From positions 73,678 to 137,677 of the forward strand of contig JAJCXY010000056.1 in assembly GCA_029263215.1 (NCBI GenBank): 64,000 nt of DNA, in the 5' to 3' direction. Below are positions 1-64,000 of the stretch, one piece after another (position 1 is the stretch's first letter; each line of letters starts with the position of its first letter). Made by a program: the position numbers and the translations under genes. The notes under the pieces were generated by a model. It was not told where the DNA came from. It ran no database searches and was given only the letters and a program-made list of their open reading frames with translations. The DNA is from Acidimicrobiales bacterium. Lineage in GTDB: Bacteria > Actinomycetota > Acidimicrobiia > Acidimicrobiales > Aldehydirespiratoraceae.

Positions 1-104
1 TGGAGACGTATCGTCGGTGTCGGTCAGGATGGGTCCGAGTGCAGGATGCCATCACAATGGAACGGTGAGCCGTCGGGTTCGCTGGACCGGGATTGAGTCG
101 TACT

Positions 105-165
105 CGGAGCCCCGAGGAGTTTACTGGCGCAAGCCGGGAGGCTACTCGGGGCTTCGTTCCGTTTT
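105..165 (+). terminator. Long GNRA-capped hairpin followed by a T-rich tract. Candidate intrinsic terminator for a + strand gene lying upstream of the window.
   Basis: CGGAGCCCCGAG (105-116) pairs with CTCGGGGCTTCG (145-156). The helix continues through 118-120/141-143 and 124-128/133-137 to a GCAA tetraloop (129-132). TTCCGTTTTGG follows at 157-167. Confidence 0.4.
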
Positions 166-177
166 GGAGCGAGTCCG

Positions 178-195
178 GAGTCGGTGGACCGACTC
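178..195 (-). terminator. Short hairpin overlapping the stop codon of the zinc-ribbon ORF.
   Basis: GAGTCGG (178-184), loop TGGA, CCGACTC (189-195). It sits on the TGA at 194-196 (minus strand). There is no clear U-tract. Confidence 0.25.
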
Positions 196-391
196 AGTCG
201 TCCTTCAATGCCACCGCGTTGGGAGTGACGTTCATCTTCGGCTCGTACTCGACCTGGGCGACCACACGATGATCCCCGCCGAGCGAGGCGCAGAGTTCGG
301 TGCGACACGCCGTGCACGGCCCGTAGTAGGTCTCGGTGCATTCGGCGCCGCAACGCGGACAGGTGATCGACATCTGGGTCACGAGCTGCAC
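194..391 (-). CDS. Small zinc-ribbon protein (65 aa), function unknown.
   Basis: GC3 is very high. Two Cys pairs are present, CPRCG...CTAC plus an extra C. The start is GTG. Confidence 0.6.
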   Translation of the reverse strand: MQLVTQMSITCPRCGAECTETYYGPCTACRTELCASLGGDHRVVAQVEYEPKMNVTPNAVALKDD

Positions 392-467
392 CCTCTCACA
401 TCATCCCCCTACCGTGGGTGACCCGATTTCGTGCGGATAGGATCCCGCTGCTCTGGGAGGGGCGGCT

Positions 468-1907
468 ATGACCCGACAAGTACCAGATGGCGCGCCCAGC
501 CCGGTGATCGTGGGCGCCGGCCCCGCCGGGCTAACCGCGGCCTACCGGCTGGGCCAGCTCGGGCACACCGCCACGGTGCTCGAGGCCGACGATGTGGTCG
601 GAGGGATCTCTCGCACCGTGGAGATCGACGGCTGGCGCTTCGACATCGGCGGTCACCGATTTTTCACGAAGGTTGCTCCGGTGGCGGAGCTGTGGCATGA
701 GATCCTTCCAGCCGAAGACTTTCTCACCCGACCCCGCATGAGTCGGATCTTCTACGGAGGCAAGTTCTACGACTACCCGCTCAGGGCGTTCAATGCGCTG
801 GCAAACCTCGGCATCATCGAGGCGCTCCGCTGTGTGATCTCCTATGGCTGGGTCCGCATCAGACCTCCACGCGATCAAACCACGTTCGAGGGATACACCG
901 CGGCCAGGTTTGGTTGGCGCCTCTACCGCATCTTCTTCCAGACCTACACCGAGAAGGTCTGGGGAGTGCCCGGATCGCAACTCCAGGCCGACTGGGCGGC
1001 CCAGAGAATCAAGAACCTCAACCTCTTCCGTGCTGTTGTCAATTCGCTGCTTCCGAAGCGAAACCAAACCGAGGTCACCAGTCTCATCGAGGAGTTCGAG
1101 TACCCCCGCCACGGCCCGGGAATGATGTGGGAACGCTGCCATCAACTGGTCGTGGACCAGGGCAGCCGGGTCGAACTCCACCACCGGGTCAGGCGGATCA
1201 GCCACGTCGACGGGCGTGCTGTAGAGGTGTGCACCGCCACCCCCGACGGCGAGCGCACGTTTCTGTGTAGCGATCTCATCTCCTCCATGCCAATCCCATT
1301 GCTCATCGAGGCGATGGATCCACCGCCGCCTGCGGAAGTGCTGGCCGCCGCCCGAGGGCTGCAGTTCCGCGACTTCCTGACCGTGGCCCTGGTGGTTCCC
1401 GCCGAGGCTGCGTTCCCCGACAACTGGATCTACATCCATGCCCCGAACGTAGAGGTCGGTCGAGTCCAGAACTTCGGCGCCTGGTCGCCGGAGATGGTGC
1501 CCCGCGCCGGGAAAACCTGCCTCGGCCTCGAGTACTTCGTCGATGAGGGAGACCGCCTCTGGTGCGCCGACGACCACGACCTCATCCAGCAAGGGATTCA
1601 GGAGCTCGCAGAACTGGGACTGGTTGATCCCGCTGTCGTGGAGGAGGGATTCGTCTTCCGGATGGCGAAGGCCTACCCCATGTACGACGCCCACTATCGC
1701 GCCAATGTCGACGTGTTGCGGGCCTGGCTCGACCAGAATGCCACCAACGTCCATCCGGTCGGCCGCAACGGTATGCATCGCTACAACAACCAGGATCACT
1801 CGATGTACACCGCGATGCTCACCGTCGACAACATCGTCAATGGTTCGAGCCACAATGTGTGGGAAGTCAATGTCGACGCGGAATACCACGAAGAGACCAC
1901 CGCCTAA
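468..1907 (+). CDS. NAD(P)/FAD-dependent oxidoreductase (amine-oxidase / UDP-galactopyranose-mutase-like flavoprotein).
   Basis: N-terminal dinucleotide-binding motif VIVGAGPAGLTAAYRL...LEADDVVGG. 479-aa ORF with coding-type GC3. Confidence 0.85.
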   Translation: MTRQVPDGAPSPVIVGAGPAGLTAAYRLGQLGHTATVLEADDVVGGISRTVEIDGWRFDIGGHRFFTKVAPVAELWHEILPAEDFLTRPRMSRIFYGGKFYDYPLRAFNALANLGIIEALRCVISYGWVRIRPPRDQTTFEGYTAARFGWRLYRIFFQTYTEKVWGVPGSQLQADWAAQRIKNLNLFRAVVNSLLPKRNQTEVTSLIEEFEYPRHGPGMMWERCHQLVVDQGSRVELHHRVRRISHVDGRAVEVCTATPDGERTFLCSDLISSMPIPLLIEAMDPPPPAEVLAAARGLQFRDFLTVALVVPAEAAFPDNWIYIHAPNVEVGRVQNFGAWSPEMVPRAGKTCLGLEYFVDEGDRLWCADDHDLIQQGIQELAELGLVDPAVVEEGFVFRMAKAYPMYDAHYRANVDVLRAWLDQNATNVHPVGRNGMHRYNNQDHSMYTAMLTVDNIVNGSSHNVWEVNVDAEYHEETTA

Positions 1908-1980
1908 GTGGGCTAACTTCCAGGGCACGACTGCCGACGTGGAGCACTAGGTCAGTGGCCGCCGCTCGGAGGTGAGCTCC

Positions 1981-3624
1981 ATGTCACGTCGCGATCGGGA
2001 TTCAAGTCCCTTCGAAATCGAACGCCTCGTCGAGTCGGAGCACCGCGCCGGGGTCGATCTGGCTTGGATAGTCGTTCTCGGCGTGACCCTTTGCGTCCTC
2101 GCGATCGCATTCACGGTGCCGGACCAGCTTCTCAATCGAATCGACGACGTCGACGAGCTCAACTTCAACGGGGTTCTGGCCCTGGTGTTCATAGTCCCCA
2201 TGGGCGCGTCGTTCTTTGCGTTACGTCGCTACCGGGATGCCATCGGCGCTCAGCGCCAACTCACCCATCTCTCCCTCCACGATGCTCTCACCGGCCTGCC
2301 CAACCGTCGCCACCTACGTGAGGTGCTCCCGTCGTCGTTCCTGCACGCCCGGCGCAACAACACAAAGGCCGCGGTCTTCTTCATCGATCTCGATGGGTTC
2401 AAGGTCGTGAACGACACATACGGCCATGAGGTGGGAGACGAGTTGATGAAGGCGGTGGCGGAGCGCCTACAACGCATGTGTGAGCCCGACCGCTGGGCGG
2501 CGCGGTTCGCAGGCGACGAGTTCGTGCTGATTGACCCGCTGCCCCACACCCATGAAGCAGCCGAGCGCTTCGCCATAGACGTTGTGGCCGCGATCGAGAC
2601 ACCATTCGAGCTCGGCGAGGACCAGATTTCGATATCGGCGAGTATTGGTGTGGCCTTCGGCGATGTCACCGACGACCCAGATGAGATCTTGCGCGATGCC
2701 GATGCCGCGATGTACGACGCCAAGGGCAGCGACGACCGCACTTCCGTCTACGCCGACTGGATGCGCGTCAATCTCACACCCGCCACTGCCGAGCGACGCC
2801 TCCACGAGGCCCTCGACAGGGGCGAGTTCAAACTCCTGTTCCAGCCAATCGTCGCTCTGCGCACAGGATCGATCGTCGGAACCGAGGCCTTGCTGCGCTG
2901 GGACGATCCGCAGCGGGGCATCGTCGCCCCCCTGGACTTTCTCGGAGCTCTCGAAGACACGGGCCTGATCGTGCCGGTCGGGCGTTGGGTGTTCGGTGAG
3001 GCCTGTCGCCAAGCCCGCCGATGGGCAGACATGGCCGCTCCAGGTGAAGTGCCGCTCAGAGTCACCGTCAACGTTTCGCCTCGCCAGCTTTCCCAGGTCG
3101 ATTTCATCGACGATGTGGCCCGAGCGATCGAGGCCGCTGAGCTGGAGCCGGGAACGATCTATCTGGAGTTCACCGAGGCCGCGCTCATCAACGACCCCCG
3201 AGGCGCCTGGGCGGCCTTGGGGAGGATCAGAGAGCTTGGCGTCGGTCTCGCCCTCGACGACTTCGGCAGCGGCTATTCATCACTTACTCATCTGCGCAGC
3301 TTCGACCTCGAGCTCTTGAAGCTCGACGGCGCCTACCTCGATACACTCGGCACCAATTCGAAGGACGACGCAACCGTCCGCCATGTTCTCTCCCTTGCTC
3401 GGGCGCTCGGAATCGCCACCGTCGCAGAAGGAATCACCGAACCCGCCCAGATCGACCTCCTGGTCGAGTTCGGTTGTGAGCTCGGACAAGGGTTCCACTT
3501 CGCTGAGCCCGTGCCGGCCACGAGCATCGATCTACTCGTGAACCACCGCTCCGGGGTGTCCGATTCGCTCCAACCGGACGACGCCGACGTGGTGCTGCCC
3601 CGGCTTCGCACCAGCACCCCCTGA
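1981..3624 (+). CDS. Membrane-anchored GGDEF-EAL protein (diguanylate cyclase / c-di-GMP phosphodiesterase).
   Basis: Two N-terminal TM helices. The GGDEF domain carries an AGDEF variant (RFAGDEFVLI, 2509-2523). EAL motifs EALLRW, DDFGSGYSSL, KLDG, EGITE and GQGFHF are present. I prefer ATG 1981 over GTG 1972 because GGAGG lies at 1966-1970. Confidence 0.9.
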   Translation: MSRRDRDSSPFEIERLVESEHRAGVDLAWIVVLGVTLCVLAIAFTVPDQLLNRIDDVDELNFNGVLALVFIVPMGASFFALRRYRDAIGAQRQLTHLSLHDALTGLPNRRHLREVLPSSFLHARRNNTKAAVFFIDLDGFKVVNDTYGHEVGDELMKAVAERLQRMCEPDRWAARFAGDEFVLIDPLPHTHEAAERFAIDVVAAIETPFELGEDQISISASIGVAFGDVTDDPDEILRDADAAMYDAKGSDDRTSVYADWMRVNLTPATAERRLHEALDRGEFKLLFQPIVALRTGSIVGTEALLRWDDPQRGIVAPLDFLGALEDTGLIVPVGRWVFGEACRQARRWADMAAPGEVPLRVTVNVSPRQLSQVDFIDDVARAIEAAELEPGTIYLEFTEAALINDPRGAWAALGRIRELGVGLALDDFGSGYSSLTHLRSFDLELLKLDGAYLDTLGTNSKDDATVRHVLSLARALGIATVAEGITEPAQIDLLVEFGCELGQGFHFAEPVPATSIDLLVNHRSGVSDSLQPDDADVVLPRLRTSTP

Positions 3625-3628
3625 GCAC

Positions 3629-4501
3629 TCAAGCGCCCCCGACATCCGACGGTGGCGGCCCGTAGCGGCCGCGCAGGTGGTCACGGATCCCCTTCAGACG
3701 CCCTGCCGGCGACCAGTGCAAGCCCCTCGCGGGCGCGTGAATGATGCCGACGGGGATCTGGACGAGGGCCCAGAAGATCCGAAACACCACCTGGCGGCGG
3801 CCGAAGTGCTCCCTCATCATCAGCAAGATATTGCGGAGTTGGAGGTAGGCCACCCTCTCGATGGAGGCGCTCATACCCGGGTTGCGAACCATCGCTCCCC
3901 GGACGAGACCACAACTCCAACCCGCTTCCTTGGCCCGCAGAGCCAGTTCGGATTCTTCGCAATATGCGAAGTAGCGCTCATCGAAGACGCCCACTTCCTC
4001 CAGACATCGGCGACGCGCCAGCATGAGAGTTCCGTGCGGATAGTCGACCAACTCGAACCCTTCCTCGACGGTGGCCGGCAGGTCGATGGTACCGAGGAAC
4101 GGCTCGATCACCGGACGAGCACCATCTCCTACGTCGGCGCTGGCCAGACCCACCTCGGGTCGAGCATCGACGGCGTCGATGATCTTCTCCAACGTGTCCG
4201 GTTCGGGCAGGGCATCGTGGGGAGTGATCGCCACCCACTCCCCCACTCCGGCCCGCAACCAACGCCGTAGACCGACATTGGCACCTGGTCCGAAACCGAG
4301 GTTTCGGCCGGCCCTGATGACCTGCACGATCCCGGCTAGGTCGTTGAGGACATCGTCGGCGTTCGCTGACGATCCGTTGTCGACCAGGATCACCTTGGTG
4401 GGGATCGACTGTGCGAGGTAGGCATCCACGGTCCGAACGACAGCATCGGGACGGTTGTGATGGATGATGACGACCGTGACAGGAGACTCAGATATAGACA
4501 T
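3629..4501 (-). CDS. Family 2 glycosyltransferase.
   Basis: VTVVIIHHNRPD...LVDNGSS...GFGPGAN is typical of GT2. Start placed at ATG 4501, with AAGGA about 10 nt upstream. The longer track ORF would overlap the divergent GT4 gene. Confidence 0.85.
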   Translation of the reverse strand: MSISESPVTVVIIHHNRPDAVVRTVDAYLAQSIPTKVILVDNGSSANADDVLNDLAGIVQVIRAGRNLGFGPGANVGLRRWLRAGVGEWVAITPHDALPEPDTLEKIIDAVDARPEVGLASADVGDGARPVIEPFLGTIDLPATVEEGFELVDYPHGTLMLARRRCLEEVGVFDERYFAYCEESELALRAKEAGWSCGLVRGAMVRNPGMSASIERVAYLQLRNILLMMREHFGRRQVVFRIFWALVQIPVGIIHAPARGLHWSPAGRLKGIRDHLRGRYGPPPSDVGGA

Positions 4502-4577
4502 GTCGGCGGAATCCTTGCCGTCCACCTCGCCGACAGGCAAGCCGCGCCGGCTTCGATTGCCCGGACACGCCGGTACC

Positions 4578-5765
4578 ATGCCTCAGTCCAGTCACCCGGA
4601 GGGGGCGAAAGTGCGTCGATCGAGTGGTGAGTCGATCGCCAAGATCGGAGATCTCGCCGCCGAAGTGGGCATCAAGCGGATCCACATGTTGGCGTGGCGT
4701 GATCTTGCCGATGTCGAGGCCGGTGGCTCCGAGCTACATTCTGCGACCGTGGCCTCCTTGTGGAGCGAGGCCGGGATCGAAGTGATGATGCGCGCTTCCT
4801 ATGCGCAGGGTTCGCCACCGGAGACCACGCGCGACGGCTACACCGTCATCAGGCGGGCCGGTCGCTACCTGGTGTTCCCTCGGGCCGTCATCTCCGAGCT
4901 CCTCGGACGCCACGGACGTCGCGATGGACTGGTGGAGATCTGGAACGGTGTTCCCTTCTTCTCGCCGATCTGGGCTCGGGGACCGCGCGTGACGTGGCTC
5001 CACCATGTGCATGAGGAGATGTGGCCGATGGTGCTGCCTCCCAACCTGGCCCGCGCCGGCCAGATCCTGGAGGGCCGCATAGCACCGCCCTTCTACCGTC
5101 GTTCAGCGGTGGTGACCCTCAGCGAGTCGTCGCGCCACGACATCATGTCCCGCCTGCGGCTTCCGGCGGAGAACATTCAGGTCGTGCCCCCAGGGATTGG
5201 TGCCAGCTTCACTCCCGGCGGTACGCGATCCGATAGCCCGATGGTGCTCGGGGTGGGTCGCCTGATGCCGTCCAAGGCCTTCGACAGCCTCATCGAGGCA
5301 ATGCTGGAAGTTCGCCTCACGATCCCCAATGCCCGCCTCGTGATCGTGGGCGAGGGACATGAGCGCGACATGCTCGAGCGACGGATCACCGAGCTCGGCG
5401 CCGAGGAGTGGTGCGAACTAGCCGGGCGGGTCCGCGATGAGGAGTTGCTCGATCTCTACCGCTCTACCTGGGTGGTGGCCAGCGCCTCGCGGTCGGAGGG
5501 CTGGGGAATGACCATCACCGAGGCCGCGGCCTGCGGTACTCCAAGTGTCGCAACCCGCATCTCTGGTCATGTCGATGCCATAGACGACCAGGCGACGGGC
5601 CTGCTCGCGGAAGCCGACGACCTCGCCCCCGCCCTGTCGCGAATCCTGAGCGACGACGGTCTGCGCGACCAGCTCGGAAAAGAGGCCGGCATGAGAGCGG
5701 CGCGATTCAGTTGGGAGCGCACGGCCTACGACACCCTCGAGGTGCTTGCCGCCCAATGTCGTTAG
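4578..5765 (+). CDS. Family 4 (GT-B) glycosyltransferase.
   Basis: C-terminal EGWGMTITEAAACGTP (E-x7-E type motif), plus GVGRLMPSKAFD. The start is uncertain: ATG 4578 chosen, GTG 4674 is also possible. Confidence 0.85.
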   Translation: MPQSSHPEGAKVRRSSGESIAKIGDLAAEVGIKRIHMLAWRDLADVEAGGSELHSATVASLWSEAGIEVMMRASYAQGSPPETTRDGYTVIRRAGRYLVFPRAVISELLGRHGRRDGLVEIWNGVPFFSPIWARGPRVTWLHHVHEEMWPMVLPPNLARAGQILEGRIAPPFYRRSAVVTLSESSRHDIMSRLRLPAENIQVVPPGIGASFTPGGTRSDSPMVLGVGRLMPSKAFDSLIEAMLEVRLTIPNARLVIVGEGHERDMLERRITELGAEEWCELAGRVRDEELLDLYRSTWVVASASRSEGWGMTITEAAACGTPSVATRISGHVDAIDDQATGLLAEADDLAPALSRILSDDGLRDQLGKEAGMRAARFSWERTAYDTLEVLAAQCR

Positions 5766-5795
5766 TGGCGCTGTTCCCCCGGCAGAGATGAGAAA

Positions 5796-6389
5796 TCAGG
5801 CCGGTGCACCCGCTCGGGTGAGCGCGTGCTGAACCAGCTCGAGGAGAGTCGACTTGGTGGCCGCGCGGTCGCGGGCATCGGTGACCATCATCGGCACCTC
5901 GGCCGGAATTGCGAGAGCCTCGCGAACGTCGTCGAGAGAATGGTGAATCCGCCCGAAGAAGGCGTTCACCGCCACCACGAACGGCAGGCCGGCCGACTCG
6001 AAGTAGTCGACTGCGGCGAAGCAGTCTTCCAACCGGGAGGTGTCGACCAGCACCACGGCGCCGATGGCGCCCCTGACGAGGTCGTCCCACATGAAGTGGA
6101 AGCGATCTTGGCCTGGCGTGCCGAACAGGTAGAGGATCAGGTCGTCGCCAAGGCTGATCCGGCCGAAGTCCATGGCGACGGTGGTCGATTTCTTCTCGGC
6201 TTCACCCGCGATGTCGACACCGGCGCTGTGGGTGGTGAGGGCCGCCTCGGTGGTAAGCGGCTCGATCTCACTTATCGATCCGACGAAAGTCGTCTTGCCG
6301 ACCGCGTAGCCGCCGGCCACCACGATCTTGACGGGGATCGGAACGGCCCCGCTTGATGCTTTGGACGGTTCAGAGCGCTTGAAGACCAT
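5796..6389 (-). CDS. cvnD: Conservon GTPase (Ras-like, MglA/CvnD family ATP/GTP-binding protein).
   Basis: P-loop KIVVAGGYAVGKTTF and DFGRI...LFGTPGQDRF. It is the last gene of a four-gene conservon arrangement. ATG 6389 chosen. Confidence 0.85.
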   Translation of the reverse strand: MVFKRSEPSKASSGAVPIPVKIVVAGGYAVGKTTFVGSISEIEPLTTEAALTTHSAGVDIAGEAEKKSTTVAMDFGRISLGDDLILYLFGTPGQDRFHFMWDDLVRGAIGAVVLVDTSRLEDCFAAVDYFESAGLPFVVAVNAFFGRIHHSLDDVREALAIPAEVPMMVTDARDRAATKSTLLELVQHALTRAGAPA

Positions 6390-6732
6390 CGAGGACCCTT
6401 TCGAGGAGTCGGAGGTCGGGACGGGAATCCGAGGCGGCAACAGGGGTGCTGTTGCAGTCGAGGAAACCCTCCGTAACCATGTCGCCTACCAGAACGCGGG
6501 CGACACCTAGGGGCAATTGGAGGTGTGCTGATATCTCCACTATCGACGTCGGATCGATGCAGAGTTCGCAGATCAGGCGTCGTTCCGTGGCCAGTTCTTG
6601 TGAACCGGCTTCGCCCCGCGTCGTGACGCGAACGATCGTCTCGAGCGCAAGCTCGGTCGACGATCGGACCCGTCCACCGGTCAGCGCGTACGGACGTACG
6701 CGCAACCGGTCTTCGCGAGGTGTTTCGTTCAT
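6370..6732 (-). CDS. cvnC: Conservon DUF742-family protein.
   Basis: 120 aa. RVRPYALTGGR... is the typical DUF742 N-terminus. Its ATG overlaps the cvnB stop (ATGA at 6729-6732). Confidence 0.8.
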   Translation of the reverse strand: MNETPREDRLRVRPYALTGGRVRSSTELALETIVRVTTRGEAGSQELATERRLICELCIDPTSIVEISAHLQLPLGVARVLVGDMVTEGFLDCNSTPVAASDSRPDLRLLERVLDGLQAL

Positions 6733-7151
6733 CGGGGCAGTGAGCTCTGCAATTCGGCGCGGAGTTCGGGGGTGAGGAAGGGCCCGGTCTTCTCGACGAG
6801 CACGGCCATCTCATAGCCGACGAGTCCGACGTCGCAGTCGGCGTCGGCCACGACGGCCAGGCACGAGCCATCGCTCACGCCGGTGACGAAAAGGAAGGCG
6901 TACTCCATCTCGATGATCACCTCGTTGACGCGTCCTCCGCCGAAACGGCCGGCGGCGCCATAGGCAAGGCCGATGAGGCCGGAGGCGACAGCGGCGAAAC
7001 GGTCGGCGGCGTCTCGATCGAGGCCTCCGGAGAGGGCCATTGGAAGGCCATCGGAGGAGACCACGACGGTCTCGCTCACGCCCGGTACTCGCTCGACGAA
7101 GTTCGCCACGAGCCAGTTGACGTTGTTGGCGGCTGTTGTCATCTCGGTCAT
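6729..7151 (-). CDS. cvnB: Roadblock/LC7 domain protein of the conservon.
   Basis: 140 aa. VPGVSETVVVSSDGLPMA...GSCLAVVA is a roadblock/LC7 signature. It lies 8 nt downstream of cvnA. Confidence 0.85.
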   Translation of the reverse strand: MTEMTTAANNVNWLVANFVERVPGVSETVVVSSDGLPMALSGGLDRDAADRFAAVASGLIGLAYGAAGRFGGGRVNEVIIEMEYAFLFVTGVSDGSCLAVVADADCDVGLVGYEMAVLVEKTGPFLTPELRAELQSSLPR

Positions 7152-7159
7152 TTGTTTCC

Positions 7160-9745
7160 TCAGCTCCGACTGTTCTGTTGGCCGTCGTCGTTCTTGGGTC
7201 CGCGTCCCTTGCGGAGGCCAGCGCGATAGCGACTGAGCATCTCGCGTACCTCTTCAGGCGACCGGTTGGCCGGGGTCGGAGCTTGCGCCACCGGTTGGGC
7301 GGTGGCGAATTTCGAGCCGTCGGGCACATCGACGTGGCGCGGCGTGCGCCTGATGAGTCCCGCGCTCGTGACGCTGTGGTCGACTGCCCCTACCTCGGCG
7401 GCCGGTCGCGGGGCGACAGGAGGCGAAGTGACCGCGGTGGGAATCGGCTCGGCCATGTCCGGAGGAGCCGGAGAGGATGGCTGGTCCCAGGGTCCGGGCG
7501 CGGCCGGAACGGACTCGGGTACTGGTTTGGTCCTGCTCGGAAGCGGTGCTGCGGTCTTGTCGAGCGGGGCGAAGATATCGGCGCCAGGACTGGTGGGCGG
7601 CGCGGGGGTGGGATCGATCGGTTTGAAGACGTCGAAGAGATCTGCGGTGACAGGCTCAGGCTCGACCGGCGTGGGGCGTCGCATCGGCAGGGCCGCGAGC
7701 TCATCGCTACTCGCGATCTCGACCTTCGGTTCCGGCTTGACCGGTGCGTCGGGAACGAGGGCGATCGGGGTCGGGGCGGCCAGGGGGGCCGGTTCAGCGA
7801 CCGGCGCAGATGGTTCGGCGATCGGGACAGCTCTGTCGGTGTCGTCGGCGGTGCCCACCATCTCAGCGGGAACCGTGACCAGAGCGGTCACGCCGCCGTC
7901 TGAGGCACTGGTGAGGCGTACCGTCACTCCGAGTCGGTCGGCGAGTCGGGAGACGACGGTGAAGCCGAGCGAGCGGCTCAGGTCGAGGCCGATCACAGGC
8001 GGCTCCGCGAGCGTGTCGTTGGCCCCGCTGATCTGCTCCGCACTCATGCCGATGCCCTTGTCGGTGAGGGTCAGCTGATAGCTGCCATCGGCACTGCGAT
8101 GTCCCACCACCTCGACGTCGAACTCCGGGGGCGAGAACTGGGTTGCGTTCTCCATGAGCTCCGACATCAGGTGGGCGAGGTCGACTGCCACCGAACCTGC
8201 CACAGTGGCCGAGTCGACCGACAGGAGCTGGATGCGGCTGAAGTCCTCGATTTCACCCATGGCAACCCGCACCACATCGGCGAGCTCCACCGGCTTGCCC
8301 CGACGACGGCTGGGCTCGGCGCCGGCCAGAACGAGGAGCGACTCGGCATTTCGCCTCATCCGGGTGGCGAGGTGATCGAGCCGGAACAGGTTTTCGAGCT
8401 GGTCGGGGCTCTCCTCGCGTGACTCGAGCTGGTCTATGAAGTCGATCTGGCGATCGAGCAGGCTCTGGTTGCGGCGGGCGAGGTTGATGAAGATGTCGGA
8501 GATACCCCGCTGCAGAAGCTCACCCTGCTCCTCGGCCACCTCCACGGTCACGCTCTGGATCTCCGAGAAGGCACGCGCGAGTTGGGCGACTTCGTCGCGG
8601 CCCTTCGCCTGGATGGGAGTCATCATCGGCGCCGGCGTTCGGCCGGCTGTTCTCATCGATTCCACCATTGCCGGGAGTTCCTCGGCCGAAAGCTGTTCGG
8701 CTCCGTGGGTCAGGTCGATCAGGGGACGACTCACGGAACGTCCGATCAGCAGGGCCATGAGCAGGGCGAACACAACCACCGAGCCGGCCAAGATCAGGAA
8801 GGATCGGGCCTCGCCTGCAGCCTGTTCGGAGGCGAACGAGGCGGTGAAGTTGGCGTCGCGGAGAACCACGTCGATCACACCGTTGATGGCGACGAGCCTC
8901 TCCTCGCTCGCCGCGATCCAGGCCACTCCACCCACAACGATGCCGTCGTAGACGGCCTCGAGGATGTCGATGGCGGGCACGAAACCGTCGGTGCGACTGA
9001 GCCCTCCGTCGGTGGCGAAACCGGGCAGGAATCCGTCGGTCTGCAGGCCGACGAGCAGTTCGACGTACTTGTCGTCGGCTGAGGCCTCGAGTGCGTTCAT
9101 GTTGGCCTCGATCAACCTCACCTCGGCATCGATCAGGGCGGGGCTGGTGACGCCCAGGCGACCATCGTCGATGGCCAGCGTGCCGATCACGGCGATATTG
9201 TTGACCGAGTCCTGGATCTCGATCAGCTGCACGAAGGTGTCGAGCGATCGGAACAGCTCGAGATCGGTGGCCTCTCTGGCCAAGGCGATGTTGATCGCGG
9301 TGAGCTGATCGGTTTGGGCCTGAAGTCGGTCGGCCACCGCTCCGGCGGGGCGGCCGATTCTTTCCTCATCCAGGTCTCTGGTGAGTTCGTCTCGGACCGA
9401 GACGAAGCTGTCGGCGAGGGCAGGATCACTGATATCGACGAGAACGTTCTCGACGGTCTGACTCCAGCGATCAAGGGCGGCATTGGAGGCGAGTTGATCA
9501 GAGCGGTATTCCGCCGTCGTGACGGTCAGGCGTCCGGCCTGGATGGTCTCGAAACGTTCGACCTGGAGAGCCACGGCGAGATCGGCGCCCGCGTCGGCTA
9601 CCTGGGCGAGGCGAGCCTCTCGCGCCTTTCCGTCGGTGAGTTCGGTGCGATCCACCACCCCGGATGCGGCGAACAACAGCACGGCCAGCAGGGGCACGGT
9701 TAGGAGCAGCAAAAGCTTGCCGCGGATCTTGATCCTCTTGAGCAT
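7160..9745 (-). CDS. cvnA: Conservon sensor histidine-kinase-like protein (nitrate/nitrite-sensing-type extracytoplasmic domain, HAMP, HATPase, long Pro-rich tail).
   Basis: Two TM helices flank a helical sensor domain of about 300 aa. The ATPase region reads LMENATQFSP...LTDKGIGMSAEQ. The C-terminal 250 aa or so are Pro/Ala-rich. Start placed at ATG 9745, with AGAGGG 9 nt upstream. Confidence 0.85.
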   Translation of the reverse strand: MLKRIKIRGKLLLLLTVPLLAVLLFAASGVVDRTELTDGKAREARLAQVADAGADLAVALQVERFETIQAGRLTVTTAEYRSDQLASNAALDRWSQTVENVLVDISDPALADSFVSVRDELTRDLDEERIGRPAGAVADRLQAQTDQLTAINIALAREATDLELFRSLDTFVQLIEIQDSVNNIAVIGTLAIDDGRLGVTSPALIDAEVRLIEANMNALEASADDKYVELLVGLQTDGFLPGFATDGGLSRTDGFVPAIDILEAVYDGIVVGGVAWIAASEERLVAINGVIDVVLRDANFTASFASEQAAGEARSFLILAGSVVVFALLMALLIGRSVSRPLIDLTHGAEQLSAEELPAMVESMRTAGRTPAPMMTPIQAKGRDEVAQLARAFSEIQSVTVEVAEEQGELLQRGISDIFINLARRNQSLLDRQIDFIDQLESREESPDQLENLFRLDHLATRMRRNAESLLVLAGAEPSRRRGKPVELADVVRVAMGEIEDFSRIQLLSVDSATVAGSVAVDLAHLMSELMENATQFSPPEFDVEVVGHRSADGSYQLTLTDKGIGMSAEQISGANDTLAEPPVIGLDLSRSLGFTVVSRLADRLGVTVRLTSASDGGVTALVTVPAEMVGTADDTDRAVPIAEPSAPVAEPAPLAAPTPIALVPDAPVKPEPKVEIASSDELAALPMRRPTPVEPEPVTADLFDVFKPIDPTPAPPTSPGADIFAPLDKTAAPLPSRTKPVPESVPAAPGPWDQPSSPAPPDMAEPIPTAVTSPPVAPRPAAEVGAVDHSVTSAGLIRRTPRHVDVPDGSKFATAQPVAQAPTPANRSPEEVREMLSRYRAGLRKGRGPKNDDGQQNSRS

Positions 9746-9824
9746 GTGACAGTGCCCTCTTGTGACATGGCGTGCACCCGGACAGGTGCCCACGAATCAG
9801 GTCGGTCACTGATCGCTCGAATTG

Positions 9825-9857
9825 AGGTCGGAGGGCCAAATGACCCAGGGCCGACCT
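9825..9857 (-). terminator. Hairpin 8 nt downstream of the gltD stop. Candidate gltBD terminator.
   Basis: AGGTCGG (9825-9831) pairs with CCGACCT (9851-9857) around a 19-nt loop. The U-tract is weak, as is common in high-GC actinobacteria. Confidence 0.3.
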
Positions 9858-9864
9858 TGGCTGA

Positions 9865-11328
9865 TCAGCGTAGAGGAGCCGATGTGGGAACGATAGGCGA
9901 GGGCAACTGGCTGTCACTCATCAACCAGCGGTCGACAGACGCGGCTGTCGACCGGCCTTCTGCTACCGCCCACACGATCAGGCTCTGGCCCCGGCCCATG
10001 TCGCCACACACGAAGACCCCGTCGACGTTGGACCGCCAGTCACCGCCCCGGGCAACATTGCCACGACCGTCGAGATCGACTCCGAACTGTTCGATGAGCG
10101 GGCTGCGTTCCGGCCCGGTGAAACCCATCGCCAGCAAGACGAGCTGGGCCGGGAAGCTCTGCTCGCTGCCTTCCACAGCATCGAAACTCATGCGGCCGTC
10201 TTCGAGCTTCTGCTCAACGCGAACCGTCTCGAGGCCGGTCACGGCGTGGCGATCGTCGCCCACGAAGCGCACCGTGTTGATTGCGTACTCACGCTCTCCT
10301 CCCTCTTCGTGAGCAGAGCTCACGCGGTAGATCATCGGCCAGGTGGGCCAAGGGTGAGCCTCAGGTCGAACATCGGGAGGCCGTTCCATGATCTCGAATT
10401 GGTGTACCGAAGCGGCTCCGTGACGAAGCGAGGTGCCCAGGCAGTCGGCCCCGGTGTCTCCACCACCTATGATGATCACGTCCTTGTCCTTGGCACTGAG
10501 GGGCGAGTCGGCCAGGTCGCCTTCCTGAACCCGGTTGGCCAGGGGGAGAAACTCCATCGCCTGGTGAACTCCCGCCAGGTCGCGTCCGGGAATCGGGAGG
10601 TCGCGGGGCTCGGTGGCTCCGCAGGCCAGCACCACGGCGTCGTACTCGCCGCTCAGCTCTGAGGCGCTGATGTCGGCGCCGATCGAAGTGTCGAGAACGA
10701 ACCGGGTGCCCTCGGCCTGCATCTGCTCGACACGACGATCGATGTGATGTTTCTCCATCTTGAACTCCGGGATCCCGTAGCGCAGCAACCCACCCACACG
10801 GTCGGCACGCTCATAGACCACCACCCGGTGGCCGGCTCGGGTCAGCTGTTGGGCTGCGGCGAGGCCGGCCGGGCCGGATCCGACCACGGCCACGGCCTTA
10901 CCCGTGGTTTCCGAGGGAACCTCTGCGACGATCCAGCCCTCGTCCCATGCTCGGTCGACGATCTCCACCTCGATCCGCTTGATGGCCACCGCCGGCTCGT
11001 GGATGCCGAGCACACAGGCCGCCTCACAGGGTGCGGGGCACAGCCTGCCGGTGAACTCCGGGAAGTTGTTGGTGGCGTGTAGTCGTTCGCTCGCGTCTCG
11101 CCATTGGTGGCGATACACCAGGTCGTTCCAGTCGGGGATCACGTTTCCGAGCGGACACCCATTCGTGCAGAACGGGATGCCACAATCCATGCAGCGGCTG
11201 GCCTGGTCGACGATCTGCTCCTCGGGGAAGGGGTTGTAGACCTCCTTCCAGTCCGTGAGCCGGACCGGCACCGGACGACGGCTGGGGAGCTCTCGGTCGT
11301 GTTTCATGAAACCACGTGGATCAGCCAT
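9865..11328 (-). CDS. gltD: Glutamate synthase (NADPH) small subunit.
   Basis: N-terminal FeS Cys motifs (CMDCGIPFC...GCPLGN). VAVVGSGPAGLAAAQQL dinucleotide fold. Lies immediately downstream of gltB. Confidence 0.95.
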   Translation of the reverse strand: MADPRGFMKHDRELPSRRPVPVRLTDWKEVYNPFPEEQIVDQASRCMDCGIPFCTNGCPLGNVIPDWNDLVYRHQWRDASERLHATNNFPEFTGRLCPAPCEAACVLGIHEPAVAIKRIEVEIVDRAWDEGWIVAEVPSETTGKAVAVVGSGPAGLAAAQQLTRAGHRVVVYERADRVGGLLRYGIPEFKMEKHHIDRRVEQMQAEGTRFVLDTSIGADISASELSGEYDAVVLACGATEPRDLPIPGRDLAGVHQAMEFLPLANRVQEGDLADSPLSAKDKDVIIIGGGDTGADCLGTSLRHGAASVHQFEIMERPPDVRPEAHPWPTWPMIYRVSSAHEEGGEREYAINTVRFVGDDRHAVTGLETVRVEQKLEDGRMSFDAVEGSEQSFPAQLVLLAMGFTGPERSPLIEQFGVDLDGRGNVARGGDWRSNVDGVFVCGDMGRGQSLIVWAVAEGRSTAASVDRWLMSDSQLPSPIVPTSAPLR

Positions 11329-11340
11329 GGTGTGCTCCTC

Positions 11341-14300
11341 TCAGGTCCGGGCCGAGGCCATCACCGCGGCAGTTTCGTCTTCGCCCGCTTCGCGGGCAGC
11401 CGCGGCTGCCTCGAGGACTCGTCGGTAGTCGATCGGCATGACCTTCACGAACTCCGCTGAGGTGGTACTCCACGCGGCGAGGATCCGCGCGGCCACCTCG
11501 CTCTGGGTCTCGTGATGGTGCTTCTCGATTCGGTCATGGAGCCAGGCCAGATCGTGTTGGTCGAGCTGTTCGAGAGCCACCATGTCGAGGTTGACCCGAG
11601 TCGGGAACTCAACGTGAGGGTCGTGCACGAAGGCCACACCGCCAGACATACCCGCGGCGAAGTTGCGGCCGGTCGGGCCGAGGATCACCGCCCGGCCACC
11701 GGTCATGTATTCACAGCCGTGGTCGCCCACTCCCTCCACCACTGCTGTAGCGCCGGAGTTGCGGACACAGAACCGCTCCCCCACCACACCCCTCAGGAAG
11801 ACATCGCCGCCGGTCGCTCCGTAGAGGATGACATTTCCCGCGATCACGTTTTGTTCGGCGATGAACTGGGCATCGCTCGGAGGCCTCACCACCAGTCGTC
11901 CGCCCGACAATCCCTTGCCGACATAGTCGTTGGCGTCGCCTTCGAGGCGAAGGGTGATGCCGCGGGGCACGAAAGCGCCGAGGCTATTGCCTGCCGACCC
12001 CGTGAGATTCACTACGATCGTGTCGTCGGGAAGCCCGGACGCTCCGTAGCGGCTGGTCACCTCGAAGCCGAGCAGGGCTCCGACGGTGCGGTTGACATTG
12101 CGGATAGGGATGTCGATGGTGACGGGGCGCCCCGTCTCGATGGCGCCTTCGGCCAATCGGATCAGGGTTTGGTCGAGGGCGAGTTCGAGTCCATGGTCCT
12201 GCTCTTTCCATTGGTGACGGCGAGATTCGCGGGCGATCTCCGGGAGATGGAGGATCGGTGAGAGATCGAGACCATCTGCCTTCCAGTGGCTTATGGCCTC
12301 GGTGGTGTCGAGCATTTCGACCTGACCGATAGCGGCATCGAGGGTACGAAAGCCGAGCTGGGCCATGAGTTCTCTGACCTCCTCTGCGATGTACTCGAAG
12401 AAGTTGACGACGAACTCCGGCTTGCCGCTGAACTTGGCTCTGAGTTCGGGGTTTTGGGTGGCGACACCCACGGGGCAGGTGTCGAGATGACACACCCTCA
12501 TCATCACGCAACCCATCACCACCAGCGGAGCGGTGGCGAAGCCGAACTCCTCAGCACCGAGAAGCGCCGCAACCATCACATCGCGACCGGTCTTCAACTG
12601 GCCATCGGTCTGCACGACGATGCGGTCTCGCAGGTCGTTGAGCAGGAGGGTCTGCTGGGTCTCCGCGAGACCGAGTTCCCAGGGCGCCCCGGCGTGCTTG
12701 ATCGATGTCTGGGGCGAGGCTCCGGTTCCACCGTCGTGACCAGAGATGAGGACGACATCGGCGTGGGCCTTCGAGACGCCGGCGGCCACAGTGCCCACGC
12801 CCATCTCCGCCACGAGCTTCACGTGGATTCGTGCCTTCGGATTGGCGTTCTTCAGATCGTGAATGAGCTGAGCCAGATCCTCGATCGAGTAGATGTCGTG
12901 ATGGGGCGGCGGCGAGATCAGAGCCACGCCGGGCGTGGAATGACGTGTCTTGGCGATCCATGGGTAGACCTTGTGCCCGGGGAGCTGGCCTCCTTCTCCC
13001 GGCTTTGCTCCCTGCGCCATCTTGATTTGGATGTCGTCGGCGTTGACCAGGTATTCGCTGGTCACGCCGAAGCGACCCGACGCGGCCTGCTTGATCGCGC
13101 TACGGCGAAGGTCGCCGTTGGCATCGGGAACGAAACGCTCGGCGTCCTCGCCGCCCTCGCCGGTGTTGGACTTCGCCCCGATCCGGTTCATGGCGATGGC
13201 GAGGGTCTCGTGAGCTTCTGTCGAGATCGAGCCGTAGCTCATGGCGCCGGTGGAGAAGCGTCGGACGATCGATGCCACCGACTCGACCTCCTCGATGGGA
13301 ATCGGCGGCCTCTGGTCGGTGCGGAAGCGGAACAGGCCGCGAAGGGTGCCGATCCGTTCGGACTGGTCGTCGACCGCGCTGGTGTACTCCTTGAAGATGT
13401 CGTAGCGACCAGCGCGGGTGCCATGTTGGAGCTTGTAGACGGTTTCGGGGTTGAAGAGGTGGTGTTCTCCCTCTCTACGCCACTGGTACTGGCCACCGAC
13501 CGCGAGGGTGCGGTGGGCCCGCTCCGCACGATTGGCGGGATGAGCGATCGCGTGGCGCTGGGCCACCTCTTCGGCCAGCACGTCGAGTCCGACGCCGCCG
13601 AGGCGGCTGACGGTGCCGGTGAAGTACTCGTCGACGAGATCTGTGGCGAGTCCGATCGCCTCGAAGATCTGAGCGCCTGTGTAGGAGGCAACCGTGGAGA
13701 TGCCCATTTTCGACATGACCTTCAGGATTCCGGAGCCTGCCGCCTCTACATAGTTGTGGTGGGCCTCGCCCGGGCGGAGATCCGGGTCGAGCCCGTGCTC
13801 ACCGTTGGCCACCATCGAATCGATGGTGGCGAAAGCCAGGTAGGGGTTGATGGCGTTTGCCCCATAGCCGAGCAGCACACAGATGTGGTGCACTTCTCGC
13901 ACGTCACCGGACTCGACAACCAACCCCACTCGGGTTCGGGTCTTGGTCCGGACCAGGTGGTGATGCACGGCTCCGGTTGCCAGAAGCGATGGTATGGGCG
14001 CGGTTTCCGCCCCGCCCCCTCGATCCGACAAGATGAGGACAGTGGCACCTTCGGCGATCGCCGTGTCTGCGGCTGCCCTCAGTTCCTCCAGTGCGCGTGC
14101 GAGTCCGTCGCCACCGTCTTTCACCACGAAGCGGGTAGGCAGCACCGAACTGTGGAAACCCTCGGGCCCCTCGTTGCCATCGAGCGCCGCGATTCGAGCG
14201 AGTTGATCATCGGTGATCACCGGATTGTCGAGATGGATCGTGCGACACGCCGACGGTGTGGAGTCGAACAGGTTGCCTTCCGGCCCCACCCTGGCGAACA

Positions 14301-15960
14301 GGGACGTGATGATCTTCTCCCTCATGGCGTCGAGAGGAGGGTTGGTGACCTGAGCGAAAAGTTGCTGGAAGTAGTCGGCGAGTTGCCGCGAGCGGGCGGA
14401 GAGCACCGCGATCGGAGTGTCGGTACCCATCGACCCGATCGCTTCCTTTGCGTCGCGGGCCATCGGCGCAAGAAGAATCTTCTTCTCCTCGTAGGTGTAG
14501 CCGAACTCCTGTTGGAGCTGGATGAGCGTGCTCTCGACCGGGGCGGCGGGTTCGGCTGCGGGCAGGTCGTCGAGCCCGACCTGGTTGGAGTCGAGCCATT
14601 CGCCATAGGGCCGTCGGGACGAGATCCTGTCCTTGAGTTCGGTGTCGCGGATGATCCGGCCTTCGCGGGTGTCGATGAGGAACATCCGGCCCGGTTGGAG
14701 GCGGCCCTTCTCGACGATCGTCCGTTGGGGCAGATCCACCACGCCCACCTCGCTCGCCATCACCACCAGGCCGTCGTCGGTGACCCAGTAGCGCGAGGGA
14801 CGCAGTCCGTTGCGGTCGAGCACTGCGCCCATGACGGTGCCGTCGGTGAAGGCAATCGATGCGGGACCATCCCAGGGCTCCATCCGCGCTGCGTTGTAGC
14901 GGTAGAAGGCCCGCCGCGTCTCGTCCATCTCCTCATGGTGTTCCCACGGCTCGGGAATCATCATCAAAATGGCCTCTTCGAGCGGGTAGCCGCCGAGGGT
15001 GAGCAGTTCGAGCGCCTCATCGAATCCGGCGGTGTCGCTGGCCCCTGGTGTGCAGATCGGGAAGGCGCGTTCCAGTGCGGGCAGGTGGGGACTCCGTAGG
15101 AGGGCCTCGCGGGCGCGCATCCAGTTGCGGTTGCCCTGGATCGTGTTGATCTCCCCGTTGTGGGCCACAAAGCGGTACGGGTGAGCAAGCGGCCAGGACG
15201 GGAAGGTGTTGGTGGAGAAACGTGAGTGCACGAGCGCCAGCGCGCTCTCCACCCGCTCGTCGAGAAGATCTGAGTAGAAGGCCGACAGCTGGGGGGTGGT
15301 GAGCATCCCCTTGTAGACGATCGTGCGGGCACTGAGCGAGGGAAAGTAGACGCCGTCGTGGGCTTTGGAGGCGCCACCCATGGCTTCGTTGACCTCGTCG
15401 GGCCCTGCCGCGACCGAAATCTCGTGTTCGATGCGCTTGCGGGCGATATATACCGGCCGGTCGAGTTCGACTCCGCTCAACCCCTCGCCGGCTACGAAGA
15501 TCTGGCGGAAGGTGGGCATGGTCATCACCGACGCCGAGCCGAGGATCGATTCGTCGATTGGCACATCGCGCCAACCCAGCACCGTCAGGCCCTCCTCCTG
15601 CAGGATCGCCTCGACTGCGTCGGCCGCTTCGAGCGCGGTTTGGGAGTTTTGAGGGAGGAATGCGATACCGACGGCGTACTCCCCCATCGGAGGAAGATCG
15701 AAGGGCACGACATCGCGAAAGAAGCGGTCGGGAATCTGGATGAGGATGCCCGCACCGTCGCCGGTATTGATGTCGGCGCCCAGAGCGCCGCGATGTTCCA
15801 TCGCACAGAGCGCCCCGATCGCCTGGGCCACGATGTCGTGACTGGGTCGGCCGTGGATGTCGCAGACGAAGTTGACCCCGCAGCTGTCGTGCTCATGACG
15901 CGGGTGGTAGAGGCCCTGAGGCGCCGGCAGGTCGTTGTTGGGGAGAGTGCCAGTGGGCAT
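11341..15960 (-). CDS. gltB: Glutamate synthase large subunit.
   Basis: 1539 aa. The amidotransferase domain has an N-terminal Cys (HDSCGV). FMN/3Fe-4S central domain and a C-terminal GXGXG beta-helix domain are present. Confidence 0.97.
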
Positions 15961-16112
15961 TCGTGTGTCCTCAAGTCTCCTGAACCCGGGCGGGGACGAC
16001 CGGTGTGTTCGGGAGCTGGGACGACGTTGGCCCGGCTTCCAGAGTCCTCAGATAGTAGCTATTCGGGATCGATAACGGCCAACTCGACGTGGCCGTGGGC
16101 CATCATAGGCCC

Positions 16113-17396
16113 ATGCCCGCTTCCGACCTATCAGTCGCCCGCCTGCTTTGCCACCAGTTCGACGCCTCTCCGACGCCCTATCACGCGGTCGCGACGGCCG
16201 TTTCGAGACTGGACGACGCGGGTTTCACCGAGATCGGCTCATCTGACGCGATGCCCGCGACCGGACGAAACTACTGGCGCAGTGGAGGTGCCCTGGTTGC
16301 GTGGGTCAGCGCCGACGATCACGGTCGTGATTGTGGCGTCAGGGTGATCGGTGCCCATACAGACAGCCCCAACCTGCGGATCAAACCCAACCCCGACACC
16401 TCAACACTCGGCTGGCGGCAACTCGGTGTGGAGATCTACGGCGGCGTGTTGCTCAATTCCTGGCTCGATCGGGATCTGGGGCTCGCGGGCAGGGTCGCGG
16501 TGCGGCAAACCTCGGGACCCGAAGCGGTGCTGTTTCGCGATGATCGACCTATTTTGCGGGTACCGCAGTTGGCCATCCATCTCGACACCGACATCCGCGA
16601 CAAGGGTCTGAACCTCAACAAGCAACAGCACATGGTGCCGGTCTGGGGCCTCGGAGACAACGGTCCATCATTCGGCGAGTACCTAGCGGACCAACTAGGG
16701 GTGGCGGTCGACGACATCCTGGGGTGGGATGTGATGGCTCACGACCTCACCCCTGCCACGATCGGCGGGCTCGACGATGAATTCCTGATCAGTGCACGAA
16801 TCGACAATCAACTCTCCTGCTTCCTCGCCGTGGAAGCCCTGGCTTCGGTGGCCGACGCACCGGGCCGTCGCATACCCATGGTGTGCCTGTTCGATCATGA
16901 GGAGGTCGGGAGCGTGTCGTCGACAGGTGCGGCATCGCCGCTTCTCGGCCGCGTACTCGACCGTCTGTCGGTCGCCCGCAACGTCGATACCGAAGCGAGC
17001 GCCCGGAGCCGGGCCGACAGCCTCGTGATATCCGCCGACGGAGCCCACGGCACCCACCCCAACTATGTGGAGCGCCACGAACCCCATCACCAGATAGGGC
17101 TCAACGCCGGGCCTGTGCTGAAGGTCAATACGAATCAGCGCTACGCCACCGATGCACTCTCGGGGGCCGAGTTCCGCCTCGCCTGTGAGGCGGCCGGGGT
17201 ACCGATGCAGACCTTCGTCAGCCGCACCGATCTCAGCTGCGGCTCCACCATCGGCCCGGCCACTGCGGGCCAACTCGGCATGGCGGTGGTCGACGCGGGA
17301 TGTGCCCAACTCGCCATGCACTCAGCCCGTGAAATGACCGGCGGTCACGACGCGGCCTGGTTTGGCGCCGCCCTCAAAGAGGCACTGAGGGGCTGA
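16113..17396 (+). CDS. apeB: M18 family (aspartyl) aminopeptidase.
   Basis: SPTPYHAV N-terminal signature, GAHTDSP, DHEEVGS, and the C-terminal HS..E region. ATG 16113 preferred to GTG 16089. Confidence 0.88.
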   Translation: MPASDLSVARLLCHQFDASPTPYHAVATAVSRLDDAGFTEIGSSDAMPATGRNYWRSGGALVAWVSADDHGRDCGVRVIGAHTDSPNLRIKPNPDTSTLGWRQLGVEIYGGVLLNSWLDRDLGLAGRVAVRQTSGPEAVLFRDDRPILRVPQLAIHLDTDIRDKGLNLNKQQHMVPVWGLGDNGPSFGEYLADQLGVAVDDILGWDVMAHDLTPATIGGLDDEFLISARIDNQLSCFLAVEALASVADAPGRRIPMVCLFDHEEVGSVSSTGAASPLLGRVLDRLSVARNVDTEASARSRADSLVISADGAHGTHPNYVERHEPHHQIGLNAGPVLKVNTNQRYATDALSGAEFRLACEAAGVPMQTFVSRTDLSCGSTIGPATAGQLGMAVVDAGCAQLAMHSAREMTGGHDAAWFGAALKEALRG

Positions 17397-17403
17397 TGCT
17401 CGA

Positions 17404-18966
17404 TCAGGTTCTGTCGCGAATGGCGCGCAGCGGCGCCGCGAACATCAGCACCATCGGGAAGATCTCCAGTCGCCCGATGAGCATGAACAGGGCCAGCACG
17501 AGCCTCGCCGGCTGACTGAACGCAGTCGAGAACGAGGCAGTGGGGCCTGCCTCACCGAGAGCCGGACCCATGTTGCCGAGGGATCCGACGATGGCCGCAA
17601 TCGACTCCACGAGTCCGCCGCCCAGCGCGGTGACGATCACGACACCCGTGAGCACCAACAGCAGGTACAGCAGGAAGAAACCCGCCATCCGGCTCACGAT
17701 GTCCTCGGCCACTGCGTGGCGACCGTGCTTGACGGGGATCACCGCTCGCGGGTGTTGGTCGCGCTTGATGGACCGGATGCTGTGTCCGATCAGCACCTGA
17801 ATCCTCATCACCTTGATGCCCCCCGACGTGGAGCCCGTGCAGGCACCGGTCACCATCAAGAAGAGGATCATCATTTGGGCGGCCGGCACCCAGAGCACGA
17901 AGTCGCCTGGCGACCCCGACCCGGTGGCATTGCCGAAGCCGGTGCTGGTGCCGAGCGACACGACGTTGAATACTCCGGCTCTCAACGCGGTGCCGAATCC
18001 GAAACCTCCGTCGATCCAGATGAGTCCCACCACCGCTGATGCCACGACCACGAGCATGAGTATGTAGCCCCGAAACTCGGGATCTCTCACGTAACCGTCG
18101 GGATGGCCCTGCAAGGCCCGCCAATGGTGAGCGAAGTTGGTGCCACCGATCACCATCCCGACGATGAGCACGACCTCGATGGTGATGCTGTCAAAGTGCC
18201 CGATCGAGTCTCCGTATGGAGAGAACCCTCCGGTGGAGGCGGTGGTGAGGCTGTGGGCGACGCCGTCGTAGAGCGATGCTCCGGGCAACACGGTGAGTAC
18301 GACGGCCACCGCCACCGTGAACAGGACGTAGGTGGCCCAGAGTCGCTTCGCGGTCTCGGAGACTCGTGGGGTGAGTCGATCGGAACTGGGTCCCGGCGCC
18401 TCCGCGGTCATGAGGTCGAGTCCGCCCACACCGAGGAAAGGAAGCACAGCCACCGCGAGCACCACGATGCCCATCCCGCCGTACCACTGGGTGGCCTGGC
18501 GATACATGAGGAGGCCTCGGCCGGGGCGATCGAATTCAAGGAGTGCCGTGGATCCCGTGCATGAGTAACCAGAGGCCGACTCGAAGATGGAGTTGACCAC
18601 CTGCTCGATGAACCCGACGCCATTGGTGGCGAACGTGCCCGCAAAAAGGTACGGGAGTGCCCCTATAAGGGTGACCACGACCCAGGTCCAACCCACCGCA
18701 GCGAACACATCTCGGCTGCGCGCGGCCCCCGGCTGGGTTGCCCACCAGAGCAGGCCTCCCAGGGTGAGACAGATCACCCCGGACCAGAAGAGGGCCGCGG
18801 TATCTCGGTTGGTGGATCCCCACTCCAGCGCCGCGGTGATGAACATGCCGAATGCCACGAACGACAGCGCTATGCCCATCACATGCAGCGCGGTGCTGCG
18901 AACGCCGCCCCGGCGGTGGTGGAGTTCGGTGGATCGACGGGCCTCGAGCAGGCGCATGAACTTCAT
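17404..18966 (-). CDS. trkH: TrkH-family K+ uptake membrane subunit (copy 2 in operon order).
   Basis: Polytopic protein with repeated pore-loop motifs (SGYSCTGST, TASTGGFS, LGTSTGFG, GSTSGGIK). Its ATG 18966 overlaps the stop of the upstream trkH (ATGA). Confidence 0.9.
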   Translation of the reverse strand: MKFMRLLEARRSTELHHRRGGVRSTALHVMGIALSFVAFGMFITAALEWGSTNRDTAALFWSGVICLTLGGLLWWATQPGAARSRDVFAAVGWTWVVVTLIGALPYLFAGTFATNGVGFIEQVVNSIFESASGYSCTGSTALLEFDRPGRGLLMYRQATQWYGGMGIVVLAVAVLPFLGVGGLDLMTAEAPGPSSDRLTPRVSETAKRLWATYVLFTVAVAVVLTVLPGASLYDGVAHSLTTASTGGFSPYGDSIGHFDSITIEVVLIVGMVIGGTNFAHHWRALQGHPDGYVRDPEFRGYILMLVVVASAVVGLIWIDGGFGFGTALRAGVFNVVSLGTSTGFGNATGSGSPGDFVLWVPAAQMMILFLMVTGACTGSTSGGIKVMRIQVLIGHSIRSIKRDQHPRAVIPVKHGRHAVAEDIVSRMAGFFLLYLLLVLTGVVIVTALGGGLVESIAAIVGSLGNMGPALGEAGPTASFSTAFSQPARLVLALFMLIGRLEIFPMVLMFAAPLRAIRDRT

Positions 18967-20471
18967 CGCCGACTCCGCAACATGCGCTTGACCCGCCTCA
19001 TGGCCCGATCCTTGGTGCGAAGCACAGAAACGAGCGCCAAGAGCAACGGCAAGATCGTGACCCGGCCGGCGAGCATGCCGGGGATCAGCAACAGCCTTCC
19101 GTCGGCGCCGAGGGCGGTCGCATCGCCGAATGCGCCGGTGCCCGGTGCGGGTCCGGCGGTGGACAGCACGGAGATGGCCGTCCACAGGGCCGTGATCAGG
19201 TCGACACCGACCAGCGCCAGGAAGAAGGCGCCAACTGCGGCCAGCCCGAAATGGGCTATCTGGTAGCCGGTGAGGCGCTCGAGTTCGCGGTCGTCGATCG
19301 CCCGCTCGTCGGCCATCACCACGGTGACGGAGTTGGGATCGAGCTGGCGCCGGAGTTCACGGTTGGCGAAGTCGACGAGGCTTCGGACCCGGGCGACCCT
19401 GAGGCCTCCGCCCGCGGACGCTCCCATGGAACCGGTGGCCACCACCACGAGAAGGATGCTGAGGGCAGCCGGTGGATAGACGGTCCAATCGCTCACCGCG
19501 TATCCCGTGGTGCTCACCGCCGATGCCACGCTGAACAGGGCATCGCCGACCGGGATCCCGTCGACGGAGACAAGCAGGGCAACGGTGGCGAGCACCACTA
19601 TCGAGAGATAGAGCCTCAGCTCAGAGCTCTCCAGGAACCGTCGAGAGTGGCGTCGAAGCGCCCACCACAGGGCGAAGTAGCTCATGCCGGCGACAAGCAT
19701 GAACACCGTGGCGACCAGCTGAGAGCCTGTGCCCGCCGAGGCCAGCGAATCGGTTCGGGAGGAGAACCCGCCGGTGGAGACGGTGGTGAGTGCATGAACC
19801 ACCGAGTCGCGGGTGCCCAGGCCGGTGACGAGATAGCCGAGTCCGCAAAGGGCGGTGAGGCCCGAGTAGATGCCGACGACGCGTCGCCGTCCCACTGCCG
19901 GCGTGGGGGCAAGGCGATCCAGTCGGCGCCCGTGGCCGCGGGGAATCTGCACACTCCCGCGCATGGCGCTGGGTAATGCGATCACCGCGGCAAGAACCCC
20001 GAACGCGCCACCGATCCACTGGGTCGATGCCCGCCAGATATGCATCGTGGTGGAGAACTCGTCGACATCGAGGGTGGAGAGTGCAGTTGTGCTGAACCCG
20101 GCTGCCGACTCGAAAAGGGCATCGTCGACCTGGCTGGTGATCCCGGTGAGGAGGTACACAGCCATACCGGCCACCACCATGGCTATCCATGCTGACGCCA
20201 GGCCCGACACGACCCGACCCGGCGGAGTACGGCGCCGGGGTTGGAGCATTCGTCGCCCGGTGAAACCGATCCCACCGGTGATCGCGGCAATGGACAAGAG
20301 AGCGAGGGCCTCGCTCACATCATCGAACAGGCCTCCGAGTCCGCACAGGGCAGTCACGACCGAGAAGGCTGCGAGGGCGTCAGCGACTGTCAGACGGCTG
20401 AAACTCTGGCGACGCCTCCGACCGAGCCGGGCGGGCGGGCCTCCGCTCGATACGGCCGAGTTTGCGGTCAC
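18963..20471 (-). CDS. trkH: TrkH-family K+ uptake membrane subunit (copy 1 in operon order).
   Basis: Polytopic protein with pore-loop motifs (AAGFSTTA, TVSTGGFSS, AVSTTGYA, SMGASAGGG). Its GTG 20471 overlaps the trkA TGA (GTGA). The longer track ORF runs through trkA in another frame. Confidence 0.85.
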   Translation of the reverse strand: MTANSAVSSGGPPARLGRRRRQSFSRLTVADALAAFSVVTALCGLGGLFDDVSEALALLSIAAITGGIGFTGRRMLQPRRRTPPGRVVSGLASAWIAMVVAGMAVYLLTGITSQVDDALFESAAGFSTTALSTLDVDEFSTTMHIWRASTQWIGGAFGVLAAVIALPSAMRGSVQIPRGHGRRLDRLAPTPAVGRRRVVGIYSGLTALCGLGYLVTGLGTRDSVVHALTTVSTGGFSSRTDSLASAGTGSQLVATVFMLVAGMSYFALWWALRRHSRRFLESSELRLYLSIVVLATVALLVSVDGIPVGDALFSVASAVSTTGYAVSDWTVYPPAALSILLVVVATGSMGASAGGGLRVARVRSLVDFANRELRRQLDPNSVTVVMADERAIDDRELERLTGYQIAHFGLAAVGAFFLALVGVDLITALWTAISVLSTAGPAPGTGAFGDATALGADGRLLLIPGMLAGRVTILPLLLALVSVLRTKDRAMRRVKRMLRSRR

Positions 20472-21811
20472 CCGATCGCGCGACGAGCGGCTTCGACTGC
20501 CGAGGGCATCGCGACCACCACGACCCGATCCCTGGCCCGCAGATGCGACCGGCCGCGGATGATCCGCGGCTTGCCATCGCGTACCGCCGCCGCGATCAAG
20601 GCGTCCTTGGGAAGGTTGAGATCGCGAACCCGTTCTCCGTCGGCAGGGCTCCCCGGCGCGACCTCGAGCTCGAGGACCTCCACCTCGCCATGCAGGAAGG
20701 TGGCGACCGCGGCAACCCCGCCACGGACAAATCTCAACACGCCATTCGCGGTGGCGGTACGCGGCGACAGGGCCACGTCGATCCCGGCATCGGCGAGCAG
20801 GGTGAGCAGGGCCAGGCGATGCACCACTGCCACTGTCTCTTTCGCTCCGTTGGCCTTGGCGTAGAGACAAGCGAGGATGTTCGCGTCGTCCTCTCCTGTG
20901 GTGGCCACCACCATCTCGAAGCGGCCGACGCCGGCCTCCTCCAATAGATCTGCGTCGGTGATGTCTCCTTCGAGCACTAGAGCGTCGTCGAGACGCTCCG
21001 CCAGCTCCCTTGCCCGGTCCGGACTCCGTTCGACAACCACCACTTGAATGCCGCGATCGGCAAGGCTCTTCGCCAACATCTCCGCGGTTCGTCCTCCACC
21101 GAGAAGCATCACCCGGTTGGGGACCTGAGAATCGAGGCCGAGTAGCTCGATCACGAGGCGTCGGGCGCTGCGCTTCACCGCCACGCGCACGTGGTCGCCT
21201 GCTTCCAGGCGATGATCACGGCGCGGGATGACGGTCTCGTCACCGCGCCCTATGGCCGCCACCATGAAGTCCCACTCGGGCTCGAACTCCTCGCCGATGT
21301 CGCCGAGCGTTCTTCCCACGAGAGGCGCATCGGGCGGTAGCCGAGCTCCGATCACCACGACCTCCCCACCCACCATGTGGGCCACCTCGTCAGCGCCAGG
21401 GTAGTCGAGGAGTTCCAGCACCTCCTCCGCGGTCTCTGCATCGGGGTCGATGATCAGATCGGCGCCCGCGGCCTTGCGGATGTCTTCGGCGGCCTGCCCC
21501 CTTAGCTCGGCCGCCTCGATCCTGACGATCGACCTCGGGACCCCTATCGATTTCGCGATCATCGACGAAATCAGGTTGGCCTCGTCGTTGGCGGTGACCG
21601 CCACGATCAACTCCGTGTGCTCGACGCCGGCTCGGCGCAGGACATCAGGATGAGTGCCACTTCCGCACACGGTGAGCACGTCGAGTGCGTCGTCGATAGC
21701 GCGCAACTTCGCCCCGTCGATGTCGATGATGGCCACATCGTGGCCCTCACGACTAAGCCGGTCGGCAACATAGGAACCGACTTCACCGGCTCCGACCACG
21801 ACTACGTGCAC
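20468..21811 (-). CDS. trkA: Trk system K+ uptake regulatory protein with duplicated RCK/NAD-binding domains.
   Basis: Two Rossmann motifs, MHVVVVGAGEVGS and VMLLGGGRTAE. 447 aa. Confidence 0.92.
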   Translation of the reverse strand: MHVVVVGAGEVGSYVADRLSREGHDVAIIDIDGAKLRAIDDALDVLTVCGSGTHPDVLRRAGVEHTELIVAVTANDEANLISSMIAKSIGVPRSIVRIEAAELRGQAAEDIRKAAGADLIIDPDAETAEEVLELLDYPGADEVAHMVGGEVVVIGARLPPDAPLVGRTLGDIGEEFEPEWDFMVAAIGRGDETVIPRRDHRLEAGDHVRVAVKRSARRLVIELLGLDSQVPNRVMLLGGGRTAEMLAKSLADRGIQVVVVERSPDRARELAERLDDALVLEGDITDADLLEEAGVGRFEMVVATTGEDDANILACLYAKANGAKETVAVVHRLALLTLLADAGIDVALSPRTATANGVLRFVRGGVAAVATFLHGEVEVLELEVAPGSPADGERVRDLNLPKDALIAAAVRDGKPRIIRGRSHLRARDRVVVVAMPSAVEAARRAIG

Positions 21812-21832
21812 AGCTTCTTTCTACTCCCTGGA

Positions 21833-22435
21833 TCAGTGAGTTGGGGGATCAAGGGCACCGGGCCGGAATTCCACGACACCGTCCTCGGTGACGACTGCAT
21901 CGAGGGGGACGTCCCAAGGCTCGGCGGGAACAAGGTCGACTCGCTGCAAGGAGTGGGCAACCCCGATGACGATGGGGCGCGAAGAGTCCGTTGCGGCGAG
22001 GGCGCGATCGTAGAAGCCTCCCCCTTGGCCGAGGCGGTTGCCCTGCTCATCGAACGCCACGAGCGGGGCCAGAACCACGTCGTGGCTCTGAAGAGGCACG
22101 GGATCACCCGCGACAGGCTCTTGGATCCCGAACGAACCGGTGGTGGCCTCGCCGTCGGGGTCCCACCTGAGGAACTCAAGATGGTCGCCCACCACGCGAG
22201 GCACAGTGATGGTGCGTCCCGATTCACACAGCAGTATCAGTGCGGCATCAATGTCGATCTCGCCGCGCACCGCCCGATAACCGGAGATGATCGACACCTC
22301 TCGCAGCAGAGGCAGGCGAGCCAGTCGCGCCATCACCGCCATCGCTGCCGCGGCCTGGTCGTCGCCTGACAGGGCGGTGCGACGCTCTCTCAAGTCGAGG
22401 CGCATCGCTCGTCGCTGGCTGGCGAGTTGGGTCAT
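21833..22435 (-). CDS. 5-formyltetrahydrofolate cyclo-ligase.
   Basis: GGGFYDR signature and the ...PRVV...LEF... pattern. The start is uncertain, either ATG 22435 or ATG 22495. Confidence 0.78.
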   Translation of the reverse strand: MTQLASQRRAMRLDLRERRTALSGDDQAAAAMAVMARLARLPLLREVSIISGYRAVRGEIDIDAALILLCESGRTITVPRVVGDHLEFLRWDPDGEATTGSFGIQEPVAGDPVPLQSHDVVLAPLVAFDEQGNRLGQGGGFYDRALAATDSSRPIVIGVAHSLQRVDLVPAEPWDVPLDAVVTEDGVVEFRPGALDPPTH

Positions 22436-22508
22436 CGGACGAACGGTACCGGCTGGAGCCGTGGCTGTGGAGACCGGTGAGGCCCCCACAGCCATCAGAA
22501 TCCGTCGC

Positions 22509-24596
22509 TCAGACGAAAGCGCTGGCGAACACCAGCGACACGATGGTCATCACCTTGAGCAGGATGTTCATCGCCGGGCCCGAAGTGTCCTTGAAGGGAT
22601 CGCCGACCGTGTCGCCCACGACTGCGGCCTTGTGATTGTCGGATCCCTTGCCGCCGAGGGCGCCCGCCTCGATGTACTTCTTGGCGTTGTCCCATGCACC
22701 GCCGGCGTTCGCCATGAAGATGGCGAGAGCAAAGCCGGTGACGAGAGCGCCGGCCAGCAGGCCGCCGAGGGCGTCGACATCGATGAAGCCGATGACCAGA
22801 GGCACCACCACCGCGAGGGCGCCGGGGATGAGCATCTCCTTGAGGCTGGCATCGGTGGAAATCTCCACGCAGCGAGCCGAGTCGGGCACGACACCCTCCT
22901 TGCCTTCCCGCAGGCCGGGGATCTCGCGGAACTGACGGCGTACCTCTTCGATCATCGCGTGAGCGGCACGTCCGACGGCGTCGATCGTGAGCGCGGCGAA
23001 CAGGAACGGCAGGGCCGCGCCGAGGAAGAGGCCGATGAATACGTCGACCTCACCGACATCGAGGCTCAACACCCGTCCCTCCTGCAGTAGGGCGAACTCG
23101 AAGCTCTTGAACAGGGCCAAGGCGGTGAGGGCAGCCGAGCCGACCGCGAATCCCTTTGCGACCGCTGCGGTGGTGTTGCCGAGCGAGTCGAGGGCGTCGG
23201 TAACTTCGCGCACGCTCGGGTCGAGCTCGGCCATCTCCGCGATTCCGCCGGCGTTGTCGGCGATGGGCCCGTAGGCATCGACCGACACAACGACGCCGGT
23301 AGTGGCGAGCATGCCGATGGCGGCCACAGCGATGCCGTAGATACCCGCGAACGAGTCGTCGCCAAGGGTCTGTTCGCCACCCCAGAAGGCAACCGCGACG
23401 CCGAGGACAACGAGCCCGACCGAAGCTGCCACCGAGATCATTCCGGCGCTGATGCCGCTGAGAATCGTGGTGGCGGGGCCGGTCTCGGTCTGCTTGGCGA
23501 TCTTCTTCACCGGGGCGAAGTGATCGGAGGTGAAGTATTCGGCGGTCTTTCCGAGCGCCCAGCCGGCCACGAGGCCGCCGCTCACAGAGACGGCGAGACC
23601 CCAGGGCTTGTCGGAGCCGTCGAACAACCAGTAGGCGATGACGAATGTGGCCATGAGAGTGAGACCCATGGCCACATTCGTGCCCATGTGAAGAGCTCTG
23701 CTCAGCGACTTCGAATCGGTGGAGTCGCCGGACTTCACGAAGAAGGAGCCGATGATCGAGGCAACCATGCCCGCGAAGGCAATCGCTACTGGGTACATCA
23801 GGAACTCGATGGGCCCACTGTCGCCGGCCTGTTCGGCGGTGATGCCCACGCCGGCGAGACCGAATGCCACCAGCGAGATCGGCGCGATTATCGATCCGAC
23901 GTAGGACTCGAAGAGGTCGGCCCCCATGCCGGCGACATCGCCCACATTGTCGCCAACATTGTCGGCGATGGTGGCGGGGTTGCGCGGGTCGTCTTCGGGG
24001 ATTCCAGCCTCGACCTTGCCGACGAGGTCGGCGCCAACATCGGCCGCCTTGGTGTAGATGCCGCCACCCACACGCGAGAAAAGGGCTATCGATGAGGCCC
24101 CCAGGCCGTAGGCGGTGACTATCTCGAACGCTTCGGCGTGCTCGATCCAGGTAACGAACACTGTGTAGACGACCATCAGCCCGAGAAGAGCGAGCCCGGC
24201 TACCGAGAATCCCATAACCGCGCCGCCCCGGAAAGCGATCGGTAGGGCCTTGCCAGGCCCGTCCTTGGCCGCTTCGGTGGTGCGGGCGTTGGCCATCGTG
24301 GCAACGGTCATACCGACATAACCGGCGGTGGCCGACAACACCGCACCCAGCAGATAACTGATCGAAGCCAGCGGATGGATCACGAAAGCGATCAGCAGCA
24401 TCATCGCCACCACGAACACCGACACCCAGGTGTATTCCTGTTTCAGGAAGGCACGTGCACCTTTCTGAATCTCGGTCATGAGGAAGACCATGCGGTCGTT
24501 GCCCGGCGACGCAGCCTCGACTGCCTTGTAGTAGTAGCCGGCCAAGACGAGTCCGGCGATTGCCGAAATCAGGGCCAGATAGGGAACGGCGCTCAC
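22509..24596 (-). CDS. hppA: Membrane-integral cation-translocating pyrophosphatase, predicted K+-dependent type.
   Basis: 695 aa and about 16 TM. Motifs GGIYTKAADVGADLVGK, DNVGDNVGD and DTVGDPFKDT. The K+-dependence determinant GNTTAAVAKG lies at 23151-23180. Confidence 0.97.
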   Translation of the reverse strand: MSAVPYLALISAIAGLVLAGYYYKAVEAASPGNDRMVFLMTEIQKGARAFLKQEYTWVSVFVVAMMLLIAFVIHPLASISYLLGAVLSATAGYVGMTVATMANARTTEAAKDGPGKALPIAFRGGAVMGFSVAGLALLGLMVVYTVFVTWIEHAEAFEIVTAYGLGASSIALFSRVGGGIYTKAADVGADLVGKVEAGIPEDDPRNPATIADNVGDNVGDVAGMGADLFESYVGSIIAPISLVAFGLAGVGITAEQAGDSGPIEFLMYPVAIAFAGMVASIIGSFFVKSGDSTDSKSLSRALHMGTNVAMGLTLMATFVIAYWLFDGSDKPWGLAVSVSGGLVAGWALGKTAEYFTSDHFAPVKKIAKQTETGPATTILSGISAGMISVAASVGLVVLGVAVAFWGGEQTLGDDSFAGIYGIAVAAIGMLATTGVVVSVDAYGPIADNAGGIAEMAELDPSVREVTDALDSLGNTTAAVAKGFAVGSAALTALALFKSFEFALLQEGRVLSLDVGEVDVFIGLFLGAALPFLFAALTIDAVGRAAHAMIEEVRRQFREIPGLREGKEGVVPDSARCVEISTDASLKEMLIPGALAVVVPLVIGFIDVDALGGLLAGALVTGFALAIFMANAGGAWDNAKKYIEAGALGGKGSDNHKAAVVGDTVGDPFKDTSGPAMNILLKVMTIVSLVFASAFV

Positions 24597-24672
24597 GGTT
24601 GCTCCTGTCGATGCGCAGTGGAAAAGATCGGCGTCACGCTATCGACCAGACAGGCGCGCTACAAGCATTTGA

Positions 24673-25428
24673 TCAAAGGGAATCGCGAGCCTCGAGCCAC
24701 CCGAGTACCGCGTCGGCCAGGCCGAGGGCGTGAGAGGGGGCGCTGAAGAGGTGATCTGCTTCGGGGATGGTGACGAGGGTGGAGTCGGTCGCCGCTGCTG
24801 CCAGGGCCCGAGTCTCGCTGATCGGCACGATCTCATCGGCCCCGGCCTCAACCACCAGCACAGGGATATCGAGCTCTGCTGCCGCTTGGACAACGTCGTG
24901 GCGATCGAGGTCGGCCTGAAAGGCAGCACCGATCCGGAAAGGGCGGCCGCCGATGTGCACCTCCACTGCTCCGCTCTCATCGGCAGACTTCGCGTCTCCG
25001 AAGAGGTGCCTGACGTGACCGACGTCGGAGGGCGAGGCGACACAAACCAGGCCGGTCACGGTGTGAAGACGGCTAGCTGCGAGCACTGCCGCGCCGCCCC
25101 CGAGGCTGTGGCCGATCAACAGGCAGGCTCCGGCCCGCCTCTCGAGCAACGCCACCGCGGCGCGGGTGAGGTCGCCCACCTCAGATCCAACGGTGGTGGC
25201 CTCAAAGTCGCCGTCGCTCTCGCCGAGGCCGGTGAAGTCGAAAGTGAGCGTTATCCAACCTGCATCGGTGAGCCTACGAGCGAGCCTCGAGGTGGTGTGG
25301 AGGTCCTTGCTGCAGGTGAAGCAGTGAGCGAGCAGGGCGCTGCCGACCGCAGGACCGTCGGGGCGACGCAAGGTGCCGGCCAAACGATGACCGGCAGCGC
25401 CGACAAAGGAGAGGTTCTCGGTGTGCAT
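24673..25428 (-). CDS. Alpha/beta-fold hydrolase.
   Basis: Nucleophile elbow GHSLGG. 251 aa when started at ATG 25428. Confidence 0.75.
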   Translation of the reverse strand: MHTENLSFVGAAGHRLAGTLRRPDGPAVGSALLAHCFTCSKDLHTTSRLARRLTDAGWITLTFDFTGLGESDGDFEATTVGSEVGDLTRAAVALLERRAGACLLIGHSLGGGAAVLAASRLHTVTGLVCVASPSDVGHVRHLFGDAKSADESGAVEVHIGGRPFRIGAAFQADLDRHDVVQAAAELDIPVLVVEAGADEIVPISETRALAAAATDSTLVTIPEADHLFSAPSHALGLADAVLGWLEARDSL

Positions 25429-25516
25429 CCGTGCAGTATCCCATACACCAAAGCCACCGTGAGTGGCTGAACCGACCGCGGTTGGTGGCGTCAGGTGTCG
25501 TTTGGGTGACAAGCTT

Positions 25517-25537
25517 AGGAATGCACTGAGGAATACA
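25517..25537. promoter_or_regulatory. Direct repeat AGGAAT(G/A)CA x2 in an AT-richer divergent intergenic region.
   Basis: AGGAATGCA at 25517-25525 and AGGAATACA at 25529-25537, 12 bp start to start. They lie about 50 nt upstream of ATG 25587. Confidence 0.25.
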
Positions 25538-25586
25538 AAGGCAGGGCCGAACACATATCAAAGATCTCGCGTATCGGAGGTAGAAC

Positions 25587-26051
25587 ATGCTGTCGATTGG
25601 ACGCTCGTCGATCCGGCGAACTCCCACCGTCGCCGGTGGGTGGGCGGACCTTCTCCAAGATGAGGACGCCTATGTCGCCGAAAATGGTTTCGGCGCCGGG
25701 ATCATTCTCATCCACTACGCGGGCGAACTGCTCCGTCATGGCGACGCTGATGCGCGCGGCATCGCCGAGTCCGCTGTCCTGTCGATCATCGACCGTCATC
25801 TCGGCTGGACCGACCGCACCGCGATGGTGGGTACCGGACGACTCGGAGTGGTGATGGTGCCCGTCGAAGGGCCCCTTGCACTGAGTCGCAGAGCCCGTGA
25901 GCTCCACCGAGAGCTCCGAGCGAGCAGCATCGATGTAGATATCGCCTACTCCGTGCGACGCCAGTCGGGCGGCCTTCAGGCCGCTACCGCACGAGCCGAT
26001 GCCGCACTCGACACCGCTCTGGCCCGCAGGACGGGTGCCGGCTCCGCCTGA
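25587..26051 (+). CDS. Stand-alone degenerate GGDEF-like domain protein (154 aa).
   Basis: GGAGG sits 6 nt upstream of the ATG, and GC3 is high. The layout resembles a GGDEF domain, but the active-site position reads GTGRL and no RxxD I-site is present. The C-terminal RADAALDTA matches the conserved ADxALYxAK region. Confidence 0.55.
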   Translation: MLSIGRSSIRRTPTVAGGWADLLQDEDAYVAENGFGAGIILIHYAGELLRHGDADARGIAESAVLSIIDRHLGWTDRTAMVGTGRLGVVMVPVEGPLALSRRARELHRELRASSIDVDIAYSVRRQSGGLQAATARADAALDTALARRTGAGSA

Positions 26052-26083
26052 ACACGCTGGATCTCGCGGGCAAGAGGCCGACT

Positions 26084-26941
26084 TCAGTTCCCGATCGACG
26101 GTCCGAGCTGGCCGAGTACCTTCGCCGCAATACGATGTCCGGCATGGGTGGCGGCGACGCCATCGGCACCAGTGCGTCTGCTGGCCATGAACCCGGCCAC
26201 GAAGCCGTCGCCGACACCGGTGCGATCGTGGATCACCTCCACCGGGGGAACCGGCACCGACGCGGCCCCCGCGGTTCCCTCCATCACCAGAGTGGGCCGG
26301 GCCCCGGCGGTCACCACGGTGCAGCGAGCGCCGGTGATCGCCTCTCGCGCAGGGATTCCCAGTGCCGAATGCTCGGCACGATTCAGCACGACAGCATCAG
26401 GTTCGGCCGCAGCAATCAATTCGAGGAAGTGCCTCTCGCCGATCTGGGCGAGGTCGGCCGGGCCGGGGCCGCCAATGACGACCGGTATAGCGCGGTCTCG
26501 GATCTCGGCCATCAGGCGATCCACCGCGCTGGCCAGGGGGTCGTCGACGAATGCTGAAGCCGCGAAATAGATCTGGCTCACGCCGTCAAGCACCGAGGGT
26601 TCGACCAGCGAGAGGCGACGCGAAGCTCCCCTGTCGACGAGGCGGCTGCGGCTCTTCCCACCCACCATCGTGACCACCACTCCGGTGCCGCCGACATGGC
26701 GGATCAGGGTCTCGACACCACGGGACCGCAGGTCGGCGGCGAGTACACGGCCGATGCCATCATCTCCGACTTGCCCCACGAACCGAGGCCCTCCACCGCC
26801 CTCCGCGTCGATGGCGGCAACGTTGGCGGCACTCCCCCCTCTCAGCCTTGCTGAGCGAACGGCCGTCTCGGCACCGCGAACCGGATCAGACGGGAGTTGG
26901 ATCAGGATCTGCTCCTGGAGATCCCCGATGGACAACAGCAT
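26084..26941 (-). CDS. PfkB-family carbohydrate/nucleoside kinase.
   Basis: C-terminal DRTGVGDGFVAGF (PfkB signature 2) and an N-terminal GG dipeptide region. Confidence 0.85.
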   Translation of the reverse strand: MLLSIGDLQEQILIQLPSDPVRGAETAVRSARLRGGSAANVAAIDAEGGGGPRFVGQVGDDGIGRVLAADLRSRGVETLIRHVGGTGVVVTMVGGKSRSRLVDRGASRRLSLVEPSVLDGVSQIYFAASAFVDDPLASAVDRLMAEIRDRAIPVVIGGPGPADLAQIGERHFLELIAAAEPDAVVLNRAEHSALGIPAREAITGARCTVVTAGARPTLVMEGTAGAASVPVPPVEVIHDRTGVGDGFVAGFMASRRTGADGVAATHAGHRIAAKVLGQLGPSIGN

Positions 26942-26969
26942 TATCGAGACCCTGGTGTGGCTGGTGCGT

Positions 26970-27278
26970 TCAGGCTGATTCGACAGGCTCTACTGCCTGT
27001 CGAAGGTCGATCACGTCGAGCGCAGCAGATTGGTGGTGTGTCTCGACCTTCGCGGCATCGACGATCTCCGCGGCGCGTTGATGGGCTTCGGCCATCACTG
27101 CTTCCACACTCAGACGGGTTGCTCGAAGCACGAGATCGGACCGCTCGCCGTGCAAGGCGGTGATCGTGGCCTCCAGCTCCTCCAATGTGAGATCCATGGC
27201 CGACAGGTGCTGATCGACCGCCGAGCGCCTGTAGCCCCAGATACGGCTCTTGAACCGGCGCGCCTTCTTCGATCTCAC
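26970..27278 (-). CDS. DivIVA-domain protein (about 102 aa).
   Basis: FKSRIWGYRRSAVDQHL matches the DivIVA N-terminal F-x3-R-GY-x3-VD-x-FL motif and is followed by a coiled coil. GTG 27278 has GGAGG 4 nt upstream. Confidence 0.6.
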   Translation of the reverse strand: MRSKKARRFKSRIWGYRRSAVDQHLSAMDLTLEELEATITALHGERSDLVLRATRLSVEAVMAEAHQRAAEIVDAAKVETHHQSAALDVIDLRQAVEPVESA

Positions 27279-27325
27279 ATCGCCTCCATCGTTGGCAGAT
27301 CTCGCTGCCACCAAGCGTAACTGGG

Positions 27326-28501
27326 TCAGAGCGGCAGGAAGAACAAGGGGTCCTTCGGCACACCATCGAGCCTGGTCTCGAAGTGGAGGTGGGGCCCGGT
27401 GCTCCATCCGGTGGATCCGACCAGACCGATGATTTCGCCCCCATCGATCTCGTCGCCGGCTCGGGCCAGCGTCTCAGACATGTGGGCGTAGAGCGTTGCG
27501 ACGTTGCCGGTGTGGGCGACGATCACGGTATTGCCGTAGCCCCCCTTCCAGCCCGCGAAGATCACCCTGCCCTCCTTCGATGCCCAGATCGGGTCGCCAG
27601 TGCTACCGCCGATGTCGATCCCGGTGTGCTGGCGGACAGTGCCGAAGATCGGGTGCACCCGGGTTCCGAACCCTGATCCCACCGATCCCGATGTCGGCAT
27701 CGTGAAACCCTCGATCGACTCCGCACCCGCCTCGCCGGGGCTGACCCCCAACTCGGATCGTACCTTAGCGTTGATGAAGGCCGTGAGCTCGACCGACGCC
27801 CGGGCCAGGGCGTCGGCCTCCGCTTCCCATGCGTCGATGCGGGACTGGAGTTCGTTTTGGATCTCGGCCTGGACGAGCTGTCGGGTCTGGAGTTCGTCCA
27901 GTTCCTCTTCGAGCTGGGCGCGGAGCTGATCGGCCTCGATTCGCGCCTCTTCACCGGCGATGACGTGGTCCTCTCGCTCGACCTGTAGGCGACGGAGGTG
28001 ATCAAGGAGGTCGCGATCACTACCCGCGGCGAAGTCGAGCATGGCGAGGCGAACCGCTGTCTTGTTGATGTCGCCCGACTGGAGCCAGGGCTCGGCGGTG
28101 GTGTCGGTTCCCACGTATGCGTCGACTGCCCGCTGGCGTATCTCGGTGATGGTGCGAGCCACGTCGGCCGACGCGGTATCGGCGAGGGTCTGGCGGGTGA
28201 TCACTTCGGCCTGGGCGGCGTCAAGCGCCTGGCGGCCTCCCTCCACTCGTGCCACCTGGGCATCGACGGCCAGTTGGATCTCGGCGAGGATCTCGGCGAT
28301 CCGCTGGTCTTCGAGCTCGAGGAACTCGAGCTCGGCCAGGGCTGCCGCCTCCGCATCACGGGCAGCCTCACGATCGGCTCGGATGTCGCTGATCGATTCA
28401 TCGGCGCTTGCGGGAGTCGTAACAAGCAAGGCCACAACGGCGACCAACACCAGTCGACGAAGACCGGAACGAGTCTTTGGGGGAACGGGAGTGGAGGGCA
28501 C
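27326..28501 (-). CDS. Secreted coiled-coil M23 (LytM-type) peptidoglycan endopeptidase.
   Basis: Signal peptide RRLVLVAVVALLVTTPASA, a long coiled coil, and the C-terminal M23 motifs HTGIDI...HLHFE. The start is uncertain. GTG 28501 was chosen because the ATG 28630 ORF would overlap the divergent LCP start. Confidence 0.85.
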   Translation of the reverse strand: MPSTPVPPKTRSGLRRLVLVAVVALLVTTPASADESISDIRADREAARDAEAAALAELEFLELEDQRIAEILAEIQLAVDAQVARVEGGRQALDAAQAEVITRQTLADTASADVARTITEIRQRAVDAYVGTDTTAEPWLQSGDINKTAVRLAMLDFAAGSDRDLLDHLRRLQVEREDHVIAGEEARIEADQLRAQLEEELDELQTRQLVQAEIQNELQSRIDAWEAEADALARASVELTAFINAKVRSELGVSPGEAGAESIEGFTMPTSGSVGSGFGTRVHPIFGTVRQHTGIDIGGSTGDPIWASKEGRVIFAGWKGGYGNTVIVAHTGNVATLYAHMSETLARAGDEIDGGEIIGLVGSTGWSTGPHLHFETRLDGVPKDPLFFLPL

Positions 28502-28628
28502 GTGGATGAACCGATGGCGGGTTGGGGTCAACTGGTCACCGCCCACCCACAATGGTAGCGACGCCGCTCGTCGTGGTGGTGACAGGGCGCGGTCGCATCG
28601 CGTGACGTTCGCGGTTAAATGAGCGCCC

Positions 28629-29672
28629 ATGTCAGACCTCCCAACCGACCCTCGGTCCTTCCACGTCGAGGCTGACGCCGCCCCCGGTGCCGCTCAGGAG
28701 GAGATGCCGGCGCTGCCCCTCGACCCGCCTCCACGCCGTCGAGGGCGCTGGCCCTGGATCCTCGCAGCCGTCCTCTTGGTCGTCGCCTTTGCGGCCGGAG
28801 CCTTCGGAGCCACAGCCTGGTCGACGTGGAGCGCCGTGGAGAAGGTCGATCTCGACTCGGTGCTCCAAGGTTCCGACGGAGGCACCAACTACCTGATCGT
28901 GGGCACCGATTCCCGCGAAGGTGTGTCCGCCGACACCGCGAACGCAGGGGTGATCTTCGGCGAGGGGGTCTCAGGCGAACGAACCGACACGATCGCGATC
29001 TTGAGGATCGATGGCGATACGGCCCGCTTGCTCGCGATCCCCCGCGACCTCTATGTCTCGATCGACGGAGGCTCGCCGAACCGCATCAACGCCGCATTCG
29101 CATTCGGAGGCCCTCCGGCCTTGATCAATACCATCCAGAGTGAGCTGGGCATCGGGATCGACCACTATCTGGAGATCGACCTCGCCGGGTTCCTCGGTCT
29201 GGTCGATGCGCTCGGTGGAGTCACGATCCATTTCCCCCACCCGGCCTACGATCTCAAGTCCGGACTCCGGATCGACACTGCCGGCCCGATGCGCCTGGAT
29301 GGCAGTGAGGCGCTGGCCTACGTTCGCTCGCGCCACCTCGTTGAGATCATCGACGGTGTTGAAGTCCGCGACCTGACGTCCGATCTCGGCCGGGTCCAGC
29401 GCCAGCAGAGCTTTCTCGCCGCCGTGTTCGCTGAGCTGGGCTCCACCTGGAACCCCTTCACCCTGCTCGGAGCACTCGATGGTGTGAGCGGCAACGTGAG
29501 GGTCGACTCGAGCCTGTCTCTACGAGGTGCCGCCACGCTCGGTCTCGATGTGCGTGGTGCCGAGCCCCTCACCGCCACCGTTCCCACTTCGCGCCACATC
29601 ACCGATTCGGGCGCCGATGTGCTGCTCATGACAGCAGAGGCCGAGGTCCTGTTCGCCGAGTTTCGCGGCTAG
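28629..29672 (+). CDS. LytR-CpsA-Psr (LCP) family cell-wall glycopolymer ligase.
   Basis: One N-terminal TM helix. NYLIVGTDSREG...RTDTIAILRID...LAIPRDLYV are LCP core motifs. Confidence 0.9.
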   Translation: MSDLPTDPRSFHVEADAAPGAAQEEMPALPLDPPPRRRGRWPWILAAVLLVVAFAAGAFGATAWSTWSAVEKVDLDSVLQGSDGGTNYLIVGTDSREGVSADTANAGVIFGEGVSGERTDTIAILRIDGDTARLLAIPRDLYVSIDGGSPNRINAAFAFGGPPALINTIQSELGIGIDHYLEIDLAGFLGLVDALGGVTIHFPHPAYDLKSGLRIDTAGPMRLDGSEALAYVRSRHLVEIIDGVEVRDLTSDLGRVQRQQSFLAAVFAELGSTWNPFTLLGALDGVSGNVRVDSSLSLRGAATLGLDVRGAEPLTATVPTSRHITDSGADVLLMTAEAEVLFAEFRG

Positions 29673-30208
29673 ATCGACCGCACGCCGTCGAGGGTTACCA
29701 GCACCCCGACAATCGCGGCCAACATCGCTGTCGACCGGGCGATCCACCGCTGCCACGACGCTGGTATCGGGAGGAGGGCGATTGCCACGATCAGCACGAG
29801 GGCTGGAAGGGCGACAACAACGGTGCCGACCACTCCTGATTCGGAACCGATCGCGATCGCCAACGCCGCAGCCGCGGGGGTGAACCCAACCGGCACCGTC
29901 ATCGGCACCAACCCGGCCAAGGAACCGGCGAGACCGGGCTCGGGCAGCGGGCCAGGAACAAGCATGTCGTGGATGGCCACCACCAACAGTCCTATGCCGG
30001 CAGCGATGCGCGCATCCGGCTCGCTCACCCCCAGGGTGTCGAGCGCGGGCGCCGACAACCATGCGAAGACGACGAGGGCCGCCGTCAGCGCGCCGACACA
30101 CACGGCCAGGGCCGCCTTGCGATCGGCCGGGTTCGTAGGTGCCGCCGCACTGACGCGGCCGGAATTGAGGGCTCCGAAGAGGGCGAGCAGGGCGAGTTGG
30201 GTGGTCAC
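29669..30208 (-). CDS. Small polytopic membrane protein (weak MarC/UPF0056-like resemblance).
   Basis: Five or six hydrophobic segments. LGVSEPDARIAAGIGLLVVAIHDML resembles the MarC-family FGIS..FRIAGG..L motif. Its GTG 30208 overlaps the upstream TGA (GTGA). Confidence 0.55.
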   Translation of the reverse strand: MTTQLALLALFGALNSGRVSAAAPTNPADRKAALAVCVGALTAALVVFAWLSAPALDTLGVSEPDARIAAGIGLLVVAIHDMLVPGPLPEPGLAGSLAGLVPMTVPVGFTPAAAALAIAIGSESGVVGTVVVALPALVLIVAIALLPIPASWQRWIARSTAMLAAIVGVLVTLDGVRSI

Positions 30209-31350
30209 GCCGGAAGGTGTCCCCTCATGAGTAGTAGTGCCGATAGTGCGTGTTGTTGATCGTCCATCTGAGTATCTCCGAGACGAAACCATGCGCCATC
30301 GATGCGAGGGTCATCACTTCGGGCCTGGCGGTCCACCAGAAGGCCCACCGCACATGCTCCGCGCTCTGCGAGCACGTCTCGATCGTCGCCGAGGAGGCCG
30401 GTTCGGGAATCGAGTTCGAGCCAGTTGCCGATTCCCTCCCCCAGCGTGCCCACGCCGGCGCCCAGCGCATTGGGGCCACGGGTCAGTGTGGTGATGCCGC
30501 CTACCCTCTGCGATTCGTAACGGACCTGGAGTCCGAGAAGGCCGAGTTGGCGGTCGATCCACGCCTCCATCGGGCTGTCGATCGATGGCGCATCCGGCCA
30601 TCGATCCATCGTCTCGAAGGCGTAGGCCGCCCAGTGATCGGAGATCGGTGGCCAGGGCCTCTCGACCTCGTCGCGCTGTTCGACTATGTACCGACCGAGG
30701 CGGAGGGCGGGCTCATCGAACTGCTCATCGGGGAAGGTGATGTGCAGGCGGGCCAGCGCCCAGAGCACTTCGCCGGGGAAGAAGGCCGACCGATCCCCGA
30801 GCGGGCCCGTGTCGCGATGGATGCTCGCGTCGAGCACCCCCTCGTCGTTTATGGCCGCCTCAAGGGTTTGCCCCAGCTCGATCATGAGCAAGTCGTGCTG
30901 GGTGTCTGCGGTGAGTAGGCGTCGCTCGTCGAGGGCAGCCAGCAGGAGGGCCGACGACCCCGTCAACAAGCGGGCTCCCTCGCCGAATGCGGGGCCGATC
31001 GGGGTGTCTTGGATCCGGTCGAGGGCCCAGCTGAGGCCGCGGTCGGCGACTCCGGCTGCTCCCGGAACCCCGGCCCGTTCTGCCTGAAACAGGGACCACA
31101 GCACACCGGCGTGACGGGGCTCGTTGTAGCCGCCCTCGTCGACACCCCGATCTCGATCGTAGCGATAGAGGATCCGGCCATCGGCCTCGATGTTGGCCGC
31201 CAGCCATCCCACGGCCGCGCCGCTGGCGCGATCGATCTCAGCGGCGGAGGGCGCCCGGCAGTCTTCGGGATGAACGGCCACCGCCATTACGCCGAACACC
31301 AGGACCCATCCGAGCAAGACTCTGCTCAACCGGTTTCGGAGCGTTTGCAC
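30205..31350 (-). CDS. Secreted or anchored hypothetical protein, possibly an alpha/alpha-toroid fold.
   Basis: N-terminal hydrophobic segment VLLGWVLVFGVMAVAV. The protein is rich in helices and Trp, with a C-terminal FRLGDTQMDDQQHALSAL. No confident family assignment by eye. Confidence 0.6.
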   Translation of the reverse strand: MQTLRNRLSRVLLGWVLVFGVMAVAVHPEDCRAPSAAEIDRASGAAVGWLAANIEADGRILYRYDRDRGVDEGGYNEPRHAGVLWSLFQAERAGVPGAAGVADRGLSWALDRIQDTPIGPAFGEGARLLTGSSALLLAALDERRLLTADTQHDLLMIELGQTLEAAINDEGVLDASIHRDTGPLGDRSAFFPGEVLWALARLHITFPDEQFDEPALRLGRYIVEQRDEVERPWPPISDHWAAYAFETMDRWPDAPSIDSPMEAWIDRQLGLLGLQVRYESQRVGGITTLTRGPNALGAGVGTLGEGIGNWLELDSRTGLLGDDRDVLAERGACAVGLLVDRQARSDDPRIDGAWFRLGDTQMDDQQHALSALLLMRGHLPA

Positions 31351-31393
31351 GTCCGAAACATAGTGCCTGGCTGAGCGGATCTACGATGAGAGG

Positions 31394-31816
31394 ATGAGGT
31401 CTCGTCTGCGTCGTCTGGCGCCCGCACTCGCGGCCGTGCTGGTGCTCTCGCCGCTGGTGCGCGTCGCCGAGAGCGACACCTACCCGCTTTCGACCTACCC
31501 GATGTTCACCGCTGATCGGGGTTCGATCCACGACTTCGCCACCGTCGTGGGTGTCGACGGGGCCGGCGCGGTGGTGCGACTTTCGCCGGAGGTGATCGCC
31601 GGCACCGATGAGGTCGTGCTCGCTTCGGTCACCGTCGAGCGGGCAGTAGCGCGAGACCGGGCCGAGGGCCTCTGTGAAGCTGTGGCGGCACGCGCCGGCA
31701 GGCCGCTCACCGAGATCATCGTGCGTTCCGAGACTGTCGATCTGGTCGCCCATATCGTCGACGACGAGCCTGCGCTCGCCATCGTGGAACACGCCCGGTG
31801 CGACGTGACGCCATGA
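31394..31816 (+). CDS. Small secreted protein (140 aa), possible SdpA-like partner of the downstream HTTM protein.
   Basis: Sec-type signal peptide MRSRLRRLAPALAAVLVLSPLVRVA. Its stop overlaps the ATG of the next gene (ATGA at 31813-31816). Confidence 0.55.
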   Translation: MRSRLRRLAPALAAVLVLSPLVRVAESDTYPLSTYPMFTADRGSIHDFATVVGVDGAGAVVRLSPEVIAGTDEVVLASVTVERAVARDRAEGLCEAVAARAGRPLTEIIVRSETVDLVAHIVDDEPALAIVEHARCDVTP

Positions 31817-32721
31817 TCAAGCGCCTCGCCGTCCTGCGTATCTTGATGTTCACCTACGCGGCGATCTGGACCACGGTCCGCGCCCCCCACCTGCTCGACA
31901 CCACCGACCTCGAGTCGATCCGCTTTGATCCGATCGGTCCCCTCTGGTTCCTTCAGGCGCCCGTGCCCGACGGCCTTGTGCTCGTCCTCGTTGTTGTCAC
32001 TCCCCTTGCCGCGGCCCTTGCCGCGTTGGGATGGCGCTACCGGTTGACCGCACCGCTCGCCGCATTCAGCTTCCTCATGATCACGACCTACCGAAATTCG
32101 TGGGGCCAGCTCTTCCACACAGAGAACCTCGCCTCGTTGCAGTTGATCGTGCTGGCGATCGCCACCGTCGCGGGCTCTGTCTGGTCGCTCGACGCCCGAC
32201 GCCACCCATCCCGAGCACGGGCATCGGCCGACGACGGGCGTTGGGCAGTCGATGCGATGGCTGTCCTCGCGGTCGGCACCTACTTCCTCGCCGGGGTGGC
32301 CAAGGTCCGGATCAGCGGATGGGACTGGGTGAGCGGCGACACACTGCTGCACCAGGTCACGTTCGACAATGTGCGCAAGGAACTACTCGGTGATCCATCC
32401 TCACCGCTGGCGGCGTGGTTCGTTGGCCAGACGTGGCTGATGGCACCTGCTGCGGTGGCTTCCATGATCCTCGAGCTCGGCGCGCCGCTCGCTCTCCTGC
32501 ACCGGCGTGTCGGCCAGGTCTGGGCCCTGGCCGCGGTCGGCTTCCATCTCGGCGTACTCGTCCTCATGTACATCATGTTCCCCTACCACCTGCTGGCCAT
32601 CGGCTTGGCTCCCCTGCTTCCGGTCGAGAACCTGGCGCCGCGATTGGCCCGCACTACGGTCGGACGGGCATGGACACGTCACTTCCGACTCGCCTCGTCG
32701 ACTTCACCGGTAGCTGGCTGA
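31813..32721 (+). CDS. HTTM-domain (vitamin-K-dependent-carboxylase / SdpB-like) integral membrane protein.
   Basis: LAVLRI...GWRYRLTAPLAAFSFL...H..NL..LQL..LAI....VWSLDARR matches the HTTM domain layout. Polytopic. Confidence 0.6.
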   Translation: MIKRLAVLRILMFTYAAIWTTVRAPHLLDTTDLESIRFDPIGPLWFLQAPVPDGLVLVLVVVTPLAAALAALGWRYRLTAPLAAFSFLMITTYRNSWGQLFHTENLASLQLIVLAIATVAGSVWSLDARRHPSRARASADDGRWAVDAMAVLAVGTYFLAGVAKVRISGWDWVSGDTLLHQVTFDNVRKELLGDPSSPLAAWFVGQTWLMAPAAVASMILELGAPLALLHRRVGQVWALAAVGFHLGVLVLMYIMFPYHLLAIGLAPLLPVENLAPRLARTTVGRAWTRHFRLASSTSPVAG

Positions 32722-33836
32722 CTCAGGCCCTTCGCGAGGCCGGCACCATCAGCGAGTCGACGGTGGTCTCCTCGGTGCAGCGGTCGATTCTCGGCCGCGG
32801 AGAGGGATTCGTAGGCGACATCGCCCGGCTCGAGCTGGGTTACCGCGGCGGCGCGGGTCCCGCATCGGTAATCGCGAAGATTCCCACCACGGTGGAGGAG
32901 AATCGGGCGACGGGACAACTGCTCGGAGTGTACGAGCGCGAGGTTCGCGCCTACTCGGGATTGGTCGCCACACTCGACGTACCGGTGGCGAAGGTCCACG
33001 CTGCCCTGATCGGCGGCCACATCGATGGATCGGCCCAGCTCGACAAGATGAAGAAGGTCGACCGACTACCGATCTGGCTGATCCGCCGCTTGCTGACGAT
33101 CGAGCGAGGCCGCCTGGAAGCTCCTCCCGCGGTGCTCCTGCTGGAGGATCTCTCAGGCTACGAAGCGGGCGACCAACTGGCGGGCTGTGGCATCGAGCGA
33201 GCGGCCGAAGTACTCGAAGTGGCTGCCCGACTCCACGCCTCCAGCTGGGGACCCAGGCTTCCGGCAACCGAGCACTGGCTCCAACCCGGCGATGTCGTCC
33301 CCCGGCTCTTCCATGCCTCCTACCTCAACGCACGGAAGGGCTTCGCCCGTGTCGCCGGTCCTCATCTCTCGCCTCATGCGATGAATCTCTTCGAGAGCTT
33401 CCGCCGACGAGGCCGACGCCTCGTGCAATCCCTACACACCGAGTCCCCACGTTGTGTGCTCCACGGCGATCTCCGCCTCGACAACCTGTTCTTTTCCGGC
33501 GACGGTTCGATCCGCGCGGTGATCGACTGGCAAATTCCGAACCTCGGTCCCGGAGTGCTCGATGTCGCCTATTTCCTCGCTGGATCTCTCTCCCCCGACA
33601 CGCCCGAGGGACAGATCGACAACCTCCTCGCCGGTTACCACCGAACCCTCGTCGATCATGGTGTGGCCCAGTACTCCCTTGATCGCCTGCGGGCCGACTA
33701 CACCAAGTCGTTACTCGTGGTGCTCTATCGTTTCGCCGGTGTCGAGTCGATGGATTTCGGCGACGACCGCGGTGCGCGGTTGATCGCCACTTGGCTGGGG
33801 CGTCTCGACGCTCGGCTCGCTCGTATTCCGGCCTAG
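32670..33836 (+). CDS. Aminoglycoside-phosphotransferase / ecdysteroid-kinase-like (APH/EcKL) small-molecule kinase.
   Basis: Brenner motif HGDLRLDNLFF followed by VIDWQ. ATG 32670 overlaps the end of the HTTM gene by 52 nt. Confidence 0.8.
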   Translation: MDTSLPTRLVDFTGSWLTQALREAGTISESTVVSSVQRSILGRGEGFVGDIARLELGYRGGAGPASVIAKIPTTVEENRATGQLLGVYEREVRAYSGLVATLDVPVAKVHAALIGGHIDGSAQLDKMKKVDRLPIWLIRRLLTIERGRLEAPPAVLLLEDLSGYEAGDQLAGCGIERAAEVLEVAARLHASSWGPRLPATEHWLQPGDVVPRLFHASYLNARKGFARVAGPHLSPHAMNLFESFRRRGRRLVQSLHTESPRCVLHGDLRLDNLFFSGDGSIRAVIDWQIPNLGPGVLDVAYFLAGSLSPDTPEGQIDNLLAGYHRTLVDHGVAQYSLDRLRADYTKSLLVVLYRFAGVESMDFGDDRGARLIATWLGRLDARLARIPA

Positions 33837-33845
33837 CCTGCGGCC

Positions 33846-34757
33846 ATGACCGCTGATATCTCCGAGACGTTCGATCCCCATCGCTGGCGCCGGGTCCCTG
33901 GCTTCGAAGCCTTGGTCGACATCACCTACCACCGCGCGGTCGACCAGGGAACGGTGAGGATCGCCTTCGACCGTCCGGAAGTACGAAACGCGTTCCGCCC
34001 CGGCACCGTCGACGAGTTGTATCGCTGCATCGACCATGCCCGCATGACGAGCGATGTCGGATGTGTGCTCATCACCGGCAACGGTCCCTCCCCTCGCGAC
34101 GGCGGCTGGGCCTTCTGCAGCGGCGGCGACCAGCGGATTCGTGGCCGGGCCGGCTACCAGTACGCGGAGGGCGAGACCGCCGACACCATCGACCCGGCGC
34201 GAGCCGGTCGGCTCCACATCCTCGAAGTGCAGCGTCTCATCCGCACCTCGCCCAAGGTCGTGATCGCAGTGGTGCCGGGCTGGGCCGTGGGCGGCGGGCA
34301 CAGTCTTCACGTCACCGCTGATCTCACCATCGCCAGCGAGGAGCACGCGATCTTCAAGCAAACCGACACCGATGTAGCGAGTTTCGACGGAGGCTTCGGT
34401 TCGGCCTACCTTGCTCGCCAGGTAGGTCAGAAGCGGGCGCGGGAGATCTTCTTTCTCGGGCGCAGCTATTCGGCTCGCGAAGCTTTCGACATGGGCATGG
34501 TGAACGCCGTCGTCCCCCACGCCGACCTCGAAGCAACCGCGCTCGAGTGGGGTGCGGAGATCAACGCGAAGAGTCCCACCGGCCAACGCATGGCCAAATT
34601 CGCCCTCAACCTGATCGACGACGGCCTCATGGGCCAGCAGGTGTTCGCCGGCGAGGCCACACGCCTCGCCTACATGACCGACGAGGCAGTGGAGGGCCGC
34701 GATGCCTTCTTGGAAAAGAGGGCACCGGATTGGTCTGAGTTTCCGTGGTACTTCTGA
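33846..34757 (+). CDS. menB: 1,4-dihydroxy-2-naphthoyl-CoA synthase.
   Basis: Crotonase fold with the MenB-typical N-terminus (DITYHRAVDQGTVRIAFDRPEVRNAFRP) and C-terminus (EGRDAFLEKRAPDWSEFPWYF). Confidence 0.95.
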   Translation: MTADISETFDPHRWRRVPGFEALVDITYHRAVDQGTVRIAFDRPEVRNAFRPGTVDELYRCIDHARMTSDVGCVLITGNGPSPRDGGWAFCSGGDQRIRGRAGYQYAEGETADTIDPARAGRLHILEVQRLIRTSPKVVIAVVPGWAVGGGHSLHVTADLTIASEEHAIFKQTDTDVASFDGGFGSAYLARQVGQKRAREIFFLGRSYSAREAFDMGMVNAVVPHADLEATALEWGAEINAKSPTGQRMAKFALNLIDDGLMGQQVFAGEATRLAYMTDEAVEGRDAFLEKRAPDWSEFPWYF

Positions 34758-35407
34758 GTCTCGACGACCCGAATCTGGCCATCCGGTTCTGGAAGCCCTA
34801 CGACGTCCTCAGTTCGTTCACCGACACCGAGGGCCGCTCCACCCTCGCCGACTTCATCGATCTCCCCGGGATCTACGCGGCGGGCCGCCTCGACCGCGAC
34901 AGCGAGGGGCTGCTCCTGCTCACCCGGGCTCAGAAGCTACGCACCGATCTCATGAATCCCGACATCGGCCATCCCCGCTCCTACCTGGTACAGGTAGAGG
35001 GCATCCCCGGCACCGATGCCTTGTCGCGCCTCGAGCGCGGGGTCGAGCTCAAGGGAGTTCCCACCCGGCCGGCCCAGGCCGAGGCGTTGGTCGACCCGCC
35101 CATGCTCCCAGCCCGGCCGGTGCCAATCCGGGTCCGCAAGTCGATTCCCGACAGCTGGATTCGCCTCACTCTCACCGAGGGAAGGAATCGGCAGGTACGA
35201 AAGATGACCGCGGCGGTGGGCCATCCCACCCTACGGCTGGTGCGGGAATCGATCGGCCCGGTCGCACTCACAGGTCTGGGTCCCGGCGACTGGAGCGCCC
35301 TGAGCACCCGCGAGCACGCCTCGCTCATCAAGAGCCTCAGCGAGGCCCGATCCTCCAGTCGACCGGCTCACGGCCGGCCGCCACGAGGGCGTCGTTCGCC
35401 CGGCTGA
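34745..35407 (+). CDS. RsuA/RluE-family rRNA pseudouridine synthase.
   Basis: Catalytic motif GRLDRDSEGLLLLT and RNRQVRKM. The GTG start overlaps the menB end by 13 nt. Confidence 0.85.
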   Translation: MVLLSLDDPNLAIRFWKPYDVLSSFTDTEGRSTLADFIDLPGIYAAGRLDRDSEGLLLLTRAQKLRTDLMNPDIGHPRSYLVQVEGIPGTDALSRLERGVELKGVPTRPAQAEALVDPPMLPARPVPIRVRKSIPDSWIRLTLTEGRNRQVRKMTAAVGHPTLRLVRESIGPVALTGLGPGDWSALSTREHASLIKSLSEARSSSRPAHGRPPRGRRSPG

Positions 35408-36008
35408 ATGGTCGAGAGCCGAAGAAGCCCCGATGCGCCGACAGAGGCGATGGATGGGGCGACTCGATCACCACGTGTCGATCCTGCTGTATCAGTGACT
35501 TCTTCTTGCGCGCCGATGCCCCCCACAAGATGAACACCACAGGCTCAGGTTTCGCGCTCACTGCTCGGATCACCTCGTCGGTGAAGGTCTCCCACCCCCG
35601 ACCTTGATGGCTCGCAGCCTGACGGGCCCTCACCGTGAGGGTGGCGTTGAGAAGCAGTACTCCCTGCCGGGCCCATGATTCGAGGTTTCCCGCGTCGGGT
35701 ACCGGCAACCCGAGATCGCTTTCGAGTTCCTTGCAGATGTTGGTGAGCGAAGGCGGCTTGGGAACGCCATCGCCCACGCTGAAACACAGCCCATGGGCCT
35801 GGCCCGCACCGTGGTATGGGTCTTGGCCGAGGATGAGCACCTTCACCTCGGCAAAGGCTGTGAGGTGAAGGGCGGCGAAGACTCTCTCGGGGGGCGGGAA
35901 AACAGTGTGGGCAGCCCTCTCCTCGGCCACAAAACTCATGAGCTCAGCCCAGTAGGGCCTGCCGAACTCGGCCCTCAGGATTGGGTTCCAGTCGGTGGTG
36001 GCGGCCAT
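35337..36008 (-). CDS. ung: Uracil-DNA glycosylase (family 1).
   Basis: Motifs ILGQDPYHG, GVLLLN and HPSPLSA. Confidence 0.95.
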   Translation of the reverse strand: MAATTDWNPILRAEFGRPYWAELMSFVAEERAAHTVFPPPERVFAALHLTAFAEVKVLILGQDPYHGAGQAHGLCFSVGDGVPKPPSLTNICKELESDLGLPVPDAGNLESWARQGVLLLNATLTVRARQAASHQGRGWETFTDEVIRAVSAKPEPVVFILWGASARKKKSLIQQDRHVVIESPHPSPLSAHRGFFGSRPFSRANDALVAAGREPVDWRIGPR

Positions 36009-36017
36009 CGAGAGGCG

Positions 36018-37442
36018 TCAGGAGCGCGCCCCCAACACCGCCTTGGCCTCCAGATACTCCTCGAGGCCGAGAGGACCCCACTCGCGCCCGTTGCCCGACT
36101 GCTTGTAGCCACCGAACGGTGCGTTGAAGTCGGGACCAGCGCCGTTGACGTGCACGTTGCCGGTTCGGAGCCGGCGGGCCACCGCGACAGCACGCTCCTG
36201 GCTACCCGAGACGTAGCCCGAGAGGCCGTAGACGGTGTCGTTGGCGATCCTCACTGCATCGTCGTCATCCTCGTAGCCGATGATGACCATGACGGGTCCG
36301 AAGACCTCTTCACGGGCAATGCGCATGTCGTTGGTGACGTCGGCGAAGACGGTGGGACGGACGAAGTAGCCCGAATCGAGGCCGTCTGGGAGGCCCGTTC
36401 CCCCGGCAACCAGGGTGGCGCCCTCGTCGATTCCGGCTTGGATGAGGCCCTGGATCTTGTTCCATTGGACCTCAGACACCACCGGACCCATCATCACTGC
36501 GTCGGAGCCTGGGTCGCCCACCGAGATCGCCTCAGCGGTTTTCGCCGCGATCCCCGCTGCTTCATCCATGCGACTGTTGGGCACCAACATGCGGGTGCCG
36601 GCATTGCACGACTGGCCGGAGTTCATGCACATCCCACCCATGTCGCGGGCCACTACCTCGGCGAAATCCGCGTCGTCGAGAATGATGTTGGCTGACTTGC
36701 CTCCGAGTTCCTGGGCCACTCTCTTCACCGTGGGAGCGGCGTTTCTGGCCACCTCGACCCCGGCCCGCGTTGATCCGGTGAACGACATCATGTCGACGTC
36801 GCTATGAGCGGACAGATGAGAGCCCACCGTGGGACCGTCGCCATTCACGAGGTTGAACACCCCGGCCGGGACGCCGGCGTCGTGGAGGATCTCGGCGAAG
36901 AGGATCGCGTTGAGCGGCGCCACTTCCGAGGGCTTCAGCACCATTGTGCAGCCGGCGGCGAGGGCAGGGGCGACCTTGCATGCGATCTGGTTGAGAGGCC
37001 AGTTCCAAGGGGTGATCATCCCCACCACGCCCACCGGTTCCTTGACCAGCAGGAAGTTGTCGTGCTGTTCCTCGAAGTCGAAACCACGAAGGATGGCCGC
37101 GGTTGTGGCGAAGTGGAAGAAACCCGTGGGGGCCTGAGCGGCCTTGGCCAGTCCGCCCGGCGCCCCCATCTCCGCGGAGATGGTGTCGGCCAGTTCCTCT
37201 GATCGGGTCCCGAGGAGCTCGGTGATCTTGTCGAGGATTGCGAGCCGCTCCTCGACCGAGGTCTGGGAGTAGGTCTCGAAGGCGGCCTTGGCCGCCGCGA
37301 CCGCAGCATCGATGTCGGCCGGCCCACCCATCGCTATCCGGGTTATCGCCTGTTCGGTGGCCGGGTTGATGACCTCGATGGTGGTGTCGGTGGTGGGCTC
37401 CACCCACTCGCCGTTGATGTAGAACTTTTCACTGTTGGTCAC
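36018..37442 (-). CDS. NAD(P)+-dependent aldehyde dehydrogenase.
   Basis: Motifs FTGSTRAG, ELGGKS and catalytic NSGQSCNAG. The GTG start has GGGAG 8 nt upstream. Confidence 0.95.
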   Translation of the reverse strand: MTNSEKFYINGEWVEPTTDTTIEVINPATEQAITRIAMGGPADIDAAVAAAKAAFETYSQTSVEERLAILDKITELLGTRSEELADTISAEMGAPGGLAKAAQAPTGFFHFATTAAILRGFDFEEQHDNFLLVKEPVGVVGMITPWNWPLNQIACKVAPALAAGCTMVLKPSEVAPLNAILFAEILHDAGVPAGVFNLVNGDGPTVGSHLSAHSDVDMMSFTGSTRAGVEVARNAAPTVKRVAQELGGKSANIILDDADFAEVVARDMGGMCMNSGQSCNAGTRMLVPNSRMDEAAGIAAKTAEAISVGDPGSDAVMMGPVVSEVQWNKIQGLIQAGIDEGATLVAGGTGLPDGLDSGYFVRPTVFADVTNDMRIAREEVFGPVMVIIGYEDDDDAVRIANDTVYGLSGYVSGSQERAVAVARRLRTGNVHVNGAGPDFNAPFGGYKQSGNGREWGPLGLEEYLEAKAVLGARS

Positions 37443-37525
37443 GATGCTGCTCCCGGTGTTTGCAGGGTCGATTCGGCCGCGCCGACCCTAGACCCGAGTT
37501 CGGACAGGTCGAAACTCGCGTGCGG

Positions 37526-38881
37526 TCAGATCCGCTCGAAGTATCGGCTCTTCTCCCAATCGGTCACCGCGGCCTCAGAGGCCGCCACCTCCGTCGAGAA
37601 GTGATGGGTGTAGTGATCGACCACCTCGTCGCCGAGCAGGCGGCGAGCATCGGCGCTCTCGCTGAAGCGCGCCGTGGCCTGATGGAGGGTGGACGGCACG
37701 GTGGCCGACGCGGTGGCGGAGTAGACATCACCTTCCAGCTCGTCGTCCGGTTCGATCCGGTTGCGAATACCGTCGAGCCCGCTCGCGATGGCTGCGGCGT
37801 AGGCCAGATGGGGGTTGACGTCGGCGCCGGGGATGCGGTTCTCGATCCGGAGACTCGAGCCCGCACCGACAATCCGGAACCCAGCCGTGCGGTTGTCGGT
37901 CGACCAGGCGATTCGAGTTGGGGCCCATGACTGGTTCTGGTAGCGCTTGTAGCTGTTGACCGTGGGCGCGTAGCAGACCATCAGATCGGCGGCATGGCGC
38001 ATCCAGCCACCGAGGAACCAGCGGAACTCGTCGCTGCGCTCACCCCCCGGCGCCGCGAAAACGTTGCTTGGTTCCTCTTCGTCGGTCCAGAGCGAGAGGT
38101 GGATGTGGCAGCTGTTGCCGGGCTGGGCGGCATCGGGCTTCGCCATGAAGGTGACACTCACGCCCTGGGAATCGGCCAATTCCTTCATCGCGTGCTTCAT
38201 CACCGAGTGCCGGTCGGCCATGGTGAGAGCGTCGGCGTAGCGCACATTGAGTTCGTGTTGACCGATAGCGGCCTCGCCCTTGGAGTTCTCGACCGGGATC
38301 CCGCTGGCGGCCAGGGCGCGGCGGGCAGCCCCGACATAGTCCTCCACCCGCGCTCCTTGCAGGAGGTGGTAGTCCTCCACGTACCACCCGGCAGACTCCA
38401 GGCCGGCGTATCCCTTCTGGTGAGCAGAGCGGTAGGACTCGCGGTAGAGGTAGAACTCGAGTTCGGAGGCGGCGGCGGCGCGATAGCCCTCAGTGGCCAG
38501 CGCGTCGACCTGTCGACGCAGCATCGAACGCGGCGCAATGTCGACGAGGCTGTGGCTCGAGTTGTCGACCACATCACAGAGCACAAGGGCCGTACGGCTG
38601 GTCCACGCCGCCAGGGTTAGGGTGTCTAGATCGGGAACGAGGTGGAAGTCGCCGTAACCCGACTGCCAGTTCGAGTAGGAGTAGCCCTCGACCGGGTCCA
38701 TCTCCATGTCGACGGTAAGCAGGTAGTCACACGCGTGGGTTCCTTCATCGAGCGCGTTCGAGACGAAGAACCCGGCGTCGAACCTCTTCCCCATGAGGCG
38801 CCCGTAGTGGTCGGTGAACCCCACTATCACCGTGTCGACCTCGCCGGAATCGGTCATTGTCTTCAACTCGCTGATCTGCAT
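37526..38881 (-). CDS. Glutamine-synthetase-family gamma-glutamyl-amine ligase (GlnA-like).
   Basis: GS catalytic domain motifs (KPDAAQPGNSCHIHLSLW, NRTAGFRI). GGAGG lies 4 nt upstream of the ATG, directly after the Fe-ADH stop. Confidence 0.9.
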   Translation of the reverse strand: MQISELKTMTDSGEVDTVIVGFTDHYGRLMGKRFDAGFFVSNALDEGTHACDYLLTVDMEMDPVEGYSYSNWQSGYGDFHLVPDLDTLTLAAWTSRTALVLCDVVDNSSHSLVDIAPRSMLRRQVDALATEGYRAAAASELEFYLYRESYRSAHQKGYAGLESAGWYVEDYHLLQGARVEDYVGAARRALAASGIPVENSKGEAAIGQHELNVRYADALTMADRHSVMKHAMKELADSQGVSVTFMAKPDAAQPGNSCHIHLSLWTDEEEPSNVFAAPGGERSDEFRWFLGGWMRHAADLMVCYAPTVNSYKRYQNQSWAPTRIAWSTDNRTAGFRIVGAGSSLRIENRIPGADVNPHLAYAAAIASGLDGIRNRIEPDDELEGDVYSATASATVPSTLHQATARFSESADARRLLGDEVVDHYTHHFSTEVAASEAAVTDWEKSRYFERI

Positions 38882-38890
38882 CAGGCCTCC

Positions 38891-40051
38891 TCAGGCATCG
38901 ATCCGACCGTGGCATGCAGCATCGAACACTGCCTCGGCATAGTCGCGGTCGACGCTCACAGGATTACCCGCCGCCGACGGGTCGACCACAGCAGCGGCGC
39001 ACACCTCGGAGATCGCGGCGGGATCGACACCCAACTCGATCAGAGTCTCAGGTACGTCGAGAGCCTCGCGGAGCTCGACAATATGGGCGAGAAAACCTTC
39101 GAACCCTCCGGATATACCCACATAGGCGGCGAGCTTCTCGATCGTGGGTTCTATGGCGCGACGATTAGCGGCCAGTACATACGGCATCACCACCGCGTTG
39201 GTCATTCCGTGGTGGGTGTTGAAGAGTGCTCCGATCGGATGGGCCAGCGCGTGCATGGCCCCGAGTCCCTTCTGAAACGCAACCGCTCCCATGGCGGCGG
39301 AGATCAGCATCTGACCCCGAGCCTCGAGGTTGTGGGGCTGGGCGGCAGCAACAGGGAGATTCTCCAGGACCAGCCGACATCCCTCGAGTCCGATGCCGTG
39401 AGACATCGGATGAAGAGTTGGTGCACACACCGCCTCCAGATTGTGCGAGAGCGCGTCGAGCCCGGTTCCAACCGTGAGCACCCGGGGCAGATCAAGGGTG
39501 AGGATCGGATCGGCGATCACTATCCGCGGCAACATCGCCGGGTGGTAGACGATGACCTTGCGATTGGCAGACTCATCGATCACCACTCCTGCTCTCCCGA
39601 CCTCACTGCCCGTACCTGCAGTAGTCGGTATCGCCACCACTGGCACGATCGGCTCGGTATGGGCCAGTGTCCAGTTGTCGTCGATGTCCTCGAAGTCGAA
39701 GATGGGTCGTGTCTGAGCCGCCATGAACGCGACCAGCTTGCCCACATCGAGCGGCGAGCCGCCGCCGATGGCCACCACTCCGTCGTGGTCCCCACTCCGA
39801 AATGCCTCGACGCCCGCCGATACGTCGGCACTCACGGGATTGGGCCGCAGACGGGTGAAGATCTCATGATCCACCTGTCCGTCCGACAGGGCCGACGTGA
39901 CTGCCTGCACGGGTTGAAGGGCGACCAGACCGGGATCGGTGATCACCAGCGGACGCTTGATTCCGACGCTGCGACAGGCTTCGGCAACCTCGCTGATGCG
40001 GCCCGGGCCGAACCGGACCTCGGTGGGATAAGACCATGTTGCGCTATTCAC
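38891..40051 (-). CDS. Iron-containing (group III) alcohol dehydrogenase.
   Basis: GGGSPLDVGK, and the His-rich metal site (HALAHPIGALFNTHHG). GTG 40051 gives a typical length of 386 aa. Confidence 0.9.
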   Translation of the reverse strand: MNSATWSYPTEVRFGPGRISEVAEACRSVGIKRPLVITDPGLVALQPVQAVTSALSDGQVDHEIFTRLRPNPVSADVSAGVEAFRSGDHDGVVAIGGGSPLDVGKLVAFMAAQTRPIFDFEDIDDNWTLAHTEPIVPVVAIPTTAGTGSEVGRAGVVIDESANRKVIVYHPAMLPRIVIADPILTLDLPRVLTVGTGLDALSHNLEAVCAPTLHPMSHGIGLEGCRLVLENLPVAAAQPHNLEARGQMLISAAMGAVAFQKGLGAMHALAHPIGALFNTHHGMTNAVVMPYVLAANRRAIEPTIEKLAAYVGISGGFEGFLAHIVELREALDVPETLIELGVDPAAISEVCAAAVVDPSAAGNPVSVDRDYAEAVFDAACHGRIDA

Positions 40052-40149
40052 CGGCCGGACCTTAGCCGCGGCGCAGGGGCGGCCGACTGCCCCCGCGTCA
40101 CGCCGGCTTCCTATCATGAGCGCCTCGGAGAGTTGGGAGGACGCCGTTC

Positions 40150-41163
40150 ATGAGAGCTATGGAGATCGCGGGTGGCTGGGGCCTCAAAAACATCTCGGCG
40201 GTGATTCGTCCGGACCCCGTCGCCGGTCCTGGTGAGATTGTCATCGCCATGAAGGCCCTGTCGGTCAACCCACGCGACAGTGTCATTGCGACGGGTGGTT
40301 ACGGGCGCTTGGCCTCTCTGCCTCTGGTCCCACTGTGCGACGGTGCCGGAGTGATAGTCGACGTCGGATCCGATGTAACCGGGTTCGCCATGGGGGATCT
40401 CGTCTGCCCGGCTTACAGCCGTACCTGGCTCCATGGCACGATCTCGCGCGAGTCCTACCCTGGTGCACTCGGAATGGCCGTCGACGGCACCGCCCAGGAG
40501 TTGTTCCTGACGCCCGCCGAAGGTGTCGTCCATGCGCCCGGTCATCTCGATGCCCGGGAGGCAGCCACCCTGGCGTGCGCCGCGGTCACGGCTTGGAACG
40601 CTGTGGTCGAACAAGGCAACGTGCGAGCCAACCATCGAGTGCTGATCCAGGGCACAGGCGGTGTTGCTCTCTTCGGGCTCCAGTTCGCGAAGATGCACGG
40701 TGCCGAGACAATCGTGATCTCCTCGAGCGACGAGAAGCTCGAACGGGTGATCGCGATGGGTGCCGACCACACCATCAACTACCGGTCCACGCCTGGCTGG
40801 GAGAAGTCCGTCCGTGAACTGACCGACGGCGCGGGAGTCGACAACATCGTGGAGGTCGGAGGCACCGGCACGCTTGCCAAGTCGCTTTCGTGTGTGGCCC
40901 CGAGTGGCTCGATCAGTGTCATCGGGATCCTCGATGGGATCGCGGGAGAGATCAACCTCGGTCAGATGGTGACGAGAAACATTCGCCTACAGGGGATCAC
41001 CGTGGGCAGCCGCGACATGTTTCAGAAGATGAACCGGGCGATGGAGATCCACAGGACAAGACCCACCGTCGACGCCGCCGTCTTCGGGTTCGAAGAGGTG
41101 GGCGAGGCGCTGGCCGCCCTGCCGGCTGGTCGTCACTTCGGGAAGCTGGTCTGCGACGTGTAG
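40150..41163 (+). CDS. Medium-chain (zinc-type/quinone) NAD(P)H oxidoreductase.
   Basis: MDR fold with the nucleotide motif VLIQGTGGVALFGLQFAK. Confidence 0.9.
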   Translation: MRAMEIAGGWGLKNISAVIRPDPVAGPGEIVIAMKALSVNPRDSVIATGGYGRLASLPLVPLCDGAGVIVDVGSDVTGFAMGDLVCPAYSRTWLHGTISRESYPGALGMAVDGTAQELFLTPAEGVVHAPGHLDAREAATLACAAVTAWNAVVEQGNVRANHRVLIQGTGGVALFGLQFAKMHGAETIVISSSDEKLERVIAMGADHTINYRSTPGWEKSVRELTDGAGVDNIVEVGGTGTLAKSLSCVAPSGSISVIGILDGIAGEINLGQMVTRNIRLQGITVGSRDMFQKMNRAMEIHRTRPTVDAAVFGFEEVGEALAALPAGRHFGKLVCDV

Positions 41164-41213
41164 CCGAGGGAGAGTCCCCGACGCGTGCGGCCTCGGGTGC
41201 GAGACTGACCTCC

Positions 41214-41750
41214 TTGAGCGACATCACCGAGACCGACAATCGTTGGCTGAGCGACGAAGACCTCGAGACGGTTCGCGGCCGCGTGCCGATGGTGTACGTC
41301 GACGCCGTCCCGGTGAGGGTCGACACGGTGGGCGAAGTCACCCATGTGGGTCTTCTTCTCAGAGCAATGCCCGACGGCACCGTCAGCCGTGCCCTGGTCA
41401 CCGGCCGGGTGCTGTTCGGCGAACGGATCCGTCATGCCTTGCTGCGTCACTTGGAAAAGGATCTCGGCCCCTTCGCCCTGCCCCGCCTGCCCACCAACCC
41501 CGCTCCGTTCACGGTGGCCGAGTACTTCCCCGATCCGGCCGTCTCGGGTTTCCACGATCCTCGCCAGCACGCGGTGAGCCTGGCCTACGTCGTACCCATC
41601 GACGGTGAGCCCGAACCCGCCCATGATGCCCTCGATCTCGCCTGGCTGACACCCGAAGAGGCAGCCAGTATCGATGTGCGGGCCGAGATGACGGGCGGCC
41701 ACGACCGCCTGCTGCGCCTGGCTCTGGCCCACGGAGGCCGCCTGCCCTGA
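41214..41750 (+). CDS. Nudix-like protein with a degenerate Nudix box (DUF4916-like).
   Basis: GRVLFGERIRHALLRHLEKDLG fits G-x5-E-x7-R, but REUxEE is replaced by RHLEKD. The start is uncertain (CTG 41205 or TTG 41214), and the long track ORF upstream is out-of-frame overlap with the MDR gene. Confidence 0.6.
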   Translation: MSDITETDNRWLSDEDLETVRGRVPMVYVDAVPVRVDTVGEVTHVGLLLRAMPDGTVSRALVTGRVLFGERIRHALLRHLEKDLGPFALPRLPTNPAPFTVAEYFPDPAVSGFHDPRQHAVSLAYVVPIDGEPEPAHDALDLAWLTPEEAASIDVRAEMTGGHDRLLRLALAHGGRLP

Positions 41751-41781
41751 ATCAGGGCGCTCCTGTTGAGGCGAACGCCGC

Positions 41782-43020
41782 GTGATCGGGCAGGCTTGCA
41801 GGGTGGAAAAGCGTGACATCGTCGTGATCGGGGCCGGCCCCGCCGGAGCAGCCACGGCCATACGCGCTGCGAGAGCAGGCGCGTCGGTTCGCGTCTTCGA
41901 GAAGGCCGCTCGCGGTCGCGACAAGGTGTGCGGCGATGGCCTCACCCCACGCGCGGTCACTGCACTCCACCAACTCGACATCGACATGAGTGGGGCCCAC
42001 CGGATCGACGGCCTTCGCATGATCGCGGGCAAGACCCGTCGAGAGCTCCCCTGGCCTCAGACCGGCCGCTTCGCGCCCAATGGCGCGGTGTGGCCTCGAC
42101 GCCACCTTGATGCCCATCTGATGGACGCAGCGGAGGCGGCGGGAGCGGAGGTCGAGTGGGAATCGGAGGCCCTTCCGATCATGGATGGAGGCAGGGTCGT
42201 GGGAGTGGAGGCCTCCGGCCGCAAATGGGCCGCCGATCTGACCGTTGTGGCCTCTGGAGCGCCGGGAGCCGTGGCGCGGATGGTCGGGGCCAATCGAGTC
42301 GAGAATGAGACATTCGGTTTGGCAATCCGGACCTATGCCGAGTCGCCTCGTCACGCCGACCGTCATCTCGAGGCGTGTCTCACGCTCACCGACGAGCGCG
42401 GCACTTCGGTTCCCGGATACGGCTGGATGTTTCCCGCGGGCGATGGCACCGTGAATATCGGCGTCGGCGCCCTTTCCACGATGAAGGAGTTCAAGAAGCT
42501 CAACCTCAACACGCTTCAGGAGTCGTACCGCTCGTTGGTGCAGCACGAGTGGGAGCTCGGCCCCGACCTGGAGAAGCCCCGGGCGTGGCGTCTCCCGATG
42601 AGCGTGCAGAAGCGTCACGGGCCCGGTTGGGTCGCAATCGGCGACGCGGCCGGATTGATCAACCCGATGAACGGCGAGGGGATCGACTACGGCCTCGAGT
42701 CGGGGATGTTGGCCGCCGATCTGTTCGTCGCCGATCCCGGCAGCGCGGCCGACGAGTACGACCGCCAGCTGGGCGACCGCTTCGATTCGTTTCTCCGCAC
42801 CGGTCGGAGGTTCAGCCTCCTGATCGGACACCCTCGCATCCTGCGTAGCGGGCTTCGCTTGGCGGTGGGTACCCAGGCCATCGCCGACATCACCCTCCAG
42901 GTGATGGGGAACCTGGTCGATGCCGATGCCCCAGGTGCGGCAGGTCGGGTACTACGGATAGCCGACCGCACTCTGGCGATCGCCGACCCGATCCTGCGAC
43001 GCACTCGTGCCGCGGCCTGA
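41782..43020 (+). CDS. Geranylgeranyl-reductase-family flavoprotein (MenJ-like candidate menaquinone side-chain reductase).
   Basis: VVIGAGPAGAATAIRAARAG...DKVCGDGLTPRAV...GDAAGLINPMNGEGI. Confidence 0.88.
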   Translation: MIGQACRVEKRDIVVIGAGPAGAATAIRAARAGASVRVFEKAARGRDKVCGDGLTPRAVTALHQLDIDMSGAHRIDGLRMIAGKTRRELPWPQTGRFAPNGAVWPRRHLDAHLMDAAEAAGAEVEWESEALPIMDGGRVVGVEASGRKWAADLTVVASGAPGAVARMVGANRVENETFGLAIRTYAESPRHADRHLEACLTLTDERGTSVPGYGWMFPAGDGTVNIGVGALSTMKEFKKLNLNTLQESYRSLVQHEWELGPDLEKPRAWRLPMSVQKRHGPGWVAIGDAAGLINPMNGEGIDYGLESGMLAADLFVADPGSAADEYDRQLGDRFDSFLRTGRRFSLLIGHPRILRSGLRLAVGTQAIADITLQVMGNLVDADAPGAAGRVLRIADRTLAIADPILRRTRAAA

Positions 43021-43035
43021 GTCCTGTGAGGGTCG

Positions 43036-44163
43036 TCAGCCGTAGACCTTCTCCAAGGCGGCGGTGGGTTCCACGTATGGAAGGCCTTGGGCCTCAGCGA
43101 CGTGCTGTTCGGTAACCATCGCTCCACAGACGTTGAGCCCTCCGAGGAGGTGGCGATCGCCCAAGAGCGCGTCTCGCGGCCCCCTGTCGGCCAGAGCAAG
43201 GGTGAACGGCAGGGTGGCGTTGTTGAGCGCATAGGTGGACGTGCGCGGTACCGCCCCGGGCATGTTGGCCACGCAGTAATGCACGACGTCGTCGACCACA
43301 TAGGTGGGCTCCGCGTGGGTGGTGGCATGCGAGGTCTCGAAGCATCCCCCTTGATCGATGGCGACATCGACCAACACCGAGCCGGGCTTCATCTGCCTCA
43401 CCATCTCCGCGGTTACCAGCTTGGGCGCCGTGGCACCCTTCACGAGTACGGCTCCCACGACCAGGTCGGCGGCGAGGACATGCTCCTCGAGCGCAGCAGT
43501 GGTGGAGTAGACGGTTTCCAGTTCGGCGCCGAAGCGACGAGCTAGGCGGTCGAGGACCTCGAGATTACGATCGAGCACGGTGACCTGGGAACCGAGGCCG
43601 ATGGCCATCTCGATGGCGTTCTCCCCCACGACGCCACCGCCGATCACCACGGTTCGAGCCGAGGGCACCCCGGGGACACCACCGAGGAGCAACCCAGCGC
43701 CACCGATCGGAGCTTCGAGGCAGTGAGCTCCGGCCTGGATCGACATGCGGCCGGCTACCTGCGACATGGGAGCAAGGAGGGGCAGCCCGCCGTGGGCATC
43801 GGTGACGGTCTCGTAGGCGATGCAGGTGGCACCGCTGGCGATCAGATCCTTGGTCTGGGGGACATCAGGAGCGAGATGGAGGTAGGTGAAAAGAACCTGC
43901 TGCTCACCGAGCAGGGCGCGCTCCGCTGCTTGGGGCTCCTTTACCTTCACGATCAGCTCGGCGCGGTCCCAGACATCCTCGGCGGTGGCCGCGATTTCGG
44001 CACCGACAGCCTCGTAGGCGGAGTCTGGAGCACCGATCCCCTGTCCTGCCGCGGTCTCAACGAGCACGGCGTGACCGTGAGCGACAAGCTCGCGAGCACC
44101 GCTTGGTGTCAACCCGATCCGTCGCTCGGCGACCTTCACTTCCTTCGGTACACCGACCAGCAT
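43036..44163 (-). CDS. ald: L-alanine dehydrogenase.
   Basis: N-terminus [20 protein letters not shown], and the Rossmann motif [12 protein letters not shown]. Confidence 0.95.
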
Positions 44164-44259
44164 GACCTCTCCTCCGAGCGCGTTTCGACCTGTGAGCGAA
44201 AGCTACTCCCCCCGCGACGGCAGGTGGGTGCGTTTCCTGTGGACTAGAGTCATCCCGGC

Positions 44260-44274
44260 GCACGATTATTGTGC
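44260..44274. promoter_or_regulatory. AT-rich imperfect palindrome in the ald / Lrp-regulator divergent region.
   Basis: GCACGATTATTGTGC (GCAC-N7-GTGC) is the most AT-rich element of the 138-nt intergenic region. Confidence 0.2.
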
Positions 44275-44301
44275 CATTCCCTCTACATACGGGCGAAACC
44301 T

Positions 44302-44766
44302 GTGCCAAAGATTACCGACGCAACCGATCGCACCCTACTGGCCGCTCTTCAGCGAGACGGCCGCATCACCAACTCCGCGCTCGCCGAGGCTGTTCACCTC
44401 TCTGCATCGGCCTGCCTGCGCAGGGTCAAGCGACTCGAGGAAGAGGGCGTCATCGCCGGATACGTCGCCCTCCTCGAACGCGACGCGGTGGGCTTCGGCA
44501 CCACGGTCTTCGTCGAGATCTCACTTACCGGCCAACAAGAAGAGCTTCTCGACGCCTTCGAGGCCGCGGTGGCCGCGGTACCTGAAGTGGTGAGTTGCCA
44601 TCTCATGGCAGGCAACGCCGACTATCTGCTCAAGGTGGTGGTGGCGGATGTGGCCGACTACGAGAGAATCCACCGCAACTATGTGGCGCGTCTTCCCGGC
44701 GTGGCCCAGGTGCGCTCCAGCTTCGCCCTCCGAGCCGTGAAGGAGACCACGGCCATCGAGCTCTAG
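44302..44766 (+). CDS. Lrp/AsnC-family transcriptional regulator (AldR-like by position).
   Basis: HTH region TDRTLLAALQRDGRITNSALAEAVHLSASACLRRVKRLEEEG followed by a RAM domain. Divergent from ald. GTG 44302 preferred. Confidence 0.9.
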   Translation: MPKITDATDRTLLAALQRDGRITNSALAEAVHLSASACLRRVKRLEEEGVIAGYVALLERDAVGFGTTVFVEISLTGQQEELLDAFEAAVAAVPEVVSCHLMAGNADYLLKVVVADVADYERIHRNYVARLPGVAQVRSSFALRAVKETTAIEL

Positions 44767-45254
44767 GAATCCAGCGCCGGTGGCCGGGCGAGTTGGTCCA
44801 CCACCTCTGCTGTGGGGAGCGACGCGAGAGTGGACGGTGGGCAGAGGATCTTGCGATCCCGTCCCCCTCCGCCGACGATCACCCGCTCACACGACATCAC
44901 CGCGGCGTCGATCCATACCGGCACATCATCGGGCAGGCCGAACGGAGTGACTCCGCCGATCTGCATCCCCCCGGACCGCTCGACGGTTTCCTCCGCACCA
45001 GCGAAGGAGGCCTTACGGGTACCGAGGCGGCGGCGCACCGTGCCGTTGACGTCGAGCCTCGTCGATGCGAGCACCAGGCAGCAGGCAACGGGTCTCTCGG
45101 CCGACTTCCCCACCACGAGGATGGCATTTGCGCTCTCGTCCGGAGAGTAACCGTAGGCCTCACAGAACTTTGCCGTATCGGCAAGATCAGGATCGCAGGC
45201 GACGATCTCGTACTCCGAGCCGAGAAGCTCGAGAGATTCGATGACGGGGTCCAA
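44763..45254 (-). CDS. YbaK/ProX/EbsC-type aminoacyl-tRNA trans-editing (deacylase) domain protein.
   Basis: Only the C-terminal 163 aa of the 370-aa track ORF look protein-like (LVVGK...RLDVN...GGVTPFG). TTG 45254 has AGGAGG 6 nt upstream and lies 20 nt after the molybdoenzyme stop. Confidence 0.75.
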   Translation of the reverse strand: MDPVIESLELLGSEYEIVACDPDLADTAKFCEAYGYSPDESANAILVVGKSAERPVACCLVLASTRLDVNGTVRRRLGTRKASFAGAEETVERSGGMQIGGVTPFGLPDDVPVWIDAAVMSCERVIVGGGGRDRKILCPPSTLASLPTAEVVDQLARPPALDS

Positions 45255-45274
45255 CGTGGGCCTCCTGGGATTGC

Positions 45275-48118
<2,844 letters not shown>

Positions 48119-48127
48119 CGAAATCTC

Positions 48128-49666
48128 CTAGGAAAGCGGCACGGACTGACCGGCACGAACGAATGAATCCTCGTAGAACCACATACCCACGAGCGCCGCC
48201 AGGCCCGCGATGGCAGGCAGGGCCGGGCCGGCGTCGGCCGACAAGGCAATGATCACCAGGGCCGCCGGAATCAAAAGACCCAGCACCACCCCTATCAGGA
48301 ACTTGACCTGATACTTGCCTTCTGTCATCTCGCGGATGGCGGCTTCGACGTGGGGCGTGCCCTTCGACGTGACCTCGATCGCGATGAGCGCAGCGGTGGA
48401 CAGGGCTCCTCCAAGGAGCACCCACCGGATCGCGTCGGGCTCGGGAACGTCCATGAGCACATCGAGGATCGCGTAGACCGCGCCACCGGCCGTCACCGCC
48501 TGGGCCAACAGGGTGGGCAACAGCAGCGGCGTCTGCCACAGATCGCGACCTTCGCACTGACCGAACAGGTAGGCGGTGTAACCGGCCGTGCCGGCCGCGA
48601 ACAGGCCGGTGGGGATCACCATCACATCGATCAACCCACTCGATTCGGTGAGCCCGCCGATCCACCACAATGCCAGACACACCGCGAAGCCCATCAGTAT
48701 GTAGGCCCCTTTCACCAGCCATGAATCCCAGCTGCCCCGGGTGATCAGATAGTGGAACCTCTTCGGCTGTTTCAGGTCGGTCACCAACAACACCCCGGTG
48801 AGGCCGAGGAAAGCGCCAGCGATCATCGGCGGCACCACACCCACCGCGGCCTGCACATCGCTGTGACCCAGCAAGGCCAACAACCCCGCCACCAACATCA
48901 CCCCGGCCCCGACGGCCTTGGTAACCAGATAGCCCGACACCTTCTCCTTCCATGTCATCTGATGAGAGGTGGTGTAAGCGGTGCGAGCCACCACACCGTC
49001 GGCATCAACAGGCACAGTCGGATGGTTGACCGTGGTGTCGGCCCAGATCATCCCGTCGGACGCGATCGCGGTGCGCAACGGATTCAACGACGCCTGATCC
49101 GCTCCGCGGTAGAACACCTTCGGATTCGTGCCCTGCTCCGGTGCCCTCACCGCTACATCATCACGAGCGATGATCTTCGTGGCCTGGTTGAGCGGATCGT
49201 CGAAATCGGCCACCTTGATCGCGTGAGTGGGACACACGATCACACAGGCCGGCTCCAAACCCACCTCCACCCGGTGGTTGCAGAAATTGCACTTGTTAGC
49301 GGTGTTGGTGGCCGGGTTGATATAGATCGCGTCGTAAGGACACGCGTTCATGCACCCCTTACAGCCAATGCAGTTCGAGTCGTTGAAATCCACCACCCCA
49401 TTAGCGGCCCTAAACAGCGCGTTGGTGGGACAGATCGCCATACACGGCGCGTCCTCACACTGATTGCATCGCATCACCGAGAAATGGCGAGCCACATTCG
49501 GAAACACACCCGACTCGATGTACTTCACCCAAGTGCGATTCACCCCGAGAGGCACATCATGCTCAGACTTGCACGCCACCGTGCACGCATGACACCCGAT
49601 ACACGAATCACTATCAAGCAGAAAGCCAAGCCTCGTCACACGCTCCCCGATCCCGGTTGATCCCAC
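48128..49666 (-). CDS. Fusion of a four-cluster [4Fe-4S] ferredoxin subunit and an NrfD/PsrC-type membrane quinol-interacting subunit.
   Basis: Four Cys groups: CIGCHACTVAC, CNQCEDAPCMAICP, CIGCKGCMNACP and CNFCNHRV...CVIVCP. About 8 TM helices follow. The exact start is uncertain, GTG 49666 or GTG 49639. Confidence 0.88.
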   Translation of the reverse strand: MGSTGIGERVTRLGFLLDSDSCIGCHACTVACKSEHDVPLGVNRTWVKYIESGVFPNVARHFSVMRCNQCEDAPCMAICPTNALFRAANGVVDFNDSNCIGCKGCMNACPYDAIYINPATNTANKCNFCNHRVEVGLEPACVIVCPTHAIKVADFDDPLNQATKIIARDDVAVRAPEQGTNPKVFYRGADQASLNPLRTAIASDGMIWADTTVNHPTVPVDADGVVARTAYTTSHQMTWKEKVSGYLVTKAVGAGVMLVAGLLALLGHSDVQAAVGVVPPMIAGAFLGLTGVLLVTDLKQPKRFHYLITRGSWDSWLVKGAYILMGFAVCLALWWIGGLTESSGLIDVMVIPTGLFAAGTAGYTAYLFGQCEGRDLWQTPLLLPTLLAQAVTAGGAVYAILDVLMDVPEPDAIRWVLLGGALSTAALIAIEVTSKGTPHVEAAIREMTEGKYQVKFLIGVVLGLLIPAALVIIALSADAGPALPAIAGLAALVGMWFYEDSFVRAGQSVPLS

Positions 49667-49750
49667 GCGGGTGTGGAATGTACGGACATATTGTGGAGCC
49701 TGGAGCCGTCCAACGCAAGTACCTCCCGGGTCCGAGCCACCACCGCTCCC

Positions 49751-50590
49751 CTAACCAACCGCGATCAGACCGGTTGCAAGCATCGCTGCGAGGAAGCCAC
49801 CAGCCTGGATCCGGCTCATCCTCTCACCGAGCACCCCACGCGCCAAGAGAACCGTCGCGATCGGATAGAGCGACGAAACAACCGAGACCACAGTGAGCGA
49901 TCCGCGATCGGCCGCGTAGAGAAACACCGCGTTCGAGGAGGTGTCGAACAAGCCGAGCCCCAGCACCAGCCGCACCGAGACACGGTCTCGCGGGAACACG
50001 GCGCGCCCTGTGGCGACGAACCCCGAAAGCAGCACCGAAGCCGTCAACAGGCGGGCTCCCACGATCGGCCAAGGAGCACTCGCCGCATCCGTATGACCGA
50101 GCACCACGAACATCAGACCAAATCCGATCCCCGCGAGCAGGGCCTCCCCCACCGCACGCCGCGAAACCCGAGCCGCGCCCTCGTCGTCGGACCACGACAC
50201 CAGACCGATTGCGAGAAGAGCGAGCACGACTCCCACCCAACCGAGTGCGCTCAGCGTGTCGTTGTCGACAAGGGTGCCCCACAAGGCAGGCACCGCGGCC
50301 GAAGTGATGGCGGTGAGTGGAGCGACCACCCCCATTGGGCCCCGCGCCAGACCCCGATAAAGCAGACCCAGCCCGATGAAGCCGAAGGCACCGGCCAACG
50401 CGCCCAGACCGAGGTCCTCCCAGCGATAGCTCTCCGCCCACATGAGCGACGCCGCCGTTACCCCGACCAGACCTACCAGATGGGCGCCGAGAAGGGCCTG
50501 GAGAACGTGCATCCTCTTGGCCGCGAGACCGCCGATGAAGTCGCCGGTGCCGAACATCACCGCGGTGACGAGGCTCAGAAGGATTGCCAC
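49751..50590 (-). CDS. EamA/DMT-superfamily transporter.
   Basis: 279 aa, about 10 TM, duplicated EamA-like halves. Confidence 0.78.
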   Translation of the reverse strand: MAILLSLVTAVMFGTGDFIGGLAAKRMHVLQALLGAHLVGLVGVTAASLMWAESYRWEDLGLGALAGAFGFIGLGLLYRGLARGPMGVVAPLTAITSAAVPALWGTLVDNDTLSALGWVGVVLALLAIGLVSWSDDEGAARVSRRAVGEALLAGIGFGLMFVVLGHTDAASAPWPIVGARLLTASVLLSGFVATGRAVFPRDRVSVRLVLGLGLFDTSSNAVFLYAADRGSLTVVSVVSSLYPIATVLLARGVLGERMSRIQAGGFLAAMLATGLIAVG

Positions 50591-50631
50591 CCGCCGAGGT
50601 TACGGATCGAGACCGAACACCCCACTCGATC

Positions 50632-51885
50632 TCACAGGGGAGTAGCCTCCTCCACCACCCGCGCATCCGCGAACGTGTCGACATCGCGAAGTGCCGGGAA
50701 GAAGCGCCACCACACCGCTACCACCACGAGGGTCCCGACTCCCCCGAACAAGATTGCGCCGACGAGCCCGAACGCGGCCGCGGTGAGGCCGCTTTCCACC
50801 GCTCCCAACTCGTTGGACGCCCCGATGAAGACGTTTTCCATCGCCAACACGCGACCGCGCATCTCCTCCGGCGTGGCGAGAGGCACGAGGGTGGCACGAA
50901 TGAACATCGAGATCGTGTCCGCCCCGGCGGCTATCACCAAGGCGACAAAGACGAGTGCGTAGTTGTCGGAGAGACCTATCACGATCGTCATCAGGCCGAA
51001 CAGGGCGATCACGGCCAGCAGGATCCGACCCACATGGCGACGCAAGGGCCTTACCGACAAGGTCAGCGCAACCACTCCACCCCCTATCCCGATGGCCGCC
51101 CTGAGCCAACCGAGTCCCACCGCGCCCACGCCGAGACGGTCTTCGGCAATGGCGGGGAGAAGGGCGACGATCCCCCCGAAGAGCACGGCAAAGAGGTCGA
51201 GGCTGACGGCGCCGAAGACGATGGGTTGGCGCCGCATGAATCTGAGGCCCGCTGCGGCATCGCTAAGAGCCTGACGACCTCCCGAGGTGGCGAGTTTCCT
51301 GGTCGGCGGCTTCGGTATCGCGAGCAGAACCGCTATCGCGAGCAAGAAGGCCACCGCGGCCACCAGGTGGGGGGCGGCGGGATCAAAGACGAATATGAAC
51401 CCGAAGGTGATCGGCCCGAGGATCAGGCCCGCTTGGAAGGTGACCGACCTGAGCGCTATCACTCGCTCGAGCACCGCAGGAGGCGCGAGATCTATGGGCA
51501 GAGCCCGAGAGGCCGGTGCCACGAACGCCCGTGCGATCCCGAACACGAAGACGAGGCCGAAAATCGGCAGCACCGAAGTGGGATCGGTTCTGACGTACAG
51601 GAACAGACCCACCGACGATGCCACCTCTCCCGCCAGTCCGCCGGCATAGATCAGGCGGCGATCGATTCGATCGGCGATCGCTCCGGTGAGCGGCGACAGC
51701 AGAGCGATCGGAACGAACTCGGCAAGCCCGAGCAAGCCGAGATCGAGCTCGTTGCCGGTGATGTCGAATACCTGCTTGCCGACGATCGTGACCTGGCCGA
51801 CCACCGCGAAAGCCGACAGGAAGAAGGTCAGCAGCAGGCCCTTGATCGCCCTCGGTATCGGAGTGCTGGTGCTGCCGGGGTTCAC
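50632..51885 (-). CDS. MFS transporter.
   Basis: 417 aa, about 12 TM, with the MFS loop motif GAIADRIDRR. Its GTG start overlaps the LLM gene stop (GTGA). Confidence 0.85.
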   Translation of the reverse strand: MNPGSTSTPIPRAIKGLLLTFFLSAFAVVGQVTIVGKQVFDITGNELDLGLLGLAEFVPIALLSPLTGAIADRIDRRLIYAGGLAGEVASSVGLFLYVRTDPTSVLPIFGLVFVFGIARAFVAPASRALPIDLAPPAVLERVIALRSVTFQAGLILGPITFGFIFVFDPAAPHLVAAVAFLLAIAVLLAIPKPPTRKLATSGGRQALSDAAAGLRFMRRQPIVFGAVSLDLFAVLFGGIVALLPAIAEDRLGVGAVGLGWLRAAIGIGGGVVALTLSVRPLRRHVGRILLAVIALFGLMTIVIGLSDNYALVFVALVIAAGADTISMFIRATLVPLATPEEMRGRVLAMENVFIGASNELGAVESGLTAAAFGLVGAILFGGVGTLVVVAVWWRFFPALRDVDTFADARVVEEATPL

Positions 51886-52760
51886 CCGGCGCGAACCACG
51901 TCGATCACCTGCTCGGCGAAGCGATGCACATGCTCAGGCGTGAGTGGATGGCCGAAATCCATCGTGAAGTAGCTCACGCCGAGACCAACGAGATCGCCGA
52001 CCTTCGTTGCCAGCTCTTCGCCTTCGTCATCGGTGGTGGGTAGGGGCGCTTCGAGGGTTGTGCAGAGTTCGATGTCGTGGGGGTCGCGGCCGGCCTCTGA
52101 CGCGGCCGCCCGGACGATGCCGAGCTTGCGCCTCCAGTCGTCGACATTTCGGGTGGAGCAGTTCCACATATCGGCCTGGCGCCCCACCAGCGGCAAGCCG
52201 ATCTTCTCACCCGCAGCACCGATGCAGATGGGCGGAACGATGTCGGGGAGGGGCGGCGCGGCCGCATCATCGATCGAGAAATACTCGCCCTGGAACGTGG
52301 GATGATCGTGGGTCCACATCAGTCGACAGATCTCCAGCATCTCCTCGAGTTCTGCGAAGCGAACCGACGCCTTGGGGAAGTCGTAGCCGTAGGCCTCGTA
52401 CTCCCCACCTCTCCAGCCCGCTCCTATCCCGAGGATGAACCGGCCGCCAGACAGGGTCTGGAGGGTGGCAGCCATCTTTGCGGTGAGCGCCGGCGGGCGG
52501 TATCCGTGGCCGAGGACGTGGTGGCAGAGCATCACGTCGGGGAACTTCGCGGCCAACCAGGTGAGAGTGGTCCACGCCTCGAGGAAGGGATCGGTGCGAG
52601 CGTCGAAGCCGTAGAAGTGATCGGCAATCCACAGGGAGTCGAAGTACTCGACCACCGTGGGGAGGATGTGCTCCTCCTGGTAGATCACGATCGACTGATG
52701 ATCGCTCCCCGCATTGCCGATCACCGGCGAGAGCCATCCGAACTTGAGATCATGGGTCAT
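51882..52760 (-). CDS. Luciferase-like (LLM class, probably F420-dependent) oxidoreductase.
   Basis: TIM-barrel LLM pattern: FDSLWIADHF, GRFILGIGAGW, and the C-terminal VSYFTMDF. ATG 52760 preferred. Confidence 0.85.
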   Translation of the reverse strand: MTHDLKFGWLSPVIGNAGSDHQSIVIYQEEHILPTVVEYFDSLWIADHFYGFDARTDPFLEAWTTLTWLAAKFPDVMLCHHVLGHGYRPPALTAKMAATLQTLSGGRFILGIGAGWRGGEYEAYGYDFPKASVRFAELEEMLEICRLMWTHDHPTFQGEYFSIDDAAAPPLPDIVPPICIGAAGEKIGLPLVGRQADMWNCSTRNVDDWRRKLGIVRAAASEAGRDPHDIELCTTLEAPLPTTDDEGEELATKVGDLVGLGVSYFTMDFGHPLTPEHVHRFAEQVIDVVRAG

Positions 52761-52818
52761 GAGCGCCGACGCTAGGCCGCTTGTCGGCTCACTGCACAGA
52801 CCGTGCAAGGATCACTGC

Positions 52819-53847
52819 ATGCTGATCGTGAGCTCCGACGCCCATCGCCACCATCACTGCCTCGAACTCGACGGCGCCAAGCTGATCGACTCGTGGGAGG
52901 GACCCGACCGAGCCGACTCCATCGATGCTGCCCTCCTGGTCGCAGGACTTGGGCCGTCGGTGGAACCGGAGCCATTCGACCGCCAACTCGTTGAGCGGGT
53001 GCACCTCCCCGACTACGTCGACTTCCTCTCTGAAGCCTGGGCTCGCTGGGTTGCCGGTGGCAACGAAGCGCCGGCCGCAATGGCGTTCGGCTGGCCGGCA
53101 CGACGGTTTCGCTCGATCCGGCCCCGTCACCTGAATGCCCAACTCGGCTTCTACAGTTTCGCCGCGGACTGCTCGATCGGAGCCGGCACCTGGCCGGCGG
53201 CTCAGGCCAGCGCGGCGATGGCCGACACTGCGGCTCGACACGTCGCCGAGAGCGGTCAGCCGGCCTTTGCACGATGTCGCCCTCCGGGCCACCACGCGAT
53301 GCGCGACCAGTTCGGCGGCTACTGCTACGTCAACAATGCTGCGGTCGCCGCGGAACGCCTGATCGAACTCGGTGCGGCGCGGGTGGCGATCCTCGACGTC
53401 GACTATCACCATGGCAACGGCACCCAGGACATCTTCTACGGGCGCGACGACGTGATCTTCTGTTCGATCCACGCCGATCCACTCGTCGAGTTCCCCTACT
53501 TCCTCGGCCACCGAGACGAGACGGGCGAGGGACCGGGAGAGGGTTCGAACCTCAACCTCCCCTTGCCCCACGGCACCGACGCCACGGCCTGGTTCGAGCA
53601 GCTTGATCGAGCCGCGCTCTGGATCAAGGCGAGTGGAGCAGAAATGCTCGTCGTCTCACTCGGAGTCGACACTTTCGAACACGATCCGATCTCCCGCTTT
53701 CGCCTCTCGCGCTCCGACTTCACCGAGATCGGTCGGCGCATCGTCGACCTCGATCTCCCCACCGTGCTGGTGATGGAGGGCGGCTACGCCACCGAGGAAC
53801 TCGGCAAGAACGTGGTGGAGGTCCTAAGCGGATTCAGCGACACCTAA
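52819..53847 (+). CDS. Histone-deacetylase-family (arginase/deacetylase fold) amidohydrolase, acetylpolyamine/acetoin-utilisation type.
   Basis: RPPGHHA, DVDYHHGNGTQ and EGGY motifs. ATG 52819. Confidence 0.88.
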   Translation: MLIVSSDAHRHHHCLELDGAKLIDSWEGPDRADSIDAALLVAGLGPSVEPEPFDRQLVERVHLPDYVDFLSEAWARWVAGGNEAPAAMAFGWPARRFRSIRPRHLNAQLGFYSFAADCSIGAGTWPAAQASAAMADTAARHVAESGQPAFARCRPPGHHAMRDQFGGYCYVNNAAVAAERLIELGAARVAILDVDYHHGNGTQDIFYGRDDVIFCSIHADPLVEFPYFLGHRDETGEGPGEGSNLNLPLPHGTDATAWFEQLDRAALWIKASGAEMLVVSLGVDTFEHDPISRFRLSRSDFTEIGRRIVDLDLPTVLVMEGGYATEELGKNVVEVLSGFSDT

Positions 53848-53849
53848 TG

Positions 53850-54932
53850 TCAGTCGGCAGCAACCTCGGCCAGCGTGGCCAGGAACCGGTCGTTCTCTTC
53901 GGGGGTACCGATGGTGACGCGAATTCCCTGGCCCGGGAAGGGACGGGTGACAACACCCTTCTGCTCGAGTCCGATATGGATCTGATCGGTACGACCCGAC
54001 GTCGGGATATAGACAAAATTGGCGTTGGCATCGGGCAGGTCCCAGCCGAGGTCGCCCAAAGCTCCCACCACCCGGTTGCGTTCGGCGAGCAGCAGATCGA
54101 TCCGCGGCTGGATCTCCTCCAGCGAGTCGAGCACTGCGAGGCTCGCCGCTTGGGCGAGCATGTTCGACGCGAAAGCGAGCAGCACCTTGTCGAGTTCCAT
54201 CACCAGCTCGGGGTGGGCGATCACATAGCCGGTGCGGAGTCCCGCCAGACCATATGCCTTGGAGAAAGTACGGCTCACCACCACATTGGGATGTGAGGGC
54301 AGGAGATCGGTCACCGGATCGCCAAGGGCAGGGTCGGAGAATTCGCGGTAGGCCTCATCGACCAGCACCACGACGTCGTCGGGGATCTGCTGCAGCAAGG
54401 AAGCGAGCTCGGTAGTGCTCACGGCAGTCCCCGTGGGGTTGTTGGGCGTGGCCAGCATCACGAGCTTGGTACGGGGGGTCACTGCGGCCGCCACCGCGTC
54501 GAGATCGAAGGCGTGATCGACAAGGTCGGTGGTGACCGGTGCCGCGGCCATCATCTTGACGTTGATCGGGTAGGCCTCGAACGAGGGCCAGGGGTAGACC
54601 ACCTCGTCGCCTGGGTCGAGATAGGCGAGACAAAGTTGCTGGAGCAGGCCCACCGAGCCACATCCCACCGCGACCTGATCGGCGCCCACACCGACCCAAC
54701 CGGCGATACGAGACCTCAGCTCGGTGGCGCGGTGGTCGCTGTAGCGGTTGACCCCCGTCGCTGCAGCCTGGATGGCGGCAACCACCGAAGGAGCGGGCTC
54801 ATAGGGGTTTTCGTTGGAGGCGAGCTTGATCGCATGACTGATTCCATGCTCAGCCTCGGCCTGGCTCGCGGCCTTGCCCGGACGATAGGCGGCGAGGGCG
54901 GTGACGGACGGTCGGACTCGGCCCACGGCCAT
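53850..54932 (-). CDS. hisC: Class II aminotransferase, histidinol-phosphate / aromatic aminotransferase type.
   Basis: LASNENPYEP, and SRTFSKAYGLAGLRTGY (PLP lysine). ATG 54932 has AGGAG 6 nt upstream and lies 16 nt after the hutI stop. Confidence 0.85.
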   Translation of the reverse strand: MAVGRVRPSVTALAAYRPGKAASQAEAEHGISHAIKLASNENPYEPAPSVVAAIQAAATGVNRYSDHRATELRSRIAGWVGVGADQVAVGCGSVGLLQQLCLAYLDPGDEVVYPWPSFEAYPINVKMMAAAPVTTDLVDHAFDLDAVAAAVTPRTKLVMLATPNNPTGTAVSTTELASLLQQIPDDVVVLVDEAYREFSDPALGDPVTDLLPSHPNVVVSRTFSKAYGLAGLRTGYVIAHPELVMELDKVLLAFASNMLAQAASLAVLDSLEEIQPRIDLLLAERNRVVGALGDLGWDLPDANANFVYIPTSGRTDQIHIGLEQKGVVTRPFPGQGIRVTIGTPEENDRFLATLAEVAAD

Positions 54933-54948
54933 GATCGGCTCCTGTTGA

Positions 54949-56127
54949 TCAGTCGGGTGAGGTGATGAAGGCACCCAGTGGACCGACAGTATGGCGCACC
55001 AGGGGCACCCCCGGCCTATACGCGAGGTGATGATGTGAGGGAGCGTCGAGGATTGTGGCGTGCCCGAGGCACCCCGGGGCGAGGCGGCCGATGTCGTCGC
55101 GCTGCAAAGCCCTTGCCCCTCCGATCGTCGCGGCCTGAACCGCCTCGTCGATGGTCATGAACATGTCGCGCACGGCGATTGCGATACAGAACGACATCGA
55201 GGTGGTGTAGCTCGAGCCCGGATTGCAGTTGGACGCGATCGCCACTGTCGCTCCCGCATCGATCACCCGGCGAGCATCGGGATAGGGCTGACGGGTGCTG
55301 AAATCGGCGGCGGGCAGGAAGGTGGCGACGGTATCGCTCGATGCCAGGGCGTCGATGTCGGTGTCGGACAGAAACGTGCAGTGGTCGACCGAAGCGCACC
55401 CACACTCCACTGCCACCTGAACCCCCGGACCCTCGCCAAGCTGGTTGCCGTGGATTCGCCCGAGGAGACCTGCCTCTCGTCCCGCGGCGAGCACAGCACG
55501 GGTCTGGTCGGCATCGAATGCCCCGGTCTCGCAGAAAACATCGATCCATCGAGCATGAGGAGCGGCCGACGCCAGCATCTCGTTGCAAACCAACTCGACG
55601 TAGTCGTCGGCTCGTTCCTCGTACTCCGATGGCACCAGATGAGCCCCGAGGAAGGTGGTCTCTGCCGTGTAGTGCTCGGCCACCTCGAGACTGCGCACCT
55701 CATCAACCACGTTGAGCCCGTAACCAGACTTGATCTCGATCGTGGTGGTGCCGGCTCGATGAGCCTCGGCCAACCTCAGTTCGGTGAGGCGCCTCAGCTG
55801 CTGCGTACTCGCCGATCTGGTGGCATCGGTGGTGACCCTTATGCCGCCTCCGTCGTAGGGGCGACCAGCCATGCGGGCGGTGAACTCCTCTGCCCGATCG
55901 CCCGCGAAGACGAGATGGGTGTGGGAATCCACGAACCCGGGGAGCACACAAGCTCCTCGCGCGTCGATCTGTTCATCGGCAATCGCACCCGCGGCTCCCA
56001 CCGCCGCCACGGTGCCGCTCTCGATCACCAGGGATGCGTCCCTGACGATCCCGAGTTCGCCCTCTCCTAGCGACGGGTCGTTGGTGACGAGCTGACCGAT
56101 GTTGTCGATGACGAGTGACCCGCTCAT
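54949..56127 (-). CDS. hutI: Imidazolonepropionase.
   Basis: Amidohydrolase fold: [12 protein letters not shown], and the HutI-typical IEIKSGYGL. Its ATG overlaps the hutF TGA (ATGA). Confidence 0.95.
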
Positions 56128-57458
56128 GGGGACATGACCTCCTGGATGCTGGAACCCAACTCCGCGGGCACGTCGATGGTGACATGGGTGCCGCCACGGA
56201 CCACGCGTGCTCCGTCGATGAACACGTCGGTGACGTCCTCGGCGCCCGCCGCGAACAGCACCACTCTGTCGGCGGGTGATCCCGCAGTACGAACCGAGTC
56301 GAGCCGCACCGCGATCAGATCGGCGCGGGCACCAACGCTGATCCGACCCACATCAGTCCAGCCGAGAGAGCGATGCCCCGCCTCGGCGGCGGCCGTCAGA
56401 AGTTCCGAGGCCGGGAATGATCCCCTCACCCCGGACCTGAGTCGCTCATCGAGCTCCAGAGCCCGTGCCTCCTCGAACATGTCGATGACGGCGTGGGAGT
56501 CAGAGCCCAATGCGAGCGCCACACCAGCCCGCGAGAGCAGGGTGGCAGGTCCGATCCCATCGGCGAGGTCTCGCTCGGTGGTGGGACACAGCGCAACCGT
56601 GGCTCCGGAGTCGGCCAAGATCGCGATATCGGCGCCGCTGAGGTGGGTGGCGTGGATCGCGGTTGTAGACGCACTGAGCGCACCGGCTTCGCCGAGTAGC
56701 GCCGTGGGGGTGAGGCCGTGGTGGGCGAGGCATTGGTCATTCTCGGCCACCTGTTCTGAGAGATGAACGTGGAGCGGCCACCCTCGATCGATCGCCCATG
56801 TACCCACCCGCGCCGCAGAGTCGCGGTCGACCGCGCGCACCGAATGGAGGGCAGCTCCGAGCCTGGCCGACCCCTCGATCGCAACCTGATCGACTCGGTC
56901 GATCCAGGCATCGGCATCGGCATCGGCGAAGCGTCGCTGGAACCCGTCGACCGGCCCGTGACCGCTGGCTGACAAGCTCCCGTGCAGGTAGACGGTGTCG
57001 AGCAGGGTGATGCGGATCCTGGCGTCGGCGGCCGCAGCGAGTACCGCTTCTGCCATCGCGTTGGGGTCTCGGTAGGCCGTGCCGTCGGCCTGATGATGCA
57101 CGTAGTGGAACTCGCCAACGGTGGTCACTCCTGCACAAACCATCTCAGCAAAGGTGGCCCGGGCGAGCCGGTGATAAGAGTCGGGGTCGAGGTTGGTGGC
57201 CGCTCGATACATCTGCTCACGCCAGGTCCAGAACGAACCGCTTCCGGCCTGGGTGCGGCTCCGCAGCGCTCGATGAAATGCGTGGCTATGGGCATTCGCG
57301 AATCCCGGCAGCACGAGCCCCCTCAACTTCTCATCGTGAGGCTCGGCGTCGACTCCAGATTCGATCGACGAGAAGCATCCGTCCTTCACCGTGAGCCTGA
57401 CGCGGGCCTCGACCTCATCGGCCACGAGGGCATGGTCACACCAGAAGGTCTTGGTCAC
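56124..57458 (-). CDS. hutF: Formimidoylglutamate deiminase.
   Basis: [21 protein letters not shown]....[10 protein letters not shown] is characteristic of HutF. Its GTG 57458 overlaps the def TGA (GTGA). Confidence 0.88.
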
Positions 57459-58027
57459 GACCCGACTCGGTCGACGAACTCGGTGATTCGCGCCACGAAA
57501 GCATCGCGGTGGTGAGCTTCGTATTGCTCCCATGTGGCGAGGGTGGAGGGGTCGCTGACACGGTCGACGAACAAGACGCCGTCGAGGTGATCACACTCGT
57601 GTTGCCAGGTGCCGGCGGTGAGGCCCCGCACCACCTCGTCGTGTTCGGTGCCTTCCCTGTCGAGATACCGCACTCGGATGTTGACGTGGCGTTCGACGTT
57701 GCCTCGCAGCGGCACCGAGAGGCAGCCCTCGTTGAGTTCGACCAACTCGTCGTCGAGGGGCACGATCACCGGGTTGATCGCAACTGTGAGCGGGATCGTC
57801 GGCTTGTACGGATAACGGGGATTCTTGTTCACCTCGAGCACCGTGACCCTCAGCGGGCTTCCGATCTGGTTGGCCGCAATTCCGGCCCCATTGGCCGACC
57901 GCATCGTGTCGATGAGATCGTCGATCAGGGACTGAACCTCGACCGATCCGATTCGATCAGCCGCGATCTCCGGCGCCTTCGTTCTCAGGGCCGGATGGCC
58001 GATGGCGAGAATCTCCCGGGCTGGCAT
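57455..58027 (-). CDS. def: Peptide deformylase family metallohydrolase, embedded in the hut operon.
   Basis: All three PDF motifs are intact: GAGIAANQIG, EGCLS and QHECDH. Its ATG overlaps the hutU TGA by 1 nt. Confidence 0.9.
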   Translation of the reverse strand: MPAREILAIGHPALRTKAPEIAADRIGSVEVQSLIDDLIDTMRSANGAGIAANQIGSPLRVTVLEVNKNPRYPYKPTIPLTVAINPVIVPLDDELVELNEGCLSVPLRGNVERHVNIRVRYLDREGTEHDEVVRGLTAGTWQHECDHLDGVLFVDRVSDPSTLATWEQYEAHHRDAFVARITEFVDRVGS

Positions 58028-59685
58028 CAGGTCTCCGTCATTGGTACCCGGACGCCTCGATCTGCGGCCACCGCCTGGGCCTCCGGGTAGCCCGCATCGA
58101 CGTGACGCATCACCCCGGTGCCGGGATCGTTGGTGAGCACCCGTTCGAGCTTCTCGGCCGCGAGGTCGGTGCCGTCGGCGACGCAGACCTGGCCCGCGTG
58201 GATCGATCGGCCGATGCCGACTCCACCGCCATGATGAATACTCACCCAGGTGGCACCGGAGCAGGTGTTGAGCAGCCCGTTGAGCAGTGGCCAGTCGGCG
58301 ATGGCATCGGAGCCGTCGAGCATGTCTTCGGTCTCCCGGTAGGGGGAGGCGACCGACCCGGAGTCGAGATGGTCTCGACCGATCACGACCGGGGCCTTCA
58401 ACTCGCCGCTTCGCACCATCTCGTTGAAACGGAGTCCGAGCCGGTGCCGCTCCCCGTATCCCAACCAGCAGATACGGGCCGGGAGGCCCTGGAACGCGAC
58501 CCGCTCGCCGGCCAGATGGATCCAGCGCGCCAGCGCTTCGTCGTCGGGGAACTCCTCCAGCACGGCGCGATCAGTGGCGGCTATGTCGGCGGGATCGCCC
58601 GAGAGCGCCACCCACCGGAACGGACCCTTCCCCTCACAGAAGAGGGGCCTGATGTATGCGGGGAGGAAGCCTGGATAGGCGAAGGCGCGGTCGAAACCCC
58701 CCAGCTCGGCCTCGGCCCGCAGGCTGTTGCCATAGTCGAAGACTTCGGCGCCCGCATCCATGAATCCCACCATCGCCTCACAGTGCACTGCCATCGCCAG
58801 GCGAGCCCGTCGGGTGAATTCCCCTGGATCGGTGCGCCGGAGTTCGTCGGCGGCGTCGAGCGAAAGATCGTTCGGCAGATAACTCAGGGGGTCGTGAGCC
58901 GATGTCTGATCGGTGACGATGTCGGCCGCAACACCGTCGGCCAGCAGTCGAGGAAGCACGTCGGCAGCATTGCCGACCAGCCCCACCGAAAGGGCCCGGC
59001 GGGCCTTCCTCGCCTCCTCCACCCGGGCCACGGCGGTTGGGTAGTCGGGCGCGATTTCATCGAGGTAACGATGATCCAAGCGCCGCTGCAGCATGTGCGG
59101 GTCGACGTCGACCACCAGCACCGCTCCGTCGTTCATGGTGACGGCCAAGGGTTGGGCACCACCCATGCCTCCTGCTCCGGCGGTGATCGTGAGGGTGCCC
59201 GCCAGTGTGCCGTTGAAGCGCTTGCGGGCAATTTCGGCGAAGCACTCGTAGGTGCCCTGCAGGATTCCCTGGGTGCCTATGTAGATCCATGAGCCCGCTG
59301 TCATCTGGCCGTACATCGTGAGTCCGAGATGTTCGAGACGGCGGAACTCATCCCAGTTCGCCCAGTCGGGCACGAGGTTGGAATTGGCGATGAGGACACG
59401 CGGGGCCCACTCATGGGTGCGGAACACGCCAACCGGCTTGCCCGATTGGACGAGCATTGTCTCATCGCGGTCGAGCGTCGTGAGGGTGCGCAGCATGGCG
59501 TGGTAGGCGTCCCAGGAGCGGGCGGCACGGCCCGTACCGCCGTAGACCACCAGTTCTGCGGGGTTCTCCGCCACCTCGGGATCGAGGTTGTTCTGCAGCA
59601 TTCGAAATGCTGCTTCCTGCGGCCATCCCCGGCAGGCCAGATCGGTTCCTCGGGGTGCATGGATGGGGTAGGGAGCTGAAGACAT
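58027..59685 (-). CDS. hutU: Urocanate hydratase.
   Basis: [33 protein letters not shown], with the full-length HutU pattern. ATG 59685 preferred to TTG 59724. Confidence 0.97.
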
Positions 59686-59729
59686 GGTGATTGCATTGTT
59701 TCGGCCCGTCCCATACGTTGTCAATCACC
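59686..59729. promoter_or_regulatory. Perfect 8-bp inverted repeat bracketing the 62-nt hutU / IclR divergent region. Candidate operator.
   Basis: GGTGATTG (59686-59693) and CAATCACC (59722-59729), separated by 28 nt. Confidence 0.3.
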
Positions 59730-59747
59730 GAGAGGAGATGTCAGACA

Positions 59748-60416
59748 GTGACAACTGATCAAACTGCTTCACGAAGCACCGGCCGCACCCTCGATCTCCT
59801 CGAATTCGTGCTCACCAGGGGTGAAACCAACCTCACCGCCGCGGCCGCCGCCGCTCATCTCACCCCCACGACCGCCCTGCGCCACCTCAAGTCGCTGGAG
59901 GCCCGAGGATTCGTCCATCGCGACGACATCGGCTCCTTCTCGGCCGGCCCCACCTTCCTACGTCTGGCCGCGGCCGCGCTCGAGTCCGGTCCCCGCGCCC
60001 ACCTGATCGCTCTGGCGCGTCCCCACCTGCTCGAGCTCAGCAAGCAGACTGGCGAATCGGCCTATCTGGCAATGAGGGAAGCAGATCACGCGGTGTATCT
60101 CGCCACCGAGGAGAGCACCCGCGCCATCCGCCACACGGGCTGGCTCGGGCGGATGGTTCCCCTCGTCGGCACTGCGGTCGGCGAAGCCCTTCACGGCGAA
60201 GAGGGCGTCAGGGTACGAACCGGCGCCGTCGAGCCCGATATCACCGCGGCCGCCATCAGAATCGACTCCTATGCCGGGGCGGTGGTGGCCATCACGGTGG
60301 TGGGCCCCACGCACAGGATGGGAGAGACCCAACTCACCGAAATCAGCGTGCTGCTCAGCGATGCGGCCCACCAATTGGGTCGCTCACTGGGCGCCGCAGT
60401 AGAGGCAATCCGATGA
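59748..60416 (+). CDS. IclR-family transcriptional regulator (probable hut regulator).
   Basis: N-terminal wHTH (GRTLDLLEFVL...LTAAAAAAHLTPTTALRHLKSLEARGFV) and a C-terminal IclR effector domain. GTG 59748 has GGAG 9 nt upstream. Its stop overlaps the hutH ATG (ATGA). Confidence 0.85.
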   Translation: MTTDQTASRSTGRTLDLLEFVLTRGETNLTAAAAAAHLTPTTALRHLKSLEARGFVHRDDIGSFSAGPTFLRLAAAALESGPRAHLIALARPHLLELSKQTGESAYLAMREADHAVYLATEESTRAIRHTGWLGRMVPLVGTAVGEALHGEEGVRVRTGAVEPDITAAAIRIDSYAGAVVAITVVGPTHRMGETQLTEISVLLSDAAHQLGRSLGAAVEAIR

Positions 60417-61939
60417 CCATAATTCTCGAAGGACCAGGCGTCACGATCGCCGATGTGGTGGCCGTCGCCCGCGAGGACTCGGTGGTGGAACTATCGGCCA
60501 CCGCCCTCGAGCGAATGGTTGCCTCGCGAGCGGTGGTCGACCTGCTCGCCGCCGGCGATCCCGCCTACGGGGTCTCCACCGGATTCGGCGCTCTTGCCGC
60601 GGTGGCCATCCCTCCTGATCGCCGCAGTGTTCTTCAAGCCTCCCTCGTGCGCTCCCACGCGGCGGGGCTCGGGCCACCCGTGGAGAGAGAGGTCGTCAAG
60701 GCGATGATTTTCCTCCGAGCCCGCACCCTCGCCCTCGGCTACAGCGGCACTCGCCCCCACCTGGCCGAGGCGATGATCACCCTCCTCAACGCCGATGTCA
60801 TCCCGATCGTGCCCGAGCATGGTTCACTCGGTGCCAGCGGCGATCTGGCCCCACTCGCTCATGCCGCCCTCGCCTTGCTCGGCGAGGGCACGGTCGTGCA
60901 CAACGGCACCGAAAGGCCCGCGGCCGACGCTCTCGCCGAGGTCGGTCTCGCACCTCTCCAACTTGCCGAGAAGGAGGGCCTGGCCCTCACCAACGGCACC
61001 GACGGAATCCTCGGAATGCTGTGTCTCGCGGCCGACGATGCCCACCGCCTGCTCGTGCAGGCCGATATCACCACCGCGATCACCGTGGAGGCCCTCCTGG
61101 CTACCGACCGAGCCTTCGCCGATGATCTACAAGCACTCCGGCCCCACCCCGGGCAGCGCACGAGCGCTTCCAACATTCGTTCGGTGCTCCACAACTCGCC
61201 GATCATCGCCAGTCACCGCGACGCCGACTCCCGCGTTCAAGATGCATACTCCATCCGGTGCAGTCCCCAGGTGAATGGCGCGGCTCGCGACACCCTCGAT
61301 CATGCCGTGCAGGTGATCGAGTGGGAACTCGCCGCCGCGATCGACAACCCGATGGTGCTGCCCGACGGCCGGGTGGAGTCTTGCGGCAATTTTCATGGCG
61401 CTCCTCTCGGCTTTGTCGCCGACTATCTCGCCATCGCGCTCGCCGAGGTCGGGGCGATTGCCGAACGAAGAATGGACCGCCTTCTCGACCACACCAGATC
61501 ACACGGTCTGAATCCCTTCCTGGCCGACGACCCCGGCGTCGACAGTGGTCTCATGATCGGGCACTACACCGTCGCCGCGATGTGCGCGGAAAATCGACGC
61601 CTCGCGGCTCCGGCCAGCGTCGACTCTCTCCCCACCTCGGGTATGCAGGAAGATCATGTGTCGATGGCGTGGGGCGCGGCGCGCAAGCTTCGCAAGGTGA
61701 TCGACAACGTGAGGCGAATCCTCGCCGTCGAATGGGTGATCGGGGCCCGCGGGGTGGAGATGCGCTCCCCGCTTCAGGCTGCGACGGCTACGGGGGCAGG
61801 CATCGCCCTCCTCCGCACCGAGGTGCCGGGTGTCGGGCCCGATCGACACCTGTCACCCGAGTTGACGGCGGCGGAGCGACTGCTCGACGACGATCGACTG
61901 CTCACCGCGGTTCGCGCCGCGGGCGCGTCGCTCCGCTAG
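60413..61939 (+). CDS. hutH: Histidine ammonia-lyase.
   Basis: MIO-forming triad in GSLGASGDLAPLAH. 508 aa. Confidence 0.97.
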   Translation: MTIILEGPGVTIADVVAVAREDSVVELSATALERMVASRAVVDLLAAGDPAYGVSTGFGALAAVAIPPDRRSVLQASLVRSHAAGLGPPVEREVVKAMIFLRARTLALGYSGTRPHLAEAMITLLNADVIPIVPEHGSLGASGDLAPLAHAALALLGEGTVVHNGTERPAADALAEVGLAPLQLAEKEGLALTNGTDGILGMLCLAADDAHRLLVQADITTAITVEALLATDRAFADDLQALRPHPGQRTSASNIRSVLHNSPIIASHRDADSRVQDAYSIRCSPQVNGAARDTLDHAVQVIEWELAAAIDNPMVLPDGRVESCGNFHGAPLGFVADYLAIALAEVGAIAERRMDRLLDHTRSHGLNPFLADDPGVDSGLMIGHYTVAAMCAENRRLAAPASVDSLPTSGMQEDHVSMAWGAARKLRKVIDNVRRILAVEWVIGARGVEMRSPLQAATATGAGIALLRTEVPGVGPDRHLSPELTAAERLLDDDRLLTAVRAAGASLR

Positions 61940-63111
61940 TGAAGCTGTGAGCGAGTTCGGCCCCCGCCCGACAAGGCCTCATCCACCAACTCCATCGGGT
62001 GCCTCGTCGGCACCCCTGCCGCTGAGAGATGAAGGGCACAACCGGGATTGGCGCTGGCCACCACATCAGGAGTGACACGGTTGATGGAGGTGATCTTTCG
62101 TTCACGAATGTCGCCGGCCAGCTCCGGTTGCAGCACCGAGTAGGCGCCTCCTGCCCCACAACAGAGTCCTTCGTCGTCGAGTTCGACGAGTTGGGACACG
62201 AACGGTTGGAGCACCGTGCGAGTGGCCAGGTGCACTCGCTGGACGTGGCGCAGGTGACACGGATCCTGCACCGCGACTCGGATCGAGAGCGGTGTGACTC
62301 GGGGCAGTTCGTCGATATGGTCGGCCAGCCACTCCTGGATGTCGTAGACCCGTTCGGAGAACGCACGAGCCTCGTCGGTCCCCAGCAGGCGGCCGTAGTC
62401 CTTCATCGTCGCGCCACAACCGGCGGAGTCGACCAGGATCGGTCGGGTACCCGCCAGCACCGTCATCATCTGCTCAGCGAGCTTTCTCGTGACCGGGGTG
62501 AGGCCGGCATGGGCTTGGAGCGCCCCGCAACAAGGCGCAGAATCGCCAGTGGGCGTTACCCCGAACCCTGCCGCCTCCACCACCCGTTGCGCCGCATGAT
62601 GCACATCGCGCTGCCACGCATCCATCACGCACCCGGTGAACAACAAGACGTCGTCTCCCGACGTGCGGTGGGGGCGGCGACGGATCGGAAGGCTCGAGGG
62701 AAGACCGAGGCGGGCCGGAACGAGGTGGAGCCGTTGGGCCACCGCCAGAGCAGAGCTTCCCAACCGAAGGAGACGGGGACGGGTGAGGGGGCGAAACGCG
62801 AGCCTTTGCCACCGGGGGGTGGTGATGTGCTTTTCGGCCAGGGTCTCTCGCGCCTGCTCGATCAGATGACCGTAGGGCACACCGCTGGGACAGGAGGGCT
62901 CGCATCCTCGACACTGGACGCACGTCTCGAGCGCATCCACCACCTCCGCGGTGAGTGGCACCCCGTCGTCTTGCACGTGGCGCATCAAGGAGATGCGACC
63001 CCGGGGCGACATCGTCTCGTCGCCCGACACCCGATAGGTGGGGCAGTGCGGCATGCACAGGCCGCACTGCACGCAGGTGTTGAGGTCGTCGGGCGACAGG
63101 CGGAGGTCCAT
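61936..63111 (-). CDS. glcF: Glycolate-oxidase-type (Fe-S)-binding subunit with CCG domains.
   Basis: Two ferredoxin motifs, CVQCGLCMPHCP and CVQCRGCEPSCP, plus two Cys-rich CCG domains. Its ATG overlaps the glcE TGA by 1 nt. Confidence 0.85.
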   Translation of the reverse strand: MDLRLSPDDLNTCVQCGLCMPHCPTYRVSGDETMSPRGRISLMRHVQDDGVPLTAEVVDALETCVQCRGCEPSCPSGVPYGHLIEQARETLAEKHITTPRWQRLAFRPLTRPRLLRLGSSALAVAQRLHLVPARLGLPSSLPIRRRPHRTSGDDVLLFTGCVMDAWQRDVHHAAQRVVEAAGFGVTPTGDSAPCCGALQAHAGLTPVTRKLAEQMMTVLAGTRPILVDSAGCGATMKDYGRLLGTDEARAFSERVYDIQEWLADHIDELPRVTPLSIRVAVQDPCHLRHVQRVHLATRTVLQPFVSQLVELDDEGLCCGAGGAYSVLQPELAGDIRERKITSINRVTPDVVASANPGCALHLSAAGVPTRHPMELVDEALSGGGRTRSQLH

Positions 63112-64000
63112 CAGCCGCCGACACCCGGCAGGCGGCCGGGGTTGAGTCGCCCACTCGGATCGAACTGCTGCTTGATCCGTCGGCCGAGGGCGGCGACTCC
63201 AGCGGCCAGGTCGACGGTGGCCGCGGCTTCGGTGGAGTGGAGGATTCCCACCCCGATCTCCGCGACGAACGGTCCCGCATCAGGCGAGAGTTCCCGAAGC
63301 TGCGCCGGGGTGAGGGATCGACGGTGTGAAGGGAGCGAGGGTGGACCCTCCACCTCCACGAACGATCCATGTCGATTGAGGCCGGCGACCTCTTCGGCGA
63401 CGTCGGAGCCGTGCCCCTCAAGGTGCACCCAAGTAGACGTACCGTCCCAGAGCACCGCAGACGGGTTCAGCAAGGAGTCGAACACATTCCAGGGATCGAC
63501 GTCGGTACCCTCCAGCCACACCTGAGCGGGTGGTATCGGATTGGTGCGCAACACCACATCACCGAATAGCCCGAGGGTGCCGAGTGAACCCACGAGGAGC
63601 TTCGGGAGGTTGTAGCCACTCACGTTCTTCACCGTGGGTCCTCCGCCGGTGACCAGTCGGCCCTCCGCCGACACGTAGCGGATCTGGAGGGCGGCATCCC
63701 TGATACGGCCTCGGCCCAGCGCGTTGATGCCGTTCTCCCCGACGGCCAACGCGCCGCCGACGGTGCCACCGCGTTCGGGAAGGGCCGAGTGTTGTCGGTG
63801 CTCCGCCAGCTCCCGATGGAAGTCGGATACGGGCGTACCCGCTCGCACGTGGACCGTCATCTCCGCTGGCTGGTAGGCGATGATTCCCCTCGGTGCCTCG
63901 ATGATTCGAGCTCCAGGAGACAGAGGTTCACCCAGCTCCCACCGGGTACGACCTCCTACCACCGCCACAGGCCCCTCGTCGCCGACCTGGGTCGCGAACT
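63111..64000 (-). CDS. glcE: Glycolate oxidase FAD-binding subunit. The N-terminus runs off the window.
   Basis: FAD-binding PCMH-type pattern (GGRTRW...VHVRAGTPV...VGGALAVGENG...KNVSGYNLPKLLVGSLGTLG). The reading frame stays open to position 64000. Confidence 0.8.
   Translation of the reverse strand, partial: FATQVGDEGPVAVVGGRTRWELGEPLSPGARIIEAPRGIIAYQPAEMTVHVRAGTPVSDFHRELAEHRQHSALPERGGTVGGALAVGENGINALGRGRIRDAALQIRYVSAEGRLVTGGGPTVKNVSGYNLPKLLVGSLGTLGLFGDVVLRTNPIPPAQVWLEGTDVDPWNVFDSLLNPSAVLWDGTSTWVHLEGHGSDVAEEVAGLNRHGSFVEVEGPPSLPSHRRSLTPAQLRELSPDAGPFVAEIGVGILHSTEAAATVDLAAGVAALGRRIKQQFDPSGRLNPGRLPGVGG

Follow-up and report, generated by a model that had tools for sequence, protein, structure and literature searches.

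The window, the whole 64-kb stretch of Acidimicrobiales DNA that was analyzed, carries a histidine-utilization (hut) locus in which a gene of the peptide deformylase (PDF) fold, a def homologue, is embedded (Table 1). Its neighbors hutH, hutU, hutF and hutI all exceed their NCBIfam equivalog cut-offs. As the earlier note had read them, hutU, def, hutF and hutI are joined on the minus strand by overlapping stop and start codons: TGATG between hutU and def (catca on the plus strand, 58025-58029), GTGA between def and the GTG start of hutF (tcac, 57455-57458), and ATGA between hutF and hutI (tcat, 56124-56127). A Shine-Dalgarno sequence, GGAG, is located 8-11 nt 5' of the def ATG. These overlaps indicate co-transcription and likely translational coupling, although "co-translation", the word used when the arrangement was described, is the wrong term for it.

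Table 1. Features of the hut region, with positions in the window
Feature	Coordinates	Strand	Supporting matches
hisC-like class I/II aminotransferase, overlaps hutI stop	53850..54974	-	NF002878 421 bits
hutI, imidazolonepropionase	54949..56127	-	TIGR01224 353 bits (cut-off 298)
hutF, formimidoylglutamate deiminase, product N-formyl-L-glutamate	56124..57458	-	NF006681 594 bits (cut-off 362), TIGR02022 443 (cut-off 413)
PDF-fold gene (def homologue), 190 aa; proposed N-formylglutamate deformylase	57455..58027	-	PF01327 E 4.5e-44, NCBIfam PDF models
hutU, urocanate hydratase	58027..59724	-	TIGR01228 886 bits, alignment from residue 21
IclR-family regulator, divergent from hutU, overlaps hutH start	59691..60416	+	PF09339, PF01614
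hutH, histidine ammonia-lyase	60413..61939	+	TIGR01225 634 bits
HDAC-like gene, sole arginase/deacetylase-superfamily gene in the window	52714-53847		PF00850

The GTG start of hutF at 57458 agrees with the HMM, in which model position 3 pairs with residue 2, so a longer ORF from the ATG at 57533 is unnecessary. The real start of hutU probably lies downstream of the listed TTG, because the ORF from that TTG overlaps the IclR ORF head-to-head. The IclR-family gene, which is kept beside hutH in most related loci, is a probable regulator of the hut locus. The hisC-like gene is possibly the last gene of the hut transcript; among 80 loci it adjoins hutI in one only (L041), and its presence in the cluster is not conserved.

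In the HutF branch of histidine degradation, formiminoglutamate is converted to N-formyl-L-glutamate, from which the N-formylglutamate amidohydrolase HutG then releases formate and glutamate. The window had been described as lacking an FGase-type or arginase-type HutG, and Pfam scans of about 56 ORFs, picked by codon-position GC, agree: neither PF05013, PF00491 nor an M20 amidohydrolase is found among them. The only Pfam match of the def product itself is PF01327, without PF05013 or PF00491. The HDAC-like gene was considered as an alternative HutG and ruled out, its place beside hut being conserved in L041 only.

Family membership, CD loop and S1' pocket

The 190-aa product is a member of the peptide deformylase superfamily (PF01327 fold). 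The three catalytic motifs pointed out earlier, of the general forms G-x-G-x-AA-x-Q, EGCLS and HExDH, are all present, GAGIAANQIG at residues 47-56, EGCLS at 100-104 and QHECDH at 142-147, and they are invariant across the hut-linked and HutF-fused members. The protein passes the NCBIfam PDF cut-offs (NF001159, 148 bits vs 125; TIGR00079, 113 vs 104), its AF2 model has a pLDDT of 94.6, and its best Foldseek match is the Leptospira interrogans enzyme LiPDF (1SV2, TM 0.86/0.95). Relatives are encoded in more than 460 species genomes.

From CD-loop PDF-like sequences, a subfamily was defined in the present analysis as group A. Its signature comprises GAG-x-AA-x-Q, an invariant NPRYPYKP, EGCLS, AGTxQHExDH and a C-terminal helix of ~45 residues after HExDH. 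All of these features are found in the window protein (NPRYPYKP loop at 69-76, G-L-T-A-G-T-W-QHECDH, C-terminal helix at 166-188), and they vary little or not at all among hut-linked, unlinked and HutF-fused members. Every group A member that carries a source name is labeled "peptide deformylase". The AGTxQHExDH motif replaces hydrophobic S1' residues: in a sequence alignment, the E. coli S1' positions I44, I86, L125, I128 and C129 correspond to A48, L98, L136, G139 and T140, so that three of the five are smaller or polar in the window protein. Position 98, a leucine here, is mostly I or V among the hut-linked relatives.

LiPDF (1SV2, 1Y6H, 1SZZ) is the best match of the window protein in both sequence and structure (E 3e-39, 42% identity, TM 0.86/0.95, rmsd 1.1 Å). 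The enzyme deformylates fMet peptides, and no linkage to hut genes is known for it. The two proteins share the three catalytic motifs and an enlarged, mobile CD loop that begins N-x-R-Y-P. Unlike the invariant RYPYKP of the window subfamily, however, the LiPDF loop reads RYPGTP; its S1' wall is hydrophobic, as Y-K-A-I-V-Y-QHE stands in place of L-T-A-G-T-W-QHE, and it lacks the ~25-residue C-terminal helix. In LiPDF, this loop switches between open and closed states over the active site (PMC3101196). The group B CD-loop PDFs ("class I type b"; Pseudomonas aeruginosa 6JF9-6JFN, Burkholderia 5KOB and 5VCP) are about 43% identical to the window protein and, like it, adopt the PDF fold (TM about 0.8/0.94) with a loop that starts N/S-E-R-Y-P, but differ in RYPDAP, W-EGCLS, F-H-A-R-V-V-QHE and a short C-terminus. 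Group B has been crystallized with a Met-Ala-Ser product and is therefore a peptide enzyme.

These comparisons bear on the possibility that the gene encodes a true paralogue of peptide deformylase (EC 3.5.1.88) that works on nascent fMet peptides and is co-expressed with hut because of some physiological need, such as that for a back-up enzyme unaffected by the N-formylglutamate or formate that builds up during histidine catabolism. The intact PDF motifs and the equivalog scores are in its favor, as are the nearest solved relatives (42-44% identity, TM up to 0.95), LiPDF, P. aeruginosa 6JF9 with bound Met-Ala-Ser and Burkholderia xenovorans 5KOB, which are active PDFs and include, in LiPDF, one with the same enlarged R-Y-P loop. 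The same equivalog scores and structures count against a deformylase of N-formylglutamate. The S1' residues, in contrast, are unlike those of Met-binding PDFs, and with the linkage and fusion data given below they make the paralogue an unlikely explanation.

Still less probable, and the least credible reading considered, is that this gene is the organism's only, housekeeping def, placed in the hut operon by happenstance. In the 64-kb window, tblastn and hmmsearch found neither a second PF01327 gene nor fmt, the same searches of the window and of related loci with their ±10-kb flanks returned one PDF per locus and none beyond it, and tblastn with an E. coli Fmt query detected nothing homologous to fmt in the window or across 240 loci. 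This favors a sole def weakly, the sequences covered being a small part of each genome, and def-fmt pairing is typical but not obligatory for a peptide deformylase. Translational coupling of an essential gene inside a regulated catabolic operon would, however, be implausible, and the protein is distant from the actinobacterial housekeeping type (Mycobacterium tuberculosis 3E3U, E 1.7e-15, vs LiPDF at 3e-39), with its nearest relatives in Myxococcota and Proteobacteria. In Proteobacteria the def-fmt pair is the rule, and group A is therefore an extra copy there.

Linkage and fusion to hut genes

Genomic neighborhood analysis places def next to hut genes in 79 of the 80 closest loci, most commonly in the order hutU-(phyH)-def-hutF-hutI. 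A second genome scan found the linkage in all five of its Actinomycetota loci and a third added 24 more; these ~29 additional loci belong to Acidimicrobiia, Thermoleophilia and Solirubrobacterales. The linkage is also present in a 4.97-Mb Ilumatobacteraceae contig of assembly GCA_033344875.1, OZ244195.1 likewise carries a hut-def operon, and the order can be rearranged, as in hutF-def-hutI (L236). In Burkholderiaceae, four genomes have a hut-linked def in varying gene orders, among them hutC-hutF / hutI-hutH-hutU-def (L331), hutH-hutU-ABC-def (L328) and hutU-def-TRAP (L329), with hut genes only 34-62% identical to those of the window and no FGase within ±10 kb; assemblies GCA_045106815.1 and GCA_041396585.1 are Burkholderiaceae carriers of the operon. 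The check proposed in the earlier note, recurrence of the def-in-hut arrangement, is thus strongly positive: all of the Actinomycetota-labeled loci examined, about 110, carry def beside hut genes, as do 4 Burkholderiaceae loci in differing orders, and the linkage is not a matter of chance.

No other candidate for the HutG step accompanies def. Pfam annotation of loci L322-L332 showed no PF05013. Across 105 hut-def loci, no further gene family recurs in more than 7, and no other conserved amidohydrolase is present in them. In L331, a HutC-regulated hutI-hutH-hutU operon ends with the def-like gene; hutF lies beside the operon, and FGase is absent within 10 kb. Coupled to hutF by operon or by fusion, the def-like gene is the one conserved candidate. 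A peptide deformylase paralogue would leave the HutF product without an enzyme in more than 100 loci, and such a paralogue also accords poorly with a linkage that outlasts operon rearrangement in two phyla.

Between hutU and def, 32 of the 80 loci and several others encode a PhyH-family dioxygenase, and one locus (L018) reads hutU-phyH-def with no hutF downstream. Together with unlinked members in other catabolic islands (L322, beside nitrile hydratase and sarcosine oxidase), this lends some weight to a small-molecule deformylase or related hydrolase with another substrate of histidine-related metabolism, such as N-formylisoglutamine, another N-formyl amino acid or the product of the PhyH-type dioxygenase. 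We consider this improbable, somewhat more so than the paralogue: the PhyH gene is missing from the window and from many loci, hutF is the tightest partner, adjacent in most loci and fused in protists, and the sole known formylated intermediate of the encoded pathway is N-formylglutamate.

The fusion is found in at least 17 protein clusters, whose members are 640-736 aa long and combine an N-terminal PDF domain with a C-terminal HutF scoring above the NF006681 cut-off. Their sources are Paraphysomonas transcriptomes and marine eukaryote-like contigs (on 6 and 11 contigs). The fused PDF domain bears the group A signature, and a 450-aa domain comes after the C-terminal helix of the PDF part. A scan of prokaryotic genomes with the fusion protein P0176 found stand-alone hutF only and no PDF-HutF fusion. 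A stand-alone domain of the fusion type, P0145, had no close prokaryotic relatives in a genome scan (52% identity at most), and its subgroup is therefore probably eukaryotic. A eukaryotic HutF fusion of the same subfamily ill suits a ribosome-associated organellar PDF, and it weakens the alternative raised in the earlier note of an extra def paralogue co-regulated with histidine catabolism.

Group A extends beyond the hut loci. Myxococcota and other Proteobacteria, where the nearest relatives of the window protein occur, have members of 50-70% identity that are not hut-linked (L322 is one). Alignment revealed no residues that separate linked from unlinked members, and an NJ tree does not recover the hut-linked proteins as a clade. 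Acidimicrobiia are set apart from Myxococcota only by D92, an I98/N99 swap, N116, H129 and F184; none of these survives as a specificity signature when the Burkholderiaceae, the fusions, L183 and L236 are brought in. These many close members outside hut clusters, with identical active-site residues, favor a genuine peptide deformylase paralogue and count against N-formylglutamate as the substrate.

Proposed role and an alternative HutF partner

Since def is found in the hut operon of more than 100 genomes in two phyla, and fused to HutF in protists, the protein most likely deformylates N-formylglutamate. We put the probability that this protein serves the HutF branch as its N-formylglutamate deformylase and non-orthologous HutG at roughly 0.7. 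Recruitment of the PDF fold as the missing deformylase, first suggested from the letters of the window, is supported by the synteny, by the PDF-HutF fusions and by complementarity with an M20 partner (below). The lack of fmt near any member in the 240 loci and in the window points the same way. Counting against it, classical PDFs have poor activity on formyl-amino acids without a peptide bond. Literature searches turned up nothing relevant that connects peptide deformylase with hut or with N-formylglutamate.

In the proposed pathway, HutH, HutU and HutI would convert histidine to formiminoglutamate, HutF would deiminate it to N-formyl-L-glutamate, and the PDF-fold enzyme, as a metal-dependent formamide hydrolase, would carry out the last step to formate and glutamate. 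Cys102, His143 and His147 are the predicted metal ligands and Glu144 the catalytic residue, with the oxyanion presumably stabilized by Gln54 and the Leu103 backbone. The altered pocket (A48, G139 and T140 for E. coli I44, I128 and C129) may be shaped for a small dicarboxylate instead of a peptide backbone carrying a Met side chain, and the invariant Arg71, Tyr72, Tyr74 and Lys75 of the enlarged CD loop may help to accommodate it. The reaction and the pathway position directly after HutF would be common to this protein and to HutG of Pseudomonas-type hut systems (FGase, PF05013, EC 3.5.1.68), yet the two are unrelated in sequence and fold, the def-like protein having the PDF fold with Cys/His/His metal ligands. 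The PDF-fold enzyme would thus have replaced the FGase-type HutG by non-orthologous displacement.

A broader version is possible but less likely than not: the whole of group A may be not peptide deformylases but a widespread family of enzymes that deformylate small N-formyl amino acids, chiefly N-formylglutamate. Their genes would be operon-linked to hut in Actinomycetota and some of the Burkholderiaceae, would lie apart from hut in Myxococcota and other Proteobacteria, and would be fused to hutF in protists, where the bifunctional product would turn formiminoglutamate into glutamate, ammonia and formate.

If N-formylglutamate is indeed the substrate, the PDF fold gains a metabolic, non-ribosomal function and the enzyme family a new job, and a long-standing gap, the HutG step of HutF-type hut clusters without FGase, is closed. 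The PDF-HutF fusion protein of protists would be explained, and the annotation would need correcting wherever the gene lies among hut genes or forms a fusion with one. Work on PDF paralogues and on the targets of PDF inhibitors would be affected as well, since PF01327 genes would then include some that are not drug-relevant PDFs.

The slot next to HutF has a second occupant. An M20 deacylase is encoded directly upstream of hutF in 55 of 80 hutF loci from Gemmatimonadota, Acidobacteriota and Planctomycetota, and in none of the def-bearing loci examined. Its fold is unrelated to that of the def-like protein and the pair is never found together; both are amidohydrolases in the HutF-partner slot, and the logic of the missing HutG is common to both. 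For the hut-clustered M20 of Streptomyces avermitilis, a comparable prediction from genomic context failed, the protein showing no deformylase activity in vitro (PMC3223725, Table 3, case 20), which counts against the N-formylglutamate assignment made here. The M20-hutF pairing came to light through the genome scan with the fusion P0176, and in oomycetes M20 is itself fused to HutF.

The hut operon of the window

The window encodes a 190-residue protein of the peptide deformylase (PDF) fold, here called def-like, within its histidine-utilization operon. Direct reading of the sequence confirmed the overlapping stop/start codons (TGATG, GTGA and ATGA) that the earlier note described along hutU, the def-like gene, hutF and hutI, and a GGAG lies 8-11 nt 5' of the def ATG. 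The three PDF motifs that it listed (GAGIAANQIG, EGCLS and QHECDH) are all present in the product. The window has a G+C content of 65% and, going by the names of its best protein relatives, derives from an Ilumatobacteraceae-like member of the Acidimicrobiia; its ORFs were picked by codon-position GC, and about 56 were scanned against Pfam. As previously claimed, no FGase-type or arginase-type HutG is found among these ORFs (no PF05013 or PF00491), the sole arginase/deacetylase-superfamily gene being the HDAC-like gene. No M20 amidohydrolase, second PF01327 gene (tblastn, hmmsearch) or fmt (tblastn, with E. coli Fmt as query) occurs in the window either.

Genes of the hut region and other metabolic genes in the window
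Feature	Position	Strand or direction	Remarks
Glutamate synthase, large and small subunits	9865-15960	-	
5-Formyltetrahydrofolate cyclo-ligase	21833-22495	-	
Glutamine-synthetase-like gene and adjoining aldehyde dehydrogenase	36018-38881	-	
HDAC/acetylpolyamine-amidohydrolase-family gene	52714-53847	+	convergent with operon end
hisC-like aminotransferase	53850-54974	-	overlaps hutI stop
hutI	54949-56127	-	above equivalog cut-off (NCBIfam)
hutF	56124-57458	-	GTG start; NF006681, 594 bits, above equivalog cut-off
def-like gene	57455-58027	-	190 aa; PF01327, E 4.5e-44
hutU	58027-59724	-	above equivalog cut-off (NCBIfam)
IclR-family regulator	59691-60416	divergent from hutU-hutI	
hutH	60413-61939	divergent from hutU-hutI	above equivalog cut-off (NCBIfam)

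HutF would produce N-formyl-L-glutamate, which a metal-dependent formamide hydrolase of the PDF fold would then split into formate and glutamate. The most economical reading, predicted from neighborhood, fusion and complementary distribution and given a probability of roughly 0.7, is that the def-like protein is an N-formylglutamate deformylase, a non-orthologous replacement of the FGase-type HutG. A full-text literature search found no papers tying peptide deformylase to hut genes or N-formylglutamate; fold and reaction are each already known, and what is new is their predicted pairing.

The hutU and IclR ORFs (TTG starts at 59724, minus strand, and 59691, plus strand) overlap head to head by 34 bp (59691-59724). 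Because the hutU HMM alignment begins only at residue 21, at least one of these starts is mis-called, and little room is left for the real divergent promoter region, which must be very short. The cyclo-ligase, glutamate synthase and glutamine-synthetase-like genes belong to nitrogen/one-carbon metabolism, and none is hut-linked in the window.

Fold and subfamily of the def-like protein

The protein exceeds the NCBIfam PDF cut-offs (NF001159, 148 against 125; TIGR00079, 113 against 104). Its AF2 model (pLDDT 94.6) superposes in Foldseek on genuine PDFs, namely the Leptospira interrogans enzyme LiPDF (1SV2, TM 0.86/0.95), P. aeruginosa 6JF9-6JFN and B. xenovorans 5KOB, which are sequence matches too. 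By fold and motifs it belongs to the PF01327 superfamily and not to FGase, formiminoglutamase or M20; it would work like HutG without being a member of that family.

Sequence comparison splits the PDFs with an enlarged CD loop cleanly into two groups. Group B, in which LiPDF and 6JFC were placed, carries RYPDAP, W-EGCLS, F-H-A-R-V-V-QHE and a short tail; LiPDF itself reads RYPGTP and Y-K-A-I-V-Y-QHE. Group A comprises the window protein, Burkholderiaceae proteins, Myxococcota relatives and fused domains, and is defined by G-A-G, an invariant N-P-R-Y-P-Y-K-P, A-G-T-x-QHExDH and a tail of ~45 residues with a long helix (166-188). The named group-A members seen are all annotated 'peptide deformylase', apart from one fusion called 'formimidoylglutamate deiminase'. 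From E. coli PDF to the window protein, the S1' residues change from I44 to A48, I128 to G139 and C129 to T140. Judged from sequence, these changes would open the pocket and make it more polar, and with the lid residues Arg71, Tyr72, Tyr74 and Lys75 it could accept a small dicarboxylate; a mobile lid over the active site has been described for LiPDF (PMC3101196).

That the gene is the organism's sole housekeeping def is very unlikely, given its coupling inside a regulated operon, the distance of its product from M. tuberculosis-type def and the status of group A as an extra copy in Proteobacteria, where a def-fmt pair is the rule.

Distribution of the def-hut linkage

A genome scan with the window protein returned 80 closest loci (L001-L080; 69-77% identity), and in 79 of them the def-like gene adjoins hut genes (tblastn with the window's hut proteins), nearly always in the order hutH / iclR / hutU-(gap)-def-hutF-hutI. 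The same overlapping hutU-def-hutF-hutI arrangement occurs on a 4.97-Mb Ilumatobacteraceae contig. Two further scans with more distant subfamily members, P0125 and P0145, gave 5/5 and 24/24 hut-linked loci among Actinomycetota-labelled matches, including Solirubrobacterales and Thermoleophilia, with a rearranged hutF-def-hutI order in L236. The proposed synteny thus recurs in related genomes. The HDAC-like and hisC-like genes recur beside hut in only one of the 80 closest loci (L041, Ca. Microthrix).

In 32 of the 80 Acidimicrobiia loci, the hutU-def gap of ~850 bp holds not an FGase but a PhyH-family Fe(II)/2-oxoglutarate dioxygenase (PF05721; L004, 5180-6004, and 31 others of L001-L080), a gene also carried by L248, L251, L256, L265 and L268 and absent from the window. 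The def-like protein might accordingly deformylate another hut-related compound, possibly tied to PhyH, which we consider improbable. When known genes were masked across 105 hut-def loci, any further gene family was shared by at most 7 of them, so the def-like gene, plus PhyH in a subset, is the sole conserved extra.

Loci of the Acidimicrobiia type (hutH/iclR/hutU-def-hutF-hutI, 72-73% identity) also turned up in three MAGs labelled as Verrucomicrobiales, Gammaproteobacteria and Candidatus Poribacteria (L025, L031, L047), probably through mis-binning of the contigs. One Ilumatobacter MAG (JBLFZD01) has two group-A copies, one in the hut operon (L077) and one whose 3.8 kb of upstream sequence lack any hut gene (L026); this duplicate could reflect a paralogue, strain heterogeneity or contamination.

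A group-A member (53% identical) also lies in proteobacterial-type hut clusters of Burkholderiaceae, whose hut genes share only 34-62% identity with those of the window. The gene orders differ (hutC-hutF divergent from hutI-hutH-hutU-def in L331/L286, hutH-hutU-ABC transporter-def in L328, hutU-def-TRAP transporter in L329), so these clusters are not one transferred operon, and the 10 kb around them contain no FGase.

Several observations speak against the HutG assignment. In Myxococcota, Planctomycetota and other Proteobacteria, group-A members with 50-70% identity show no hut linkage; their surroundings range from a nuo operon through a transglutaminase-like gene to a nitrile hydratase/sarcosine oxidase island, among others. 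Alignments of both sets revealed no residue telling linked from unlinked members, and in an NJ tree the linked ones do not form a clade; group A function is therefore probably common to all members. The nearest characterized enzymes are real PDFs, and a true PDF paralogue co-expressed with the hut genes is an unlikely alternative, though less so than the other two. The group-A def of a gammaproteobacterial MAG (L322, 5115-5690; also L323) overlaps a 2-hydroxyacid dehydrogenase gene, and nitrile hydratase subunits and a soxBDAG sarcosine-oxidase/creatinase-like island flank it, hinting that the subfamily may also act on other formyl or amide compounds.

PDF-HutF fusions and the M20 partner

A search of 50% clusters retrieved P0176, a clean 659-aa fusion of PDF and amidohydrolase, and a search with P0176 yielded PDF-HutF fusions of 640-736 aa in at least 17 clusters, with 55-70% identity to the query (P0176, P0271-P0284; loci L241-L245). 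Their C-terminal part exceeds the NCBIfam formimidoylglutamate deiminase cut-off and their N-terminal part that of NF001159. Part of the set was found in EukProt transcriptomes, including one of Paraphysomonas (a chrysophyte), and part on marine eukaryote-like contigs with eukaryote-type neighbors (EF-hand, ankyrin/LRR, Oscp1, a 1541-aa ABC protein). The same fusion recurs on 6 and 11 contigs, which rules out an assembly artefact. The predicted bifunctional enzyme would convert formiminoglutamate to glutamate.

In oomycetes, HutF is instead fused to an M20 ArgE/DapE-like deacylase (P0291, P0303, P0327, P0340, P0346, P0381, P0385, P0387). In 55 of the 80 hutF loci examined (L081-L160, e.g. L117:4829-5998; Gemmatimonadota, Acidobacteriota, Planctomycetota), hutF is immediately preceded by an M20 gene; none of the def-bearing loci examined contains one. 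Two unrelated amidohydrolases thus share the slot of HutF partner in a complementary manner, and M20 deacylases are a second family that might catalyze the HutG step. A comparable context-based prediction for hut-clustered M20 (COG0624) was, however, reported negative for the Streptomyces avermitilis member (PMC3223725, Table 3, case 20), a precedent that also speaks against the HutG assignment of the def-like protein. Another unusual fusion, P0207 (590 aa), joins an N-terminal PDF domain to ankyrin repeats and is possibly of eukaryotic origin.
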